The notes below the pieces were generated by a model. That model saw only the letters and a list, made by a program, of their open reading frames with translations. It did no database searches and was not told the origin of the DNA. A stretch of DNA of 64,000 nucleotides from an uncultured Spirochaetota bacterium (GTDB taxonomy: Bacteria; Spirochaetota; Spirochaetia; SZUA-6; Fen-1364). Position 1 is the stretch's first letter. Every line of letters starts with the position of its first letter. Below are positions 1-64,000 of the stretch, piece by piece. The translations under genes and the position numbers were made by a program. The stretch lies in assembly GCA_963781885.1 (NCBI GenBank), contig CAWAHW010000004.1:512001-576000 (forward strand), in the 5' to 3' direction.

Positions 1-868
1 GGCGCGCCTTGGAGGCATTGTAGCGGAACCGTCGGATGAACGCCTCGACGTGGGCGATCTCTTCCTGCTGCGCGCGCCACCTCTCCATGATCGCCGCGAG
101 CTCCCGGGTGCGCATCTCCTCGTAGCGGGTGTAGTTGCCGGTGTAGACCGACACGTGCGCCATGTAGATTTCCGCCACGGAGCTCACGACCACGTCGAGG
201 AAATAGCGGTCGTGGGACACGAGCAGGAGGCCCCCCGGGTATTCCGCAAGGTACTGCTCCAGCCACGTGCGGGCCTCGATGTCCAGGTAGTTCGTCGGCT
301 CGTCGAGGAGGAGGATGTCGGGCGACTCGAGGATGGAACGGGCAAGGGCGATGCGCATCTGCCAGCCGGCGGAAAAAGCCGTGCACGGCTTTGCAAAGTC
401 CGCCCGGGAAAAACCCAGCCCCGCGAGCACCCGGTCCATCGCCTCCTCGCGCGCGTAGTAGCCGCTTGCCTCCAGCCGCTCCTGGAGGGTGCTGTGCCGG
501 AAGAGAAGACCGGCCTCCTCCGATGAGCCGGGTGACAGGCCGCCCAGCCTGTCTTCCACTTGTGCGAGCTCCTCCACGATTGCGCGTCCCCGGCCGAATG
601 CCTTTTCCGCCTCTTCCCGCAGGGAGCAGCCCGCCGGGACGACACCCGACTGCGGCACGTAGCTCACGCGGGTGTCCTTTTCCGGCACGACGGCGCCCGT
701 GTCGGGAAGGGACTGGCCGGCCATGATCCTCATGAGCGTGGTCTTGCCGCTGCCATTGGGCCCGACAAGCGCGGTGCGGGAGCCGGTGGCGATCGTGAGG
801 TTCACGGCGTCCAGGAGCCGCCGTTCCCCGAAGGCGACGCTTACGCCGGAGAGGCTGACGAGTGGCAT
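1..868 (-). CDS. ABC-F family ATP-binding protein (3' end runs off window)
   Basis: Own translation from ATG 868: MPLVSLSGVSVAFG..., Walker A GPNGSGKTT, signature FSAGWQMRIALAR, LLLDEPTNYLD, VSHDRYFLD. Absent from the ORF track because there is no stop in the window. Confidence 0.9.
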   Translation of the reverse strand, partial: MPLVSLSGVSVAFGERRLLDAVNLTIATGSRTALVGPNGSGKTTLMRIMAGQSLPDTGAVVPEKDTRVSYVPQSGVVPAGCSLREEAEKAFGRGRAIVEELAQVEDRLGGLSPGSSEEAGLLFRHSTLQERLEASGYYAREEAMDRVLAGLGFSRADFAKPCTAFSAGWQMRIALARSILESPDILLLDEPTNYLDIEARTWLEQYLAEYPGGLLLVSHDRYFLDVVVSSVAEIYMAHVSVYTGNYTRYEEMRTRELAAIMERWRAQQEEIAHVEAFIRRFRYNASKAR

Positions 869-874
869 CGGCTG

Positions 875-2179
875 CTACGGGGACTGGCTGAAGAAGATCA
901 CAGAGGGCGACGATCCGGGATGCGTGACCGTGAGGTCCTGCACGCTGTCCTTCGCGAGGGTGGTGAAGCGCAGGCCGCCACCGGCCGCTTTGTAGAGGAA
1001 GCTCACGCCGCCTTTCGTTGCGTCGTCAAAATTGAAGGTAAGCGCCCCGTCGTAGTCGGAGGCGATCTGCTTGCCGACCCGCAGCGTGAAATCCAGGCTG
1101 CCCTTCCCCTTCACGCCGGGCTCGATGTAGGCAGGCACAAGCGCCGCGTATCCCGTCCAGGTGAACCGCATGTCGGGCTGGAGGACGATCGTGCCGTACG
1201 CATTGCTCGTGAGGGTGGCCCCCGCCTTCGTGAGGGAGGCGTAGATATCGACGCGGCGCTGCTGCTCGTTTGCCACGATCTCGGCGATGTCGTCCTTCAT
1301 GGACACGTAGGTGTCCGTCTTCGGCTGGTCCTTGTAGCGCCACGTGACATTGATGCGCTGGTCGTCCAGCACGTCGATGCGCAGGTCGGTGCCGGTGAAG
1401 AGGTAGGAGGCGGCGCCCACCTTCTGCGGCTCGCCGGTGTAGTGGAACTCGAAGGTGGAGAGCGGGAGCACGAGCTTCATGACCCTGTCCGCGGGGCTGG
1501 GGAAGAGGCCGACATCCTCCCGCAGCATCGTGAGATCGATCGCGCCGCTTCCGATCATGTCCAGGAACCACGCGGGCCGCCACGTCGTTCCCATGATGCG
1601 CGCGAGCGTCTCATCCTGGCTCAAGATGGCGTTCATCTGCGGCGTGGGATCGCCGGCCGCCGTGAATACCTTCAGGAAATGCCCGAAGCAGAAGCCCGTG
1701 AAGCCATCCTCCGTGCTCACCTCGTACCAGTAGTCGGTGTACGGCTTCACCGTCGCCTGCTCGGCGGACCTGCCGATCACCTTCACGAGCTGCCGGTACT
1801 GGAGCTTGTAGATGGTCTTTCCTTCCGGGGCCGCCGCGTCGCGTATGGGAAGCGGGGGGCTGTCCTCCTTGACGACGACCGCCCACGTGCCCCGGTCCGC
1901 GGCATAGCGGGACGCGAAAGCTGCCGCCTCGCCCCGGCTCTTGAAGACCCGGATCCTGCCCGCGGGGTATTCGCGCGGCTTTGACTCCCCGGCGACGGAG
2001 ATGAGAAGCGTGGAGTCGATTGCGGACGATTGCCGCACGGCGACGACGACCCCTGTCTGCGGCTCTCCCGTGAGCTCCCCCCAGAGCACGACGCCATAGC
2101 CGACGGCGCGGCTTCCACAAGAGCCCAGGAGCAGCGCGCCGGACAACAGAAGCGAGCCGACGAGGATCTTGCGCAGCAT
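875..2179 (-). CDS. SH3-domain-containing lipoprotein (spirochaete-type)
   Basis: Signal peptide with lipobox LLLGSC from ATG 2179; bacterial SH3-like segment ...DYWYEVSTEDGFTGFCFG. Confidence 0.7.
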   Translation of the reverse strand: MLRKILVGSLLLSGALLLGSCGSRAVGYGVVLWGELTGEPQTGVVVAVRQSSAIDSTLLISVAGESKPREYPAGRIRVFKSRGEAAAFASRYAADRGTWAVVVKEDSPPLPIRDAAAPEGKTIYKLQYRQLVKVIGRSAEQATVKPYTDYWYEVSTEDGFTGFCFGHFLKVFTAAGDPTPQMNAILSQDETLARIMGTTWRPAWFLDMIGSGAIDLTMLREDVGLFPSPADRVMKLVLPLSTFEFHYTGEPQKVGAASYLFTGTDLRIDVLDDQRINVTWRYKDQPKTDTYVSMKDDIAEIVANEQQRRVDIYASLTKAGATLTSNAYGTIVLQPDMRFTWTGYAALVPAYIEPGVKGKGSLDFTLRVGKQIASDYDGALTFNFDDATKGGVSFLYKAAGGGLRFTTLAKDSVQDLTVTHPGSSPSVIFFSQSP

Positions 2180-2295
2180 GGTGGCAATACTGTTGCGGCG
2201 GGGCGATTTTTGCAAGTGGGGCCGCCCGCCGGCGCCGTGCTCACTTGCCCCGGGAGGGAAAAAAACGTATACACCACAACAAAGGAGAAATGCCG

Positions 2296-3522
2296 ATGGA
2301 TGCCCTTGAGGACCTGCGCGCGCGTTTGGCGGAAAAGAAGACCCAGATGATCGAGCTGCAGCGGGACCTCACGGCGGTTCCCGCCCTCGCCCCGCAGAGC
2401 GGCGGCACGGGCGAATGGGAGAAGGCCGCCGTTCTCACGAAATGGCTCGACCGCCTCGGCCTGGGACCGGTGGAGACGCATGCCGCCCCCGACGATCGTG
2501 TCCCGCGCGGGAACAGGCCCAACCTCGTCGTCACCATTCCGGGGCGACGGACGGATGCCAGCTTCTGGATCATGTCGCACCTGGATGTCGTGCCGCCCGG
2601 AGAGGCGTCGCTCTGGGAATCGGACCCCTACACCCTCGTGGTCAAGGGCGACCGTCTCATCGGGCGGGGCGTGGAAGACAACCAGCAGGGCCTCGTCTCC
2701 TCGGTGTTCGCGGCGGTGTGTCTGAAGGAAGCGGGGCTCACGCCCGACAGGACGGTCCGTCTGCTCTTCGTCGCCGATGAGGAGACCGGCTCGGAGAAGG
2801 GCGTCCAGTATCTCGTGGCAGAGACCGATCTCTTCGGGCCGCGGGACGTTGCGCTGGTTCCGGACGGCGGCTCGGCAGACGGCACGGAGATCGAGATCGC
2901 CGAGAAGAGCATCCTGTGGCTGAAATTCCGCATCAAAGGCCGGCAGTGCCATGCCTCCACCCCGCAGAAGGGCATCAATGCCTTCGAGGCAGGGTCGCAT
3001 CTCGTGGCGCGCCTGGGCGTGCTGCGGGAGCGCTACGCGGCGCATGACGGGCTCTTCGACCCGCCCGTGTCCACGTTCACGCCGACAAAGAAGGAAGCGA
3101 ATGTCCCCAACGTGAACACGCTTCCCGGTGAAGACGTGTTCTACCTCGATTGCCGCGTTCTGCCGCGGGAGAATCTCGACGAGGTCATGAGGACGATCCG
3201 CGGCATCTGCGACCAGGTGCAGACCGATTTCGGCGTGTCGATCGACATCCAGGAAGTGCAGCGCGCCTCTTCCCCCCCCACGCCGGCGAATGCGCCGTTC
3301 GTTGCCACGCTGAAGGGCGCGGTGAAGAGCGTCTATGGCGTGGAGGGAAAGACCATCGGCATCGGCGGCGGCACCGTGGGTGCGTTCCTCCGCAAGGAGG
3401 GCATCCCCACCGTTGTCTGGGGCAGGATCGCCGAGACGGCGCACCAGCCCAACGAGTACTGCCTCATCGACAATCTCATCGGCGATGCTCTTGTCATGGC
3501 CGTCATGATGCTCGCGCCATAA
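2296..3522 (+). CDS. M20 family metallo-hydrolase (DapE/ArgE-like)
   Basis: SHLDVVP, GRGVEDN, DEETG, GGGT and AHQPNE motifs; SD AGGAG upstream. Confidence 0.9.
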   Translation: MDALEDLRARLAEKKTQMIELQRDLTAVPALAPQSGGTGEWEKAAVLTKWLDRLGLGPVETHAAPDDRVPRGNRPNLVVTIPGRRTDASFWIMSHLDVVPPGEASLWESDPYTLVVKGDRLIGRGVEDNQQGLVSSVFAAVCLKEAGLTPDRTVRLLFVADEETGSEKGVQYLVAETDLFGPRDVALVPDGGSADGTEIEIAEKSILWLKFRIKGRQCHASTPQKGINAFEAGSHLVARLGVLRERYAAHDGLFDPPVSTFTPTKKEANVPNVNTLPGEDVFYLDCRVLPRENLDEVMRTIRGICDQVQTDFGVSIDIQEVQRASSPPTPANAPFVATLKGAVKSVYGVEGKTIGIGGGTVGAFLRKEGIPTVVWGRIAETAHQPNEYCLIDNLIGDALVMAVMMLAP

Positions 3523-3564
3523 TAGGGTGGGCTTGTCCGGGCGTGCGCCACGGACCGGATCCGC

Positions 3565-4110
3565 TCAGGTGCTCCGCGTCGCAAAGCGCGCGTCCACGGG
3601 AACGCCCCTGAAACGCGTGGCGGCATACCGGCCAATAATGTGGGAATCCGCTTCGAATGCCATCTCAGGAAGCGGTCCTTCGAGCGGAATCCAGGCGCAC
3701 GCGTCCACGTCGTCGCCCGGGCGGGCAGCAATGCCGGGGGAGACGGGATGCGCCAGGAGAACGACGACCAGGCTGTGGAGCCGCGGCGTGAGGAAATTGG
3801 ACACGACGCTCAGGATCGAATCGATGCAGATGTCCAGACCCGTCTCCTCCCTCACCTCGCGCAGCCCTGCGGTCAGAAAGTCCTCTTCGAACTCGATGAA
3901 GCCGCCGGGAAGGCACCATGCTCCTCCCCGGAATCTCCCTTCTGCCCTCCGCGCCAATAGGATACGACGGTCATTCTCGATCAGAACGACGACGCCCGGG
4001 AAGGGATTGCGGGCAGCCGGGGGGGCTTCCGTCCTGGCATTCTCATCATGCGCCCCGAAGACCTGGATCGTCGCGGGATCAGGCCCGTTTCCTCTCGGCT
4101 TGCGCGACAT
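3565..4110 (-). CDS. NUDIX hydrolase
   Basis: Nudix box GGFIEFEEDFLTAGLREVREETGL. Confidence 0.9.
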   Translation of the reverse strand: MSRKPRGNGPDPATIQVFGAHDENARTEAPPAARNPFPGVVVLIENDRRILLARRAEGRFRGGAWCLPGGFIEFEEDFLTAGLREVREETGLDICIDSILSVVSNFLTPRLHSLVVVLLAHPVSPGIAARPGDDVDACAWIPLEGPLPEMAFEADSHIIGRYAATRFRGVPVDARFATRST

Positions 4111-4122
4111 TTCGCCCGCCCG

Positions 4123-4992
4123 CTACTTCAGGCTTTCATAGACGATGCAGATTTTGCCCTGCCGGAGGAGCTCGATATTCTCCGGCAGCGCCAGGAGCTG
4201 GTGCGCGCCATCGGTCGAGATGATGATGTCCGTGCTCGCCTCGCCGCGGACGCCGCGCGCGGCAAGCCGCAGCGGAAGTGCGCCGACGCGCAGGTCGAAG
4301 GCCGGGTCATCGACGTCCTCGGAGTAGCCCACTTCTCCCCACCGGGAAAGCGCGTCGGGATCGCACATCGACCTGTCCAGCACGAGATCCATCTGCTCGT
4401 CCCAGATCCGGGGGAAGAGCGCGGGACGGGCGGCGAGCATGCGGGTGGTGCCGGCCTCGGGCAGCATTCCTTTTGCGAAGATGAGAAGGCCCGTGTATTT
4501 CCTCGTCGTCACGTCCCCCAGCCAGCGTCGGATGGGCGTCGCGGCCGCGGGAACGAGGGGAACGGCAATGCCCTGGGCGCCGAAAAGCGGCAGCGTGTAG
4601 CGGGCGACGAGCACCGTGAGGTCCGTCGTGAGGAAAAGCTCCGAGGGCCGGACGGCTAGCGCCGTGTCGTTCACCCGGGCAAAGAGCGCCGGGTCGGCGG
4701 AGAGCATGTCCGCGTACAGATGGGTGGAGTCGACGCGGAGGGGCGAGATGACGCGGGTGAGGAGGTCCGGCATGCGGGCATCCAGGAATGCCTCCGCGTC
4801 CCCCTTCGCACGGACCGGTGAAGGGACGGCGGGGTCAAGAGTCCGCCGCGCCTCAACCGTGATGTTTCCCGCGACCCAGTCGACGCTGCTCGTGACGGTG
4901 AAACCCGGCTCGTCAATGAGCGGGGCAGCGCCCGCCGCGACGGGCAGCACGACTGCCAGGGCGATGAAGAAGGCCGGGAGGTGTTTTTTCAT
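4123..4992 (-). CDS. Exported conserved hypothetical protein (LPP20-associated C-terminal-like)
   Basis: Signal peptide; YTGLLIFAKG...PALFPRIWDE segment; start overlaps upstream stop. Confidence 0.6.
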   Translation of the reverse strand: MKKHLPAFFIALAVVLPVAAGAAPLIDEPGFTVTSSVDWVAGNITVEARRTLDPAVPSPVRAKGDAEAFLDARMPDLLTRVISPLRVDSTHLYADMLSADPALFARVNDTALAVRPSELFLTTDLTVLVARYTLPLFGAQGIAVPLVPAAATPIRRWLGDVTTRKYTGLLIFAKGMLPEAGTTRMLAARPALFPRIWDEQMDLVLDRSMCDPDALSRWGEVGYSEDVDDPAFDLRVGALPLRLAARGVRGEASTDIIISTDGAHQLLALPENIELLRQGKICIVYESLK

Positions 4993-6098
4993 TGCGTGCT
5001 CCGGACGGGAAGAACGGGGATAAGAAGCCTCGCGCCGATCTGGAGGAAACGGGGATCGATGCGCGGGTTGAACTCGCCGATCATCTCGACGCTCACGCCG
5101 TAGAGGCGGGACAGGCCGTAGAGTGTGTCCCCCTTGGCCACGACGTGGACGCGGAATTCCAGGAGGGGCATGGACGTGCCGGCGAGCGCCTGTTCCACCG
5201 CATCGGCATCGGCCTCAGGAACCTTCAGTGAGTATGAATAGGAGGCGGGTGGCGTCACGAGGAAATTCAGCTCGGGGTTCGCCGCAACGAGATCCGCCAG
5301 GGGAACACCTGACGCGTGGGCAAGCAGGCGCAAGTCCACGCACCTGTCCAGCGCCACCATGCGGGGCTCCGGCGGCGGGGGGTCCCACCCCACGACAAGA
5401 CCGTAGCGCCCCGGGTGGCTGAAGATCATGCTGAGGGCGAGAAACTCGGGCACGAATGAAGCAGTCTCGCGCGGGAGCACGCCTTTCCTCCTCAGGGCCC
5501 AGTAATCGGCACCGGGGTTGCGCCGCATGATCGCCGACAGCTGCCCGACGCCGCAGTTGTATGCCGCAAGCGCGAGGTACCAGTCGCCGAAATACGCGCG
5601 GTTTTCCGCGAGCTTGGAAATCGACGCCCCGGTCGCCTTCCACGCGTCCCGCCGCTCGTCCAGCCAGAGGTCCATCCGCAGGCCGTACGGAGAGGCGGTA
5701 TTCCGCATGAGCTGCCAGAGACCCGTGGCACCCTGCGGGGAGACGGCGCGCGCCTGGAAGCCCGACTCCACCGCGGGCAGGAACTGCAGCTCGCGGGGCA
5801 GCCCCCGGGCCGCCAGCTCCGCGGCGATCATGGGCCGGTAGCGCGCGCTGGTGTCCAGGACGGCCTGCAGCCAGGTCCCCTGCCTGGCAAGGTAGCCCTG
5901 CACGAAGCTGCCAATGACATCTTCGTCAGGTATGGGGATGGAGTATACCTCCGTCCCCTCGTGGCCCTGGACCGGGGGCAGGGGCTCGTCGGGCACCGCA
6001 GCGCGCACGGGCGCCTCCTCGCCCCAGAGCGACGGGGCGAGCGCCAAAAACGCGACGAGCGCCGCTAGAGCTTTTCGCCGAAGTAGATACCGGCCCAT
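4989..6098 (-). CDS. MltD-like lytic transglycosylase with C-terminal LysM
   Basis: SLT motifs AVESG, ATGLWQLM, ALAAYNCG; LysM HVVAKGDTLYGLSRLYGVS; start reassigned to ATG 6098. Confidence 0.9.
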   Translation of the reverse strand: MGRYLLRRKALAALVAFLALAPSLWGEEAPVRAAVPDEPLPPVQGHEGTEVYSIPIPDEDVIGSFVQGYLARQGTWLQAVLDTSARYRPMIAAELAARGLPRELQFLPAVESGFQARAVSPQGATGLWQLMRNTASPYGLRMDLWLDERRDAWKATGASISKLAENRAYFGDWYLALAAYNCGVGQLSAIMRRNPGADYWALRRKGVLPRETASFVPEFLALSMIFSHPGRYGLVVGWDPPPPEPRMVALDRCVDLRLLAHASGVPLADLVAANPELNFLVTPPASYSYSLKVPEADADAVEQALAGTSMPLLEFRVHVVAKGDTLYGLSRLYGVSVEMIGEFNPRIDPRFLQIGARLLIPVLPVRSTQ

Positions 6099-7099
6099 TC
6101 CCACTGGCCGTTGACGTCCGGATTTGCCGGAAAATCCACCTGGCGGAAATACAGGTACCAGGTGCCGGGCCGGAAGTTCCAACCCGTCGTGCGGAGTGTC
6201 GCCTCGCGGCCGTTGGCCGCGATGTCGAGCTGACTGTCGATGGAGACGTTGGAGGTGGGCAGGTAATTGACGATGTTGTAGTTCACCGTCTCGTCTACGA
6301 TGACCTGCGTCTGGTCCCACGGCTCCTGGAAGAAGTTCACGGCGGCCTGGTACTTGCGGAGCTTGGCGATGTTCTTCGTGACGATGGCATCCCGCACCGC
6401 CGCGACCAGGTCATCGAGGTCGGGCAGCAGCCAGGTCTTGTTTTCCGCGTTGTAAAAGTTGACCTTCTCGGAGGCTTCCCGCAGCTTCAGGGTGTCGGCG
6501 GAAATGTCGGCGTCGATCGAGCCGACGTATTTCTGATACGCCTGGATCGACTGCTCCCACTCCCCCACCTCCTCGTAGCTCTTCGCCATGTAGTACCAGT
6601 TGATGCCGGGGCTCTGATCGGGAAAGCGCGAGAACAACTCCTTATAGTCGGCGATCTTCGCATCGGGATCGCTCTCCAGCGTCAGCAGCTCCTGGAGGCA
6701 CTGCAGGTGGATGGAGGTGCCCTTCACCAGGAGGTCCCCGTAGTTGGAGAGAATCCTACGATAGTAATGCACCGCGATCGGCGACGCGCGCATGTCCTTG
6801 TAGGCGTCAGCCACCAGGAGCAAGTAGTAGCCGTTGAAGACGTCATCCGGATTCTTCTCCACGTGCGTCGTGAGGAAGAGGATTTCCCTGTCGATGAGCC
6901 CCTCGTTTGCCAGCCCCGCGGCGATCTGGGTGATGAGGACGAACCTGTTCTCCTGATCCTTTGCCTTAGCGAAAAGGTTGAAGAGCTCCCGGAGTTCCTT
7001 GTTCTGCTCGAATGCGCCCAGGTAGTAGCGCGTGTCCGACACGGCGCATCCCGCGAGCGCGGCAACGAGCGCGATGAGCACGAAAAGGCGTCTTGCCAT
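6065..7099 (-). CDS. TPR lipoprotein
   Basis: Lipobox LAGC; TPR-like helices (WYYMAKSYEEVGEWEQSIQAYQKY). Confidence 0.75.
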   Translation of the reverse strand: MARRLFVLIALVAALAGCAVSDTRYYLGAFEQNKELRELFNLFAKAKDQENRFVLITQIAAGLANEGLIDREILFLTTHVEKNPDDVFNGYYLLLVADAYKDMRASPIAVHYYRRILSNYGDLLVKGTSIHLQCLQELLTLESDPDAKIADYKELFSRFPDQSPGINWYYMAKSYEEVGEWEQSIQAYQKYVGSIDADISADTLKLREASEKVNFYNAENKTWLLPDLDDLVAAVRDAIVTKNIAKLRKYQAAVNFFQEPWDQTQVIVDETVNYNIVNYLPTSNVSIDSQLDIAANGREATLRTTGWNFRPGTWYLYFRQVDFPANPDVNGQWEWAGIYFGEKL

Positions 7100-7111
7100 T
7101 GCCGTTGCGGG

Positions 7112-7162
7112 ATAGTAGCAGGAAGCGATGCCGTTGGCAAGGCGGGCGCCATCTGATAGTAT
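7112..7162. promoter_or_regulatory. Back-to-back sigma70 promoters with overlapping -35 elements
   Basis: Minus: TTGCCA-17-TACTAT (7140>7112); plus: TTGGCA-17-TAGTAT (7134-7162). Confidence 0.6.
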
Positions 7163-7176
7163 GAGCCCGCATTCCT

Positions 7177-7785
7177 ATGGTGAATCGACCCCCCCAGAGA
7201 TCTCCCCGAACGCCGCGTCGAAAAACGCCCCCGTTGCCTGCACGCAAGGCGCGGCCGCCTCGCTATCCGAACAAGCTTCTCGTCGGCGGCGTCGCGGTCT
7301 TCGTTGCCGGCGGGGTCCTCCTCCTCTGGAACCTCGGCTACCTGCCGCAGCCGGGACGCCTCTGGCCCGTACCCGTCATCATCGTCGGCCTTTTCTTCCT
7401 CTACATGGCGTGGCCGCGCGGCCGATCCGACCACTGGATCATCCCGGGCATGATCCTCACGCTCGGGGGAATCGTCTTCCTCCTCATGAACACCGTCTTG
7501 AGCGCCCAGAGCCTCGAACGCATCTGGCCCGCATTCATGCTCGTCACAGGAGTGTCGCTCGTGCCCTACGCCTACCGCAAACGCGGATCCGCACGGATCG
7601 CGATCATCATACCGGCGCTCTTCATCTCTTTCCTTGCGCTGGTCTTCCTCCCCTTCAGCCTCCACCGCACCGGTGGGGGCTTCGCCGCATTCGTGCGGCA
7701 ATGGTGGCCGGTCATCCCGCTGATACTCGGGATCGCCCTGGTCGTTTCATTTTTCAGCGCCCGGCGGCCGAGTAGTAAGGTATGA
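7177..7785 (+). CDS. Membrane protein, LiaI/LiaF-TM (DUF5668)-like repeats
   Basis: Repeated 'W-P-x-x-I-I-x-G' transmembrane units. Confidence 0.7.
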   Translation: MVNRPPQRSPRTPRRKTPPLPARKARPPRYPNKLLVGGVAVFVAGGVLLLWNLGYLPQPGRLWPVPVIIVGLFFLYMAWPRGRSDHWIIPGMILTLGGIVFLLMNTVLSAQSLERIWPAFMLVTGVSLVPYAYRKRGSARIAIIIPALFISFLALVFLPFSLHRTGGGFAAFVRQWWPVIPLILGIALVVSFFSARRPSSKV

Positions 7786-9740
7786 ACAAGCGGCGCATCC
7801 TCATCATCGCCGTGGCGGTGATGTTCCTGTCCTCCGCGGGCATCGTCACTTTCCTGAGCGCCCAGGAAGGCGCCCCCGCGGCGGCACCGAAGAAGGCGCC
7901 CGTGCCGCTGGAGACGCGATTCGCCCCGGACCGGATCTATCGGACGGAAAGCGGGGCCATCTGGCGCATCTCCCACGACGAAGGCATCCTCGTGTCCATC
8001 GACGGCGGGGCGACGTGGGGCTCGCGCGTGGAAGGTCTTCCCACGCGTGCGGTCTATCCCTTCCTCCACGACATGCCGCCGATCATCACGGGCTTCGCCG
8101 TCGATCCCCTGAACAACGACCGCGTCGGCATCTCCACGCTGGACACCGTCTTCCTCTCGGGCGACGGGGGTCTCTCGTGGGAGAAGGTGGAGCTGAAGGA
8201 TCCCATCAGATCGAACGACCAGCTCACCTGCATCGCCCTGGCGCCCGGAAACCCCGACGTCTTCAGCGTCGGCACGTCGTTCCACGGATTCTTCGAGAGT
8301 TTGAACAGGGGCAAGTCGTGGACGTCCCTCTCCGAGCCGCTTGCGCCGCTGAAGCTCGGCGGCGGCACGTATGAAGAGATCGCCTCCATTGCGTACGACC
8401 CCACGGACATCACGCGCATCTGGTTCAGCCTCGGTTTCGGCAAGGGGGTGTTCGTCTACCGCAAGGGCGGAAAGACCGTGGACCGCAACGACCTGCCGTC
8501 CAGCCCGTACGCGACCCCCGTGCGGGACATCGGTTTCAGCAGGGAATCACCCACGGACGGCTGGATGCTCACCGCGCGCACGGACACGGCGCGCTGGGAA
8601 TGCCCGTCCGGCGGCGACTGGAAGATGGTGGACACCTTTCAGAGCCAGACGGCCCTCCCGGACGACAAGGCCGCGCGGCTGGCAAAGGCCGCCAACAAGT
8701 ACGGCATCTACGTCTCCTCCTTCTTCGCGTCGGGCAAGAAGCTGCAATCCCACCTCGACTTCCTGAAGGCGCAGGGTCTCAACGCTTTCGTGGTTGATTT
8801 CAAGGACGACAACGGCTTCCTCACCTACGACACCGCTCTTCCCGAGCCCAAACGCATTGGGGCGATACAGAAGCGATTCTCCATCGAAGACCTGGTCAAG
8901 ACGGCGCACGACAATGGGCTGTACGTGATCGGGCGCATCGTCGTCTTCCGCGACAAACAGCTCTACAACTCGGACAGGTTCGTCTGGGCCGCGTGGAACG
9001 CGGGCATCAAGGGGCCGTGGCGCTACGTGAAGACGTCGGTCGACGCGGACACCGGTGAGGAAACCTCCTACCAGGGAGAATACTGGGTCGACCCGTACTC
9101 CGAGCACGTCTGGGACTACAACATCGCCATCGCACGGGAGCTCCAGGACAAGGGCGTCGACGAGGTGCAATTCGACTACATCCGCTTCCCCTCGGACGGC
9201 GATATCGGCAGCATCACGTGGCGTTATCGCAAGCCGGGCATGGGCAAGATGGAGGCGCTGGAATCCTTCCTTGCCAAGGCGCGGGAAAGCCTCACCATTC
9301 CCATCTCCACCGACGTGTACGGCTACTGCGGCTGGGCGCGCATCTCCAACTGGGTCGCGCAGAACATCGAGATGTATTCGCGCTACGTCGACGTCATCCA
9401 GCCGATGTTCTATCCCTCCCATTTCCCCCGCGATTTCCTGGGCACGATGGAGTACCTTCCCCGCGCGAAATACATCTACCAGGAAGGCACGAAGCGCTCC
9501 GCCTACATCGTGGAGGGACGCAGCGTGATCCGACCCTACGTCCAGGCATTCCGCCTGGGCGCGGAGACAAGCTTCACGCCCGCCGTGTATTCCACCTATC
9601 TCCTGAACCAGGTCAATGGAAGCCTGGAAGGGGCAGGGTCGGGATTCACGATGTGGAATGCCTCCAACGACTACTACATGGTCACCGTCCCGCTGGGACC
9701 CATCATCACGGCTGCCAAGGGCCCGGAGGCGCTGCGGTGA
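7782..9740 (+). CDS. Exported putative glycoside hydrolase (Asp-box propeller + DUF4015-like TIM barrel)
   Basis: Asp boxes SIDGGATW, SGDGGLSW, SLNRGKSW; VVDFKDDNG, GRIVVFRD, WVDPY, DEVQFDYIRFP. Confidence 0.8.
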   Translation: MNKRRILIIAVAVMFLSSAGIVTFLSAQEGAPAAAPKKAPVPLETRFAPDRIYRTESGAIWRISHDEGILVSIDGGATWGSRVEGLPTRAVYPFLHDMPPIITGFAVDPLNNDRVGISTLDTVFLSGDGGLSWEKVELKDPIRSNDQLTCIALAPGNPDVFSVGTSFHGFFESLNRGKSWTSLSEPLAPLKLGGGTYEEIASIAYDPTDITRIWFSLGFGKGVFVYRKGGKTVDRNDLPSSPYATPVRDIGFSRESPTDGWMLTARTDTARWECPSGGDWKMVDTFQSQTALPDDKAARLAKAANKYGIYVSSFFASGKKLQSHLDFLKAQGLNAFVVDFKDDNGFLTYDTALPEPKRIGAIQKRFSIEDLVKTAHDNGLYVIGRIVVFRDKQLYNSDRFVWAAWNAGIKGPWRYVKTSVDADTGEETSYQGEYWVDPYSEHVWDYNIAIARELQDKGVDEVQFDYIRFPSDGDIGSITWRYRKPGMGKMEALESFLAKARESLTIPISTDVYGYCGWARISNWVAQNIEMYSRYVDVIQPMFYPSHFPRDFLGTMEYLPRAKYIYQEGTKRSAYIVEGRSVIRPYVQAFRLGAETSFTPAVYSTYLLNQVNGSLEGAGSGFTMWNASNDYYMVTVPLGPIITAAKGPEALR

Positions 9741-11344
9741 GATCGGGCGCGGCGGCACTGATGGTGGCGGCCCTGGTGCTCACGGGTTGCGCCACTCCTG
9801 CCCCGCGGACGGCTGACGATGGAAAAGCACGCGTCGACTCAGAGGTGACGGCGGCCGCGCTGCTTGTTGGAATCGGCTCGCCGCAGAGCCTGGACGACGC
9901 CGCACGGATCCTGGGCCAGCAGGGAATCGCGCGCGACCCGCGGGCTGCCGGCATCGCCGACTTCGGGGCCGGCCTCTGGGCAAAGCTCCTGCCCGCGCTG
10001 GACAACCCCTTTGCCGGCGCCGCGCCCGCATCGGAAGATGATGCGGTGGCAGCCTTTCCCTTCCTGGGCACCCTCGGCACGGCGGTGCGCGCTCTTGAGC
10101 TGCCGGCACCAGCGGATGAAGCGACGCTTGCCGCCCTGGACGATTCCCTTGCGCAGACGGAAGGCTTCTTCGGCGGCTCGGCGCTTGTGCCCTACCTGCG
10201 CGGCCGCATGATGCTTCTTCGCGGCAAGCCGGTCAGGGCTCGCGAGCTCTTCGAAACATCATGGAGCAGGGCACAGGGCTTCTATCCTGCTGCCGCGGAG
10301 ATCTCCGCGCTCATTCTTGCCAATGGCACCGCGTCGACCGAGCTCGCCCTGCTCCAGAAGCTGGCCGCGGCACTTCCTTCCCCTCAGCGCTTCGACGTTC
10401 TTGCGCGCGCTTATCTCGAGACCGGAAAGCCAGACCGGGCCGCCGATGCGGCCGCCCAAGGCCTGCTCGCCGCACCGGACGATCCCCATTTCGCCCTTCT
10501 CCGGGCGGAAGCGATCGACGCGCAGGGCAACTGGTACGAGGCCACGCGCATCCTCGACGCCCTCCTCCAGTTTGCGCCGGACCAGCCTGCTGCGATCCTT
10601 GTAAAGGCGCGTATCATCTACGAGCGCGAAAAGAACGCCGCCCAGGCGCTGCAGATCCTGCAGGATGCACGGACCCGGTATCCCGCGGACCCCGGGTTTC
10701 CTGAATTGCAAGGGAGGATACTCCTGGAGACGGGAAGGGCCGCGGACGGCGTCGCGGCGCTCACGCAGGCGCTCGCAATCGAGCCGGCGCGGCACACGAC
10801 GCTGACCCTTCTCCTGCGCCAGGCAGTGCAGGCCGGAAGCTGGAACGAGGCATCGTCATACCTCGACCGCATACCCGAATCGGCGCGCTCTCCGGACGAT
10901 CTGCGCCTCGCGTGGCGCATGGCAACCGGCATGGGCGACCATGCGCGCGCGGCGGGTTTCGCTCGTGACCTGGAATCGCGCGGCGCGGGCGCGGCAGCGA
11001 TGGCCCTGGAAGCCCGGTCCCTCATCGCATCGGGCCAGACAGCGAAGGCGTTGGGTGTTGTCGATGCGGCGCTGCCGCAGGCGGACGCCGCGCTGCGTTC
11101 CGAGCTGTACGCCATCCGCGCCGCGGCAGGCTCGGCGGACCCGGCAAGCGATCTGCGGCACAGCTTGCAGATCGATCCCGATAACGCCGAGGCGCTCGTG
11201 GCACTTTCCGATCTTCTTGTGTCCCAGCAGGACTTCCGCAAGGCAGCCGGCTACGCGCGGCACGCCGCCGAGCTTTCACCCGACAATGCCGCGCTCGCGG
11301 CGCGGGCGGCCGCGCTGGAAGCCCAGGCGGAAACGCAGAAATAG
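9737..11344 (+). CDS. TPR lipoprotein
   Basis: GTG 9737 overlaps the upstream TGA; lipobox VLTGC; multiple TPR repeats. Confidence 0.8.
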   Translation: MRSGAAALMVAALVLTGCATPAPRTADDGKARVDSEVTAAALLVGIGSPQSLDDAARILGQQGIARDPRAAGIADFGAGLWAKLLPALDNPFAGAAPASEDDAVAAFPFLGTLGTAVRALELPAPADEATLAALDDSLAQTEGFFGGSALVPYLRGRMMLLRGKPVRARELFETSWSRAQGFYPAAAEISALILANGTASTELALLQKLAAALPSPQRFDVLARAYLETGKPDRAADAAAQGLLAAPDDPHFALLRAEAIDAQGNWYEATRILDALLQFAPDQPAAILVKARIIYEREKNAAQALQILQDARTRYPADPGFPELQGRILLETGRAADGVAALTQALAIEPARHTTLTLLLRQAVQAGSWNEASSYLDRIPESARSPDDLRLAWRMATGMGDHARAAGFARDLESRGAGAAAMALEARSLIASGQTAKALGVVDAALPQADAALRSELYAIRAAAGSADPASDLRHSLQIDPDNAEALVALSDLLVSQQDFRKAAGYARHAAELSPDNAALAARAAALEAQAETQK

Positions 11345-11347
11345 CGG

Positions 11348-11785
11348 CTAAACCTGTTCCAGGTGGTGGCGGACGTGGCGCAGGTAATCGGCCACGAGCG
11401 CGTCGAGCGCCAGGGGTTCCCCCGCGCCGATGCGGCACGGCACGGACAGCTTCGCCTGCGGAATCCGCTCCACGACGTGCGCGATGTGCCGATTGACGGC
11501 GATCCAGAGCGCGACAAGCTCGGCCCAATCCTCTTCCACGTAGCCCTGGCAGCTCACCCATTCATTCTGCGTGTATCCCGGGAAATCCAGCGTGTCCGCA
11601 AGCTGCGCGCGCACGAAGCGCTGGTGATTGTTCACGGCCGAGTCGATGAGATGGCCGACGACCTCCCGGCGGCTCCACTTCCCCGGGGCGCGCGGCGCCG
11701 CGGTCCCCGTCGCGGAGATGCCTCGCAGGCGCGCACCTTCAGCCTGGACGAGCGTGCGGATCTCTTCTGCGTATGACGAGCTCAT
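11348..11785 (-). CDS. DinB/YfiT family metalloprotein
   Basis: GKWSRREVVGHLIDS and terminal HVRHHLEQ. Confidence 0.85.
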   Translation of the reverse strand: MSSSYAEEIRTLVQAEGARLRGISATGTAAPRAPGKWSRREVVGHLIDSAVNNHQRFVRAQLADTLDFPGYTQNEWVSCQGYVEEDWAELVALWIAVNRHIAHVVERIPQAKLSVPCRIGAGEPLALDALVADYLRHVRHHLEQV

Positions 11786-11860
11786 GCGCCGATGCTAAAC
11801 CCGCGGTGCACGCCGGTCAACCGACCGCCGACCGTCCTGAAGGCGGACAGGCACAGCCCG

Positions 11861-11996
11861 GGGGCTCAGCGCGGCCGCGGTAGCTTGCACGGTACTCTGT
11901 GCAGTTCCGCGGCATTTGGGACTAGCGCGGCCGCGGTATCCCGCGGCATTTGGGGCTAGCGCGGCCGCGGTATCCCGCGGCATTTGGGGCTAGCGC
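11861..11996. repeat. 34-bp palindromic tandem repeat (about 2.6 copies plus a degenerate upstream partial)
   Basis: CCGCGGCATTTGGG(G/A)CTAGCGCGGCCGCGGTATC at 11907-11940 and 11941-11974, partial at 11975-11996, degenerate at 11861-11884. Confidence 0.9.
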
Positions 11997-13282
11997 CGCA
12001 ACGCCTCCCGTGCGGCCGGGGTGAGGGCGGCGCGCACCGCGGGCTTCCGGGAGAAGAAGAACAGCGACACGGCGCCGACTGACAGCAGTCCGCCGATCAG
12101 CCAGAAGATGCCGTGGAGCGGCAGCGTGCCCGTTGCGTACAGCCAGGTCCCGATGGCGGGTCCCACCAGGCCGCGCACGCCGTACAGCGTCGTGTTCAGG
12201 CCGAAATAGAGGGAGAAATTGCCCATGTCGGACAGCGCGATCATGCAGAAGAGAGGCACGAGGTCCCAGCCGGCATTCGTAATCCCCGAGAGGATGCTCA
12301 TGGCCAGGAGCTGCGGAGCCGTGCGCGTGAGGGCCATGGAGAAATAGCGCCCCGCGAACAGCATGACGACGAGCGCCAGAACGCGGAAGGGGTTCGTTCT
12401 TTTGAGCGCCCGGGCCCAGAACCAGTAGCCGACGATGCTCGCCAGGGACACGATGGTGCCAAGGTAGAAACTGGCCTCCCCATAGCTCAAGTGGAGGACA
12501 TCGACCATCCAGACCGGCTCCAGGGAGACGGAGAACTTGTCGGGAAAAGCGCAGAGGAACATGAGCGCCAGGAACGAGAGAAAGAGCCGGTTCCGCCGCA
12601 GCATGCCGAGCGTGGCGCGCGCCGGCCGGGGCGCCTGCGCGGCGGCAAGGAGCGGTCCCTTGCGCACCTTGATCCTGCCGAAGGTGAAGCTTGCAAGCAC
12701 ACCGAAGAACGCGGCGACGAGAAAGAGCCATCGCACGATCGCCTCGTCGGCGGCGAGGACGATACCCGCGACCGATGAGAAGGACGCGGAGACAATGACC
12801 ACGAGGATGCGCACATTGCCCATGAGTCGCCCGCGGTACGCGTCGCTGTAGTTCGTCCGCATGATGCTGCCGTACGCGGGCCCGCTCAGGTTGAGGAGAA
12901 TGTAGAAGCCCGAGGCGACGACGAGATACGACAGCGGTGACGAGGCGACGGCAAGGAGCCCGATGAGCCCGCGGCACAGGACGTTCGGCCAGACGGCCCA
13001 GGGCATCTTTTTGCCCCGGTCGGCGAGTCGACCGACAAAGACTCCCAGGAGCGCGCCAGCGAACTGGGACGTCAGCATGATGGTGATCGCCTCCGGGCTC
13101 ATGCCGATCCGGCGGGCGACAATGGGAATCAGGGGGATGGCGATACCGGCGAATATCCCGTAGAAGACCGACGACCGCAGATCGGTCGCATAGGTGATGC
13201 GGTCGGTGAGCGGAAGACGGGAAAAGTAGTCCTTGAGTGTCACGCGCGCGGCGAGCTCACGCCCGCCACTCGTGGGCGGCAA
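11990..13282 (-). CDS. MFS transporter
   Basis: About 12 hydrophobic segments; motif A GRLADRGKK; start uncertain. Confidence 0.85.
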   Translation of the reverse strand: MPPTSGGRELAARVTLKDYFSRLPLTDRITYATDLRSSVFYGIFAGIAIPLIPIVARRIGMSPEAITIMLTSQFAGALLGVFVGRLADRGKKMPWAVWPNVLCRGLIGLLAVASSPLSYLVVASGFYILLNLSGPAYGSIMRTNYSDAYRGRLMGNVRILVVIVSASFSSVAGIVLAADEAIVRWLFLVAAFFGVLASFTFGRIKVRKGPLLAAAQAPRPARATLGMLRRNRLFLSFLALMFLCAFPDKFSVSLEPVWMVDVLHLSYGEASFYLGTIVSLASIVGYWFWARALKRTNPFRVLALVVMLFAGRYFSMALTRTAPQLLAMSILSGITNAGWDLVPLFCMIALSDMGNFSLYFGLNTTLYGVRGLVGPAIGTWLYATGTLPLHGIFWLIGGLLSVGAVSLFFFSRKPAVRAALTPAAREALRR

Positions 13283-14207
13283 GCCATGCGACGGACTCAG
13301 AGACTCCCTGGAAGGAGCTGTAGCGCGGGTGGTAGCCGAGGAGACGCGCCGCCTTCTCGATGCTGCAGCACGGGCTGTGGGCGATGTGGTCCCAGGTTGC
13401 CGCCGCGTCGCGCTCGGACACGGTGGACTTCCATTCGTCCCATGGAAGAAACGCGAGTGAAGGCTCGTGGCCGAACCACGCGAACATCCGCTCCGCGTAT
13501 CCCCGCAGCGTCATGGCGGCGGGTGAGACGGCGTGGAAGCTCTCACCGACCGCCGTGCTCCGGTTGGCGAGTGCCGCGCAGAAAAGCTGCGCGACGTCGT
13601 CGGCATGCACGTGGTGGACTGTCTCCATGCCGAGGTTGGGAAGCGCGAGCTTCTTCCCCTCCGCGATGGACTTCCAGGTCTCGATATTGAAGTGTCCCGC
13701 GGGATTCAGGGGGACCCATCCGGGCCCCACGATGTGCCCGGGGTGGACCAGCGTCGCGGGAAACCCGCTGCGATGGGCGGTATCAAGAAGCCAGGCCTCC
13801 ATCTTCGCCTTGTTCACGCCGTAGTCTCCGAAGGGCGCACGGGACATGGCCTCGGTGGTCGGAACGACCTCGCTGTGTCCGTGGACCCAGATCGTTCCGC
13901 AGCAGAGGTAGTGCCCCACTCGCCCGCGCAGCGGCTCGACGACCTGCGCCGTGCTCTCCTGGGTGAAGCAGATCAGGTCGATGACGACGTCCGGCGAAAG
14001 ACGGGCAACACGCTCCCCGAATGTTCCCTCCGCCTCCTCCTTTGCCCGATCGATGGTGATCCTTTCCACGGAACGCCAGATGCCCGCATCGTGATACGGC
14101 GCGCGCGCGCCGCGGCTCAAGGCAACCACGTGGTGCCCGTCCCCGACCAGGCGCGGAACCAGGTACGTGCCGATGTGTCCGGTGGCCCCGATGACGACGA
14201 TCCTCAT
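13257..14207 (-). CDS. NAD-dependent epimerase/dehydratase family protein
   Basis: GATGHIG Rossmann motif; YGVNK catalytic YxxxK; VHADDVA. Confidence 0.88.
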   Translation of the reverse strand: MRIVVIGATGHIGTYLVPRLVGDGHHVVALSRGARAPYHDAGIWRSVERITIDRAKEEAEGTFGERVARLSPDVVIDLICFTQESTAQVVEPLRGRVGHYLCCGTIWVHGHSEVVPTTEAMSRAPFGDYGVNKAKMEAWLLDTAHRSGFPATLVHPGHIVGPGWVPLNPAGHFNIETWKSIAEGKKLALPNLGMETVHHVHADDVAQLFCAALANRSTAVGESFHAVSPAAMTLRGYAERMFAWFGHEPSLAFLPWDEWKSTVSERDAAATWDHIAHSPCCSIEKAARLLGYHPRYSSFQGVSESVAWLAAHEWRA

Positions 14208-14262
14208 GGATTATGGATGATAGCCCCCGTGCGGCATCGCGCCAAGGAGGCGGACGGGGAGG

Positions 14263-16499
14263 TCACTTCGCGGCGGCGAACAGATAGGTGATGCAGTCGC
14301 GGACGACCACCTGGAAACGGCTTTTGCCCTGGCGCAGCTCACGGATAAAATCCTTGGGGCAGGTGTCGTCGCACTGCCCGTTGTTGAGGACGTGCCGCGC
14401 AAAACAGCCGAAGCCGTAGAACAAGGGTGGCGTGAAATCGGCGGAGATCCGTACCAGGGGCACAGCGCCGGGGACTGGGTCTGCGGCGGGGGCGGCCGGG
14501 CGCGCGGCGCCCTCCTCCAGCCATTCGTAGGCGAAGAGCAGCCGCGGCACGATCCTGGTCACCAGATCGAGCGCGCGGCGGTTCGCCATATAGAGAAAGA
14601 AATCCGCGAAAAACCATGCGTTCGGCTGCGTCTGAAGCTGCCGCGCGAGCTCGATGTGCGACAGGTTGTTCAAGCCGAACGCGAGCCGCGTTTCGGGGTG
14701 CCCTTCCGCCAAGCGCCGCAGGGCGGCACTCCATACCCCATCTGCCGTGATGACCGGAGGGATGGGGAGCCATCGGAAACCGGCCAGCTCAGGAAGCCGG
14801 TCGATGGAAAGCGCGCCCGGATCGTTGCCGACAAACGGGACCGGGGACACCCCCTCAGGGACCAGAAGCTCGCGATGCGCCAGCCTCACGAGTTCCTCGG
14901 GTTGAAGCGGCGACGCAATGGGATTATCCCGCGGCGGCAGCGGGGCGTCCGTCCTGCCGAGGCCGACGCCCGGACGCTCCGTTTGGAGAAAATCGTAATA
15001 ATCGTTTTTCGCCTTCTTCAGCTCAGAAGGCGGAACAAAGATGCCGTTGTCATCGAGACCAGTGTCGTTCGAGAAAGTGATCCTGCCCGGCCTGAAGAGC
15101 GAATCCCCTGATTCTTCGAGCAGCGCGGAAAGAATCGGGGCAAAGGGCCGCGGCCGCGCCGCCTTGTCGACCGTCACCGTGGTCTGAAAGTGCGACGCGC
15201 CTGCCGCCTGGATGTCCAGCGTCCCGTCCGATGCCAGGCGCACATCCAAGTCGATCGCCACCTTGTAGAGGGGAAAGCCCGCCTCCCGCGGCTCCGGCAG
15301 ATCGAGGAAGCGCGACGACAGGTGCCGGATCTGCTGGCCCTTGCGCGGCAAGTCCGGTCCTGCGTCGACGGGGACCCCGACCGCCACCGTCTCTCCCGCG
15401 CGGGCAAAGGAGACCTCGCGGCCCGCCCTGCGGATGAGGGTCGCCGCGAATGTCACCGGTTCGCGCCGGCCTTCGACGAAGTAGGCGATGCCGTCGTGCA
15501 GCGAGAGATCGCCTTCCAGCCGTACCGTGAAGTCCCTCCCCTGCAGGGAGGAGACGGTGCCGAGGAGCGCGCCCCGGTGCCCGGAAAATCCTTCTGGAGG
15601 AGCGCTGATCCGTGGGGAGAATGGAGCCAGCCCGTGGTCTTTTCCCGCGCAAAACCGAGCTCGGCTTTCCGCCTGAGGGCCTGGTATTCCTCCTCGGACA
15701 ACCCCTCCCCTTTGTCGAGGATGCTCCTGTACAGCCGTGTCACGTTGAAAACGTATTCGGGCGATTTCATGCGGCCCTCGATCTTCAGTGAATCGATGCC
15801 GGCCGCCGCGAGCGCGAGAACGTCCCTGCCCAGGAAAAGATCTCGGCAGGAAAAGAGGTAGCCTTCGAGGCTTTGCTCGGCATCGGACTCTCCGTGGTAG
15901 AGGCTGCGGCATATCTGCGCGCAGTCGCCCCTGTTGCCGGACCTTCCCGTGAGCGCCCAGGAGGCAAGACAGAGGCCGGAAAAGCTGTAGCAAAGGGCGC
16001 CATGGATGAAGACCTCCAGCTCGATGTCCGGGACCGCGTCACGCAGCTCACGGATCCGCGTGAGGGGAAGCTCGCGGGAGAGGATGACGCGTCGGATCCC
16101 CAGCTCTTTTGCCACGCGCAGACCGGCCTCGTTGTGGAGGGCCATTTGCGTCGAGGCGTGGATGGGCAGACGGGGAAAGCTCTGCGCCAGAAGATCGCAG
16201 ACCCCCAGGTCCTGGACGATGACGCCATCCACCGCGAGCGCCTGGAGCAGCCCGAGTGACTCCGCCAGCGCGTCCATCTCCGACTCGCGGACGACGGTGT
16301 TCACGGTGACGTAGACGCGTCTGCCCTTGTCCGCCGCGAGCTGCCGGATGCGGCGGAGCTGCTCGAAAGTGAAGTTCTGCGCGGCCCGACGCGCGGAGAA
16401 GTCCTTCATGCCGAGATAGACGCCGTCGGCGCCGGCATCGAAGGCGGCGAGTGCCGACAGGAAGCTCCCGCCCGGTGCAAGGAGCTCCGGCTTCCTCAC
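14263..16499 (-). CDS. Peptidase U32 family protein (RlhA-like RNA hydroxylation), frameshift near 15583
   Basis: PELLAPGG, HASTQ, EVFIHGALCYSFSGLC, SGNRGDCAQICR, LKIEGRMK. One added base restores ...KDFPGHRG... and joins the 14263 frame. Confidence 0.8.
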
Positions 16500-17605
16500 G
16501 CCGGGCCTCGCAGCTTCGCGACCGCCTCCACGTGGGAGGTCTGGGGATAAAAATCGAAAAGACGCAGATCGTCCAGGACGAAGCCGCCGGTCACGAGCTC
16601 GCCCAGGTCGCGCGCGAGCGTGACGGGGTTGCAGGAGACGTAGACGAGCCGTCGCGGCGCCGCCTCCCGCAGCCACGCGCGCACGGCGGGGCCGAGCCCC
16701 ACGCGGGGCGGGTCGACCACCACGGCATCCAGCCGCCCCCCCGCGGCGGTGATCCAGTCCTCGACACTGACGGGGTAGAACTCGTTCACGTCGCCCGTCA
16801 CATTGCGGCGGGCATAGGCAAGGCTCGTGGTGCTCGACTCCACGCAGATGACGCGGGAAAAATCCGCCGCAAGGAAGGCGCCGAACAGCCCGACGCCGGC
16901 GTACAGGTCCGCCGCCGCGTCACCGCGGAGGCCCTCCAGCGCCCAGGAGATGAGCGCCGGCAGCACGGCAAGATTCGACTGGAAGAAGCAGCCGACGGAA
17001 AAGAGGATCTCGCGGCCGGCGACGGTGACGCAGAGATCGCGGTCGTCGTCCCTGCCCTCCACGGCGAGCAGCTCCCCGGCGGCGAACGCGGTGAAACGAT
17101 CACGGCCCGGGGGCGCCGGCACCGCTCCCGAGAAAAGGAGGTCGACGGCGGGCGCGACGATGGGGCAGTGCCCGACGGTGACGAGCCGACGCGAGCCCGC
17201 GCCCATGTAGCCCAGCCCCGCTTCCGCCCGATGGATCTGCGCGCGGTTGCGCGAGGCGAATGGCGGCGACGGCACGATGTCGATGTCCTCCCGATCGATG
17301 CGACCCGTGCGCCGCAGCGCCTCGCGGACGATCGACGCTTTCTGCCGCAGCTGCTCGTCGTAGCTGATGTGCAGCCAATCGCATCCCCCGCAGGTCCCCG
17401 CGTAGCGGCAGCCCGGGCTTACGCGATGGGATGACGGCTTGCAGACCGCCCCGAGCGCCGCCCTGTCGAAATCGCGGCGATGCTCGTCGATCGTGACGTC
17501 GACCAGCTCGCCGGGAAGCACGCCGGGGACGAAGACCGCCTTGCCGTCCAGGAATGCAAGACCCTCTCCGCCGGCGACGAGCTTGACGATCGAAAGCGTT
17601 TTCAC
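16496..17605 (-). CDS. TrmA/RlmD-family RNA (uracil-C5)-methyltransferase with TRAM domain
   Basis: CRYAGTCGGC, FFQSN, DLYAGVGLF, VVDPPR, YVSCNP, DFYPQTSHVE; GTG start overlaps upstream stop. Confidence 0.9.
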   Translation of the reverse strand: MKTLSIVKLVAGGEGLAFLDGKAVFVPGVLPGELVDVTIDEHRRDFDRAALGAVCKPSSHRVSPGCRYAGTCGGCDWLHISYDEQLRQKASIVREALRRTGRIDREDIDIVPSPPFASRNRAQIHRAEAGLGYMGAGSRRLVTVGHCPIVAPAVDLLFSGAVPAPPGRDRFTAFAAGELLAVEGRDDDRDLCVTVAGREILFSVGCFFQSNLAVLPALISWALEGLRGDAAADLYAGVGLFGAFLAADFSRVICVESSTTSLAYARRNVTGDVNEFYPVSVEDWITAAGGRLDAVVVDPPRVGLGPAVRAWLREAAPRRLVYVSCNPVTLARDLGELVTGGFVLDDLRLFDFYPQTSHVEAVAKLRGPA

Positions 17606-18231
17606 GCGAAGAAATGCTCCTCCACCGCCGCGCACAGACAATGGTAGACTGGCAGGTGCAGCTCCTGGATCTCGAAGGTCCTCCGCGCGGGCACACTGAT
17701 GAGGATGTCGCAGAGGGAGGCCATCTCCCCGCCCCCCCTTCCCGTGAGCCCGACGGTCGTCATGCCGACGGCCCGCGCGACGACGAGCGCCGCGCGCACG
17801 TTCGCGGCGTTGCCCGACGTGCTGATGCCCAGCAGCACGTCGCCTTTGTTCCCGTAGCCCAGCGCCGCCTGCGCGTAAGAAAACGCGGCATTCACGTCGT
17901 TGCCGAAGGCCGTGGAAAGGGCGGTGTGGGCCGCGAGATTCATGGCGGGAAGACCGGTCTGGAGTTGGGAGGCAAGCTGCGGACCGAGCGCGGGGTCTGC
18001 CGCGCGCAGGAGAGCCTGCGTGTCCCGCGCGAGGGGTCGGGGCTTCAGGTATCCCTTCATCAGCTCCCCCACGATGTGATCGGCGTCCGCGGCGCTTCCT
18101 CCGTTGCCGCACACCAGAAGCTTTCCGCCCGCGGCAAAACAGGCGATCAGCGCTTCCGCCGCGGCCCGTATCCGGTCCTGGCACTCTGCCAGGACCGGGT
18201 AGCGCTGGATGAGCTCGGTGAGCTGTGTCAT
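17602..18231 (-). CDS. SIS-domain phosphosugar isomerase (GmhA-like)
   Basis: CGNGGSAADADH, GISTSGN, IQELH. Confidence 0.88.
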   Translation of the reverse strand: MTQLTELIQRYPVLAECQDRIRAAAEALIACFAAGGKLLVCGNGGSAADADHIVGELMKGYLKPRPLARDTQALLRAADPALGPQLASQLQTGLPAMNLAAHTALSTAFGNDVNAAFSYAQAALGYGNKGDVLLGISTSGNAANVRAALVVARAVGMTTVGLTGRGGGEMASLCDILISVPARRTFEIQELHLPVYHCLCAAVEEHFFA

Positions 18232-19241
18232 GTTTCCGACTCCCCGCGTCCCGGTTCCCCTTCGCGCGCGCGACCGTCCATCGCGACGGAGAGGCACGCA
18301 TAGTCCCCGATGCCCTCTCCCAGCGCGGCGGGCAATACCGCGCAGACGCGCGCTGCGCCGGCAAGGGCTTCCCGCCTGATCTCCGTTTCCATCGCCGGCC
18401 GGAGAAACTGCTCGCAGCGCGTGAAGATGCTGCCGATCACGATGCGCTGGGGGTTGAGGATGTCGATGATCAGCGCCAGGCCGCGGCCCAGCTGCCGCCC
18501 GCATTCGGCGAGGATCTCTATCGCCAGGGCGTCACCCCTCGCGGCGGCCTCGCCTACGTGACGGGCGGTGATCCCGGCGAGCGCGTGCCTGTCGGGACAG
18601 AAAAGCGGCGCGCGGCCGGTCTCGAAAGCCCGCTCCGCGGCCGTGCGGGCGAGCTTCGCGATGCCCCCGCCGCTGCAGAATCCCTCGAAAGAGCCCTGCT
18701 TGGCGTAGCCCTCGGGGCCCTCCTCGCTGAGCCGCATGTGTCCAACCTCACCGGCGAGATCGTTCGTGCCCTCGTAGAGCCTTCCGTCGAGGATGAGCCC
18801 CGCGCCCATGCCGGTGCCAAAAGTGAGGAAGACCATGTTGCGCGTTCCGCGACCCGCGCCGAAACGCCATTCGGCAAGGGCGCACGCATTCGCGTCATTC
18901 TGGAGGTATGCGGGGCAGTCCAGCGCCTGGCCGAGCTCGCGGGTTATCGGCACGTCGTCCCAGCCCGGGAGATTGGGAGGTCCCTGGATGAGACCCGCGC
19001 GGCTGTCCAGCGGTCCGCCGCAGCTCACGCCGACGGAGGAAAAGTGCTCGCCGTCCGCATACGCGCGCGCGAGCCGCCGCGCCTCCGCGGCGACTGCCTG
19101 CACGACGCCGCGCCAGGACCGCGCATGCGGTTCCGTGGGGAACGCGGCACGGCCGAGTATCGACATGCCGTCGCGCGCCGCGCGGCCCACGACCACGGCG
19201 GTTTTCGTCCCGCCGATATCCACACCAAGCAGAATCCCCAA
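18228..19241 (-). CDS. ROK family sugar kinase
   Basis: GVDIGGTKT, NDANACALAE, GTGMGAG, AGEVGH; TTG start after SD GGAGG; no N-terminal HTH. Confidence 0.88.
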   Translation of the reverse strand: MGILLGVDIGGTKTAVVVGRAARDGMSILGRAAFPTEPHARSWRGVVQAVAAEARRLARAYADGEHFSSVGVSCGGPLDSRAGLIQGPPNLPGWDDVPITRELGQALDCPAYLQNDANACALAEWRFGAGRGTRNMVFLTFGTGMGAGLILDGRLYEGTNDLAGEVGHMRLSEEGPEGYAKQGSFEGFCSGGGIAKLARTAAERAFETGRAPLFCPDRHALAGITARHVGEAAARGDALAIEILAECGRQLGRGLALIIDILNPQRIVIGSIFTRCEQFLRPAMETEIRREALAGAARVCAVLPAALGEGIGDYACLSVAMDGRAREGEPGRGESET

Positions 19242-19318
19242 TTCCCCCTCCCCCGGCGTCGTGCAGTCTACCACCCCGACGGCGCGCCGCTCAATGACCC
19301 TCCGGCCCCCGGCAGACG

Positions 19319-19364
19319 AGCTACAATTCTGTAGCTTATCGGCGCGGATTCCTACCATCGTGTA
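19319..19364. promoter_or_regulatory. Candidate tandem upstream activator sites (TAC-N6-GTA x2)
   Basis: Perfect inverted repeat AGCTACA-ATTC-TGTAGCT (19319-19336) and degenerate CTACC-ATCG-TGTAT 31 bp downstream. Confidence 0.5.
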
Positions 19365-19440
19365 TGTCGCCCGCTGGCACCGCTTTTCCGATACTGTGAG
19401 CAACTCCTTTACAAGGAATGAATTATCGACATAATGCTTC

Positions 19441-19457
19441 CTGGCATGAAAGTTGCA
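19441..19457 (+). promoter_or_regulatory. sigma54 (-24/-12) promoter of glnA
   Basis: CTGGCATGAAAGTTGCA matches consensus YTGGCACG-N4-TTGCW with one mismatch and correct GG-N10-GC spacing. Confidence 0.85.
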
Positions 19458-19605
19458 TAATCACCATGGGGAGTAATATCCTGCGCCCGTGGCGGGTATT
19501 TCCCCGTTCCCTCCCGAGTTGCTCCAATCGCGACAAAAAGCGAATGGCGTGACAGTGGCCCTCGGCCGAGGCCCGGGGGGGATCATCAAAGCAAGGAGGA
19601 AAAAC

Positions 19606-21030
19606 ATGGCAATCGGCAAGACTCCGAAGGAGATCGTCTCCTTCATCTCGACGCAGAAAGTGGAGGTCGTCGACCTGCGCTTCATGGACTTCCCCGGGCT
19701 CTGGCAGCATTTCTCCGTCCCCGCGCGCGAGCTCACCGAGGAGGTCTTCGAAAAGGGTCTCGGCTTCGATGGATCGAGCATCAGGGGCTGGCAGGCGATC
19801 AACGAGTCCGACATGCTCGTGAAGCCGGTGGCGGACACGGCATTCATCGATCCGTTCCTCGCGGCGAAGACCCTCGTCGTGATCTGCAATATCTGCGACC
19901 CTCTCACCGGTGAAGACTACACGCGCGACCCGCGGAACATTTCCCGCAAGGCGGAGGCCTTCCTCAAGGGCACGGGGCTTGCCGACATCCCCTACTTCGG
20001 CCCCGAATGCGAGTTCTTCGTGTTCGACGACATCCGCTACGACCAGAACGAGCACGAGGGCTACTACCACATCGACTCCGTGGAAGGCCGCTGGAACACG
20101 GGGCGCAAAGAGGACCCCAACCTCGGCTACAAGATCCGCTACAAGGAAGGCTACTTCCCCGTCCCGCCGAACGACACGCTGCAGGACATCCGATCCGAGA
20201 TGATGCTCACGCTGGAGTCCATCGGCATCCCCATCGAGGCACAGCACCACGAGGTGGCCACCGGCGGCCAGTGCGAGATCGACATGCGCTTCAACAACCT
20301 GATCACGATGGCCGACAACGTTTTGAAATACAAGTACATCGTGAAGAACACGGCCAAGAAGCACAACAAGGTCGTCACCTTCATGCCCAAACCGCTGTTC
20401 GGCGACAACGGCAGCGGCATGCACGTCCACATGTCCTTCTGGAAGGACGGCAAGAACCTGTTCGCCGGCGACGGGTACGCGGGGCTCTCCCAGATGGCGC
20501 TCCACGCCATCGGCGGGCTCCTGAAGCACGCGCCGTCCCTCCTCGCGTTCGCCACGCCGACGACGAACAGCTTCAAGCGCCTGGTGCCGGGCTTCGAGGC
20601 GCCGGTGAACCTCGCCTATTCGCGCCGGAACAGGAGCGCATCCATCCGCATCCCGATGTACTCGCCGTCGCCCAAGGCGAAGAGGCTGGAGTTCCGCTGC
20701 CCGGATCCGAGCTGCAACCCCTACCTCACCTTCTCCGCAATGCTCATGGCGGCGGTGGACGGCATCCAGAACAAGATCGACCCGGGACAGCCCCTGGACA
20801 AGGACATCTACGACCTCCCGCCCGAGGAGCTCGCCGCGGTGCCGAAGACTCCGGGATCGCTCCGCGAGGTGCTCCGGTCGCTGCAGGCGGATCACGCCTA
20901 CCTCCTGAAGGGGGACGTGTTCACGACGGATGTCATCGAGACCTGGATCGACTACAAGATGAAGAACGAAGTGACGGCGCTGGATCTCCGACCGCATCCC
21001 TGGGAATACATGCTCTATTTCGATATCTGA
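19606..21030 (+). CDS. glnA: Glutamine synthetase type I (adenylylatable GSI-beta type)
   Basis: [38 protein letters not shown], adenylylation loop [11 protein letters not shown]; SD AAGGAGG. Confidence 0.97.
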
Positions 21031-21051
21031 TAGTCCGATTCCTTCCTCCTT

Positions 21052-21081
21052 GGCCCCCCCTCTCGGGGGGCCGTCTTTTTT
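21052..21081 (+). terminator. Rho-independent terminator after glnA
   Basis: GGCCCCCC/GGGGGGCC stem followed by gtcTTTTTT. Confidence 0.8.
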
Positions 21082-21109
21082 CCCGCACCTTGTGATAGAA
21101 TGACCAGCT

Positions 21110-21901
21110 GTGAAGGCTTTGCCGCAGAGTGCTCCCGACTGGTGCTTCTTCAAGCCCGGCATGGACGCCCGCACCTATTACGCGCGTCTGAAGGCCATCG
21201 GGTATGCGGGTGCAGAGCTCGTCGATCCCGTTCGATGGGAGGCGGCGGACGCGGCCGGGCTCCCCATCGTCGCGGTGGCCGCCCCCGGGATGGAGGAAGG
21301 GCTGGGCGTCGCCGCGCACCATGCGGCGCTCCTGCCGCAGATTCGGGCGTGCATGGAAAAGGCGGCGGCGCACGGCATCCCGCAGGTGATCGTCTTCAGC
21401 GGCAACCGCGAAGGCCGGCCCGGCGAGGAGTGCTTTTCGCATTGCGTCGCGGCAATGCGGCCCCTCGCCCGGGACGCCGAACGGCTCGGCCTCACCCTCA
21501 TCATCGAGATGCTGAACGGGACCGATCACCCGGACTACGCCGCCGACAGCTCGCGTTTCGGTTTCGACCTTGCGCGCGCCGTGGGCTCCCCCCGCTTCAA
21601 GGTCCTCTATGACATCTACCACATGCATCGCATGGGTGAAGACGTGACGGCGGACATCCTGGGAAATCTCCCGCTCATCGGACACCTCCACATTGCCGGC
21701 AGCCCCCGCCGGGACTTCCCGGGAACACGGCAGGAGATCGACTACCTGCGCATCGTGAAAGAGGTCGTCCGTGCGGGCTATACCGGTCTCTGGGGCCAGG
21801 AATGGCGTCCCGCGCACGATGATCCATGGAGCGAGCTGGAGGCTGCATTCATGCTCTTCACCCGCTACGCCGCCGAAGCGACCGTTCGCGACGGCGTTTA
21901 G
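21110..21901 (+). CDS. Hydroxypyruvate isomerase-family TIM barrel protein
   Basis: VIVFSGNR, IEMLN..DHPDY, LYDIYHM, HLHIAGSPRR, GQEW. Confidence 0.85.
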   Translation: MKALPQSAPDWCFFKPGMDARTYYARLKAIGYAGAELVDPVRWEAADAAGLPIVAVAAPGMEEGLGVAAHHAALLPQIRACMEKAAAHGIPQVIVFSGNREGRPGEECFSHCVAAMRPLARDAERLGLTLIIEMLNGTDHPDYAADSSRFGFDLARAVGSPRFKVLYDIYHMHRMGEDVTADILGNLPLIGHLHIAGSPRRDFPGTRQEIDYLRIVKEVVRAGYTGLWGQEWRPAHDDPWSELEAAFMLFTRYAAEATVRDGV

Positions 21902-21944
21902 CGGCCGCCCAACTCCGCGGACAGAGTGGAAGGGCAGACTCCGC

Positions 21945-23894
21945 TCATCGCGAAAGATTCCCCCGGATGAGGGAGACGAGCCCGGCAGGGTCGCTTTCCG
22001 CCAGCCGTGACAACACCCTTTTCCAGCGATAGGCGAAGCTCCCCTGCTCCTGGTCGGGAAGGTGCGCGAACAGCGTGTCGAATGCCTTGCGACGGCGCAC
22101 GTAGTCTTCCTGGAGACGCCGCAGCCTCTCCTCCAGGGTACCGAGGTAGACGCTGGTGAAGCCCGCGACGTCCGGCAGGAAGTCCGCCCTCCGGCGCACG
22201 GGGAGCGCGTAGGACGGGGCGAACTCCTCCAGGGGGCTTGCGTAGTCGTTGAAAGCCCCCGTATGGTCGGCGAGCACGATGTCGGCGGGCATTCCCGCCT
22301 CATCGAACACCATCACCTCGTCACCGTCGTCAAAGAGAGGACTGCCCCGCGCGTCGCAGCGGCCGACGACGATATTCGGCGCAGCCGCGCTCCCCAGCAG
22401 CCGCGCGAACTCCCGGGCGAAAACCTCCGATTCGAATCTGCGGGGTGGGAGCTTGTCGGTTGCCGTGCCGCGGATGTAGGCGCGCTCGAAGTACGGCGTC
22501 CAGATCGGGAAGGCGCCGCCCTCGCGCGTTTCATAGCGCTCGCTGATCCGCCGGGCCGCGATGCGGGCAGGAAGGTTCACGCCGAGCTGCCGGCAGCCAA
22601 GGCGCCGGTCCAGGATGTATTCCGTGTACTCCTCCGCCCTGATCATTGCATCCAGGAGACCGTCGCCCCGCTCGAGGTATTCCCGCACCCCCTGCTTCTG
22701 CATGCGGATGATGGACACGATCTCTTCGGGACTCTGCCGCTGTTTCAGCACCGCAACATACACGTCACGCCGCCCCCCCATGGCCGGTCTGCGGGACAGT
22801 GAGCTCACCACCCGACCGATATTCACGTGCTCCAGGTCCCCGTACTCGCGCACAAAATTGAAGATGAGCTTCCGCGGTTTCTCATCCGAAAGCCGGGCAA
22901 GCTCGGGGTCGGCGCTTCCGGTCGCCTGCTCCATGACGGGATCGAAGATGATCTCCCCCTGCTCGAAGCGGCCCCCGGGAAGCCATTCGATCTGGAGGAA
23001 GAACTCGGGGCTCAGGCCGAGCAGCGGCTCCTCCGCGGCCTGCTCGTCCTCGCGGCCCAGGAGCGCGCTTGCCATGCGGTTCCGCCATTCTATTGCATCG
23101 GGATCATCGCGGCGCAGCTCGGGTTTCACGCGGGAGACGAACAGCGCGGCCAGGTCCTCCCACGCCCGACGCAGCCCGGCGGGATCGAGGGAGCCCCAGT
23201 CCGGCCGCGCGAGATCGGCGCGTGGAATCCCCGTTCCCGGTGGAAAGAATGCGAGCTCGGGATAACCGGCGGCATTCCGCCTGCCGGCAAAATCGACGAT
23301 CTCCAAGAGCTGCGCGCGCAGGGACGCGTCGTCCAGGAGACCCAGCTCCTCGAAGCCCTGGCAGGTGAGATAGCGCACGCCCGTTGCAAGCCCGTAGTAG
23401 TAGATCTCGCGGCCGCCAATGCCGATCCGCGCGGATTCGATCAGCGCGCGCATCTCATCCGGTGTCTTGGGCAGGGGCGTGACGCGCCACAATTCGCCCC
23501 GCTCCCGGATGGCATCACGCACCCGCGCGTTGAGAACCCCGAGGAAATGGATCCTGTGCTTCGGCAGGAGCCGCTGGAGCATCTCGTCGGCCTGGAACGC
23601 CAGCGGCATTGCAAGCGGATCGGGTCGGATCAGGACCGCGTCGCGCGCGACGATCAGATCGACCGCGGCCTGCCATTCGAGATCCATCTCGGGCGGGCTG
23701 AGATCGGCAAGCCCCGCGCGGCGCCGCTCCGCGGCATACCAGTCGACGAATGCGTTGCGCTGCATCACGTGGATGCCCGGAAGCGTTACCAGGAGATCGT
23801 GGCGGGGAAATGCCGTCGCGATCCGCGGCGGGGATTTTCCGGTCGCAGCGGCGGCAAAAAGCGGCTCCCCGAGGAAGGTGATGGCAGCGCTCAT
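21945..23894 (-). CDS. Uncharacterised 649-aa protein with putative C-terminal protein-kinase-like domain
   Basis: Long ORF 7 bp downstream of the UroD-like gene; kinase-like motif order (see findings). The function is inference. Confidence 0.7.
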   Translation of the reverse strand: MSAAITFLGEPLFAAAATGKSPPRIATAFPRHDLLVTLPGIHVMQRNAFVDWYAAERRRAGLADLSPPEMDLEWQAAVDLIVARDAVLIRPDPLAMPLAFQADEMLQRLLPKHRIHFLGVLNARVRDAIRERGELWRVTPLPKTPDEMRALIESARIGIGGREIYYYGLATGVRYLTCQGFEELGLLDDASLRAQLLEIVDFAGRRNAAGYPELAFFPPGTGIPRADLARPDWGSLDPAGLRRAWEDLAALFVSRVKPELRRDDPDAIEWRNRMASALLGREDEQAAEEPLLGLSPEFFLQIEWLPGGRFEQGEIIFDPVMEQATGSADPELARLSDEKPRKLIFNFVREYGDLEHVNIGRVVSSLSRRPAMGGRRDVYVAVLKQRQSPEEIVSIIRMQKQGVREYLERGDGLLDAMIRAEEYTEYILDRRLGCRQLGVNLPARIAARRISERYETREGGAFPIWTPYFERAYIRGTATDKLPPRRFESEVFAREFARLLGSAAAPNIVVGRCDARGSPLFDDGDEVMVFDEAGMPADIVLADHTGAFNDYASPLEEFAPSYALPVRRRADFLPDVAGFTSVYLGTLEERLRRLQEDYVRRRKAFDTLFAHLPDQEQGSFAYRWKRVLSRLAESDPAGLVSLIRGNLSR

Positions 23895-23901
23895 GTCCGT
23901 C

Positions 23902-24955
23902 TCAGCCCGACGCGTGGCCCGTCTCGTAGAGCGCGACGATATTCTCCGGCGGGCTCACCGCCTGGATATTGTGGCAGGGAGCGAGGATGTAGCCGCCGCC
24001 CTCCCCGAGGATGCGCAGGTTGTCCTCCACCTCCCGGCGCACGTCATCGACGCTGCCGAACGGCAGCGTCCTCTGGTTGTCCACGCCGCCGTGGAAGACC
24101 AGACGTCCGCCGAAGTCGCGCTTCAGCCCTTCCCGCTCCATGCCGCCGCAGCGCCACTGGATGGGGTTGAGCACGTCGATGCCCGCCTCGATCATGTCGG
24201 GGATGATGCGCCGGATGCCGCCGTCGTTGTGATGGAACACGAAGGCGCCCGCCTGGTGGACCACGTCGAATGATGCGCTTCATGCGGGGGATGAGGAACT
24301 CGCGGATCTGCGCCGGCGACAGCATGAGATCGTCCTGCGCCCCCATGTCCTCGGCGACGTAGGAGAAGGTCACCTTGCCGGGGATTGCGTCGAATATCGC
24401 CTGGGTGTCGGCATAGGCGAGATCGAAGAGCCGGTCGAGGCACCAATGCGCGATGTCGGGCTTTTCGATCAGGTCCACGAATGCCTGCTCGTCGCCCCGA
24501 AGGTCCTTGTAGATGAGGAAAGGCTCCGAGCCGCCTCCCCTCACGGGAAACCGCCCGTGCGCCGCCACTTCCGCGGCGATGCAGGAGTAGTCCATCCAGT
24601 CGGGGCTCGGCCAGCGATAGCCCGCCTTGATATCCGCAAGGGTTTCGAAACCCGCCAGCGGATGATGAATACACTCGCGGTAGGAGCCCGTGCCATAGGA
24701 GACGCTGCGGTAGCGGCAGCCGAACGCATCGGTGTCCGGTGGAAGGGCCGGCCCGGCATAGCGCGGCTGGGCAAGGAACGGCTTGTCGATGTGCAGGCGG
24801 TCGTACATCTGCTCCACGGTGGCGCAGCCGAGATGCTTCATGAGCCGCGCGGTTGCTTCATCCGTCGCCCAGTAGTCCATCGGAACCCTGTCGGGCCTTT
24901 TCCGATTGAGGACCGCGAGCCATCTCTCCCGGGGGCTCATGGTGTCTTTTGCCAT
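23902..24955 (-). CDS. Uroporphyrinogen decarboxylase/MtaA-CmuA family protein, frameshift near 24270
   Basis: MSPRER...PDRVP, EDMGAQ, FHHNDG, FHGGVDNQ, GGYILAPCHNIQ; removing one T restores MKRIIDVVHQAG. Confidence 0.82.
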
Positions 24956-25058
24956 GAGACGATTGGGCGCCCGAGTGTGCTCCCTTGTCAACTCATCGGG
25001 CGCGAGGTGCGTGCCCCACGTGGGCGCGGACCGGCGTTTCTGCTACAATGCCGGCGCA

Positions 25059-28000
25059 ATGACAGTCTCTGCTTCGATCGCCGGCTCCGAAAAAGACCGA
25101 ACGCTCCCCGACGAGCATCGCGCGCGCATGGACGCGCGGTATTTCGTGCGCTTCACGCAGCCGGAAATCGACCGCCACGTCGAGGCCATGACGTCGCTGG
25201 GTCCCGCGCGGCCCGTCGCGCTCATCGTGGAGCCGCTGTCCGCCCACGAGGACGCGCAGGAGCTCGCCTGCACGGTCGTCGCCTTCGACCACCCCGGGGC
25301 ATTCTCCGCGATCGCCGGCATCCTCTCCTCGTTGGGCTTCGACATTCATGCAGGAGACATCTTCACGTGGCAGCCGCCGTCACGGAGCGCGCCGAAGGAT
25401 CCCGGCCTGCGGCGCCGCCGCATCGTTGACCGGTTGAGCGGCCGCGTTGCTCCCGACCAGTGGGACTCGTCCTGGCCCGCGCGCGCGGAGGAGAGGCTCC
25501 GCGAGGTGTTCGGACTCCTGGAGGCAGGCGGGGACGCCGCGGCGCGCGCGCGCCAGATCGTGAATGAAATGGCCGCACGCGCCCTGGGCCAGGGCGCCAC
25601 CGCGGCCCGCACGCTCTATCCCGTGCAGATCGAGGTGGGCAACGCGGGCGGCCGCACGCGCATGCGGGTCCTCTCGCAGGACACCCCCTTCTTCCTCTTC
25701 ACGTTTTCCACCGCCCTCACCCTCCAGGAGGTGTCGATCGAGCACGTCACCATCCGCACCGACGGGGGGCGCATCGAGGACGAGTTCGAGTTCGTCGACG
25801 CGCAGGGCAGACCCATCGAGGAGCCGGATCGCATCGACCGCATCAAGCTTTCCGTGCTCCTTACGAAGCAGTTCTCGTCGTTCCTGGAGAGCGCCCCCGA
25901 TCCTCTCGCCGCGCTCACCCGGTTCGAGCAGCTCGTGAAGGACGTGCTCGCCCGACCCCAGCAGGGACGGTGGGTGGAGCTGCTCTCCGACCAGAGCGTG
26001 CTGCGCGATCTCGCCCAGCTCCTCGGCGCGAGCACGTTCCTCTGGGAGGACTTCGTTCGCCTCCAGTACGAAGAGCTTCTCCCCATGCTCGCGCCCCACC
26101 TGGGCGGCGCGCGCTTTTCCGAGCCCCTGGAGGAGACGCCCGGGCGGCTGCGCGCGGCGCTCGCTGGCGCGGCAGACAGCGCCGATTTTGAGCGCCGCCT
26201 GAACGAGTTCAAGGACAGGGAGATCTATCTCTACGACCTGGACCACATCCTCACCACCCGGCGGGCAGCGGAATCATCCACCGGGGACGCCGCGGCCCCT
26301 GCCGCGTCATTTGAATCGGACTTCCTCCTCCTGAGCCGACGCCTGACCGCTCTTGCGGAAGCCGTCGTGGATGCCGCCGCGGCCCACGCATTCCGCGTGC
26401 TCGCCGAGCGATACGGTGAGCCGCGGACCGTCGCCGCGCTACCCGTGCGCTACGCGATACTCGGTCTGGGCAAGATGGGCGGCGCCGCCCTCGGGTATGC
26501 CTCCGACATCGAATGCCTCGTGGTCTACAGCGACAATGGGTCCACCGCGGGTCCGGAGAAGATCGAGAACCGCGAGTTTTTCGACATGATGGTCCGCGAG
26601 CTGCTCCGTCTCGTGCATGCCAAGCGCGAAGGGATATTCCACATCGACCTGCGGCTGCGCCCCTATGGGGCAGCGGGTCCGCTGGGATGCAGCCTGGAAA
26701 GCTTCTGCACGTACTACGCGCGGGGCGGCCCGGCGCACTCCTACGAAAGGCTTTCCCTCGTGCGCCTGCGCGCCATCGGCGGCGACCGGACATTCGGCAG
26801 CCAGATCGAGCGCCTGCGCGACGAGATGGTCTACTCGGCGGAGAGCATCGACCTCACCGCGCTGCGGGCGCTGCGGGCGCGGCAGGTGCAGGAAAAGACG
26901 GAACCCGGCCGGCTCAACGCGAAGTTCAGCCCCGGCGCGCTCGTCGACCTGGAATACGCCGTGCAGATCCTCCAGGTGATCCATGGCGCAACGGAGCGCC
27001 GGCTGCGCACGCCGCGCATCCACGAGGCGCTGGACGCCCTTGCCTCCATCGGCGTCGTTGAAAAGACGGAAGCGATCGAGCTGGTGGCCGCGTACCGCTT
27101 CTTCCGCCGGCTCATCAACGGCCTGCGCATGCTCCGCGGCTCCGCGCGCGACCTGGTGATCCCCGTTCTCGATTCCGACGAGTACCTCCATCTGGCGCGC
27201 CGCATGGGCTATGCTGGCGCGCCGGCCCTCACCCCCGCGCAGAAGCTGCACCTGGACTTCGAGACGAGCACGGCGGGGGTGCGCGCCTTCGTGGAGCGCC
27301 ACTTCGGCAGGGACAGCCTGCCCGGCGCGCCCGTGGTGACGGTGGCGGACCTGATCCTCTCCGATGCGATTTCCCCGGCCCTTTGCGCGCGCACGCTGGA
27401 GGAGCGGGGTTTCCGCGAGCCTGCCCGCGCGCTGCTCAACCTCCGGCACATCCGCGGCGAAGGGCGCACGCTTTTCGCGCGGCTTGCGATACTCGCCTGC
27501 GACATGCTGTCGCATCGCCCCGACCCCGACATGGCGCTCAACAACTGGGAGCGCTTTCTTCACGCGCTGCCCGATCCGCAGGCGCACCTGCAGGAGATGC
27601 TGTCGCAGCCGATGCGGCTGGAAATCCTGCTCAGCATCTTCTCCGCGAGCCAGTTCCTCGCCGACACGCTTGTGCGGGAACCGGCCCTGCTTGATTTCAT
27701 CGGCAGCGCGGAAGCCCTCCACGCGCCCCGCGCGAGCGCGGCGGTGGCCGCGGAGCTTGCCGCGATTTCCGCGCGCTGCGCCGACCGGGAGCAGTGGCGC
27801 GACGCGCTGCGTCGCTACCGGCGCCGCGAAATTCTCCGCATCGGCGCGCGCGATATCTGCCTTGGCGTCGCTACGCAGAAGATCATGGAAGAGCTCTCCG
27901 ATCTTGCCAACGGCGTCATCGAGGCGGCGCTCGTTCGGCTCCGGGCGTCGGCGCGCGGGGAGTCCGGTGGAATCAAGGGCTTCTGCATCGTCGCGTTCGG

Positions 28001-28836
28001 AAAGCTCGGCGCGCGGGAGCTGAATTACAGCTCGGACATCGACCTGCTCGCGCTGTGCACCGCGGACGGCACGTCCGATCCCGAAGAGGCGGCCACCCGG
28101 CTCATGGCGGACCTGCGCGCGGACCTCTCCTCCCACACGGTTGAAGGGTACGCCTACCGGGTGGACCTGCGCTTGCGTCCTTACGGCAGCTCGGGACAGC
28201 TCGTCTTCACGCTCCCGGGCCTCCTGGAATACTACACGACGAACGCGGCGCTGTGGGAGCTGCAGGCCCTGCTCAAAGCGCGCCCCGTTGCGGGCGACCT
28301 TGACGTCGGTGCGGCATTTCTCGAATCCGTGCGGCCAATGCTCGCCGCCCGGCACGACCCCGTCCAGGTGAGCCTCACGATCGACCGTCTCCGCCGGGAG
28401 GCGGTGCGCAGCCTTGCCCGCAGCATCCTCGCCACGCTGGACATCAAGACGGGTCTCGGCGGGCTGCGCGACGTCGAGTTCCTGGTCCAGGGCCTGCAGC
28501 TCGTCAATGCCCACGCCCGGCCCGAGCTCCTGTGCGGCGGCACGCTTCCCGCGCTGGAAGCCCTGGCAAAGGCAGGAATCCTGCCGTCCGATACCGCGGA
28601 CCAGCTCACGCGGGATTACATCTTCCTGCGACGGGTCGAGCATTTCCTGCAGATCTACCGAGGATCGCCAGACGCACAGCCTTCCGCAAGACCCTGCACA
28701 GCTGCGGGCGCTGGCCCGGCTCATGCTCGGCAGCACTGCCACGGGCGACCAGCTCCTCGCCGCGCTCTCTGACAGGTTCACGAGGATACGCGCCGTCTAC
28801 CAGGAGTTCCTTCGGCCGCCGGCGCAGGAGCCGTGA
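25059..28836 (+). CDS. glnE: Glutamine synthetase adenylyltransferase with N-terminal tandem ACT domains, frameshift near 28659
   Basis: Two GlnE NT domains (LGKMGGAALGYASDIE...DLRLRPYG; FGKLGARELNYSSDID...DLRLRPYG); removing one C restores LQIYEDRQTHSLP and ends at TGA 28836. Confidence 0.9.
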
Positions 28837-28854
28837 GCGCGGACGGTCGCCCGA

Positions 28855-30408
28855 CTACCGCAGCGGCCCGACCGCCTCGTTCACCCGGTCGATGATGGTG
28901 CCGGCCTTCAAGAGCGCGAGCATTGCCTCGATGTCGCGCGAGAGCTCCCGGTCCCGGTCGAGGACGGGTATCTTCTCCCGGCACGTCCTGTATGCAGCCT
29001 CGGTGCCGCGCCCCGGTCTTCCCTTCGTGAGCAGGTCCACCGCCTGGCATCCGCAGAGAAGCTCGATGGCAAGGACCGCCTCGGCGTTCGCGATGACGGT
29101 CCTGCACTTGCGCGCCGCGATCGTGCCCATGCTCACGTGGTCTTCCTTGTTCGCGGAGGTGGGGATGGAATCGACCGAGGCCGGGTGGCAGAGCACCTTG
29201 TTCTCCGAGACGAGCGCGGCGGCGGTGTACTGCGCGATCATGAAACCCGAGTTCACGCCGGAATCGTTCACGAGGAAAGCCGGCAGCCCGCTGAGCTGCG
29301 GGTTCACGAGCCTCTCGATCCGGCGCTCGGAAATGTCGGCGAGCTCCGCCGCGGCCATGCAGAGATAGTCGGCGGCGAGCGCGAGCGGCTGGCCGTGGAA
29401 GTTCCCGCCGAGCAGGAACTCACCGGTCTCGGGGAAGATGAGAGGATTCGTGGTGGCGGAATCCAGCTCGATCTCGACCACCCTGCGGACATGCGCGACA
29501 GCGTCGCGGCTTGCCCCGTGCACCTGCGGGGAGCAGCGCAGCGTGTAGGCGTCCTGTATCCTGCCGCAGTCCTTGTGGGACGACATGATCGCGCTGTCCC
29601 GCGTGATGCGGTACATGTTGTCCGCTGCCGCGATCTGGCCGGGGTGCGGGCGCGCGGCGTGGATGCGCGGGTCGAACTCCACGTTGGTGCCCATGAGCAC
29701 CTCCAGGCTGATGGAGGAGGCGATGTCCGCGGTGCGCATGAGCCTTTCCGCGTCGTGCACGGCAATGGCCGCGATCCCGGCCATCACCTGCGTACCGTTG
29801 ATGAGGGCAAGACCCTCCCCCGCGTCCAGCACGATGGGGCGCAGCCCCGCTGCCGCAAGCGCCTCCGCGCCGGTCATGCGCCGTCCCTTGAAACAGGCAT
29901 CGCCTTTGCCGATGAGCACCAGCGCGAGATGCGCCATGGGAGCAAGGTCTCCGCTTGCCCCGACGGACCCTTTCTCCGGCACGACAGGCGCGACGCCGGC
30001 GTTCAGAAGGTCCCGCAGCGCCTCCAGCGTCTCCCCGCGCAGCCCCGCGCGGCCGTGGGCGAGGTCCTGCACGCGCACCGCCATGGTGGCCCGCACGACC
30101 TCCTCCGCGAGCGGATCACCGACGCCCGCGGCATGGCTCATGAGGATGTTCTCCTGAAGCGCGCGCGTCTGCGCGGGCGGTATCGCCACGTCGCACAGCG
30201 CGCCGAAACCCGTTGTGACGCCGTAGACGGCGCGCCGCTCGGCGACCCATTTCTCCACGAGAGCGCGCGCCGCGCGGACCCGGCTCATGGCCTCGTCGGC
30301 GATCTGCACGCGCGCGCCGTGCCGCGCCACGGCGACCAGATCCTCAATCGAAAGAGGGCCGTCGCCCATTGTCACGGCCGCCGTCTGCGGCCGGGCCTTG
30401 ACGCTCAT
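28855..30408 (-). CDS. hutH: Histidine ammonia-lyase
   Basis: VYGVTTGFG, MIO motif GSVGASGDL, QDAYTLRC, GGNFHG, EDHVSMG. Confidence 0.96.
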   Translation of the reverse strand: MSVKARPQTAAVTMGDGPLSIEDLVAVARHGARVQIADEAMSRVRAARALVEKWVAERRAVYGVTTGFGALCDVAIPPAQTRALQENILMSHAAGVGDPLAEEVVRATMAVRVQDLAHGRAGLRGETLEALRDLLNAGVAPVVPEKGSVGASGDLAPMAHLALVLIGKGDACFKGRRMTGAEALAAAGLRPIVLDAGEGLALINGTQVMAGIAAIAVHDAERLMRTADIASSISLEVLMGTNVEFDPRIHAARPHPGQIAAADNMYRITRDSAIMSSHKDCGRIQDAYTLRCSPQVHGASRDAVAHVRRVVEIELDSATTNPLIFPETGEFLLGGNFHGQPLALAADYLCMAAAELADISERRIERLVNPQLSGLPAFLVNDSGVNSGFMIAQYTAAALVSENKVLCHPASVDSIPTSANKEDHVSMGTIAARKCRTVIANAEAVLAIELLCGCQAVDLLTKGRPGRGTEAAYRTCREKIPVLDRDRELSRDIEAMLALLKAGTIIDRVNEAVGPLR

Positions 30409-31046
30409 AGCGTCCCCTCCGAAAGATGCCTGCCGATTTCCCTGTCAATGTGCCCGGTGACGGAAAGCACCGATTCGAGGGTGCGCGCCGCCTGCTCATC
30501 GAGCCCCCTGCGGACGGACGCGTCGAGAATGCCGGGGAGATTGATGCGCACGTTGTATGCCGCGGCCCGGGCGCCCGCGCGCACCATGGCCGCGGCAGAG
30601 GCGGCATCCGTCACGCAGGAAGGGTCGCCGCGGAGGAAAACCTCCTCGACGACGGTCGCCAGGACGCCCAGGGTTTCCAGCGTCTCCAAAGGCACCTCGG
30701 CGCAGTGGATCAGGGCCGCCTGGAGCGCAGCCTTGCGCGCCGTGCGCGCGGGCTCCGTCGCGTGCGGCAGACGGCGCGCCTCCATCACGGCGGTGAATGC
30801 GTCGCAATCCTCCTGCACGAGGCAGCGCAGCCGGTCGCCGTGCTTCTCTGCGGCGTTCAGCGCATCCCGCAATTCCATCCAGGATGAGGCACGGCTCTCC
30901 TTTCCCAGCGTGATCCGGCACACCATGGCGCAGAGCGACGCCGCAAGCGCCCCGGAGAGCGCCGCGACGCTGCCGCCTCCCGGCGCCGGAGAGTCGGAGC
31001 CGAGCTCCGCGAGAAAATCTTCCATCGACATTGCTGAGAGCTTCAC
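30405..31046 (-). CDS. Formiminotetrahydrofolate cyclodeaminase/cyclohydrolase (FTCD C-terminal family)
   Basis: SPAPGGGSVAAL, AAYNVRINL; position within hut operon. Confidence 0.88.
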   Translation of the reverse strand: MKLSAMSMEDFLAELGSDSPAPGGGSVAALSGALAASLCAMVCRITLGKESRASSWMELRDALNAAEKHGDRLRCLVQEDCDAFTAVMEARRLPHATEPARTARKAALQAALIHCAEVPLETLETLGVLATVVEEVFLRGDPSCVTDAASAAAMVRAGARAAAYNVRINLPGILDASVRRGLDEQAARTLESVLSVTGHIDREIGRHLSEGTL

Positions 31047-32327
31047 GTTCCTTCCCTTTCATCCAAAGCCCGGCCGCCGCGCGCGGCCAGCGCGCCGCCC
31101 TTGTAGACATCGACGACCGGTGAGATTCCCGCGCGGAATGCAAGGACCGCGGGCGATTCCCCGTCGAGGAGGAGAAAATCGGCCGCCTTCCCGGGGGTGA
31201 GACTCCCCGCCTCGCGCCCCCTCCCGACGGCATATGCTGCATTCAAGGTGGAGGCAGCGAGCGCCTCGTTCACCGAAAGGCCCATCATCATCACGGAAAG
31301 CCCGAACGCAAAGGGCATCGACTCGACGCAGGACGAGCCAGGGTTGCAGTCCGTGGCGATCGCCACGGGCAGCCCGGTTTCGATCATCCTGCGCGCGCGG
31401 GCAAACGGCCGCCGCATGCTGAATGCGGTCACCGGCAGGAGCACCGCGACGGAACCCGCTGTTGCCAGGGCGCGAATACCCTCGTCGGAGGCGGCCAGGA
31501 GATGGTCCGCCGATGCCGCGCAAAGCGATGCGGCCAGCAGCGCGCCCCCATGTCTCGTGGAGCTCGTCGGCATGCATCTTCACACCCATGCCCGCTGACG
31601 CCGCGGCCTCCAGGATCTTCCGCGACTGCTCCGGACTGAAGACCCCCTGCTCGCAGAAGACGTCGCAGAAAAGGGCCCCCGCGCGGCGGGCTTCGGGAAG
31701 CATGGCGATCACCGCCTCAACGTAGTCATCGGGCCTGCCCTCGAACTCGGGAGGCACCGCGTGCGCCGCCATGAACGTCGGGATGACTGAAAGGGCCGTT
31801 TCCTCTCCCAGCCTGCGGATCGCGGCGAGCTGTTTCAGCTCGTTGTCCACGTCCAGGCCATAGCCGGTTTTAATTTCGATGGTGGTCGTGCCGAGGGAAA
31901 GCGCCGACAGCGCCCGTCGGCGCGTTGCCGCGTACAGCTCCGCAGGCGCGGCGGCGCGCACCGCTGCCACGGAGGAGAGTATGCCCCCTCCCTTCCTCAA
32001 TATATCGAGGTAGTCCGCCCCTTCCAGCCTCTGGCTGAACTCCGATTCCCGCGGCCGGGTGAAGCAGAGATGGGTGTGCGGATCGACAAAGCCGGGAACC
32101 ATGCACAAGCCGCGGCAATCGGTCTCCGACTCCAGCGTGCGCCGGCCGGGGTCGCCGAGCGCGCCGAGCACTGCCCCCTCATCGCCCACGGTGACAATGC
32201 GCCCGTCCCGGCACAGGAGGGCCCCCGGGATGTACGCGGCCACCTCCGCCTGTGCACGGCCTGCCGCGGCTTTGCCAGGGTCCCCGGGCGTGTAGATCCT
32301 CGCATTGCGGAAGAGCCTGAGACCCAT
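31043..32327 (-). CDS. hutI: Imidazolonepropionase, frameshift near 31550
   Basis: PGFVDPHTH, GGGILSSV, EIKTGYGL, DVFCE, HADEL, then SADHL and ATDCNPG in the shifted frame. Confidence 0.9.
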
Positions 32328-32331
32328 GGCG

Positions 32332-33240
32332 CTAGCCCTGCATGTCCAGGAGGCGCAGGTCGAGCACCTGCGCGTCGTCGAATCCCGCGATCTGGAGGCA
32401 ATGCGTGGCGGATGCAAGAAGCGCGGCGGCGGGAACCATCCCGTACACCTCGGTCTCCCGCACCTTCACACCCTGCTCGTGCGCTTTCTCACGCACCGCC
32501 TGGAGCACGACGTGCAGCGGGGATGCGGCGAAATCGGTGACGTTGATGCTCACCTGGACGATGCCCTTCTCCTTCAAGGCAATGCCTACGGCTTTCACGC
32601 CGGGGAGCCCGCCGCCAGAGGCGCGTATCGCCCGCGCGATGGAGCGCGCGATCGCCAGGTCGCTGCTTTCAAGATTGACGTTGAAGGCAACGAGAAAACG
32701 GCGCGCTCCGATGGCTGTCGCCCCGGCGCTCGGATGAATGCGGGGACCGCCCACGTCGGGCTCCCTCCCAGGATCTTCGCATTCCCGCAGCAGTGCCTCG
32801 AACTGGCCCCGTCTCACGTCTTCAAGCTTCCACCGGTCGGGCCGGCGCGCGGCGGCCTCGTAGAAGTAGACCGGCACGCCCGTTGCCTTCACGAAAGAGT
32901 CGGCGAACGTGCGTGCAAGCTCGACGCACGCCTCCATGGAAATGCCGCGCACGGGCACGAAGGGGATCACGTCCACCGCGCCCATCCGGGGGTGCTCCCC
33001 GGTGTGCGTGCGCAGGTCGATGGCCGCGACGGCGACCTTTGCCGATGCGATCAACGCGGCCTGGAGCGGCTCCGGCTCACCGACGAGACTCACGACCAGC
33101 CTGTTGTGGTCGGGATCGGCGCGGCGATCCAGCAGGTAGACGCCCGGTGCGCCCTGAAACGGGGCAACCAGCGCGGCGATGACCTCCTGCCGCCGGCCCT
33201 CGCTGTAATTGGGGACGCATTCGACCAGCTGCCTGTTCAC
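32332..33240 (-). CDS. ftcD: Glutamate formimidoyltransferase
   Basis: [40 protein letters not shown]. Confidence 0.94.
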
Positions 33241-34970
33241 GACCGCGCGTCCGCGCGTATCGCGCCCGTGCCGACCAGCGGCGTCTTCACGCCCCTCTCC
33301 CGCGCCGCCTCGATGGCGCGTTCATAGCCGGCATCGGCGTGCCGGATGATGCCCATGGCCGGGTCATTCCGCAGCACGGTGGTCACGCGCAGCTCCCCCT
33401 CGTCGGTGCCGTCCGCGAGCGTCACCTGCCCGGCGTGCAGGGAGTAGCCGATGCCCACGCCGCCTCCGTGGTGGAATGAGGTCCAGCTCGCGCCCGAGGC
33501 CACGTTCACCATGAGGTTGAGCAGGGGCCAGTCGGCCACCGCGTCGCTGCCGTCGCGCATCGCCTCGGTCTCCCGGTGGGGGGAGGCGACCGAGCCGGCA
33601 TCGAGATGGTCGCGGCCGATGACCAGCGGAGCGCGGACCCGGCCCGTGCGGACGAGATCGTTGAAGAGCTTCCCCGCCTTGTCCCGCTCGCCATAGCCCA
33701 GCCAGCAGATGCGGGCGGGCAGACCCATATGCTTCACCCGCTGCCCCGCCATGCGCAGCCAGCGGGTCATGCGCTGCTTGTGCGGGAAGCATGCCAGGAG
33801 CGCCTCATCGGTGGCCTCGATGTCGCGGGGGTCGCCGGAAAGCGCCGCCCAACGGAAGGGGCCTTCGCCGTCGCAGAAGAGGGGTCGGATGTACGCGGGC
33901 ACGAAGCCCGGGTAGGCGAATGCGTCGGCGACGCCTGCGCGCTGCGCCTGGCCGCGCAGGTTGTTGCCGTAGTCGAAGGCAATGGAGCCGTGCGCCTGCA
34001 TGGCAAGGATGGCGCGGCAGTGCCGGGCCATGGAATCCAGGGACGCCGCCGTGTAGCGGCCGGGGTCGGCGGCGCGCAGCGCGAGGGCCGCATCGAGACG
34101 CATGCCCGCGGGCACGTAGCCGCCCAGCTCGTCGTGCGCGCTGGTCTGATCGGTGACGACGTCGGGGATGAAGCCCAGCTCCACCATGCGGGGCAGGACG
34201 TCGGCCGCATTGCCAAGAAGACCGATGGAGAGCGGCTGCTTCCTTTGCGCCGCCTCGCGCGCCATCGCGATGGCCGCGGCGAGGTCCCCTGCCACCGCGT
34301 CGAGATAGCCCGTGTCGAGCCGGCGGCGGATGCGGCGCGGGTCCACGTCCACGCAGACCATCACGCCGTCGTTCATCGTCACGGCCAACGGCTGCGCGCC
34401 GCCCATCCCGCCCAGACCCGCGCTCACCGCGATGCGCCCGGCGAGCGATCCGCCGAAGTGCCGCTCGGCGAGCGCGGCGAAGGTCTCGAACGTTCCCTGG
34501 AGTATTCCCTGCGTGCCGATGTAGATCCAGGAGCCGGCCGTCATCTGGCCGTACATCATGAGACCGCGCGCCTCCAGGTCCCGGAAGTGCTCCCAGGTCG
34601 CCCACTTCGGCACGAGATTGGAATTGGCGATCATGACCCGTGGTGACATTCGGTGCGTGCGCAGGACGCCGACCGGTTTACCCGACTGCACGAGCAGCGT
34701 CTCGTCGTCGGCAAGAGAGAGGAGCGTGTCCACGATGGCGTCGAAGCAGGCCCAGGAGCGCGCCGCGCGTCCCGTCCCGCCGTAGACGATCAGCGCATCG
34801 GGGTTCTCCGCGTTTTCCGGGTCGAGGTTGTTGCAAAGCATCCGCAGGGCCGCCTCCTGGTGCCAGCCCTTGCAGTGCAGCTCCGTGCCGCGCGGCGCCC
34901 TGACCGGACGCGCCTTCCCACAGCCGATGCAGAGCTCTTCCCGAAGCCTCTCACCCGCAGTTCCTTCCAT
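33237..34970 (-). CDS. hutU: Urocanate hydratase
   Basis: [46 protein letters not shown]. Confidence 0.97.
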
Positions 34971-35084
34971 CGCATTCCCCCGGTCATGCAAGTATAGCAG
35001 GAAACCCAGGGCGCGCGCGAGCAGTCCGGCCGCAGGCGCCCGGATTCTTCTTCATCGATGGGAGAAGCGCGCGAAAGACGGGGG

Positions 35085-35261
35085 TCAGATGCGGCGGGGT
35101 GCGGTGTGCTGCCTGTCCTGGCGGTCTTTTTTCATGCGCTCCTCGATGTACATCAGGAGCAGCCCTTCGAAGCTCAGCTTGCGCGATTGTGCTTCCAGCT
35201 GGAGGAACTCGTTCATCTCCTCAGAGACGCGAAGCTCGAGGCGGATGGTGACTTGCTTCAT
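35085..35261 (-). CDS. 58-aa ribbon-helix-helix (CopG/Arc-like) candidate DNA-binding protein
   Basis: Own translation MKQVTIRLELRVSEEMNEFLQLEAQSRKLSFEGLLLMYIEERMKKDRQDRQHTAPRRI*; GC-rich third positions; promoter TTGACG-17-TATCCT at 35304>35276. Confidence 0.65.
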   Translation of the reverse strand: MKQVTIRLELRVSEEMNEFLQLEAQSRKLSFEGLLLMYIEERMKKDRQDRQHTAPRRI

Positions 35262-35422
35262 ACTGTTCCGGGGTGAGGATAGAGCAAAGGATGCCGCGCG
35301 TCAATGCCGGCGTTGACGGGCGGCACGCCGATCCGCGGTGCGCGGTCGCCGTGCTGCCGGCTGCGGCCTGTCGCGCTTGACTGCCGGGAGCATGGGGATT
35401 AACGTTTGTGTGAGGAAACCCC

Positions 35423-35713
35423 ATGAGCACGATCGTCCCTTTGAAGGAAAAATCTTTGCCGGAAAACTGCCTGGTCTTCAAGCATTCCACCACCTGTCCG
35501 ATTTCCGCGTCCGCCGCGGAGGAGGTCCGCGGTCTCACGACGACCCTCCCCGTCATGTGGATCAACGTGCGCGAGCAGCGTGAGCTGTCCAACTGGGTCG
35601 CAGAGACCTACGGCGTCGTGCACGAATCGCCGCAGCTCATCCTCATGCGCGACGGAAAGCCGGCACAGGTGTGGAGTCACTACGACGTGAAGGCGGCCAA
35701 CGTCCCTTCCTGA
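35423..35713 (+). CDS. ytxJ: YtxJ/BrxC family monothiol bacilliredoxin (DUF2847)
   Basis: FKHSTTCPIS and VHESPQ motifs. Confidence 0.85.
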   Translation: MSTIVPLKEKSLPENCLVFKHSTTCPISASAAEEVRGLTTTLPVMWINVREQRELSNWVAETYGVVHESPQLILMRDGKPAQVWSHYDVKAANVPS

Positions 35714-35725
35714 AGAGCGACGGGA

Positions 35726-35751
35726 AATCCAAAACCCTCCTGCGCCCGTAT
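35726..35751 (+). promoter_or_regulatory. Putative ECF-sigma promoter AATCC-N16-CGTAT (TPR-DoxX operon)
   Basis: Same motif and spacing recurs upstream of the anti-sigma gene. Confidence 0.6.
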
Positions 35752-35789
35752 GGAAAGACGGGGAGTGCAAACCCCAGGAGGAATACACA

Positions 35790-36278
35790 GTGCGAAAATC
35801 GATGATCATACTTCTCGGACTCTTCTCCGCCGCGCTCGTCTTTGCGTCGGGCTCAAGCGGCGGCTCCACCGGAACCAGCGGGACAAGCAGTGGCGCCTCG
35901 ATGAGCGCCGGCTCCCCGAAGACGGCCCTGGACTGGTACAACATGGGCTATGACGCCGCCCAGTCGCAGCGTTACCAGGAAGGGGTCACGGACTTCAACA
36001 AGGCCATCGCGCTGAAGTCCGACTACGCCGAGGCGTACAACATGCTCGGGTTCTGCACGCGCAAGCTGGGCAATGTCCCGCAGGCCATGACCTACTATGA
36101 CACGGCGCTGCGGCTGAAGCCGAATTTCCCCGAGGCGCGCGAGTACTACGGTGAGGCCTATCTCCAGCAGGGCAATCTCGCAAAGGCCGTGCAGCAGTAC
36201 ATCATTCTGGAGAAGGCGGGCACCAAGAACGCCGGCGAGCTCCTGGACCAGATCGCGCTGTTCGTGAACAAGGGCTGA
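35790..36278 (+). CDS. Small exported TPR protein with Ser/Gly/Thr linker
   Basis: Signal peptide, GSSGGSTGTSGTSS linker, three TPR repeats; SD AGGAGG. Confidence 0.85.
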   Translation: MRKSMIILLGLFSAALVFASGSSGGSTGTSGTSSGASMSAGSPKTALDWYNMGYDAAQSQRYQEGVTDFNKAIALKSDYAEAYNMLGFCTRKLGNVPQAMTYYDTALRLKPNFPEAREYYGEAYLQQGNLAKAVQQYIILEKAGTKNAGELLDQIALFVNKG

Positions 36279-36283
36279 CCGTC

Positions 36284-36709
36284 ATGGGAGCGGCACCCGT
36301 CACGCATCCTCTGGCGGACGACATCGGCCGGCTCGTGGTGCGGCTGATGGTGGCGGGACTTATCCTGTTTCACGGGATCGACAAGATCCTGCACGGTATC
36401 GGGTGGATGCAGGGACCCCTCAAGGCCCTGCACCTGCCCTTTTTTGTCGCCTACGGCGTCTTTATCGGGGAGGTCGTCGCCCCTCTCTTCGTCGCCGCGG
36501 GCGTGCTTACTCGCATCGGCGCCCTCTTCATGGCCTTCAACATGATCATGGCCCTGACGCTCGATGCTGGACGATTCATCCTCACGATCAATCGCGGGGG
36601 GGGCTGGGGGATCGAGCTTGAAGCGTTCTATCTCCTGGGCTCGGTGGCCATCGCCCTCCTGGGTCCCGGGCGATTCGCGCTCATGCCGCGCACGACGTCG
36701 CAGAGATAG
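36284..36709 (+). CDS. DoxX family membrane protein
   Basis: GRLVVRL...LFHGIDK, GVLTR, ALLGPGRFAL. Confidence 0.88.
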   Translation: MGAAPVTHPLADDIGRLVVRLMVAGLILFHGIDKILHGIGWMQGPLKALHLPFFVAYGVFIGEVVAPLFVAAGVLTRIGALFMAFNMIMALTLDAGRFILTINRGGGWGIELEAFYLLGSVAIALLGPGRFALMPRTTSQR

Positions 36710-36724
36710 CACGCAACGGATCGT

Positions 36725-37499
36725 TCAGGGGGCGCTCTTTGCCACGAGCGTCCCGGACGGTTTCAGGCTCCCGCCGGCAGGCTCGATCGTGATCCCGATG
36801 GATGTGAATTCCTTGAAATCCTTCGGCACGTCCAGGAGCAGGTTGCCATAGCCGTCGGTGCTTACGCCGAATATTCCGCCGCTGCGCTGGTCCTCTTTCC
36901 TGTACAACCAGAGCTGGTAGGTCTGCGACGCATCCAGTCGATCGCAGACCGCGCACGGCGAGCACACCCCCATTGTCCTGCGGATCGAGCACGATGGTGC
37001 CAAAGGCGCCCGTCCCGGCGTTCACACCGACCAGGACGATCTGGGTGAGACCGGGGACGGATGCCGTCCGGCCCACGGCGGCGGCATGCTGCCACTGGAT
37101 GATATTGCCCGCGCCAAGCACGAGCACGACACCCGCTGCGAGCGCCCCGAGCAGGCGATTCCCCGATCGGCGCCACCACGACGATGCGCGGCCACGCGCA
37201 TCTTGCGCTTCCGTGGCGTTTGTCTGGGTCGAGCGGCCGGTCACCGTGAGCGGCTCACGGGCGCTTCCCGCTGCCGCGCTTTGCACGCGGCGCATCAGCT
37301 TCTCTTCCAGGTCCGCGGGAGGTTCCACGGCCGGAAGAGCAAGCGCGAGACTGCCGAGCATCCGCTCCAGCTCTTCCAGCTGCCCGCTGCAGGCGGCACA
37401 CGAGGCGAGGTGGGAGCGCACGCGTCCAGCTTCCCTGTCGTCGAGACAGCCGAAGGCGAAATCCTGAAGTGTGTCGCGGTCGGGATGATTGTCGCTCAT
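36725..37499 (-). CDS. RskA-like anti-sigma factor with ZAS zinc motif, frameshift near 36942
   Basis: HLASCAAC, one TM helix, C-terminal YQLWL...GITIEPAGGS..P in the shifted frame. Confidence 0.82.
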
Positions 37500-37536
37500 C
37501 TGCTTTGTATCAGGGGTCTTCCCCGCCCATACACAT

Positions 37537-37562
37537 ATACGCACGGCCGCGGCAAAGGGATT
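37537..37562 (-). promoter_or_regulatory. Putative ECF-sigma promoter AATCC-N16-CGTAT (anti-sigma gene)
   Basis: Minus strand AATCC-ctttgccgcggccgtg-CGTAT in the sigma/anti-sigma gap. Confidence 0.6.
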
Positions 37563-37563
37563 G

Positions 37564-38127
37564 TCACGTGTTCTCCTCCGCAAGCATGTCGCGCAGCCTC
37601 CGCAGCGCGTCGCGCATCCTCGTTTTCACCGTGCCCAGAGGGTCGCCGAGCCGCTCGGCAATCTCCTGGTGCGTGAGCCCCTGGAAAAAACCCAGCGCGA
37701 GCACGCGCAGGAGCGCGGGGGGCAGCGTCGCGACGGCGGCGCGGACGCGCAGGCGCAGGGCAGCGACCTGCGCCGTGTCACCAGGATCCGCGGCATGCGG
37801 GTCCCGCAGGCTCTCCAGAAGCGCGTCGGTGTCCTGCGCCTGCCCGGGCCGCGCCGATGCCCGGCGCAACGCATCGATCGATCCGTTGCGTGCGATGCGC
37901 GCGATCCACGTGGCGACTTTGGCCTTTTCGGGACGATAGGTGTCGGCCCGGTTCCACACCCGCAGGAAGACGTCCTGAGTGACTTCTTCCGCCGTGAGAG
38001 AGTCGCGGCAGATGCCCAGCGCAATGCCGTAGACGATGCGTCCATGTCGGCGGTAGAGCTCGCGCATCGCCGCGGCGTCTCCTCCCGCGACGCGCCGGAT
38101 CAGCTCGTCGTCCTGCTCGCCAGCCAT
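37564..38127 (-). CDS. ECF RNA polymerase sigma-70 factor (SigK-like)
   Basis: AEEVTQDVFLRVW, WIARIARN, THQEIAERLGDPLGTVKTRMR; start set at ATG 38127, 6 nt after TACACT. Confidence 0.92.
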   Translation of the reverse strand: MAGEQDDELIRRVAGGDAAAMRELYRRHGRIVYGIALGICRDSLTAEEVTQDVFLRVWNRADTYRPEKAKVATWIARIARNGSIDALRRASARPGQAQDTDALLESLRDPHAADPGDTAQVAALRLRVRAAVATLPPALLRVLALGFFQGLTHQEIAERLGDPLGTVKTRMRDALRRLRDMLAEENT

Positions 38128-38235
38128 CAGGAGAGTGTAGGGCGAATCATCGGCCATCCGTCAAGGGCGACGCCGCTGCACGGCATCCCCGGGCAGGAAG
38201 CGGCCGACGCGGCGGAGAGCGATCGCCCCGTCATC

Positions 38236-38976
38236 TCATCCCTGCCGGGCAAAAGGGTTGAAGTTGGTCTTTCGATCGTACCAGTCCTCGTGCTCGGCGC
38301 CCTTCAGGAATGCGACGATGCGGTACGTGACGGGGGTCATCACCACCTCGATGGCGACCTTGAAAATGTAGTTGGTAAGCACGAGGGTGAGGAAGAGCGA
38401 CCAGGGGAAAACCCCCGTGACGCTCGCGATGGAGATGAACGCGGCGCTGTCGACGGCTTCTCCCACGAGCGTGCTCCCGACCGTGCGCGTCCAGAGCCAT
38501 CGGCCGTTCGTGAGCACCTTCATGCGGGCGAGCACGAAGGAATTGCTGAACTCGCCCGCCCAGTACGCCGCGAGGCTTGCGAGCACGATACCGCCCGTAC
38601 TCATGCCGCCCAAGGCCTGTTCGAACGCCGCCTGGCCGCCCGCCGCCTTCCAGGTAGCCTCGCCGGGCATGATGCGCACGAGCCACAGCACGCCGGCGCT
38701 CACGGCAAGGCACGCGAAACCCGTCCAGATCACCCGCCGCGATCGTCGATAGCCGTAGACCTCCGTGAGGATGTCGCCGAATATGTAGCTCACGGGGAAA
38801 AGGATCGTGCCGCCGTCGAATGCCAGGCGCACGCCGAACAGGGACACGCCCCAGTCGACGATCTTCGCGGAGGAGGCGACATTGCTCACGATGAGCACCG
38901 TGACGAATGCCGCCATGACAAGGTCGAAGTAGCGATATTGCCGGTCTGCGCCGGCGAGGTCCATGCGCCGCATCAC
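38236..38976 (-). CDS. yhhQ: Queuosine precursor transporter (Vut_1 family)
   Basis: FPVSYIFGDILTEVYG, SLAAYWAGEFSN, RTVGSTLVGEAVDS. Confidence 0.9.
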   Translation of the reverse strand: MMRRMDLAGADRQYRYFDLVMAAFVTVLIVSNVASSAKIVDWGVSLFGVRLAFDGGTILFPVSYIFGDILTEVYGYRRSRRVIWTGFACLAVSAGVLWLVRIMPGEATWKAAGGQAAFEQALGGMSTGGIVLASLAAYWAGEFSNSFVLARMKVLTNGRWLWTRTVGSTLVGEAVDSAAFISIASVTGVFPWSLFLTLVLTNYIFKVAIEVVMTPVTYRIVAFLKGAEHEDWYDRKTNFNPFARQG

Positions 38977-39025
38977 GCACCAATATAGCGCGAACGGCTC
39001 TCAGAGGCACCCCGCGCCGGCGCGC

Positions 39026-40474
39026 TCAGCCGTATCTCACGTAGACCGTCTTGTGCTCGGTGAAGAACTGGATGCCGCTCTCCCCCGCCTCCGGCAGGCC
39101 GTAGCCCGACGCCTTCACACCGCCGAAGGCGAATGCAGGCTCCTTGTAGGCAGTAGGCATGTTGACGTGCATGAGCCCCGCGGAAACCCGGTCCACGAAT
39201 GCGAGGCCCTTCTCTATATCGCGCGTGTAGACGGAGGCGGACAGCCCGAAGTCAACCTCGTTGGCCAGCGCAACGGCCTCATCGAAGGACGCGATCTCCA
39301 TGACGCTCAGGACCGGTCCGAATATCTCCTCGCGCGCAATGCGCATGCCGGGGGTGACGCCGGCAAAGACCGTCGGTGCCACGAAGCAGCCGCGCGCAAG
39401 CTGCCCTTCCGTCGCGCGCGCTCCCCCGACGCACAGACGGGCCCCTTCCTTCTTCCCCACCTCGATATAGCGCAGAACGTTGTCGAGCTGCTCGGTGCCG
39501 CAGACCGGTCCCATGGCCACCCCTTCGTCCAATCCGTTGCCCAGCGTCATCGCGGCGACGCGCGTCTGCACGCGATGGAGAAGATCCTCCGCGACCGATC
39601 GCTCGACGATGAGGCGGCTGGTCGACGTGCACCACTGGCCCGCGCAGGCGTATGCTGCCTCGACGGCGGCGGCCGCGGCCTGCTCGATGTCCGCGTCGGC
39701 AAGCACCACGAGGGGGTTCTTTCCGCCCATCTCGAGCTGTGTCCTGATCATCGCTTCCGCGGCGACGCGGTGGATGCGGCGGCCGACCTCGGTCGATCCC
39801 GTGAAGGAAATGGCGCGCACCTCGACCGCGCTCGTGAGCTCCTGGCCGAGCGTGGAGCCCCCTCCCACCACCATGTTGATCACACCGGGCGGGAAGCCCG
39901 CCTCCTCGAACAGGGCCGTAAAAATGCGGCCCACGCCGGGTGTCAGGCTGGAAGGCTTGAAGACGCACGTGTTGCCCGCCATGAGGGCGGGCGTCACCTT
40001 GCGGCAGGGAACGTTGAAGGGGAAATTCCACGGGCTGATCACCGCGACGACCCCGAGCGGCTCGCGTCTTTCATAGGCCAGGACCCCTTCCTTCATTGTC
40101 GGGGGCATCCTCCCTTCGGTGCGCGCGCCTTCCTGGACCTGGTACTCCATTTCTCGAAACGCCGACTGGACCTCGCCGCGCGATTCCCGGAGGGTCTTCC
40201 CGTTCTCCTGCGTGAGGATGCGCGCGATCTCCTCGGCGCGGCGCAGGAGGGCGGCGAGCAGCTTTGTGAAAAGCTCGGCCCGTCGGGCAGGCCGCAATGC
40301 GCGCCACGAGGGAAAAGCGGCCTGCGCGGCCTCGATCGCGGCGCGGGCGTCTTCCCGTCCGCCCTGCGGCCACACCCCTGTGATCTCGTCGAGGGCGGCG
40401 GGATTGCGCTGCTCAAAAGACCGCGACGCGGTGGATTCGATCCACTTTCCATCGATGAACTGCCTGTTGCGCAT
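39026..40474 (-). CDS. Aldehyde dehydrogenase family protein
   Basis: SPWNFP, FTGSTEVG, LEMGGKNP, AGQWCTS, EEIFGP. Confidence 0.95.
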   Translation of the reverse strand: MRNRQFIDGKWIESTASRSFEQRNPAALDEITGVWPQGGREDARAAIEAAQAAFPSWRALRPARRAELFTKLLAALLRRAEEIARILTQENGKTLRESRGEVQSAFREMEYQVQEGARTEGRMPPTMKEGVLAYERREPLGVVAVISPWNFPFNVPCRKVTPALMAGNTCVFKPSSLTPGVGRIFTALFEEAGFPPGVINMVVGGGSTLGQELTSAVEVRAISFTGSTEVGRRIHRVAAEAMIRTQLEMGGKNPLVVLADADIEQAAAAAVEAAYACAGQWCTSTSRLIVERSVAEDLLHRVQTRVAAMTLGNGLDEGVAMGPVCGTEQLDNVLRYIEVGKKEGARLCVGGARATEGQLARGCFVAPTVFAGVTPGMRIAREEIFGPVLSVMEIASFDEAVALANEVDFGLSASVYTRDIEKGLAFVDRVSAGLMHVNMPTAYKEPAFAFGGVKASGYGLPEAGESGIQFFTEHKTVYVRYG

Positions 40475-40653
40475 CGGGGCTCCTTTGTGAAAATCGGATG
40501 CAATCCACGGATGTCATACCTGAGTACGGGAGGATGCTCAAGGCCACGGCAAGGGCAGGCCGCGCCTCCACGCGCGGGGCCGGGGTCTCATCGCGTTGCG
40601 TCGCGCCTTGACAGCGCGTTGACAAGCCCCTACGATTTTGGAGCGGCACGCCT

Positions 40654-41037
40654 ATGTCATGGAAAAACGTCTACGTCCCCGACACGCACATCATCCATGT
40701 CACCGTGAGCGGTCTCGTCGACCGACGGCAGTGGGAGAAGCAGCTGCCGTCGTCGATCAAGGAGGCGGCGCTCCATTCCTGCTATCGCTTCCTCGTCGAC
40801 TATCGCAAGGCTGATCTCCAGCTCGGCCTGCTCGATCTCTATGACCGACCCGCATACTATGAAAAGGCCGGCATGCCGCGCAGCGCGCGCATCGCCCTTC
40901 TTTTCGCCCCGACGGCAAAGGATACGGACTTCATCGAGACGGTCACGTCCAACCGCGGATATTCGGTGCGGGTCTTCCGCGAGATGGAGCCCGCGGTTGT
41001 CTGGCTTCGCGAAGGTCCACTCCCGCCGAACGCGTGA
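40654..41037 (+). CDS. SpoIIAA/STAS-like hypothetical protein
   Basis: FLVDYR...RIALL...FIETV..NRG..VRVF...A..WL pattern; promoter TTGACA-17-TACGAT upstream. Confidence 0.6.
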   Translation: MSWKNVYVPDTHIIHVTVSGLVDRRQWEKQLPSSIKEAALHSCYRFLVDYRKADLQLGLLDLYDRPAYYEKAGMPRSARIALLFAPTAKDTDFIETVTSNRGYSVRVFREMEPAVVWLREGPLPPNA

Positions 41038-41046
41038 ACCGGGCGC

Positions 41047-41880
41047 TCAGGGAGCCTGCCCGTACAGCGCGCGCGTGCTGCGGCCCATCATGGAGACGGT
41101 TGCCGCGCGCGGCATCAGCCTGCTCATCATCGCGTGCGCCATGCGGCTCATGAGTCCCGGCACGAGCACCCTCTTCCTGCCGAGCCCCTGCACGGCGAGG
41201 CACGCGACAACCTTTGGCTCCAGGGAGAGCGGAACTTTCTTGTCCGCCGGATGGCCGTCGGAGAGGAAGTGCGGCGTCCGCACGACCGCCGGGCAGCAGA
41301 CCAGGGTGTCCACCCCCACCGCCGCGAGCTCGTCGCCCGCTCCCTCCACCAGCGTGAGGAGAAAAGACTTCGTGGCGCCATAGACCGAGACGACCGGCGA
41401 TCCCTGGAATGCCGCCATGCTCGACATCACGATGATGCCGCCGCGGCCGCGGGCCGCCATCAGCCGGCCGTAGCCATGCACCAGCCCGAGGACGGAGGCG
41501 CAGTTGACGTCGAGCATGCGCCGGTAGTCCGCCATGACCGGCGCGAGAAACGGCCCGGTGTAGGTCACGGCAGCGTCGCAGACGAGCGTCCCGATTTCAA
41601 GGCCGTCCGTCCCGCGCAGGAGAGAATCCGCCGCGTCCTTGTCCGCGAGATCCTGCACGATCGTCCGCACCTCGACGCCGTGATCCGTGCGCAGCCCTGC
41701 CGCGGCACGCTCCAGCGCATCCTTCCTGCGGGCAACAAGCACGAGGTTCAGCCCGCGTGCCGCAAGCTCACGGGCAAATGCCTCCCCCAACCCCTCCGAG
41801 CCTCCGGCGACGAGCCCCCACGGTCCATATTTCTGCACAAACGACATTCCGGCCTCCTGCTGCATTCTTTCATTTTCCAA
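41047..41880 (-). CDS. Short-chain dehydrogenase/reductase
   Basis: AGGSEGLG, LVARR, YGATK. Confidence 0.9.
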   Translation of the reverse strand: MENERMQQEAGMSFVQKYGPWGLVAGGSEGLGEAFARELAARGLNLVLVARRKDALERAAAGLRTDHGVEVRTIVQDLADKDAADSLLRGTDGLEIGTLVCDAAVTYTGPFLAPVMADYRRMLDVNCASVLGLVHGYGRLMAARGRGGIIVMSSMAAFQGSPVVSVYGATKSFLLTLVEGAGDELAAVGVDTLVCCPAVVRTPHFLSDGHPADKKVPLSLEPKVVACLAVQGLGRKRVLVPGLMSRMAHAMMSRLMPRAATVSMMGRSTRALYGQAP

Positions 41881-41914
41881 TATCGGGAAAGATCAGGCGG
41901 CAGGCAACCCCGGC

Positions 41915-42892
41915 TCAGACGACCAGGTGCCGGCAGCGCGGACCGGCATAGCCCATGTCCGGCGTTGTAAATGCCGCCCCCAGACGGCCGCGGCAGTCGA
42001 CGGCCATGATGCCGCCGCGGCCGCCGGTGCGACGATGGATGGCGCGAAGCACCTCCTCCACCGCCTTCTGGGGATGCGCGCCGGCGGCGCACCGGTCGGA
42101 GACAGCCTTCGCGGCCGCGGCACGGATGAATGCCTCACCCCATCCCGTGCAGCAGACGCCGGCCCCTTCGTCGTCCGCGTAGATGCCGCAGCCGACGAGC
42201 GGCACGTCCCCCACCCGTCCCCGCTTCTTCCCGCGCGTGCCTCCCGTGCTCGCCCCGGCAAATACCGCCCATCGCCGGCCGCCCGTCTTGCGCACGCCGA
42301 CGACGATGCCGACGGTGCCTCTCTTCCCGTGCTCCGTCTCGCCGGTGCCGCCTCCCGTTTTTCCTTCTTCGTCGAAGAACACGCGCGCATCGGGTCTTCC
42401 CGCGCGCACCCAGGCCTCGTAGCCTTCGCGCTCACGTTGACTGACGAGTGTGGCAGGGTCGACGGCCGGGAATCCCTGGGACAGCGCAAAGCTCTCCGCA
42501 CCCTCGCCGATGAGCAGCACATGCTCGGTCTTCTCCATGACGGCGCGGGCGATCACGGAGGGGTTCTTGAACCTGCCGACCGCCGCGACCGCACCCGCCC
42601 GGAGGCCCGCGCCCTCCATCACTGCCGCGTCCAGCTCCGCCTTCCCGTCCTCGTTGAGGAAGCTTCCCGTGCCGGCGTCGAATGCCGGGTCGTCCTCCAG
42701 CGCCGCAAGCGAATCGACGACCGCGTCGAGTGGAGAGGCCCCTTTGCGAAGCGCGGCAAGCGCGGTCCGGTAGGCGTTCCTCACCCCCGCAACGTGCGCC
42801 GTCTTCAGAGCCTCCGGAATATTCCAGGCTCCCCCGTGAACCTGGATGAGGAACCGGGGATCGCCGTCGGTGGCAGTCCAATGGGAGAACAT
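41915..42892 (-). CDS. Isoaspartyl peptidase/L-asparaginase (Ntn-hydrolase, T2 family)
   Basis: VHGGA, LEDDP.FDAG, ELDAAVM, GTVG cleavage site, STGG, GRVGD, TGWGE. Confidence 0.9.
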   Translation of the reverse strand: MFSHWTATDGDPRFLIQVHGGAWNIPEALKTAHVAGVRNAYRTALAALRKGASPLDAVVDSLAALEDDPAFDAGTGSFLNEDGKAELDAAVMEGAGLRAGAVAAVGRFKNPSVIARAVMEKTEHVLLIGEGAESFALSQGFPAVDPATLVSQREREGYEAWVRAGRPDARVFFDEEGKTGGGTGETEHGKRGTVGIVVGVRKTGGRRWAVFAGASTGGTRGKKRGRVGDVPLVGCGIYADDEGAGVCCTGWGEAFIRAAAAKAVSDRCAAGAHPQKAVEEVLRAIHRRTGGRGGIMAVDCRGRLGAAFTTPDMGYAGPRCRHLVV

Positions 42893-42895
42893 GGG

Positions 42896-43813
42896 CTACG
42901 TGAGAAACTGCTGCATATAGCGACGGCTCTGGACGAGGGCCGCCTTCCTGCTCTCCAGGCTGTCCTCGAATGCGCGGTCCTCGACCTCGATGCAGGCCGG
43001 ACCGTCATAGCCGACGTCGGTGAGGGCAGACACGAAGCGCCCCCACTGTACGTCGCCCAGACCGGGCAGCTTGGGCGCGGAAAACTCCAGGGGCGTGGCG
43101 AGGATGCCCACCTCGTCGAGCCTGTCCCGCCGGACCTTCAGGTCCTTGATGTGGACGTGGAACAGCCGGTCCGGGAACTCATACACGGCCCGCACGTAAT
43201 CGATCTGCTGCCAGACCAGGTGCGAGGGGTCGAGATTCAGACCGAAGCTCTTCGACGGTATCTCCGCGAACATGCGCCGCCAGATCGCGGGGCTGGTGGC
43301 GAGATTCTTCCCCCCGGGCCATTCGTCCATCGTGAAAAGCATGGGACAGTTTTCAATGCCGATCTTCACGCCCTTTGCCTCTGCGAATGCCACGATGTCA
43401 GGCCAGACCGCGGCAAACTTCCTGAAATTATCATCGACGCCCCTGCCGGGGTCCCGTCCGATGAACGTGTTGACGACGCCGACCCCGAGGGCCGCGGCGG
43501 CCTCGATCACCTTGCGGATGTGCGCGCGATGGAACGCCGCGCTTTTTTCATCCGGGTCCAATGCGTTGGCATAATAACCGAGGCCCGAGATGCCGACACT
43601 CTTTTCCGCCAGGAGCTTCTTCATCTTCGCGACGTCCGCGGAGGACAGCGCATCCACGTCCACGTGTGTCACGCCGGCGTAGCGGCGCTCCGCCTTTCCC
43701 CGCGGCCAGCACATGAGCTCCACGCACCCGAAGCCCTCCTGCGCGGCAAATGCCACAACCTCCTCGAAGCTGAGCTCCGGGAGAATCGCGCTCACGAAAC
43801 CGAGCTTCACCAT
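42896..43813 (-). CDS. Sugar phosphate isomerase/epimerase (TIM barrel)
   Basis: [34 protein letters not shown]; SD AAGGAG. Confidence 0.88.
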
Positions 43814-43867
43814 TGCCCGTTCTCCTTTCGCCTCACGCGTTGCCAAAATCCTACACGATTTTTGAAT

Positions 43868-43883
43868 ATGAGACGATTCACCA
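43868..43883 (-). promoter_or_regulatory. LacI-type operator candidate upstream of the epimerase operon
   Basis: Minus strand TGGTGAATCGTCTCAT; 14/16 identical to 55731-55746. Confidence 0.5.
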
Positions 43884-43966
43884 TCCCACGGGAAAGGACC
43901 GCGACCGGTCCCCTTCTTTCGGGCCCAAAGGCCGATGCGGTCCGCTGGGCCCCCCGCGCTTTCATC

Positions 43967-44008
43967 TTGACAACGACGCCTCCTTCCACTATTATGCAAT
44001 CGATTGCA
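43967..44008 (+). promoter_or_regulatory. sigma70 promoter with overlapping LacI-type operator
   Basis: TTGACA-17-TATTAT (43967-43995); perfect palindrome TGCAATCGATTGCA (43995-44008) with central CG. Confidence 0.8.
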
Positions 44009-44021
44009 CAAAAGGGGACAC

Positions 44022-45047
44022 ATGGTACGGATCAAGGACATCGCTTCGGCGCTCGAGATTTCCAGCGCGACCGTCTCCCGGGCGCTGAGCGATGACCCGA
44101 GAATATCCCCCCCGACCAAGGAAAAGGTGCGCGCGCTCGTCAAAAAGACCGGCTACCGCATGAATGACATCGCCCGGAGCCTGAAGACGAACAGGACCCG
44201 GACGATCGGCCTCGTCGTGCCGCAGCTCGCGGAAGAGTTCTTCATGAAAGTCGCGCACGGGATCGAAGACGAATTGAGAAACAGCGGCTACCAGATGCTC
44301 ATCTGCAACGCGCAGGAGTCGGTCGAAAGGGAGAGGGAATGCCTCGAGCTGCTGCTGCAGAAGCGCGTCGACGGCATCATCGTCATCCCCAGCACGGGCA
44401 GCGGCACCCACTTGAAGACCGTGAAGGCCCGCGGCGTCCCCTGCGTCCTGGTCGACAGGCTCGTGAAAGGCTTCGCCGCGGACGCCGTCGTGGTGGACAA
44501 CTTCGAGGCCACCCGCGGCGCCCTTTCCTGCCTTTCCGACCAGAGCATCGCGAGGCTCGGATTCATCGGCGGCGAAATGACATTCTCCACGGCGCAGGAG
44601 CGCTATCGCGGCTACGAGCAGGCATTGCGCGAACGGGGAATCCCGCTGGAAAAGGAGATCATCAAGTTTGGCGACTTTCACGCCGACAGCGGCTACGCGC
44701 TCATGAAGGAGCTCTGTGAGCTCGACCGACCGGTCCGCAGCCTTTTCATCGCAAACCACTACATGTACGTCGGAGCGGCACGGTACCTCGTGGAGAGCGG
44801 CCTCATCTACGAAGAGGCGTTCGACATCGTCAATTTCGACGAGATGAGCTCCTCCGCGGCTCTCCGGCTGGCGCGCATCACCGTTTCGCAGCCGGTCGTC
44901 GAAATCGGCGTGGAGGCGGCGCGACTGATACTCGATCGGGCATCGGGACGCAGATCAGGCCGGCACCGGATCGTCACGCTCAACACGACGCTCGTCTTTC
45001 ACGACAGAAAGCCAGCGGGGAAGGAGAAATCGGGATGGGCGAAATAA
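44022..45047 (+). CDS. LacI family transcriptional regulator
   Basis: [22 protein letters not shown]; ARSLK hinge; periplasmic-binding-fold sensor domain. Confidence 0.95.
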
Positions 45048-47443
45048 GAATCGCGACGCACGGCAACATGCTGGCCGCGGAGAACGGCGTGCACTCGTTC
45101 GCCTTTGACACGACGAATGCCCGGTTCGAAATCCGCTCGGCCGTCCTTCCGATTTCCGTGTCGGCCGCGGCGGCGCGGATCGAGTGCCGGATCGACGGCC
45201 GGAGAAGCATCATCGACCTTGCCGACGTTGCACGGTCATACGGCACGTCGGATTTCAACGACGCCCACGGGACGGGAAAGGAGCTGTCGGCGCGCGGCAC
45301 GACACGGGACGACCTCGCGGTTTCCCTTGCCGTGCGGATGTACGACGATCGTCCCTTTTTGCTGTTCCGGTGCGGGATTGAGAACCGCGGCGCGCATGAC
45401 GTACGGCTCGACCTGATCCGCCTCCTCGACGCCAATCCCGCGCAGGGCAGCGCCGTCGAGCTTGGGACGCCCGGAGAAAGCGCGTCGTTTTTCAAGGTCG
45501 GGTGGCATGACTGGTGTTACAGCGGCCTTCGATCGGCCGATCAAAGGGACGTCGGCACGCGCATCAAGAGCTTTGTCGGAAAGATGTATTTCAACCCCTC
45601 CACGCCGATACCCCGTCAAAAAGGAAGGTTCTGGAGTGAGGGCTGGGCAATACTCGCCGGCGCGAAGGCGGCGCTGGTTGCAGGCCTCGCGTCGCAATCA
45701 GAACAGTTCGGCCAGGTCTACGCCGACTGCAGAGGGGGGAGGCTCGGTTTCTCCCTGGTCGCCGCGGCGGACGGGATCCCGCTCGAGCCGGGCGAATCCT
45801 TCATGTCCGAGCCCGGCTTCATCCAGATCGTCGCCCTTCCCGACCCCGAACCGGCGCGGGAATACGTCGAAGCAGTCGCGCGGGAGATGCGGGCGCGCGT
45901 GCCGCAGACGGTGCCCGTCAAGTGGACCCACTGGTACCACTATTTCCACAACATCAGCGAGAAGCTCTTCCTGGACAATCTCACGGTCATCGACGGCATC
46001 CGCGACGTCATCCCGTTCAAGACCGTCCAGCTCGACGACGGCTACCAGTCTGCCTGGGGCGATTGGTACGCGTGCAACGACAAGTTCCCCTCGGGACTTC
46101 TTTCGCTCTCGACGCAGATACGCGACAAGGGCTTTACTCCCGGCCTCTGGCTTGCCCCATTCGTCGCCGATCCGAAATCGAAGCTGGCAGCCGCGCATCC
46201 CGACTGGCTCGTGAAGGATGAAAAGGGGAAGCCCATCGTCAGCGGCTACTTCTGGAGCTTCTACGGGCATTCACTCGATTCGTCCAACCCGCAGGTGCTC
46301 GACTGGCTCCGCGAGCTCATGGCGACGGTGGTGAACACGTGGGGCTTCACGTTCGTGAAGACCGACTTCACCTACGCCGGAGCGCTTCCCGGCGTGCGGT
46401 ACGACCCGAAGCTGACGCGCGCGCAGGCCTACCGCAAGGGGATGGAGGCGATCCGGGAGGGGATCGGGGAAAATGCATTTCTCCTCGGATGCGGCTCTCC
46501 GTACGGACCGTCCATCGGCCTTGTCGATGCCATGCGCATCGGCCCGGACACGGCGCCGAACTGGAACCCCTACCTGTTCAACATGAAGTTTGCCACCCCC
46601 TTCATCAAGGGCGAAACGGGCATTGGCGCGCTGCGCAACAACATCCGCCAGACGCTCAACATGAGCATCGTGCATCGCCGATGGTGGTGGAGCGATCCCG
46701 ACTGCCTCATGGTCAGGGACTACGACACGAAGCTGAGCGACGATGAGATCCTGAGCAACGTGTCCCTCATCGGTCTCATGGGCGGCCTCGTGATCAACAG
46801 TGACGACCTGACGCGCCTCTCCCCGGAACGTCAACGCCTCGTGGCTTTGCTCTGCCCGGTGCTGAGTCGCGGCGGAAGGCCGCTCGATCTTCTAGAGCGG
46901 GAAATGGCGGAAATCTACGATCTGCCCATGAGCGCGGCATGGGGAGAATGGCACGTCGCCGCCGCGTTCAACTGGAGTGACCATAAAAGGAAAAAAACAA
47001 TCTCACCCGTTCGGCTCGGATTTCCGGCGGGCGCGCGCCTGCATGTCCACGATTTCTGGAGCAACACTCATTCGGTGGCAGAGGGGCCGATCGATCTCGG
47101 ACAGGTGCCGCCCCACGGGTGCCGGCTTCTGCGCCTCACCGCGGTCACCGGTCAGCCGCGGATCGTGGGAAGCACGCTCCATATCACCCAGGGGGGAGAG
47201 ATCGAATCGCTCTGCGTTGAAAAGGCAACGATGCGCGTGATCGTGAAGGACCTCGGAAGGCGCGTCGAGGGAGAGCTGCTGTTCAGCCTCCCCCGGCAGC
47301 CGCACGGCGTCATGGTCGGCGAGACCCCGACGGATGCGCGCGACAGGGGCGATGGCGTCTGGTCGATTCCCCTGAAAGCCCGGGGACGCGTCGCGATCAC
47401 CGTTGCAATGGAGAAAAGCTCGGGCCCGAACGATGGCGCCTGA
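45035..47443 (+). CDS. Glycoside hydrolase family 36 (alpha-galactosidase-like)
   Basis: VQLDDGYQ, KFPSG, GLWLAPF, nucleophile VKTDF, acid/base MRIGPD, DPDCL. Confidence 0.88.
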   Translation: MGEIRIATHGNMLAAENGVHSFAFDTTNARFEIRSAVLPISVSAAAARIECRIDGRRSIIDLADVARSYGTSDFNDAHGTGKELSARGTTRDDLAVSLAVRMYDDRPFLLFRCGIENRGAHDVRLDLIRLLDANPAQGSAVELGTPGESASFFKVGWHDWCYSGLRSADQRDVGTRIKSFVGKMYFNPSTPIPRQKGRFWSEGWAILAGAKAALVAGLASQSEQFGQVYADCRGGRLGFSLVAAADGIPLEPGESFMSEPGFIQIVALPDPEPAREYVEAVAREMRARVPQTVPVKWTHWYHYFHNISEKLFLDNLTVIDGIRDVIPFKTVQLDDGYQSAWGDWYACNDKFPSGLLSLSTQIRDKGFTPGLWLAPFVADPKSKLAAAHPDWLVKDEKGKPIVSGYFWSFYGHSLDSSNPQVLDWLRELMATVVNTWGFTFVKTDFTYAGALPGVRYDPKLTRAQAYRKGMEAIREGIGENAFLLGCGSPYGPSIGLVDAMRIGPDTAPNWNPYLFNMKFATPFIKGETGIGALRNNIRQTLNMSIVHRRWWWSDPDCLMVRDYDTKLSDDEILSNVSLIGLMGGLVINSDDLTRLSPERQRLVALLCPVLSRGGRPLDLLEREMAEIYDLPMSAAWGEWHVAAAFNWSDHKRKKTISPVRLGFPAGARLHVHDFWSNTHSVAEGPIDLGQVPPHGCRLLRLTAVTGQPRIVGSTLHITQGGEIESLCVEKATMRVIVKDLGRRVEGELLFSLPRQPHGVMVGETPTDARDRGDGVWSIPLKARGRVAITVAMEKSSGPNDGA

Positions 47444-47461
47444 TTCAGAAGGGGGAAGGAC

Positions 47462-48433
47462 GTGATGGAAAAGTATTCTGTATTTCTGGGCAACGTGGGA
47501 AGCTGTTCCGACAGGTTCTGCAAGGCCTATGGCAGGCCGTACACTCCGGAGGAGCTTTTCGATCGCGTTGCGTCGATCGAAGGCATCACCGGCGTCGATC
47601 TGGTGGTGAACGACGAGCTCATCGACGACAAGAACCGCATGAAGGGCTGCGTGAAAAAGTCCGGTCTGAAGGTGGCGTCCCTCAACGTCGACCTCTTCTC
47701 CGATCCCGCCTACCAGCAGGGCTCCCTTTCCTCGATTTCACCGTCCACGAGAAAAAAGGCCATGGACCTCGCCTTCCGAACCATGGCCCTGGCGCGGGAG
47801 ATCGGCTGCGATACGGTGGTCCTGTGGCCGGGACAGGACGGCTACGACTACATATTCCAGGCCGATTACATCGCGGAGCGGGACCTCTTCTGCGCTTCCA
47901 TCAAGGAAATCTGCCGGCACGATCCTGCCCTCACCATCGGGCTGGAGTACAAGATCAAGGAGCCGCGCACGCGGTGCTATCTCAGCACGACCGCAATGGC
48001 GCTCCTGATCATCCAGGAGGTGGGGGAGAAGAACTGCGCCGCCGTGCTCGACTACGGCCACGCGCTGGACGCCTATGAAAACCCGGCGGAGTCGGTGGCC
48101 CTGCTCTTTCGATACGGCAATCGACTCCACCACGTCCACATCAACGACAACTATCGCTCCTGGGACGACGACATGATCGTGGGCACGGTGCATACGCTCG
48201 AGTTCCTCGAGTTCTTCTACTGGCTGCGCAAGACCGGCTACGCGGGCTGGATCACCGTGGACCAGTTCCCCTACCGCGAAGACGGGAGGGACGCCGTGGC
48301 GGAGAGCATCGCGTGGATGCGGAAGCTGCAAGGTGTGATCGGCCGGGCCGATCTGCGCGTGATTCAGGAGACGCTCGGCAAGAAGGATGCCATTGCATCG
48401 AGCCGGCTCATGCGTTCCCTGTTGTTTCCCTGA
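47462..48433 (+). CDS. Xylose-isomerase-like TIM barrel sugar isomerase
   Basis: WPGQDGYDY, LEYKIKEPR, LDYGHA, HINDN..WDDDM. Confidence 0.85.
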   Translation: MMEKYSVFLGNVGSCSDRFCKAYGRPYTPEELFDRVASIEGITGVDLVVNDELIDDKNRMKGCVKKSGLKVASLNVDLFSDPAYQQGSLSSISPSTRKKAMDLAFRTMALAREIGCDTVVLWPGQDGYDYIFQADYIAERDLFCASIKEICRHDPALTIGLEYKIKEPRTRCYLSTTAMALLIIQEVGEKNCAAVLDYGHALDAYENPAESVALLFRYGNRLHHVHINDNYRSWDDDMIVGTVHTLEFLEFFYWLRKTGYAGWITVDQFPYREDGRDAVAESIAWMRKLQGVIGRADLRVIQETLGKKDAIASSRLMRSLLFP

Positions 48434-48449
48434 GCAAGGAGGTGACGCG

Positions 48450-49046
48450 ATGCACGAAGAGCTGAAACGGACCGTCCTGGAAATCGCGGCGCTGGTCTGG
48501 GAGAGGAGACTGTCGGACGCTGCCGGAGGAAACATCAGCGTGCGCGAGGGGGACACGGTCTGCATCACCCCGAAGCTGATGGGCTACCGGCTGCGCTGGC
48601 ACATCACGGAACAGGACCTTGCCCTCACCACGCTCTCCGGCGAGGTACGGGAGGGACCGGCGGAGATCACGCGCGAAGGGCTTCTCCATCTGGGAATCTA
48701 TCGGGCTTTCGACGAGGCACACGCCGTCATCCACGCCCACCCCTACTGGACGAATGTGTTCGTGGCAAAGGCGCGGCCGATCGTCCCGACGCTGGAGACG
48801 ACGCAGAAGTTCGGCACAATCGAATGCATTGAAGAGACGCGTGGATACTCGAAGGAGCTTGCGGAAAAGGTGATCGCGCACTTCGCGACGAAGCGGGAGC
48901 TCCTCCGGCAATCCGCATTGATGGTGATCCTGCCGCGACACGGGATCGTGGCGGCCGGCCGCGACATGAATGCCTGCTTCGACATCGTGGACCGGATCGA
49001 GTCGGAGTGCCGGTGCCAGATACTCGGCAAGCTGCTCGACCTGTGA
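48450..49046 (+). CDS. Class II aldolase/adducin family protein
   Basis: GGNISVR, E..LH..IY, VIHAHP, HGIV; SD AAGGAGG. Confidence 0.88.
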   Translation: MHEELKRTVLEIAALVWERRLSDAAGGNISVREGDTVCITPKLMGYRLRWHITEQDLALTTLSGEVREGPAEITREGLLHLGIYRAFDEAHAVIHAHPYWTNVFVAKARPIVPTLETTQKFGTIECIEETRGYSKELAEKVIAHFATKRELLRQSALMVILPRHGIVAAGRDMNACFDIVDRIESECRCQILGKLLDL

Positions 49047-50007
49047 TCCTCGCCGTGACGCTCAATCCCGCCGTGGACTACACCGTCTACGGCGGCGCGT
49101 TCCAGCCTTACCAGACGAATCGGGGAAGGGACATCCCCCCGGACCCGGCGGAAAAGGCAACAACGCGGCGAGGATCTGCCGGATACTCGGGCATGAAACG
49201 ATTGCAAGCGGCATTGTCGGGGGCTTCACCGGCGCGTTCATCGAGAAGAAGCTCGGCGAGGAGGGGATCGTCACCGATTTTCTCCATGTCGCGAGCCCGA
49301 CGCGGATCACGCTCGCCTTTCTCAGCGAGGGCAGCGGTCGGGACACGAAGATCGTGCCGGCCGGCGCCGACCTTTCATCCGCCGCGGAAGCTTTTCTCAC
49401 CCATTACCGCGGGCTGTTGGAGAAATACCCCATCACCATCGTCCTGCTCTGCGGCTCGCTCCCTCCGGGCATTCCGCCGGATTATTATGGAACACTCATC
49501 GATGCCGCAAAGGCGAAGGGGATTCCCGCCATCCTCGACACGAGCGGGGCGCCCCTTCTGCAGTCGCTTGCGCATTCCCCCCTCATGGCGAAACCGAACC
49601 TCGCGGAGGCGCGCGAGGCATTCGGAAGCGCCGACTCTGACGCGTTGGAAGAACGTCTTCGCGCGCTGTCGCTCTCGATCCGGCTCGTCGCGCTCACCCT
49701 CGGCGGCGACGGGGCGGTATTCTTCACGGAGGGGAGGCGCATCGAGGCGAAATCCCCCGCGCGCTCCGCGGTGAGCTCCGTCGGAGCGGGGGACGCGTTC
49801 GTCGCCGGTCTTGCCTGTGCCTACGCGCGATTCGGTTTCGATCTCGACGCGCTGATCACCTGGTCGATGGCGGCCGGAGCCTGCACCGCGCAATCGCCCG
49901 GCATCACGTGGGAGCAATCCCTTTTTCGGACGATGCTCGCCCGGGAGGAGAGGACGCACCGCGCGATCCCGTCGGAGGACAATGGGAACGATATTCCGCC
50001 CTCGTGA
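49043..50007 (+). CDS. PfkB family 1-phosphofructokinase/tagatose-kinase-like hexose kinase, frameshift near 49146
   Basis: VTLNPAVD, PGGKGNN, GSLPPG, LDTSG, KPNLAE, VGAGDAF; one added base joins the frames. Confidence 0.85.
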
Positions 50008-50027
50008 CGGACAGCCGTTCTGCGGCG

Positions 50028-50408
50028 TTAGGACTGCGGGACTGCTCCGAGGAATAACTTCAGTGAAAGGGCCCACAGAACAGGATTGAGAAAGATCCCG
50101 ATGATTCCAAAAACCATGCCGGTCAGGGTCGCTCGTTTTTCAGCCGGCGACATTCTGCCGGACCTTATCTTTTTCAGATCGCGGCTCCCCATGACCCAGG
50201 CCGGTATGCCGATGAAGAGTCCCGCGAGAATGATGCTGAGGATGCCGAAAAAGAGGATCGTGCTCCCCCTGCCCTGTTCGACTGTCGAATAACCCGGGTC
50301 AACCGCGCCTTTTTGCAAAGCCGGCTGCGCAAGCGCAAGGGGCCGCCCGCAGGAAACGCAGACGGTGGCATATGCGTCGTTTGTCCGGCCGCAACTCTTG
50401 CAGCGCAT
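50028..50408 (-). CDS. Zinc-ribbon + DUF4190-like membrane protein
   Basis: CKSCG...CVSCG; two TM helices flanking GSRDLKKI...ATLTG. Confidence 0.75.
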   Translation of the reverse strand: MRCKSCGRTNDAYATVCVSCGRPLALAQPALQKGAVDPGYSTVEQGRGSTILFFGILSIILAGLFIGIPAWVMGSRDLKKIRSGRMSPAEKRATLTGMVFGIIGIFLNPVLWALSLKLFLGAVPQS

Positions 50409-50640
50409 GTGCTCCCCCTTGCCAGGCTTTCCGGCTCCTGCCGGCGAGATGGCCGCAGCCCCTCATCCCGCCTGAACCGGTCATCCTCGTGCGGCAGAAA
50501 TTTATGACTGGCAAAGGGGTCGCGTCAAGTCTGAAGACGCCGGTGCCTTCATGCGGGCGGGGATCCCTGGCGCTTTCCCCTCTCACAGTTGGCGGTTTTG
50601 CCTCTCACGCTCAAGGAACATGTCGGTGTATTATGTCACC

Positions 50641-51039
50641 ATGAAAGCAGAAACCATCGTGATGTCCGCAGTGATTCCTGCAGACCCCAACGTCATCTAC
50701 AAGGCATGGCTGAGCGGCAAGGAGCATGGCGAAATGACCGGCAGTGGAGCCACCGTCGTTGCCAGGGTCGGGGGGAAGTACACGGCCTGGGATGGCTATA
50801 TCTCGGGAAAGACGCTGGAGATGGAGCCCGGAAAGCGCATCGTGCAGTCCTGGCGCTCCACCGATTTCCCCGCGGACGCGGCCGACTCCCGGCTGGAGGT
50901 CACGCTCGCCGTGGCCAAGGGCGGCACGAAGGTCACCTTGACGCACAGCGAGCTGCCGGCCGGCAGCTCGGCGGAATACAAGAAAGGCTGGATCGACTAC
51001 TACTTCACGCCCATGAAGAAATATTTCGCGGGCAAATAG
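50641..51039 (+). CDS. SRPBCC/AHSA1 domain protein
   Basis: IYKAWL, GGKYTAWDG, RIVQSWR, GTKVTLTH, GWIDYY. Confidence 0.88.
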   Translation: MKAETIVMSAVIPADPNVIYKAWLSGKEHGEMTGSGATVVARVGGKYTAWDGYISGKTLEMEPGKRIVQSWRSTDFPADAADSRLEVTLAVAKGGTKVTLTHSELPAGSSAEYKKGWIDYYFTPMKKYFAGK

Positions 51040-51121
51040 GGGCGGCACGCCTGACGACAGCCGCGCGTAGGCACGTCGACGCCCGCCGTGTTACGGTGAG
51101 CGTCATGCGCGGCGGCCGCAC

Positions 51122-51973
51122 ATGATCGTTCACCTGATCGACGGCACCTACGAGCTCTTCCGCTGCTTCTACGGCAACAAGCGTTCCACGCGGCCGGACG
51201 ATGGCAGGGGTGCGATCCGACTCGTCCTGCAGACCCTGCTCGGCATGGTGGAGGAAGGGGCCACCCACCTCGGCGTCGCCACGGACCATGTCATCGAATC
51301 CTTTCGCAATGCCCTCTGGCCGGGGTACAAGACCGGCGACGGCATCGATCCGACTTTGCGCGCCCAGTTCCATCCGCTTGAAGAAGCGCTCGCGGCATTC
51401 GGATTCGTCGTATGGCCGATGGTGGAGCTCGAGGCAGACGACGCGCTGGCTTCCGCTGCCGCTGCCGCGGCGCGCGCCCCGCAGGTGCAGAAGGTCTGCA
51501 TCTGGACACCCGACAAGGACTTGGCCCAGTGCGTGGCGGGTGACAGGGTCGTGCAGGTCGACCGGCGCGGCGGTCACATCAGGAACGAGGCAGGGGTCGT
51601 GGAGAAGTTCGGCGTGATGCCGCGGTCCATACCCGATTACCTGGCACTCGTGGGAGACAGCGCGGACGGCTATCCCGGCATCCCGGGCTGGGGAGCAAAG
51701 TCGGCCGCGGCGGCGCTCTCACGCTACATTCACCTGGCGGATATCCCGGTCAACGAGCAGGAGGGACGGCTTGCCGTGAGCCTGCGGACCAACTGGGAGC
51801 TTGCTCTCCTTTTTCTCAAGCTGGCAACGCTCAGGACCGACGCCAGCCTCTTCGATTCCGTTGAAGCACTTCGATGGAAGGGACCGAAGCCGGAGGCTGC
51901 CCGGCTTGCGGCGCAGATGAGGGCGGAGAACATCCTTGAACGGGCCTTGAAGGCGGCATCGGCCATCACGTGA
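51122..51973 (+). CDS. Stand-alone 5'-3' exonuclease/flap endonuclease
   Basis: LIDG, SFRN...YK, EADD, DKDL, ALVGDSADGYPGIPGWGAKSA (H3TH). Confidence 0.9.
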   Translation: MIVHLIDGTYELFRCFYGNKRSTRPDDGRGAIRLVLQTLLGMVEEGATHLGVATDHVIESFRNALWPGYKTGDGIDPTLRAQFHPLEEALAAFGFVVWPMVELEADDALASAAAAAARAPQVQKVCIWTPDKDLAQCVAGDRVVQVDRRGGHIRNEAGVVEKFGVMPRSIPDYLALVGDSADGYPGIPGWGAKSAAAALSRYIHLADIPVNEQEGRLAVSLRTNWELALLFLKLATLRTDASLFDSVEALRWKGPKPEAARLAAQMRAENILERALKAASAIT

Positions 51974-52031
51974 TCATGCAGGAGGCCACGGCGAAACCAT
52001 GGTGCCGCCGGGCACGAAGGCGCTTTTCCAT

Positions 52032-53099
52032 CTACAGGTGTGAATCGGGCGGGCCTTCGGCGGAGGAGACCGCCACGCCGTCGCCGATCCCGGGGGCAAT
52101 CGTGGAATCGACGCCGATCGCGCTCCACAATTCCGGCGGGCCCTGTCCAATACGCCAGAAGGATACGGAGGCGACATTCTTCGCCTGATACAGCTTGAGC
52201 TTTTCCAGGATCGTGCGCGTGTCGTCATAAAAGACCTTCACGACGACGCTCTCAGAATACTCGAACCAGGCGCCCAGCTCGGAGGCATAGTTGGGCGTGC
52301 TCTTCTTTTCCGCGACGATGTCCTGCACGTTGCTGAAGCGCAGGGTGCGCGCAAGCCTCTTGTCCTGCCACGAGCGGCCGTAGAGGGGAAGGCCCATGAT
52401 CAGCTTGTCGCCGCTGACCGTTGCCCGGGCATACGCCGCCACCTTTGCGCACCACGCAAGCGACGCGACGGGACCCGGTTCGCTCGTGCTCCAGTGCTCG
52501 TCGTAGGCCATGATGACCATGCGGTCCACGTGGGGGGCAATCTGCGCATAGTCGTAAGCGTCGGAGATCTGCGCGACGCGCGCCGGCACGGCAACGCTCA
52601 GCATCTTCCCGGCCGGCAGCTTCTGCCGCAGGTCGCTCAGGAAGCCGAAAAAGTAGGAGGCGTCGTCTGCGGACACCGCCTCGAAGTCGATCTGCACGCC
52701 GTCGTAATCCGCCGAGAGCCGACAGATGTCGTCGACGAGAAGGGGGCGCACCCCGTATTCCGGATCCAGCGAAAAGTGCATGAGAGAGCTGTTTGAAAGC
52801 TCGGCAACCACGACGTCAACCCGGGGCTTTATCCCGTTCTTGAACACGACGGCGGGCCGGGCGAGCGCGCTTGCAAGTCTTCCATCCTTGCTGAGGCCGA
52901 CCCCGAAATAGCAGAGGTCCGTGATCGGCTCCGTGCCCGTCAGCTCCTTTTCCTCGCCCTGCATGAGATATGCCCATATCTCCTTGAACACGGGTCTGGT
53001 CGAATCGTCGTCGATCTCCCTTGCGGGCGCTGCCGACGGCGCGAGCACGCAAATAAAGCAGGCAACGGAGAGAACAAGAAAACGGTTGGAGGGTCGCAT
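52032..53099 (-). CDS. Exported glycoside hydrolase family 18 protein
   Basis: DGVQIDFE, IMAYDEH, MGLPLYG, FWRIG; SD GGAGG. Confidence 0.88.
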   Translation of the reverse strand: MRPSNRFLVLSVACFICVLAPSAAPAREIDDDSTRPVFKEIWAYLMQGEEKELTGTEPITDLCYFGVGLSKDGRLASALARPAVVFKNGIKPRVDVVVAELSNSSLMHFSLDPEYGVRPLLVDDICRLSADYDGVQIDFEAVSADDASYFFGFLSDLRQKLPAGKMLSVAVPARVAQISDAYDYAQIAPHVDRMVIMAYDEHWSTSEPGPVASLAWCAKVAAYARATVSGDKLIMGLPLYGRSWQDKRLARTLRFSNVQDIVAEKKSTPNYASELGAWFEYSESVVVKVFYDDTRTILEKLKLYQAKNVASVSFWRIGQGPPELWSAIGVDSTIAPGIGDGVAVSSAEGPPDSHL

Positions 53100-53247
53100 A
53101 GGATGGGGGTCTCCTCCCTTTGATGCTATCCGCACGGGAAGGTGGAGTCAACGACCGTCTGCGATCGTCTGCGATCGCTTCCGCGGACGCGCGGGTCCTT
53201 TGTGCTTTGCCTTTGCACTTCCGCGACAGGTTTCATATAGTGGCGCC

Positions 53248-54030
53248 ATGATTCAAATAGTCGACCTCACGCGCGCCTACGGCAGATTTGTCGCCGTGGA
53301 CCGGATGCGCCTGGAGATTCCCGCCGGTGTCATCTTCGGCCTGCTGGGGCCCAATGGGGCGGGAAAGACAACCACCGTGAAATGCATCGCCGGCCTGCTG
53401 CGGCCCACCAGCGGGAAGGTGCGGGTGAACGGCATCGACGTGGTGGAAAAGCCGATGGACGTGAAGGCCATGCTGGGCTACGTGCCGGAGAACCCCGTTC
53501 TCTTCAAGGCGCTCACCGGCCGGGAGATCCTCACGCTCGTCGGAAGGCTGCACCGGATGGCGGAAGAGTCGCTTCCCGGCCGCATCAACGAGCTCCTCGG
53601 CGCGCTGGGGCTGCGCGGCAAGGCGGACGAGCAGGTCCAATCCTATTCCAAGGGCATGGGGCAGAAGGTCGCCATCGCGGCGGCGCTGCTTCCCAACCCT
53701 CAGGTGCTGATCCTGGATGAAGCGCTGAACGGCCTCGACGCCGCATCCGCCGCCGTGCTGAAAAAGCTTCTCCGCGGCCTCGCGGATGCAGGCAAGACCG
53801 TGGTCTTCTGCTCCCACATGCTGGACGTGGTGGAGCGCCTGTGCGACGAGATCGCGATCGTCGCGGCCGGGTGCATCCGCGCCCAGGGAAGCGTCGCCTC
53901 CATCATGGCGCGCAGCGGCGCCTCCACCCTCGAGCAGGCATTCATCTCGCTCACGGGTGAGACGGACGTGGAGAGCGAGGCATCGGAGATCCTTGCGGCC
54001 CTGTCCGGGGACGGGAGCGCGGGCGCATGA
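53248..54030 (+). CDS. ABC transporter ATP-binding protein (exporter type)
   Basis: GPNGAGKTT, YSKGM, LILDE, SH; promoter TTGCAC-17-TATAGT 6 nt before ATG. Confidence 0.92.
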   Translation: MIQIVDLTRAYGRFVAVDRMRLEIPAGVIFGLLGPNGAGKTTTVKCIAGLLRPTSGKVRVNGIDVVEKPMDVKAMLGYVPENPVLFKALTGREILTLVGRLHRMAEESLPGRINELLGALGLRGKADEQVQSYSKGMGQKVAIAAALLPNPQVLILDEALNGLDAASAAVLKKLLRGLADAGKTVVFCSHMLDVVERLCDEIAIVAAGCIRAQGSVASIMARSGASTLEQAFISLTGETDVESEASEILAALSGDGSAGA

Positions 54031-55622
54031 GGTCCGCGGCGCGCGGGAGGGAGTGGGCGCAGACGCGCGAGATTGCGCGCGCAACGCTCCGCCAGGAGCT
54101 TCCCTCGGGCGGCACGGGCGCGCGCGGCAAGCGCGTGTGGATCTTTGCCACCCTGTTCACCTATTTCTTCGTCGGGCTCCTCGTGGCAGGAAGCCTGGCC
54201 CGCGGCGCGGACCCTCTCGCCGTCGGTCTTTTTGCCGTCACCGCGTGCATGCTGCTCGTGGCGATCTTCGTGGTGTTCGAGTTCGCCACGCTCGTGACGG
54301 GGCCCGACGACCTCGCCTTCTACCTGCCGCTGCCTGTCGAGCCGCGCGCCTACGTCGACGCAAAGGTCGGCGTCACGTGCCTCTTCGTGCTCGTTTTTGC
54401 GCTTGCCTTCGCGTTTCCCGCCCTCATCATCGTGCCCGCCGCGCGCGGACCGGTGTGGCTCCTGGCGCCGTACCTGTACGCGCTCCTGGACGGAGCGCTC
54501 CTCTCCGCGCTTGGAATCGCGACCATCCTGGGCTTCGTGGTCCGACGGGTGCCCCATGCCCGTCTCCGCGATGCCGCATCCTGGGTCCAGATGCTGATCA
54601 TCATGGCGGTCTACGGCGGCTTCACCCTGTTCCAACGCGCGCTTGCCGCAAAGCCGCAGGGGTCCCGGCTGGAGCTCTCGCCGCTCCTGCTCCTGGCGCC
54701 AAGCGCCTGGCCGGCATCGCTGGTACGCTGGGGAGAAGGTGCCCTGCCGGCAATCGGGCTTGCCCTATCCCTTGCGGTGCCGATCCTCCTGTTCCTCGCG
54801 GTCCGCGGGATGCTGTCCCGCTCCTATGCGGGAGCCATGGCAGAGGCCGCAATCGCCGCGCCCATTCGGCGCGCCCCGGCGAGCGGCGGCGCGGCATGGT
54901 TGTGGAGGGGCCCGGAAGAGCGCGCGATGGCGCTCTTGATCGGAAGGCTCTTCCGCCGCGATTCCCGGTTTCGCACCAGCATTCTCACGATCATCCCGAT
55001 CACCGTGGCCTACATCGGCGTCATCCTGCTCGTCAACAGGACGCCCTTGCTGGATCCCTTCACGCCGCAGGGCCGCGCGACATTTGCTGCCACCCTCATG
55101 CTCTACATAGGGATCGGCGTCTACCCCGCCCTTGTGAAAGGCGCGCTCACCTTCACGAACGATGCAAGCGTGGGCTGGGTCTTTTTCGCCTCCCCTGCCG
55201 ACCCGCTCCTGCTCCTGCGCGCCGCGCGGCGCTTCATCCTGGTTTTCTTCATTGCGCCGTACTTGCTCGTCCTGGGAGCGGCGTATGCGCTTTTCACCGG
55301 CGCCCTCTGGCATACGCTGCAGCATTTCATCCTGATCGCCTGCCTAGTCGTGATCGAGACGGACGTCATGCTTTTTTTCTTCCCGCAGCGACCCTTTTCC
55401 ATCGAAGCCGCCGCGGGCCAGCAAGGCGGAGCGATGCTCCTGCAGACGTTGGCCGGCATGCTCATCCTCCTCCCCCTCTACCTTCTCGTGATCCTCGTCT
55501 ACCCGCACCCGTTTGCATTCTGGCCGGCGCTGGCCGGCATCGTCGCCTGCCTCGCGGTGGTTCGGGTCATGGGCCGCCGGTACGCAGCCTCCCGGCTCTC
55601 ACGCGAGGAGCTCCTGGCGTAG
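54027..55622 (+). CDS. ABC exporter permease (multi-pass membrane protein)
   Basis: About 12 hydrophobic segments; ATGA overlap with the ATPase gene. Confidence 0.78.
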   Translation: MRSAARGREWAQTREIARATLRQELPSGGTGARGKRVWIFATLFTYFFVGLLVAGSLARGADPLAVGLFAVTACMLLVAIFVVFEFATLVTGPDDLAFYLPLPVEPRAYVDAKVGVTCLFVLVFALAFAFPALIIVPAARGPVWLLAPYLYALLDGALLSALGIATILGFVVRRVPHARLRDAASWVQMLIIMAVYGGFTLFQRALAAKPQGSRLELSPLLLLAPSAWPASLVRWGEGALPAIGLALSLAVPILLFLAVRGMLSRSYAGAMAEAAIAAPIRRAPASGGAAWLWRGPEERAMALLIGRLFRRDSRFRTSILTIIPITVAYIGVILLVNRTPLLDPFTPQGRATFAATLMLYIGIGVYPALVKGALTFTNDASVGWVFFASPADPLLLLRAARRFILVFFIAPYLLVLGAAYALFTGALWHTLQHFILIACLVVIETDVMLFFFPQRPFSIEAAAGQQGGAMLLQTLAGMLILLPLYLLVILVYPHPFAFWPALAGIVACLAVVRVMGRRYAASRLSREELLA

Positions 55623-55690
55623 GACGGGAGATCGACTGCGAAGCACATGGGCGCACCCGGTAGTCGGGAGAAAACGCGCTTTTTTTGGGT

Positions 55691-55759
55691 TTGACATTTC
55701 TGAATCTCCGTGATACGGTGAGATTGAGTTTGGTGAATCGTTTCACTAAATCGATTAAT
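55691..55759 (+). promoter_or_regulatory. sigma70 promoter with tandem LacI-type operators
   Basis: TTGACA-17-TACGGT (55691-55719); GTGAATCGTTTCAC (55733-55746) and TAAATCGATTAA (55747-55758). Confidence 0.7.
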
Positions 55760-55766
55760 AAGGCAT

Positions 55767-56841
55767 ATGGAAAGCAGAAAAGGTTCAGGAAAAAGGGCGA
55801 CACTCAAGGACGTAGCCACCCTTGCCGGCGTCTCCACGACGCTCGTCTCCAACATCATCAACAAGGTGCCCGGCTCCATCCCCCAGGGAACTCGCGCGCG
55901 GGTGTTCAGCGCCATCGACGAGCTGCAATACGTGCCCAGCGCCATGGCGCGCGGCCTCAGGAGCAAAAAGACCCATGTCATCGCGCAGCTCGTCCTCCAT
56001 CATAAGCCGACTCTCACCACGGCCGATCCCTGCCTTGCGGGAAAGACATCGGCGCTCCTGGACTACCTCCTCCCGCACGGGTACTACCATCTTACCTATC
56101 CGGTTCCCGAGGGCGAGATCCACAAGCGCGAGCTCATGACGTTCCTGAAGAGCTATCGCGTGGATGGCCTTGTCATTGACCATTCATTGGAGGAGGACCC
56201 GATCATTGAGCTCGTGGCGCGGACGGGTCTTCCCTTCGTCGTCTACGACCAGGCCTCCGCGCCGTGCGAAGGATCGGCCGTCGTGAATATGGACGACGAG
56301 GCGGGCATACGACTCACCACCGGGCACCTCATCGCGCGCGGTCACACGCGCATCGGTTTCCTGCAGGGGGAGATCAGGTCGTGGTGCGACCGCCGGCGGC
56401 TTGAGACCTTCAAGAAGGTCCTGGCCGAGCATCGCATTCCCCTGCGCGAGGAGTGGATACGGGGCGACGGGTCCTCCTCCATGGAGGATGGGTATCGGTC
56501 CACCGGGGAGATGCTCGATCTGCCGGAAGCGCCGACGGCGATTGCCGCAACGGGCGACCTTCTTGCAATTGGCGCGCTGCGTCAGGCGCGTGACCGCGGC
56601 CTGCGGGTGCCGGAGGACATCGCGCTGATCGGTTTCGACGACATCCCCACCGTCTCCCTGCTCACCCCGCCGCTTTCCACCGTTGCCCTCTCCTACGCGC
56701 GCATGGGAGAGCTGGCAGGCCAACAGCTCCTGACGCTGATCGAGCAGCCTTCGCTGCGGCTACGAGCCGGTGACGGTCCCCGTCCGCCTTGTGGAGCGCG
56801 CCTCGACAGCGGCGACACGCGAGCAATCCGGGCCGCCATGA
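55767..56841 (+). CDS. LacI family transcriptional regulator, frameshift near 56755
   Basis: TLKDVATLAGVSTTLVS HTH, IGFDD, PPLSTV; the shifted frame gives the typical ending VPVRLVERAST...* at 56841. Confidence 0.88.
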
Positions 56842-56882
56842 GCGGTCCGGCTAAGTCTTCCGAAGAGAAAGGAGCATCGGGT

Positions 56883-58157
56883 ATGAACAAAACGCTTCTC
56901 TGTCTTTTCTGCTTCGTCCTTGCCGTGGGCTTCGCCTGGGGCGCCGACCAGAAGCAGCTGTCGATCTGGATCGATGAGAACGACAAGGAAGGCCAGGAGA
57001 TCGTCGCCGACTGGCAGGCTGCCCACCCGGATGTGAACGTGGTCATCACGCAGAAGCACGGGGACTACAAGCAGGAGCAGCAGCTCGCCATGCAGAGCGG
57101 CACGGGTCCTGACCTCCTGTACGTGAACCAGAGCGCGAGCGAGATGGGCGTGTTCGCAAACCAGGGCCTCGTCATCTCCCTGGCCCCGTACTACAAGAAG
57201 TACGGCTGGGACAAGACGATCGGTGCCTCCTTCCTCAAGCCGAACTACTGGGACACGAATACCCACATGCTGGGCGTCGGCGTTCCCTACACCATCGGCA
57301 GCGCCATCGAGTGCGCGGTCGGCTACTACAACAAGGACCTCTTTGCAAAGGCCGGCATCGCAAAGCCGCCTGCCACCTGGGACGACTGGGAGAAGGACCT
57401 CGCCACGCTCAAGAAGGCCGGCATCACACCCATCGTCACGGGCATCACCGGCGACTCCGGCTGGTGCGCGCTGCACCAGGTACAGGTCCAGACGGAGCGG
57501 TTCATGAGCCGCGCGCAGGTGAACGCGTACATCTTCGCGACAAAGGGCGCGTCGTTCAATCTGCCCGAGGTCATCAAGGGCGCGAAGAACATCCAGGACT
57601 GGGTGAAGAAGGGATACTACAATGACGGCTTCACCGGCGTGGGATGGGACGACTCGGAGAAGATGTTCGTGGCGGGCAAGGGCGCGATGTTCATGAGCGG
57701 CACCTGGGCGGCGCAGGATTTCACCAACTACGCCAAGGACACCCCCGTCAACTGGGACGTGTTCAAGCTGCCTTCGAAAATGGTCTTCGGAGCCAATTCC
57801 ACCGGCATCGGGATCGAGACAACCTGCAAGTATCCCGACGTGGCGGCGGACCTCATCAACGCGCTGGTCATGGACTACGCGCATCACCTGAAATGGAACT
57901 TCCTCCCCCTCAACCTGCCGGCGCTTCTCAAGGACAAGACGGTCGATCTCTCCCCGCAGTACAAGAACATGATCGCCGCCATCAACCAGGTGAGCGCGGA
58001 GGACGGTCTGGGCTACTATTATGACTGGCCGACGCCAAGCATGTATGACACAATGACGGCCAACTGCCAGAAGCTGATGGGAATGCAGATCACCCCGGAG
58101 GACTTTGCAAAGGCAATCGACAAGGATCTCCAGGCGTACATTGCGACGCGGAAATAG
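56883..58157 (+). CDS. Carbohydrate ABC transporter solute-binding protein
   Basis: SD AAGGAG, signal peptide MNKTLL...AWG, GPDL, YYNKDLFAKAGI, F..GKGAMF.SGTW. Confidence 0.9.
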   Translation: MNKTLLCLFCFVLAVGFAWGADQKQLSIWIDENDKEGQEIVADWQAAHPDVNVVITQKHGDYKQEQQLAMQSGTGPDLLYVNQSASEMGVFANQGLVISLAPYYKKYGWDKTIGASFLKPNYWDTNTHMLGVGVPYTIGSAIECAVGYYNKDLFAKAGIAKPPATWDDWEKDLATLKKAGITPIVTGITGDSGWCALHQVQVQTERFMSRAQVNAYIFATKGASFNLPEVIKGAKNIQDWVKKGYYNDGFTGVGWDDSEKMFVAGKGAMFMSGTWAAQDFTNYAKDTPVNWDVFKLPSKMVFGANSTGIGIETTCKYPDVAADLINALVMDYAHHLKWNFLPLNLPALLKDKTVDLSPQYKNMIAAINQVSAEDGLGYYYDWPTPSMYDTMTANCQKLMGMQITPEDFAKAIDKDLQAYIATRK

Positions 58158-58215
58158 CTCGCACTGACGGCACGGCGCGCGCGCCGTGCCGTCCCCCGGA
58201 GAGGAGGGAGGCTCC

Positions 58216-59097
58216 ATGCTCAGAAAAACCCCGGCGATACGCGCGCGAGAGATGCTGGTCTTCCTCTTCCCCGGTCTCCTTCTCTATCTTGCCTTCTTCC
58301 TGGTGCCCACGGCCCAGGGGTTCCTCTTCAGTCTCTTCAGCTGGGAGGGGTATCGCAGGGGCGCATTCGTGGGGTTTGCGAACTTCTCGCGGATGTTCAC
58401 CGACGACACCCTGAGGGAGGCGATCCGGAACGTCCTGTATTTCATGGTGGTGTACGCCACCGTGCCGGTCGTGCTCGGCCTGCTCTGCGCGGCGGTCCTC
58501 TCCCGCGCACGGGTCAGGGGTCTGCTGGCGTTCCGCAGCATCTTCTACCTGCCGCAGGTCTTCAATCTCACGGCAGTGGGGATCCTCTTCCGGTGGATCG
58601 CGCATCCCGACTATGGCATCGTCAATTCCGCGCTTGGCTGGCTGGGGCTCAACGCATGGCGGCGGCCGTGGCTGGGGGATCCGGCGACGGCGATCCACGC
58701 CGTCGGCCTCATGACGGTCTGGTACATGTACGGCTACGTGATGGTGATCTTCTTCGCGGGGATGCAGAGGATATCGGAGAGCCTCTACGAGGCGGCCGCC
58801 CTTGACGGGGCGGGCGCGGCGCGGCAGCTTTTCAGTATCACGGTGCCGGCCCTGCGGAACGAGTTCACCATCATCATCATCCTGATGCTCATCAACGCGC
58901 TGAACACCTATCCCATGATCGCCGCGGCCACCAATGGCGGCCCCGGCTACTCGACAATGGTGCCCGCGCTGTACGGGTTCCGTGTCTTCGGGTTCCAGAA
59001 CAATGTCGGCTACGGCTCGGCCATCATCAACTCGCTGGTCGTCGTCACCATCGTGATCTCCGCCAGCATCTATCTCGTGCGCGAGAGGGAAGGGTGA
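58216..59097 (+). CDS. Carbohydrate ABC transporter permease (MalF-like)
   Basis: FVGFANF, EAA motif LYEAAALDGA. Confidence 0.92.
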   Translation: MLRKTPAIRAREMLVFLFPGLLLYLAFFLVPTAQGFLFSLFSWEGYRRGAFVGFANFSRMFTDDTLREAIRNVLYFMVVYATVPVVLGLLCAAVLSRARVRGLLAFRSIFYLPQVFNLTAVGILFRWIAHPDYGIVNSALGWLGLNAWRRPWLGDPATAIHAVGLMTVWYMYGYVMVIFFAGMQRISESLYEAAALDGAGAARQLFSITVPALRNEFTIIIILMLINALNTYPMIAAATNGGPGYSTMVPALYGFRVFGFQNNVGYGSAIINSLVVVTIVISASIYLVREREG

Positions 59098-59967
59098 GCA
59101 TGCGCGCCGGACACGTCGGCCTGTCGGCCTGGCCCGCGGCGCGCGCCGCGGTGGCGCGCGTCATCCTCTACGCGCTCCTTGTCATGCTGGTCGTCATCAC
59201 CCTGTTGCCCGTTCTTACCCTCGTCCTTGCATCCTTCAAGAAGGACATGGAGCTGATCCAGGCCGGCGGCTTTGCGCTCCCCCGCGTGTTCCAGTGGGTG
59301 AACTACGCGCAGGCCTGGCAGAAAGGGCACCTGGGCATCTATTTCCTGAACACCGTCATCGTCACGCTGGCGGTCGTCATCCTCGGCATCGGTTTCGCGG
59401 TGCTCTGTGCGTTCAGCCTCGTCACGCTCCGGGTGCCCCTGCGCCGGCTGTGGTCGTTCCTGTTTCTCATCGGCATCATCTTCCCTGAGGCGTCCATCAT
59501 CATCCCTTCGTATTTCAACCTGCGCGCCCTGGGGCTGTACAACACCTACTGGGCGCTCATCCTGCCGCAGACGGCGATGAGCATCGCCTTCGGCGCGTTC
59601 TTCCTCCAACCCGCCCTGCGGAGCATCCCGCATGACCTGATTGACTGCGCGCAGCTCGACGGCTGCGGGAACTTCACGCTCCTGCGGCGGGTCATCGCTC
59701 CAATGCTCCAGCCCGCGGTCGCGGCTCTTGCCGTGTTCTTCTTCCTGGCCACGTGGAACGACTTCCTCGTGCCGTCGATCCTCGTGTCCCGGGACGAGCT
59801 GCGGACGCTGCCATTCGGTCTCCTGAGCTACCAGCAGCGCTACACCTCCAATGTGCCTCTGATCGCGGCCGGCGACAATGATCTCGGCCGCGCCGGTCAT
59901 CGTCTTCTATCTCATCTTCCAGCGCCAGGTGATCCAGGGCATCACCATGGGCGCCCTGAAAGAATAA
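59094..59967 (+). CDS. Carbohydrate ABC transporter permease (MalG-like), frameshift near 59873
   Basis: LIDCAQLDGC, WNDFL; the shifted frame ends PVIVFYLIFQRQVIQGITMGALKE* at 59967. Confidence 0.88.
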
Positions 59968-59978
59968 GAGGGGGATTC

Positions 59979-61379
59979 ATGGAGCGGACAAAAATCGTGG
60001 TCATCGGGGCGGGCAGCGCCTCCTTCGGCCTCACGAACCTCGGGGCGCTCCTGCGGACGGCGGAGCTGCGCGGCAGCGAGCTATGCCTCGTGGACACGAA
60101 CCAGGCGGGGCTGCGGTGGGTGAGCCGCCTGGCGGAACGGATGAACGAGCGATGGAAGGCGGGTTTCACGATCACCGCGAGCGCGGATCGCGCCCGCGTG
60201 CTCGCCGGCGCCAACTTCGTCATCCTCTCCGTCGCCGTCGATCGCGAGAAATGCTGGGGCATGGACCACGACCTTGCACGTCGCCACGGCATCATGCATT
60301 ACGCGGAGAACGGCGGGCCCGGCGCGCTCATGCACGGCGCGCGTAACATCGCCCTCATCATGCCCATCCTGCGCGACGTCGAGCGGCTCTGCCCGGACGC
60401 CTGGGTGCTGAACTTCACGAACCCGGTGCCCCGAATCTGCATCGCCGCCGCGCGCTACACGAACGTGAAGATGGTGGGGATCTGCCATCAGATCTTTTTT
60501 GGCTACTTCATCGTCGCCAACGTGCTGGCAAAGGAGATGGGCGTCGACGTGCCCCCGGACCTGAAGTTCCGCTGGCACGACCCGGTGAGCGAATCGCACA
60601 TCATGCGCCTCCACGAGGCGGCGGAAAAGAAGCTGGACATCCTGGCGGCGGGCATCAATCACTTCACGTGGATGCTCGGCATTCGGGAAAAGGGAAGCGG
60701 CCGCGATCTCTACCCGCTCTTCCGCGAGCGCTACCTGGACGGCTATGCTCATTTCGAGCCGCTCACGCGGGAGCTCTTCCGCCTCTTCAAGATCTGCCCC
60801 GTGCCGGGCGACTGTCACATGGTGGAGTACCTGCCGTACACGCACAACATGGCCTCCAACACCTGGGGTGCCTACGACATCCAGATGTACCCGCTGGGAA
60901 AGGCGTCCGCCGCGCGCGATGAGATGTGGGAGGACATCGAGGCGATGGCAAAAGGCGAAAAGCCGATCGATCACCTGCGGGAGGTGCATACCGAGAGAGC
61001 CGAGATCCTCATCGCCTCAATGCGTGCGAACACGCACTTCTATGAGCTCGCCGTGAATCTTCCCAACAAGGGCTACATTGAGAACCTGCCGCACGGCGCC
61101 ATCGTCGAGGTGCCGGCGGAAGTCAGTGCGACCGGCATACACGGGATCGGGGTCGGCCGATTGCCTGAGCCCGCCGCCGAGCTGTGCCGGCGCCAGATCA
61201 CCCTGGCTGAAATGGCCGTTGCATCGGGGGTCACCGGAGACTACGACCTGGGTCTGCAGGCATTGACAATCGACCCCATGATTGACGATCCCCGGGTCGC
61301 CCGCATGCTCTTCGACGACTATCTCGCGGCCCAGAAGGCGTACGTCCCGCAGTACTTTGCAAAGCCCACCTGGCTCTGA
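59979..61379 (+). CDS. Glycoside hydrolase family 4 (NAD-dependent alpha-galactosidase-like)
   Basis: IGAGS, LNFTNP, GICH, AGINHFTW, VEVPA; own SD GAGGGGG. Confidence 0.9.
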   Translation: MERTKIVVIGAGSASFGLTNLGALLRTAELRGSELCLVDTNQAGLRWVSRLAERMNERWKAGFTITASADRARVLAGANFVILSVAVDREKCWGMDHDLARRHGIMHYAENGGPGALMHGARNIALIMPILRDVERLCPDAWVLNFTNPVPRICIAAARYTNVKMVGICHQIFFGYFIVANVLAKEMGVDVPPDLKFRWHDPVSESHIMRLHEAAEKKLDILAAGINHFTWMLGIREKGSGRDLYPLFRERYLDGYAHFEPLTRELFRLFKICPVPGDCHMVEYLPYTHNMASNTWGAYDIQMYPLGKASAARDEMWEDIEAMAKGEKPIDHLREVHTERAEILIASMRANTHFYELAVNLPNKGYIENLPHGAIVEVPAEVSATGIHGIGVGRLPEPAAELCRRQITLAEMAVASGVTGDYDLGLQALTIDPMIDDPRVARMLFDDYLAAQKAYVPQYFAKPTWL

Positions 61380-61430
61380 GGCGCGGCATATCGAGCGGAG
61401 CGCCCGGCCCCGCCCACTCAGCGTGCAAAC

Positions 61431-61449
61431 GCCTCCGACTGACGGAGGC
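61431..61449. terminator. Hairpin between convergent units (candidate terminator)
   Basis: GCCTCCG-actga-CGGAGGC; only a short GTTT tail on the minus strand. Confidence 0.4.
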
Positions 61450-61661
61450 TACATCGGCACGAATCCAAAGCATGCACCCCAGGCTCCGTAGCTGGCGGAT
61501 ATCACATTGTTGCGCGTCGGAGGGACGGCGTACGTGAAGATCTGGCCGACGCTGTCGGCAATGTGCAACGACACGGCGGTGTCCGCCCAATGGATGGAAA
61601 TGGCTTGAACCTGGCCCGCCAGATAGGGAATGTCACAAAGCCCGAAGGGGACCGGAACGAG
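61449..61661 (-). pseudogene. Probable 3' gene remnant without start codon
   Basis: 70 sense codons with GC-rich third positions (...FGLCDIPYLAGQVQAISIHWADTAVSLHIADSVGQIFTYAVPPTRNNVISASYGAWGACFGFVPM*) followed by a hairpin. Confidence 0.4.
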
Positions 61662-61662
61662 C

Positions 61663-64000
61663 CTACGCGTCCGGGACGGTAAGGAGCCCCCGCTTGCGTG
61701 CCAACTCTATTGCCTCCGTGCGCCGCGCGGCGCCGAGCTTCGAGAGGATGCTGGCGACGTGTGTCTTCACCGTGGGCAGGGAGACGAACAGAGCGGCCGC
61801 GATCTTGGCATTCGTCTCGCCGCGTGCCATGTGGAGGAGGACCTCGGCCTCGCGCTCGCTGAGGATCGCCTCACCGCGCGGCGCCGCCGGGACCGACACG
61901 GCCGGCGACGAACGGAGCAATCGCAGGTGGATGGCGCGCGTGAGGAAGGCCCGCTCCCGCGGCCCCAGCGACCGACTCTCGTCGGCAAGCGCGTCGCGGA
62001 ACAGGGAAGCAGGGAGCTCGTTCTCCACGACGAAGGGCATGATGAAATCCTCGGGAACGGCGTAGTGAAGGGCTTCCCGGATCGCGTCGAGTGCAGTGTC
62101 GCGGTCGTCGCCCGACCGGGCCGCCTTGAGGAGGAGGCCGTCGACCAGACCCGAAACGTCGGTGTCGGCCCGCATGCGGGCAAGCGCGTCATCCAGCCGG
62201 TCCGCTGACCGGGGATCGTCCGGAGACAGTCGGCTCTCCAGCATGAGCTCTTCCGACGTGAGCCCGTCAGGGTCTTCCTGGTCACAGAGCGCCTGATAGG
62301 CGGCCTTCATGTCGGCGTCCGCCCCGCCCAGTCGATCCAGGTCCAGGAGGTAGTGGGCGTAGACGAGGTGAAGCCGCGGCGCCGCGCAAAGGGGACGCAG
62401 GAGATTCCGTGCCTTCTCCTGCTCGCCGCGACAGATCAGGAGCTCCACCTCGTTGATCTCGAAGCCTGCATCCAACGTGCGCGGCTGGCCGTCCACCATG
62501 GGACGACCTTGCTCGAGCAGCGCGGCAGCCTCGTCGAGAAGAAAGCGCTTCATGAAGATGCCGGCGCGCCCCAGGTGGACGTACGCGGCAAGATGGGCAT
62601 GATCGGGATTTGCCACGAGCCATGTCATCATCTCATCGTAGAGTCGCAGGCATCGATCCAGCTCCCCGCACTCCTCCCGGATCTGCGCCTCCGCGATGAG
62701 CGCGAAGAATTTCATCCCCCCCGGCCCATCCCAGCCGTCGATCGACCGGAGCCGTTCGATGGCCTCCCGCGCCGGGCCCGGGCGGCATTGGCCGTTGAGC
62801 TCCATGGCGTGACGGAGCAGCATGATGATCCGGGTCGCCCCGGCCACCGACGCCCGCGGCGCGCGCCTGTCCGCCGGCGTCGTGAACCGGGGCACGAAGA
62901 CCACCGGATCAGATGTCGGCGGCGGGAACATGAATGAGAGGAAATGGGCAGTCTGGGCAAGCTCAGCCGGCGCGTCCGCGGGAAAGTGCTCGATCAGGTA
63001 GCGACATTCCGCAAGCTCATTGCGCGCGAAGTGGATAAAGGCCCGCTGCATGGCGATCTCGGGATCGGCGATCGCGCACCCGCGCGGGATGCGCAGCAGA
63101 TAGTGTGCGCCCAGGGCGGAGGAGGAGACGATGCGGGTGAGGCGCAGGATGGCCTGCTCGTCGCCGAGGAGGAGGGCAATCTCAAGGGCCGCTGCCGGCT
63201 GTCCGTCCGCCTCGTAGGCTGCCCCGGCGCGGCCGAGAGCCGGCGCCCAGCGCTCAGGGCTCGCCGTATAGCGCTCGCGGAGAAAAGCGGCCAGAAGGGG
63301 GTGGATCCGCCGCGTCTCCTCGCCCGACCGCAGCGTGCCGAGGAACGGGATGCGCCGCTGGAGGCTTGCAAGGAGCGACGGCATGTCCGACCCGGGAAAG
63401 CAGGCCTGGAGGATCGCAGCCTCGAAGTCCGGAAGGACGGCGGCCACGATCAGGATGTCCCGCTCCATCTCGCCGAGGCTGCCCACGATTTCCCGGGCAA
63501 GGAACTGCCAGAGATACGCTGTTGCCGCGGGCGTGCGGCCGGCGCCGGCTCCCGGTAACAGGCGCTCCGCGACGGCGAGCATCTGCAGCGCGCCCACCCA
63601 GCCGTCGGCACTCGAGATGAGGCGCTCCTCCACCTCCGGCATCAGCGCGAGCCCCTCGAAAGATCCCAACACGGCGCGCGCCTCTGCCTCGGTCAGGCGG
63701 AAGCCTTCGTGATCGACGTGGGTGAGCTCGCCGTGGAGCGCAAGATCGCCCAGATATTCCGTGGGCTCCTCGCGGGAGGTGACGATGAAGCGCAGCGACT
63801 CCGGCGCGCCACGAATCCATTCGAGGATCGTCAGCCATGCCTCGGTTCCGAAAAGGGCATGTGCGTCGTCCAGGACGATCACGGTGTCGGCAGCATCCGC
63901 CAGCGCGTTCGAGATGCAGGCAGCGAGGCGCTCGACGGCGCCCCGCTCGTAGCTCGCGGCAAGAAGCTCCTTCACCTGGCCCGCCGCCTCGCCGAGGAAG
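61663..64000 (-). CDS. MalT-like (LAL) regulator with C-terminal LuxR HTH (5' end off window)
   Basis: IVLDDAH, IVTSR, DGWVGAL, HPLLAAFL; LSEREAEVL...TNAKIAAALFVSLPTVKTHV. Confidence 0.9.
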   Translation of the reverse strand, partial: FLGEAAGQVKELLAASYERGAVERLAACISNALADAADTVIVLDDAHALFGTEAWLTILEWIRGAPESLRFIVTSREEPTEYLGDLALHGELTHVDHEGFRLTEAEARAVLGSFEGLALMPEVEERLISSADGWVGALQMLAVAERLLPGAGAGRTPAATAYLWQFLAREIVGSLGEMERDILIVAAVLPDFEAAILQACFPGSDMPSLLASLQRRIPFLGTLRSGEETRRIHPLLAAFLRERYTASPERWAPALGRAGAAYEADGQPAAALEIALLLGDEQAILRLTRIVSSSALGAHYLLRIPRGCAIADPEIAMQRAFIHFARNELAECRYLIEHFPADAPAELAQTAHFLSFMFPPPTSDPVVFVPRFTTPADRRAPRASVAGATRIIMLLRHAMELNGQCRPGPAREAIERLRSIDGWDGPGGMKFFALIAEAQIREECGELDRCLRLYDEMMTWLVANPDHAHLAAYVHLGRAGIFMKRFLLDEAAALLEQGRPMVDGQPRTLDAGFEINEVELLICRGEQEKARNLLRPLCAAPRLHLVYAHYLLDLDRLGGADADMKAAYQALCDQEDPDGLTSEELMLESRLSPDDPRSADRLDDALARMRADTDVSGLVDGLLLKAARSGDDRDTALDAIREALHYAVPEDFIMPFVVENELPASLFRDALADESRSLGPRERAFLTRAIHLRLLRSSPAVSVPAAPRGEAILSEREAEVLLHMARGETNAKIAAALFVSLPTVKTHVASILSKLGAARRTEAIELARKRGLLTVPDA

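Follow-up and report, generated by a model that had tools for sequence, protein, structure and literature searches.

The window, a stretch of 64,000 nucleotides from an uncultured Spirochaetota bacterium, encodes a GlnE whose N-terminal ~280 residues are a tandem ACT module of the GlnD type. The module is followed by two catalytic halves that probably stand in swapped order, with the adenylylating (AT) half preceding the adenylyl-removing (AR) half. Adenylylation of glutamine synthetase (GS) is a textbook cascade that has been worked out almost wholly in Proteobacteria and Actinobacteria. The swapped ACT-GlnE design is uncharacterised but widespread, and may sense nitrogen status directly. In a collection with one genome per species, the ACT-GlnE family was confirmed in 325 stretches from Spirochaetota, PVC phyla, and Desulfobacterota, and comprised the N-terminal form described here and a central form with the ACT pair between the halves. 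An intact member of the family occurs in the cultured Delta proteobacterium NaphS2 (locus L098). The features of the locus were as follows.

19606..21030 (+): glnA, type I GS, the presumed substrate (Pfam Gln-synt_C, 439 bits)
25059..28772 (+): glnE open frame as assembled, 1237 aa from ATG 25059, with the final 37 residues out of frame
25104..25211 (+): N-terminal helical lead-in, residues 16-51, corresponding to the GlnD linker preceding ACT1; the TIGR01693 alignment begins at profile position 622
25215..25592 (+): ACT1, residues 53-178, with a D77-H-P-G loop after the first core strand
25626..25886 (+): ACT2, residues 190-276, with an invariant D208-T-P-F-F-L loop
25980..27344 (+): first catalytic half, residues 308-762, grouping in the tree with canonical C-terminal adenylylating (AT) halves
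26469-26513 (+): nucleotidyltransferase motif of the first half, GKMGGAALGYASDIE, residues 471-485
27597..28658 (+): second catalytic half, residues 847-1200, grouping in the tree with canonical N-terminal adenylyl-removing (AR) halves
27999-28043 (+): motif of the second half, GKLGARELNYSSDID, residues 981-995
28656..28660 (+): +1 frameshift, one extra C in 'ATCTACCGAGGA'
28660..28836 (+): true C-terminus of glnE, ~58-59 codons in the +1 frame, stop at 28834-28836

The translation of 24906-28772 (+) contains both ACT peptides quoted in an earlier, sequence-only reading of this DNA, in the same reading frame as the GlnE domains. The start codon is probably ATG 25059: with a start further upstream, at TTG 24906 or ATG 24939, glnE would run into the 5' end of the divergent gene that begins at ~24955 on the minus strand, and homologues align from approximately residue 13 on. 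A scan of positions 24700-25200 for sigma-70-type promoters found no site. The antisense ORF inside glnE (26439-28781 (-), 780 aa) was treated as a high-GC artefact.

The N-terminal module was identified by profile, fold, and conservation. The NCBIfam GlnD profile TIGR01693 matched residues 19-264 of the whole protein at its C-terminal positions 622-843 of 850 (E 5.5e-23, 81.1 bits), and in the genome-wide profile search it found the same ACT stretch at E 1.1e-11 and 44.1 bits. The AlphaFold2 model of residues 1-300 (pLDDT 90.7, pTM 0.89) showed two strand-helix-strand-strand-helix units, preceded by lead-in helices at residues 16-23, 26-31, and 34-45, in which H20, R23, Y28, and F32 were invariant. 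ACT1 was modelled with strands 53-59, 68-76, 94-103, and 121-130 and helices 81-91 and 139-178, and its invariant residues were D77, F82, G87, G93, and G99; ACT2 was modelled with strands 190-195, 200-207, 226-235, and 238-246 and helices 212-222 and 256-276. In an alignment of 51 sequences, conservation of the module equalled that of the catalytic cores: 34 positions within residues 1-300 did not vary, and the loop positions D77-x-P-G and D208-T-P, which are candidate ligand loops, were invariant across the family.

Structural comparison by VIA-align ranked a tandem-ACT aspartate kinase first (3l76_B, Z 10.5, rmsd 5.3, 186 residues aligned; Z 10.5-10.8 for 3l76 over two comparisons), and further tandem-ACT regulators followed, including the threonine deaminase regulatory domain (9d2s, Z 7.9), 8y1j (Z 7.1), and CASTOR2 (9kpb, Z 6.4). 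Several single ACT domains also matched (Z 3.6-5.7, rmsd 1.8-2.7); residues 198-272 of ACT2 matched those of PGDH (1ygy, Z 3.9) and Rel (6lxg, Z 3.7). Foldseek was less clear than VIA-align on this model: just four matches reached E <= 0.001, and the meganucleases found among these (one) and among the weaker matches (many), with TM ~0.13, were taken as noise. The E-value of 5.5e-23, the fold, and the conservation rule out a chance resemblance to ACT domains. These data confirmed the GlnD-type tandem ACT module that the sequence-only reading had placed at the N-terminus of GlnE. Of the ACT profile matches that it had called for, the one to the C-terminal region of TIGR01693 was found, but Pfam ACT PF01842 reached 25.9 bits (E 8.2e-6; best stretch residues 73-98), just below its gathering cut-off of 27 bits; a precomputed PF01842 match is present in many homologues. 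In a tree of ACT modules, those of the N-terminal and central GlnE forms clustered together, apart from 16 GlnD ACT pairs (SH-aLRT 93).

The remainder of the protein has the Pfam architecture of GlnE, with two nucleotidyltransferase domains (PF03710, 2 stretches, 311 bits, cut-off 24), each followed by a GlnD_UR_UTase helical domain (PF08335, 2 stretches, 118.9 bits, cut-off 21), and both families were also found in the genome search. The scores fell under the NCBIfam equivalog cut-offs (PRK11072, 424.3 vs 487; PRK14109, 440.9 vs 625; PRK14108, 322.5 vs 724). The glnA gene, located ~4 kb upstream of glnE, encodes the sole GS in the genome; of 80 ACT-GlnE loci, 34 have glnA directly upstream in the same orientation. 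Between glnA and glnE, no Pfam family was found in the ORFs, including 21945-23894 (-) and 22827-24170 (+). The GS bears the Tyr motif at Tyr441 of P0122 (20809-20811), which corresponds to ~397 by offset to Salmonella GS (1f1h); Tyr397 is the residue of type I GS on which GlnE acts. This motif is necessary and not sufficient for adenylylation by GlnE, because cyanobacterial GS carries the Tyr (3ng0 alignment) without GlnE. On these sequence features, the protein is very likely an ACT-carrying GlnE that acts on GS.

GlnD was absent from this assembly, which is 92.55% complete and of which all but 16,000 bases were searched, in a genome search with TIGR01693 at its cut-off of 519.4 bits; the highest-scoring matches, at 44.1 and 38.7 bits, were the GlnE ACT region and an HD protein. 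Two amtB-linked PII genes are kept. In the phylum sample, GlnD was found in 0 of 6 carriers of the N-terminal form, and the same was true of the 28 carriers that were Spirochaetota, PVC, or unnamed (0/28). GlnD is retained in all 12 Desulfobacterota carriers and in 4 of the 15 carriers of the central type, and the ACT module is therefore no general replacement for it. Nor is GlnD absence special to ACT-GlnE, because five canonical-GlnE genomes of one family (f42) and a further genome (G021) lack GlnD too.

In the enterobacterial relay, glutamine is sensed by GlnD, the signal is carried by PII, and GS is acted on by GlnE. We propose that the GlnE of the window would be a bifunctional GS AMP-adding and AMP-removing enzyme of a rearranged type, composed of a GlnD-derived lead-in helix, two ACT domains, an AT half, and an AR half. 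The ACT pair, which immediately precedes the AT half in the N-terminal form and in the central form alike, would be an allosteric small-molecule sensor, and by analogy with GlnD its ligand would most likely be glutamine. At high glutamine, the pair would shift the enzyme toward adenylylation, and hence inactivation, of GS, and at low glutamine it would release AR activity. Since PII cannot be uridylylated by GlnD in this genome, the ACT pair would supply the nitrogen signal that PII-UMP gives in E. coli, and unmodified GlnK-type PII may still contribute information on 2-oxoglutarate and ATP. Taken whole, this explanation, a rearranged bifunctional GlnE with the ACT pair as an allosteric glutamine sensor, is about evenly balanced in our judgement; the narrower proposition, that glutamine is the ligand of the pair and that the pair takes the place of GlnD, falls at or slightly short of that balance. 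More tentatively, a three-protein relay may have collapsed into one polypeptide, in which a GlnD-derived ACT pair, joined to the AT half of a circularly permuted GlnE, would read glutamine directly and set the AT/AR balance without PII modification, as the normal form of GS control in GlnD-less Spirochaetota and PVC bacteria.

The ligands of ACT domains are diverse, and the pair could be real and have another role, sensing a different effector (some other amino acid, 2-oxoglutarate, or a nucleotide) or offering a surface for docking or oligomerisation, for instance with PII or the GS dodecamer. Among its structural neighbours, aspartate kinase, threonine deaminase, and CASTOR have Lys/Thr, Ile/Val, or Arg as ligands, and the ACT-like N-terminal region of the large glutamate dehydrogenase of M. 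smegmatis matches as well (Foldseek E 2e-5; structural Z 9.2). The coexistence of ACT-GlnE with GlnD and PII in the Desulfobacterota carriers and the retention of two PII genes here fit such a role. Canonical GlnE, which has no ACT domain, binds glutamine through its AT half according to a preprint (10.64898/2026.09.02.748916), and the ACT pair of the window protein therefore need not be the glutamine site. Against another role, the module is closest in sequence to the C-termini of GlnD, lead-in helices included, the invariance of the two loops is what would be expected for a binding site, and the GlnD ACT domains have been reported as required for the glutamine response (Zhang et al. 2010, as cited in PMC11190351). 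We consider another role unlikely and retain glutamine as the proposed ligand. The suggestion of the sequence-only reading that this enzyme could bypass the GlnD-PII relay thus held in part: its check for glnD and glnB found no glnD in this genome, nor was GlnD found in the N-terminal-form, Spirochaetota, and PVC carriers, but it did find two PII genes, Desulfobacterota carriers keep GlnD, and canonical GlnE, according to the preprint, binds glutamine without ACT domains.

The analysis also covered the order of the catalytic halves. Both halves contain a G-x-G-K-x-G-G ... D-x-[DE] motif and a downstream Asp (GKMGGAALGYASDIE with D530; GKLGARELNYSSDID with D1036), and D-x-E is permitted in the motif of the Pol-beta superfamily. 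The catalytic carboxylates D483/E485/D530 and D993/D995/D1036 were invariant or nearly so in the 51 sequences, in which D483, I484, and E485 of the first half were all invariant. A tree built on 82 halves (41 proteins: 25 N-type, 11 canonical, and 5 central; 'quick' search) was divided by one branch (SH-aLRT 98) into N-type second (25), canonical first (11), and central first halves (5) on one side and N-type first (25), canonical second (11), and central second halves (5) on the other; swapped labelling required one label change on this tree and collinear labelling two. The GYASDIE-type motif was listed in the post-ACT half of 24 of 25 N-type proteins (as exceptions, the pattern matched only the second-half motif in L011 and none in L050), and all five central-type proteins had the G-Y-[AG]-S-D-x-E form in their post-ACT half, three of them the exact GYASDIE. 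The other half contains an ELN[YFI]SSDID-type motif, likewise found in canonical first halves; the corresponding E. coli motifs are ELNFSSDID in AT-N and ELGYSSDLD in AT-C. Profile-score differences (canonical-first minus canonical-second, in bits) were +56 to +138 for N-type second halves, similar to central first halves (+74 to +106), and +12 to +53 for N-type first halves, nearer to central second halves (-16 to +23).

The alternative is a plain N-terminal addition of the ACT pair to a collinear GlnE with the AR half first and the AT half second, as the sequence-only reading had assumed. PRK11072 aligned residues 426-1157 collinearly to its positions 117-873 of 946, and PRK14109 aligned residues 270-961 to positions 45-709 of 1010; the preference of the first half, too, for the canonical-first profile (by 12-53 bits) fits the same order. 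The AlphaFold model of residues 1-1200 (pLDDT 84.9, pTM 0.77) did not distinguish the halves, both E. coli domains being placed on residues 759/817-1200 at Z ~36-37: 1v4a (AT-N) aligned to residues 817-1200 (Z 36.3, rmsd 2.8, 369 aligned, 147.6 bits), and 3k7d (AT-C), starting at residue 759, also aligned best to the second half (Z 36.9, rmsd 4.6, 154.6 bits), a marginal preference that fits collinearity. However, collinear alignments tend to be forced by profiles of internally repeated proteins, and other placements oppose this order: PRK14108 aligned the second half (residues 973-1201) to its positions 185-420 of 986, and in relatives PRK14109 aligned residues 764-1236 to positions 10-499 of 1010. 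The bipartition of the tree also contradicts it, as does the GYASDIE-type signature, which the first half shares only with the post-ACT, C-terminal half of central-type GlnE. A plain addition is accordingly improbable, and the earlier assumption was abandoned on the tree, the motifs, and the profile-score differences. Because the post-ACT half groups with canonical C-terminal halves and the last half with canonical N-terminal halves, the domain order is probably ACT-ACT, AT, AR, and the sequence comparisons indicate that the N-terminal form is a circular permutation of the central form.

The glnE frame is cut near its 3' end. At the frameshift site, one relative (L021) reads ATCTA-CGAGGA, and beyond it the family consensus (...FLQIYEDRQTHSLP...) corresponds to the next frame of the window; the frame 28372-28836 reads ...EDRQTHSLPQDPAQLRALARLM..., in agreement with the consensus of 50 homologues. 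Lacking the extra C, the gene would encode 1258 aa. The URO-D-like neighbour gene is also frameshifted, and cut frames occur at three related loci inside long contigs (L028, L030, and L046). Because the neighbouring gene and these long-contig loci show frame cuts as well, the frameshift in glnE is most likely an assembly error or indel. A glnE decaying here through a real +1 frameshift, by which the AR half loses its conserved final ~58 residues, would agree with the presence of the frameshift in the assembly, with a public protein record of the same cut frame (P0002, 1277 aa), and with the nearly invariant E, D, R, Q, H, L, and P in the lost tail, but it is very improbable given that the remaining 1200 codons carry no disruption and show 82-89% identity with the three closest homologues and that the similar cuts in the conserved neighbour and in related long-contig assemblies point to indel errors. 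Separately, a single 156-base contig of run X1 (24% of sampled words) covers positions 28778-28933, outside the frameshift site.

A literature search found no paper describing an ACT-carrying or half-swapped GlnE, in line with the remark in the sequence-only reading that no characterised example was known. In this family, the sensor of GlnD is placed on GlnE itself in two alternative positions, both directly before the AT half, and several hundred public GlnE genes have a different architecture hidden by generic annotation. ACT-GlnE offers a simple, testable system for how an ACT pair switches a bifunctional nucleotidyltransferase, and raises the questions of how AR activity is controlled where PII-UMP cannot exist and how signalling cascades are shortened through domain fusion and permutation.

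Compared with E. coli GlnE (946 aa; 1v4a, 3k7d), the window protein shares two Pol-beta-type nucleotidyltransferase domains, each followed by a GlnD_UR_UTase helical domain, 29-31% identity and Z 36-37 to both solved halves, and genetic linkage to a type I GS with the Tyr motif. It differs in the extra ~280-residue ACT pair, in the probable AT-then-AR order of its halves, in D-x-E replacing D-x-D in the AT-like half, and in its scores under the equivalog cut-offs; E. coli GlnE depends on PII and on PII-UMP made by GlnD, whereas the genome of the window lacks GlnD. What it shares with GlnD is a tandem ACT module borne by a bifunctional nucleotidyltransferase that acts in the nitrogen cascade. 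The window protein itself is no GlnD, having neither the GlnD nucleotidyltransferase nor the HD domain (81.1 bits vs the 519.4 cut-off); its module is N-terminal to the catalytic part, unlike the C-terminal module of GlnD, and the modules carried by GlnE cluster separately from the 16 of GlnD.

A precedent for control of GS adenylylation without the GlnD-PII relay is provided by actinobacterial GlnE: the introduction of the same preprint, citing Fink 1999 and Hesketh 2002, describes Streptomyces coelicolor GlnE as regulated independently of PII and GlnD. Compared by description only, that enzyme differs in its canonical half order, and no ACT module has been reported for it. Arabidopsis ACR11 and Chlamydomonas AMA2, glutamine-responsive ACT proteins (PMC11190351; PMC3173338), likewise use GlnD-like ACT domains as glutamine-linked regulators of another enzyme; the likeness is by description only, and the host enzymes and kingdoms differ. 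A further counterpart is the central-type ACT-GlnE of other Spirochaetota (AR, ACT-ACT, AT; e.g., L015-L019), which has the same ACT module with the G-Y-[AG]-S-D-x-E-type half right after it. In the central type, the AR half precedes the ACT pair, whereas in the window form it follows the AT half, and GlnD is present in 4/15 central-type genomes as compared with 0/6 for the N-terminal form.

The product of glnE is a real, conserved, and uncharacterized GlnE variant. A single long open frame in the frame listing of the window (24906-28772, plus strand) spans the GlnE region, and both ACT-like peptides that the sequence-only reading had placed in frame with GlnE were located in its translation. 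We took ATG 25059 as the start, because upstream starts would overlap the divergent minus-strand gene starting at ~24955 and because homologue alignments begin at ~residue 13. In the Pfam search, the product matched GlnE (PF03710; 311 bits) and GlnD_UR_UTase (PF08335; 118.9 bits) in two stretches each, and ACT (PF01842) at 25.9 bits (cut-off, 27; E = 8.2e-6). In the NCBIfam search, residues 19-264 aligned with the C-terminal region of the GlnD model TIGR01693 (positions 622-843 of 850; E = 5.5e-23), and three GlnE equivalog models gave strong matches, all under cut-off. The genome encodes one GlnE.

We modelled residues 1-300 with AlphaFold2, using 50 homologues (pLDDT, 90.7; pTM, 0.89); the model consisted of lead-in helices (residues 16-45) and two ACT-typical strand/helix units. 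The top matches in an all-against-all structural search were tandem-ACT regulators: aspartate kinase (3l76_B; Z, 10.5; rmsd, 5.3; 186 aligned), the regulatory domains of threonine deaminase (Z, 7.9 and 7.1), and CASTOR2 and CASTOR1 (Z, 6.4 and 5.9, respectively); numerous single ACT domains also matched either repeat. Foldseek agreement was weak; it matched two proteins best, the large glutamate dehydrogenase of M. smegmatis, in its ACT-like N-terminal region, and aspartate kinase. Among 51 sequences, 34 positions of residues 1-300 were invariant, and conservation of the module equalled that of the catalytic cores; D77-H-P-G and D208-T-P-F-F-L, each in the loop after the first core strand of its ACT domain, were among the invariant positions. 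The TIGR01693 match, the predicted fold, and this conservation bear out the earlier proposal of GlnD-type tandem ACT domains before GlnE.

The gene lies among the following features:
19606-21030, plus strand, glutamine synthetase (GS) gene glnA
21945-23894, minus strand, 649-aa ORF
23902-24955, minus strand, URO-D-family gene divergent from glnE, frameshifted near 24265-24280
25059-28772, plus strand, glnE
28855-30408, minus strand, histidine ammonia-lyase gene hutH (Lyase_aromatic, 675 bits), 19 bases past the true glnE stop
31059-32417, minus strand, amidohydrolase gene, next after hutH

Beyond ...FLQIY, the assembled glnE frame gives 37 unrelated residues, and the adjacent frame reads EDRQTHSLPQDP... 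up to a stop at 28836, in agreement with the consensus of the 50 homologues. A relative (L021) has one C fewer at this site. We favor an assembly indel, because the neighboring URO-D-like gene is frameshifted too, its C-terminal 120 aa (PF01208 positions 239-344) lying in one frame and its N-terminal ~225 aa in another. This gene also occurs at L021 and a further related locus, L020.

The genome encodes a single GS, of type I, 4 kb upstream of glnE, with its motif Tyr at ~397 by offset to the Salmonella enzyme; Tyr397 is the adenylylation site of GS. Among the best 80 of 325 related loci, glnA was directly upstream of the ACT-glnE gene in 34, from spirochaetes and Desulfobacterota; at the window locus, three other genes are inserted between them. 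The 649-aa ORF, which lies between glnA and glnE, matched no family in the Pfam search and recurred with 64-87% identity in six spirochaete loci of the best 80, always near glnE. The convergent hutH downstream and the amidohydrolase gene may represent a hut cluster.

We next examined the distribution of the fusion. A word-indexed search with residues 1-300 as the query yielded 198 clusters at E <= 0.001, and among the matches listed nearly all were 1,220-1,340 aa with GlnE domains; HMMER against 1.84 billion representatives yielded 574 proteins at E <= 0.001, 306 at 1e-10, and 77 at 1e-30. Of 444 pattern matches in a collection that represents each species by a single genome, 325 were confirmed. 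According to record titles, the best 80 of these 325 belong to Spirochaetota, Deltaproteobacteria/Desulfobacterota (including the cultured NaphS2), Planctomycetota, Verrucomicrobiota, Lentisphaerae, and Kiritimatiellia. In all 80, the ACT module comes first in a long reading frame, which is at least 1,200 aa in 66; shorter frames are cut by contig ends or have internal breaks (L028, L030, and L046).

A second architecture emerged from 201 genomes of the same phylum, 38 of which had a GlnE above the Pfam cut-off. The ACT module was matched in 21 of these 38: six had the N-terminal form (G000, G030, G051, G094, G100, and G150), and 15 had the module between the two nucleotidyltransferase domains (central form). 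Central-form loci L015-L019 (genomes G139, G032, G019, G001, and G088) carry the GlnD-type pair between the catalytic halves; residues 445-713 of L016 and 425-706 of L018 correspond in NCBIfam to GlnD positions 621-842 and 583-845, respectively, with a GlnE half on each side, and L019 (1602 aa) contains further extra sequence. This form also appears in the representative library, where proteins of about 1,240 aa were matched at ~residues 510-800. A literature search for GlnE or GS adenylyltransferase with ACT domains found no publication describing the fusion, in line with the earlier remark that no characterized example was known; the HEPN survey (PMC3710099), in its accessible part, mentions only the helical domains of GlnD/GlnE.

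Next, we compared the catalytic halves. According to the accessible part of 10.64898/2026.09.02.748916 and the title of PDB 3k7d, the C-terminal half of canonical GlnE, which has no ACT pair, is the adenylylating (AT) half. The half following the ACT pair reads G-K-x-G-G-x-A-L-G-Y-A-S-D-I-E in the N-terminal form and ...E-L-G-Y-A-S-D-I-E in the central form, and the other half reads ...E-L-N-Y-S-S-D-I-D, as in the N-terminal halves of the canonical GlnEs of the phylum; the E. coli motifs are ELGYSSDLD (AT-C) and ELNFSSDID (AT-N). We then built a tree from both halves of 41 proteins, 82 halves in all; the set comprised the window protein, 24 N-terminal-form loci chosen by hand, 5 central-form proteins, and 11 canonical ones. 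A branch with SH-aLRT 98 separated N-terminal-form second, canonical first, and central first halves from the remainder. On this tree, swapped labelling needs one change and collinear labelling two. With profiles built from canonical first and second halves, the score difference (first minus second) was +56 to +138 bits for N-terminal-form second halves, similar to central first halves (+74 to +106), and +12 to +53 bits for N-terminal-form first halves, which were nearer to central second halves (-16 to +23). Counting against a swap, both E. coli structures matched the second half best, by sequence (154.6 and 147.6 bits) and on a 1200-residue model (Z, 36.9 and 36.3). We consider the order ACT-ACT, AT, and adenylyl-removing (AR) half quite probable; the protein would therefore be related to the central form (AR, ACT-ACT, AT) by circular permutation. 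On this reading, the ACT pair immediately precedes the AT half in both forms. The best non-GlnE structural match of the AT-like half (model residues 370-753) was the Legionella DrrA AMPylation domain (6yx5_B; Z, 19.8; 299 aligned).

In an unrooted tree of 107 ACT modules (86 N-terminal-form, 5 central, and 16 GlnD; GlnD loci L108, L114, and L115 were omitted, as they fell outside the coverage of the module profile), a branch with SH-aLRT 93 parted GlnD modules from all GlnE-borne modules, which fits one acquisition followed by rearrangement.

The TIGR01693 search (cut-off, 519) found no GlnD in the window's own assembly (92.55% complete, with 16,000 bases excluded from the search); the two best matches, the module of GlnE itself and an HD-domain protein, scored 44.1 and 38.7 bits, respectively. 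Two PII genes are present, each directly after amtB (L007, C1:75864-76178; L008, C2:428990-429307). By eye, their T-loops read RGTSY in one and RGVKE in the other, the Tyr and Glu occupying what we take to be the position of E. coli Tyr51.

Genomes with full-length GlnD (genomes are related to one another, so counts are not independent)
Phylum sample, N-terminal-form carriers: 0/6
Phylum sample, central-form carriers: 4/15
Phylum sample, canonical-GlnE genomes: 9/17
Other records, all carrier genomes: 12/40
Within the 40, titled Deltaproteobacteria or Desulfo-: 12/12
Within the 40, remaining carriers (14 spirochaete, 7 PVC, 7 other): 0/28

The fusion therefore accompanies GlnD absence in two lineages and coexists with GlnD in a third. 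At L046 and L054, both from Desulfobacterota, glnD and a PII gene adjoin glnA and glnE. In Desulfobacterota with ACT-GlnE, a single contig often encodes two full-length GlnD paralogues, separated by 2-15 kb and close to glnA-glnE (G203:C667, 24266-26809 and 38849-41398; G202:C2; G204:C23; G227:C225; G237:C23; G240:C130).

Canonical GlnE binds glutamine, with MgATP, via the AT half, according to the accessible part of 10.64898/2026.09.02.748916. [quoted passage not shown] The ACT pair may be an allosteric sensor working on the adjoining AT half, and we infer that it could replace the PII-UMP signal in genomes lacking GlnD. The proposed bypass of the GlnD-PII relay is partly supported: it agrees with the window's own assembly and with the GlnD-free 6 and 28 carriers, but not with the 12 GlnD-bearing Desulfobacterota or the two PII genes.

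GlnD-independent control of GlnE may be wider in this phylum. In the phylum sample, family f42 (G076, G086, G103, G146, and G191) and G021 encode a GlnE of canonical length (903-1021 aa) without the ACT module, and no GlnD match was found in these genomes. Genomes of another family of the sample (f15) contain stand-alone ORFs of ~205-230 aa (e.g., G182:C3:148362-148889 and G023:C16:29475-30002) whose match to GlnD is confined to the ACT pair (positions ~675-849) and which are reminiscent of plant ACR proteins.

Follow-up and report, generated by a model that had tools for sequence, protein, structure and literature searches.

A long-form glnE-like gene downstream of glnA

The window, a 64,000-nt stretch of DNA from an uncultured Spirochaetota bacterium, carries a glnE-like gene of ~1258 codons (~1258 aa with a frameshift read through), whose probable start is the ATG at 25059 and whose stop is the TGA at 28834-28836 (Table 1). 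In a Pfam search, its product matched PF03710 (310.9 bits) and PF08335 (118.9 bits), each in two stretches. The glnA gene on the same strand encodes a type I glutamine synthetase (GS) sharing 53% identity with E. coli GlnA along its full length, and a Tyr in this protein aligns with the adenylylated Tyr of the E. coli segment DKNLYDLPPEE. In 31 of 69 long-form glnE loci across the family, glnA is no more than 7 kb away.

The initial annotation read the gene to 28836, an extent that holds with the frame corrected, and passed unremarked over a +1 frameshift at 28658/28659. Here one extra base in the 'cc' pair of 'tacc' shifts the reading frame of the last 58 codons, and the unbroken open reading frame (ORF) stops at 28772 in the wrong frame. 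In an 84%-identical relative (P0004), the frame is intact over the same site (...HFLQIYEDRQTHSLPQDP...). A neighboring URO-D-like gene carries the same kind of break; therefore, the likeliest source of the extra base is an assembly indel. A decaying glnE pseudogene, whose odd features would be meaningless, could also have lost its final 58 codons in this manner. We regard this as very improbable, since the damage is confined to the 3' tail, the remainder matches intact or near-intact relatives at 84-91% identity, the same architecture recurs in 182 of 183 family members, and the likewise broken neighbor points to assembly indels.

Table 1 Features of the long-form glnE locus in window coordinates. 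Residue positions of motifs follow P0001 numbering, which counts from window position 25056
Feature	Window position	Residue	Strand	Basis
glnA, type I glutamine synthetase, presumed substrate	19603..21030		+	Pfam, TIGR00653 659 bits
Long-form glnE-like gene	25059..28836		+	ORF list, translation, DNA
N-terminal sensor module, GlnD C-terminal homologue	25059..25859		+	TIGR01693, AF2, Foldseek
ACT1	strands ~25215-25448, helices to ~25592		+	AF2 model
ACT2	~25626-25877		+	AF2 model
Half 1 (D1), nucleotidyltransferase + PF08335, AT-leaning	25860..27317		+	domain envelope, invariants, signature columns, trees
LGYASDIE (half 1)	26490-26513	479	+	P0001 numbering
RPYGAAG (half 1)	26658-26678	535	+	P0001 numbering
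LVRLR (half 1)		568	+	P0001 numbering
GALVDLEY (half 1)		627	+	P0001 numbering
Linker D1-D2	27318..27482		+	gap separating the two domain envelopes
Half 2 (D2), nucleotidyltransferase + PF08335, AR class	27483..28833		+	envelope, invariants, signature columns, tail motif, hhalign
ELNYSSDID (half 2)	28017-28043	988	+	P0001 numbering
YRVDLRLRP (half 2)		1034	+	P0001 numbering
LLKARP (half 2)		1072	+	P0001 numbering
DIKTGLGGLRDVEFLVQ (half 2)	28440-28490	1129	+	P0001 numbering
AR-type tail RRVEHFLQIY/EDRQTHSLP in D2	28629-28686		+	cut by frameshift
One extra base in 'cc' pair ('tacc')	28658..28659		+	ORFs, DNA, intact relative

An N-terminal ACT-ACT module homologous to the C-terminus of GlnD

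The ACT-ACT sensor proposed in the initial annotation is present, not within the extent given there (25860..28836) but upstream of it, at 25059-25859. The module consists of a short helical lead followed by ACT1 and then ACT2. Residues 20-265 align to positions 622-843 of 850 in the GlnD model TIGR01693 (E 5.2e-23), and by BLASTP the same N-terminal region matches E. coli GlnD 665-849. With the Pfam ACT model the module scores 25.9 bits, just short of the cut-off of 27. The AF2 model of the module (pLDDT 90.8, pTM 0.89) contains two ferredoxin-like beta-alpha-beta-beta-alpha units, and a Foldseek search against the PDB retrieved known ACT regulators, the regulatory domains of aspartate kinase and threonine deaminase and the N-terminus of the large GDH being among the matches. 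Foldseek probabilities were 0.97-1.0 to 3l76, 9d2r, 8y1j and 7jsr, and 0.72-0.77 to 2zho and 2dt9; the TM-scores were low (0.18-0.36) because whole chains were compared.

The likeness to GlnD extends to the nucleotidyltransferase (NT) and PF08335 modules, which are related in the two proteins. GlnD equivalog models match it via the ACT region only, at 81 bits vs a cut-off of 519, and the combination of a GlnD NT domain with an HD phosphohydrolase, on which GlnD membership depends, was not found; no HD domain was reported in the Pfam search of the glnE-like protein. In the long form the ACT pair is N-terminal, whereas in GlnD it is C-terminal, and the long form has two GlnE-type NT halves where GlnD has one NT domain. 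At the position of N169, E. coli GlnD has H.

Two catalytic halves with GlnE-type motifs

All eight window motifs listed in the initial annotation occur exactly as written and in the order stated (Table 1). LVRLR has one further occurrence, within half 2 (residue 959), and by itself is therefore not diagnostic. The eight E. coli motifs listed there are likewise exact in E. coli K-12 GlnE, which we fetched and translated: the N-terminal removase (AR) half has ELNFSSDID at 167, RVDMRLRP at 221, KAR at 260 and IKLGAGGIREIEF at 316, and the C-terminal transferase (AT) half has ELGYSSDLD at 695, GAAG at 759, LVRAR at 787 and GGITDIEF at 850.

Numbering named residues from the Met at 25059, D1 contains G479 at the position of E. 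coli N169/G697, the catalytic D483-x-E485, D530-x-RLRP, R569 (equivalent to AT R789) and V629 at the position of AR R324. D2 contains N989 (equivalent to E. coli N169), D993-x-D995, Y-R-V-D1036-LRLRP, K1073, R1137 (E. coli R324), and E1194 and Q1198 (E. coli E381 and Q385). An alignment of 14 sequences shows no variation in G-x11-D-x-[DE] or D-x-RLRP in either half, and D483/E485/D530 and D993/D995/D1036 are likewise invariant (14/14 each). By these residues, both D1 and D2 look catalytically competent.

The replacement of DxD by DxE in half 1, pointed out earlier from the sequence, is real and conserved. A regular-expression search found the half with G and DxE ('G...SD.E') first and the half with N and DxD ('N...SD.D') second in 182 of 183 family members; in the remaining one, the second motif alone matched. 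In a scan of 185,579 species genomes, at least 564 carried the family. Long-form members were not found on plasmids by tblastn; 30 records served as sources of named canonical GlnE.

D2 belongs to the AR class

To score class identity, we defined signature columns as those conserved at ≥80% within each of the gamma-, beta- and alphaproteobacterial and actinobacterial GlnE groups in one class and at <15% in the other; 12 columns passed. Four of these, N169, R324, E381 and Q385 in E. coli numbering, show no variation among the 62 canonical AR halves; all four are present in 69 of 69 D2 sequences and in none of the 69 D1 sequences. Furthermore, the tail R.EH.LQ...D.QTH.LP is shared by D2 and the N halves of E. 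coli, Sinorhizobium and Tsukamurella GlnE, and was not found in GlnD, AT halves or D1 among the sequences inspected. Profile comparison by hhalign gave D2 681.7 vs AR and 536.0 vs AT, and the preference held with alpha-only (471 vs 370) and gamma-only (653 vs 491) profiles. By these sequence characters, D2 clearly falls in the AR class.

D1 leans to the AT class

The AT identity of D1 is supported by fewer characters than the AR identity of D2. PMC4454073 describes N169 in AR and G697 in AT as the sole class-specific conserved pair, and reports that N169 is essential for AR activity and not for AT activity. At this position, 69 of 69 D1 sequences have G and 69 of 69 D2 sequences have N. Among D1 sequences, 66 of 69 have R at the AT R789 position, and at the AR positions R324, E381 and Q385 D1 has V, I and R. 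Three of the 12 signature columns depart from this pattern: at E. coli G338, D1 resembles AR and D2 resembles AT, and the Q334 and D854 columns are identical in both. Class-specific indels that hold over the four canonical groups number two, one AT-specific and one AR-specific, each a single column. Neither is informative here: D1 (1.0) and D2 (0.97) alike have a gap at one of them, and at the other D1 is AR-like only in a trivial sense.

Profile scores give a less uniform picture for D1. By hhalign it is essentially equidistant from AT (453.4) and AR (441.7), and gamma-only profiles favor AR (425 vs 378). AR and AT HMMs built from gamma-proteobacterial halves separated the classes well in alpha and beta controls but barely in actinobacterial ones (AR-minus-AT about +34 for actinobacterial N halves and -5 to -14 for C halves). 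With them, both long-form halves scored higher with AR, which makes the result ambiguous for D1: over 114 sequences each, the AR-minus-AT difference had a mean of +28.9 in D1 (range 10 to 45.5) and of +50.9 in D2 (range 24 to 97).

Several scores are in line with the canonical functional order, in which D1 would be AR, D2 would be AT, and the motif likenesses would be convergent or plesiomorphic. Against the two solved E. coli structures, the AR half (PDB 1V4A) and the AT half (3K7D) of GlnE, phmmer gave D1 122.5 bits to AR and 101.7 bits to AT; with the whole protein as query, the best stretch in the second half (794-1200) scored slightly better with AT than with AR (154.5 vs 147.6). Residues 427-1158 are also colinear with positions 117-873 of 946 in the NCBIfam model NF008292, but this colinearity is forced by the order of the model. 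When halves were scored separately, D1 fell on the N half in each of the three NCBIfam GlnE models, whereas D2 fell on the N half in two of them and on the C half in the third; we dropped this classification, for its control failed, the E. coli AT half itself scoring best on the N half of NF010707. The canonical order is improbable in our judgement. It would require an AR half lacking N169, the residue that PMC4454073 gives as essential for AR, together with the other three AR-only invariants; moreover, all four of these invariants and the higher hhalign score with AR are found in D2. On these sequence grounds, D1 leans to the AT class.

Trees place the two halves in opposite classes

The check proposed for the reversed order was a tree that sets the separated halves beside AR and AT reference domains, and we built three such trees, all unrooted. 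D1 joined the proteobacterial AT halves and D2 the AR halves in a quick IQ-TREE of 78 rows (SH-aLRT 94), in a 58-row LG+C20 PMSF tree (UFBoot 98/SH-aLRT 92, the ultrafast bootstrap not being fully settled, with a correlation of 0.976) and in a 262-row FastTree (90 and 94). The split recovered is {D1 + proteobacterial AT} against {D2 + AR + actinobacterial halves}, with supports of 98/92, 94 and 90. The opposite placement, D1 with AR and D2 with AT, was named at the outset as the result that would count against reversal; no build returned it. Forcing it worsened the likelihood by 14.76 lnL units, and the AU test rejected it, although only marginally (p-AU 0.0498). Within the 58-row tree, the actinobacterial N and C halves are sisters (99/98), so the tree does not show a clean single AR/AT duplication.

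The placement of D1 could also be explained by an independent origin, in which an AR-like domain was duplicated within the long-form family, or separate genes were fused, and D1 is not a true AT orthologue; it might then be a convergent AT, a regulatory pseudo-enzyme, or an enzyme with a different target. A sister pairing of D1 and D2 was not rejected (p-AU 0.127), the D1 stem is the longest in the 58-row tree (1.34 changes per column), and D1 is, as noted, equidistant from the two classes by profile. The sister relationship of the actinobacterial halves makes homogenization or duplication within a lineage plausible, and the DxE of D1 is absent from all 13 named canonical C (AT) halves, which have SD.D throughout. 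We nevertheless consider an independent origin unlikely. The hhalign score of D1 vs D2 (347) is lower than those of D1 with AT or with AR and of D2 with AR, and the free tree joins D1 to AT. Furthermore, the internal branches of D1 within the family are shorter than those of D2, and this slower evolution, together with the invariant catalytic set, makes a decayed pseudo-enzyme unlikely. Finally, the gene is linked to one for an adenylylatable GS, and some half must add AMP.

The reversed order of the AT and AR halves is therefore supported bioinformatically by the G and N of the class-defining pair and by three concordant trees. The description of these halves as circularly permuted stands for the order of sequence classes and not for the history: with duplication into sister halves retained at the p-AU given above, the data support the reversed class order alone and not a permutation mechanism. 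Overall, the long-form GlnE is probably a GlnD-type ACT-ACT module followed by an AT-class half with DxE and then an AR-class half, in the order opposite to that of E. coli.

Comparison with canonical GlnE

GlnE is the textbook bifunctional enzyme with opposing activities in homologous halves. The long form shares with E. coli GlnE two homologous halves, each a PF03710 + PF08335 pair arranged in tandem, the catalytic G-x11-D-x-D/E with the third Asp of D-x-RLRP in both halves, and a genome that also encodes an adenylylatable type I GS; both solved E. coli halves were matched significantly (E 1e-28 to 1e-44). It differs in that its class residues run G then N, whereas E. coli has N169 then G697, placing Asn (AR) in the N-terminal half and Gly (AT) in the C-terminal half. 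It also has an extra GlnD-like ACT-ACT N-terminus of ~268 aa and DxE in the first half, and identity to E. coli GlnE is only about 30%. The scores fall below the cut-offs of the NCBIfam GlnE equivalogs NF008292 (424.3 vs 487), NF010707 (440.9 vs 625) and NF010706 (322.4 vs 724). Because domain databases make no distinction between AR and AT, a family of reversed order is named plainly 'glutamate-ammonia-ligase adenylyltransferase'.

The order AR then AT, opposite to the long form, is common to E. coli, alphaproteobacterial and actinobacterial GlnE. Actinobacterial GlnE resembles the long form in other respects. In Tsukamurella and Nonomuraea, glnA is directly upstream of glnE, as in many long-form loci. 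The D2 segments WELQALLKAR and GGLRDVEF are closely similar to WEFQALLKAR and GGLRDVEF of the actinobacterial N half, and the D1 tail LRMLRGSARDL.LP is similar to LFLVRGKPVDQLPG of the C half. In contrast to the long form, however, the actinobacterial protein has AR-type residues in its N half and AT-type residues in its C half, is without ACT domains, and has two halves that are sisters of each other in trees.

A possible glutamine switch on the enzyme itself

The control of GlnE by GlnD, PII and glutamine is the paradigm of nitrogen signaling. In the long form, D1 would transfer AMP from ATP onto the conserved Tyr of the type I GS whose gene lies 4 kb upstream, and D2 would strip the AMP from this Tyr by phosphorolysis. 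The N-terminal ACT pair, as a homologue of the glutamine-sensing end of GlnD, may bind an amino acid, most likely glutamine, and the ligand-bound pair would tilt the enzyme toward AMPylation. Such control could free the switch partly or wholly from GlnD and PII-UMP.

Tentatively, and with less confidence than in the domain order itself, we propose that the long-form GlnE may be a self-contained glutamine switch, a domain-swapped GlnE whose AMPylating half has the GlnD-derived ACT-ACT module fused directly to it. Glutamine bound to the enzyme itself might then set GS AMPylation in Spirochaetota, Desulfobacterota and the PVC group, replacing the proteobacterial relay from GlnD through PII-UMP to GlnE; the AT-AR order might have arisen by separate assembly, or by a duplication-and-truncation permutation, of two ancient catalytic modules.

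If the AT-AR order and the GlnD-type sensor on the AT side are true, models of intramolecular signaling based on the E. coli order would not be transferable to these phyla, and the ACT pair would be a direct, testable route to glutamine sensing without GlnD. The family is large and occurs in anaerobic lineages with little-studied nitrogen control. It offers a natural experiment on the residues that decide whether a GlnE half is a transferase or a phosphorylase.

Architecture and reading frame of the long-form GlnE

Two stretches each of PF03710 and PF08335 were found in the window protein by Pfam. The ACT match fell below threshold (25.9 bits; cut-off 27), and the NCBIfam GlnE equivalogs all scored under their cut-offs (440.9 vs 625, 424.3 vs 487, 322.4 vs 724). 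The ACT-ACT sensor proposed in the initial annotation is nevertheless present: positions 622-843 of the 850 in the GlnD model TIGR01693 matched residues 20-265 (E 5.2e-23), and by BLASTP the N-terminal region aligned to E. coli GlnD 665-849, which we take to be the ACT1/ACT2 region. The AF2 model covering residues 1-274, computed from a 66-sequence alignment (pLDDT 90.8, pTM 0.89), consists of a helical lead and two beta-alpha-beta-beta-alpha units. Its Foldseek matches in the PDB included ACT regulatory domains from two enzymes, aspartate kinase (3l76, 2zho, 2dt9) and threonine deaminase (9d2r, 8y1j), as well as the N-terminal portion of the large GDH from M. smegmatis (E 2e-5). All these TM-scores were low, since the comparison was of whole chains. 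The sensor adjoins the first nucleotidyltransferase half (D1), as proposed, but lies upstream of the start at 25860 first given for the region.

The end first given, 28836, coincides with the real stop, and a frameshift inside that span had gone unmentioned. Directly after ...RRVEHFLQIY (Tyr codon 28656-28658) the open reading frame continues in the wrong frame, and the true C-terminus, EDRQTHSLPQDPAQLRALARLML...QEFLRPPAQEP, is found in the next frame. The frame is unbroken at this point in P0004, a 1274-aa relative 84% identical to the window protein; P0003, a 91% relative, is likewise broken close to its 3' end. Since the neighbouring URO-D-like gene is split in the same way, these breaks suggest assembly indel errors rather than decay.

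Features of the window discussed in the text
Feature	Position	Strand	Remarks
glnA, type I GS	19603-21030	+	TIGR00653 659 bits; 4 kb upstream of glnE, same strand
649-aa ORF between glnA and glnE	21945-23894	-	no Pfam or NCBIfam match
URO-D / methyltransferase-like gene	24044-24991 and 23902-24264	-	two overlapping ORFs; frameshift near 24250
ORF holding the annotated region	24906..28772	+	ORF listing
glnE-like gene	25059..28836	+	likely start ATG 25059, stop TGA 28834-28836; translation and DNA
ACT-ACT	25059-25859	+
D1 (first half)	25860..27317	+
D2 (second half)	27483..28833	+
Extra base in 'cc' pair	28658-28659	+	last 58 codons of glnE-like gene out of frame
Histidine-utilisation cluster	28855-34991	-	downstream of glnE, convergent
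LacI-family regulator + extracellular solute-binding protein	55767-58157	+	one ORF
ABC permease + family 4 glycosyl hydrolase	59094-61379	+	one ORF

Class-specific residues of the two halves

Canonical GlnE has an N-terminal adenylyl-removing domain (AR), which deAMPylates by phosphorolysis, and a C-terminal adenylyltransferase domain (AT), according to a 2026 bioRxiv preprint on the H. seropedicae enzyme (10.64898/2026.09.02.748916), a 2025 review (PMC12409994) and PMC4454073. The initial annotation had proposed the opposite order from motifs, and all eight quoted for the window halves and all eight given for E. coli, the latter in the fetched K-12 GlnE, proved exact. DxE indeed replaces DxD in the first half: a regular-expression search found (G, DxE) followed by (N, DxD) in 182/183 long-form family proteins.

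We aligned 69 long-form proteins (the window protein and the 68 of 80 genome-scan loci giving two clean domain envelopes) with 62 canonical GlnE (53 gamma-, 1 beta- and 6 alphaproteobacterial, 2 actinobacterial). Twelve columns separated the classes, with conservation of at least 80% in every one of the four canonical groups for one class and a frequency below 15% in the other. The AR-only residues N169, R324, E381 and Q385, each present in 62/62 canonical AR domains, are retained in 69/69 D2 halves, and D1 has G (69/69), V (66/69), I (67/69) and R (69/69), respectively. At the position of AT R789 and AR K260, D1 has R (66/69) and D2 has K (69/69). At G338, D1 has the AR-type G and D2 mostly the AT-like A; both halves have the AR-type Q334 and the AT-type D854, and the other four columns are mixed or like neither class. 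R324 is probably ancestral, because E. coli GlnD also has R there; at the N169 position it has H. The AR tail motif R.EH.LQ...D.QTH.LP, common to the E. coli, Sinorhizobium and Tsukamurella N halves, occurs in D2 only among the long-form halves and is lacking in GlnD. Class-specific indels were uninformative. PMC4454073 describes N169 as essential for AR and not AT (citing Xu et al. 2010), and its authors classed domains by N169/G697, the sole class-specific conserved pair; by this rule D1 belongs to the AT class and D2 to the AR class.

Similarity and profile comparisons

Simple similarity was ambiguous or slightly toward the canonical order: phmmer scored D1 at 122.5 bits against E. coli AR (1v4a) and 101.7 against AT (3k7d), and the second half at 154.5 bits against AT and 147.6 against AR. 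HMMs built from 146 gammaproteobacterial GlnE (145 representatives and E. coli) returned strong class differences for alpha control halves (+127 to +211 and -99 to -117) and weak ones for actinobacterial halves (about +34 and -5 to -14). They gave an AR excess in both long-form halves (D1 +28.9, range 10-45.5; D2 +50.9, range 24-97; n=114 each), a picture unchanged region by region. Half-by-half NCBIfam mapping was discarded as a classifier, as it did not discriminate: even for the AT half of E. coli, used as a control, the best match was the N half of NF010707.

In global hhalign comparisons, whose controls behaved as expected, D2 is placed in the AR class by a wide margin, and D1 is equidistant from the two classes overall, favouring AT with the alpha profiles and AR with the gamma profiles. 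D1 and D2 are less like each other (347) than either is like the canonical halves.

Profile-profile scores (hhalign, global mode)
Query	AR	AT	alpha AR	alpha AT	gamma AR	gamma AT
D1	441.7	453.4	226	317	425	378
D2	681.7	536.0	471	370	653	491
alpha AR (control)					709	314
alpha AT (control)					379	578

Phylogeny of the halves

Trees of the split halves used as references E. coli, representatives at 50% identity and 12 named genomes (L002-L013, tblastn matches in PLSDB records: Aeromonas, Acinetobacter, Legionella, Neisseria, five alphaproteobacteria plus Shinella, Tsukamurella and Nonomuraea). As the initial annotation had predicted, D1 grouped with proteobacterial AT and D2 with AR in all three trees. 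The D1 and proteobacterial AT group was separated from the rest with SH-aLRT 94 in tree 1 (78 half-domains; quick IQ-TREE, LG+C20 PMSF), UFBoot/SH-aLRT 98/92 in tree 2 (58 half-domains; careful search) and 90 in tree 3 (262 half-domains; FastTree), where D2 with AR received 94. Tree 2, which sampled 12 long-form proteins from 7 phylum-level labels, 15 proteobacterial and 2 actinobacterial ones, supported D2 with AR at 91/60, its bootstrap correlation of 0.976 being not fully settled.

By the AU test, the canonical arrangement (D1 with AR vs D2 with AT, actinobacterial rows free) was 14.76 lnL worse (p 0.0498). Assuming one ancestral two-domain protein, each descendant must have one half on either side of the duplication; with D2 beside AR, the root is then placed so that D1 and AT lie on one side together. 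If that ancestor is not assumed, D1 and D2 may have arisen by an independent duplication; grouping them against proteobacterial AR and AT, 16.17 lnL worse, was not rejected (p 0.127). Taken with the residues and the D2 profile, the trees support, to the extent that sequence evidence allows, an AT-then-AR order of sequence classes. Assignment of D2 to the AR class is made with high confidence, whereas D1 is by sequence a non-AR, AT-leaning half with DxE, predicted to be catalytically intact. The order may have arisen by permutation, separate fusion or independent duplication.

Of the two halves, D1 is the slower-evolving one inside the family, with shorter internal branches in trees 1 and 2 and more invariant columns in the family alignment, although it is the half furthest diverged from canonical GlnE. 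In actinobacterial GlnE (L011 Tsukamurella, L012 Nonomuraea), the N half and the C half were sisters in every tree (99/98 in tree 2) despite class residues in canonical order, a pattern that may reflect conversion of one half by the other, compositional attraction or separate duplication.

Distribution and gene neighbourhood

The best 120 relatives in the protein search span 1009-1342 aa at 50-100% identity. A genome scan with two family-specific peptide patterns matched at least 598 stretches, at least 564 encoding a relative; the closest among the matches listed was a Spirochaetia MAG (75% identity). The 80 loci retained, all from MAGs, are labelled Spirochaetota, Deltaproteobacteria/Desulfobacterota, Planctomycetota, Lentisphaerota/Victivallales, Kiritimatiellia, Verrucomicrobia, Fibrobacterota and, once, 'Paceibacterota'. 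This last, L060, is a 6.5-kb contig of a Candidatus Paceibacterota MAG and more likely reflects a binning error than a true occurrence, because CPR genomes are reduced. Plasmid records yielded no long-form GlnE. A full-text search of non-subscription literature found neither an ACT-bearing GlnE nor a reversed AR/AT order. The tree of PMC4454073 took in GS-ATases of Planctomycetia and Deltaproteobacteria; its main text does not mention domain order, reversal, swap or permutation, and word searches of its two supplements turned up nothing relevant.

The window GlnA shares 53% identity with its E. coli counterpart, and one of its Tyr residues aligns with the adenylylated Tyr of the latter (DKNLYDLPPEE). 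For the H. seropedicae enzyme, the preprint places Y400 in the AMP-loop (10.64898/2026.09.02.748916). A glnA of the window type lies within 7 kb of long-form glnE in at least 31/69 loci (30 ORFs upstream, same strand), a lower bound because many loci have short flanks. A GAF-sigma54-activator gene was nearby in 11 of the 69, and the recurrent neighbours in these often short-flanked loci included no PII gene. The histidine-utilisation cluster follows the formiminotransferase route (hutH-like aromatic amino acid lyase, FTCD_C cyclodeaminase, hutI-like amidohydrolase, formiminotransferase, urocanase). The 649-aa ORF may be spurious, in 67% GC DNA, and the two ORFs joining usually separate proteins may reflect lost stops or introduced frameshifts, both through assembly errors, or real fusions.
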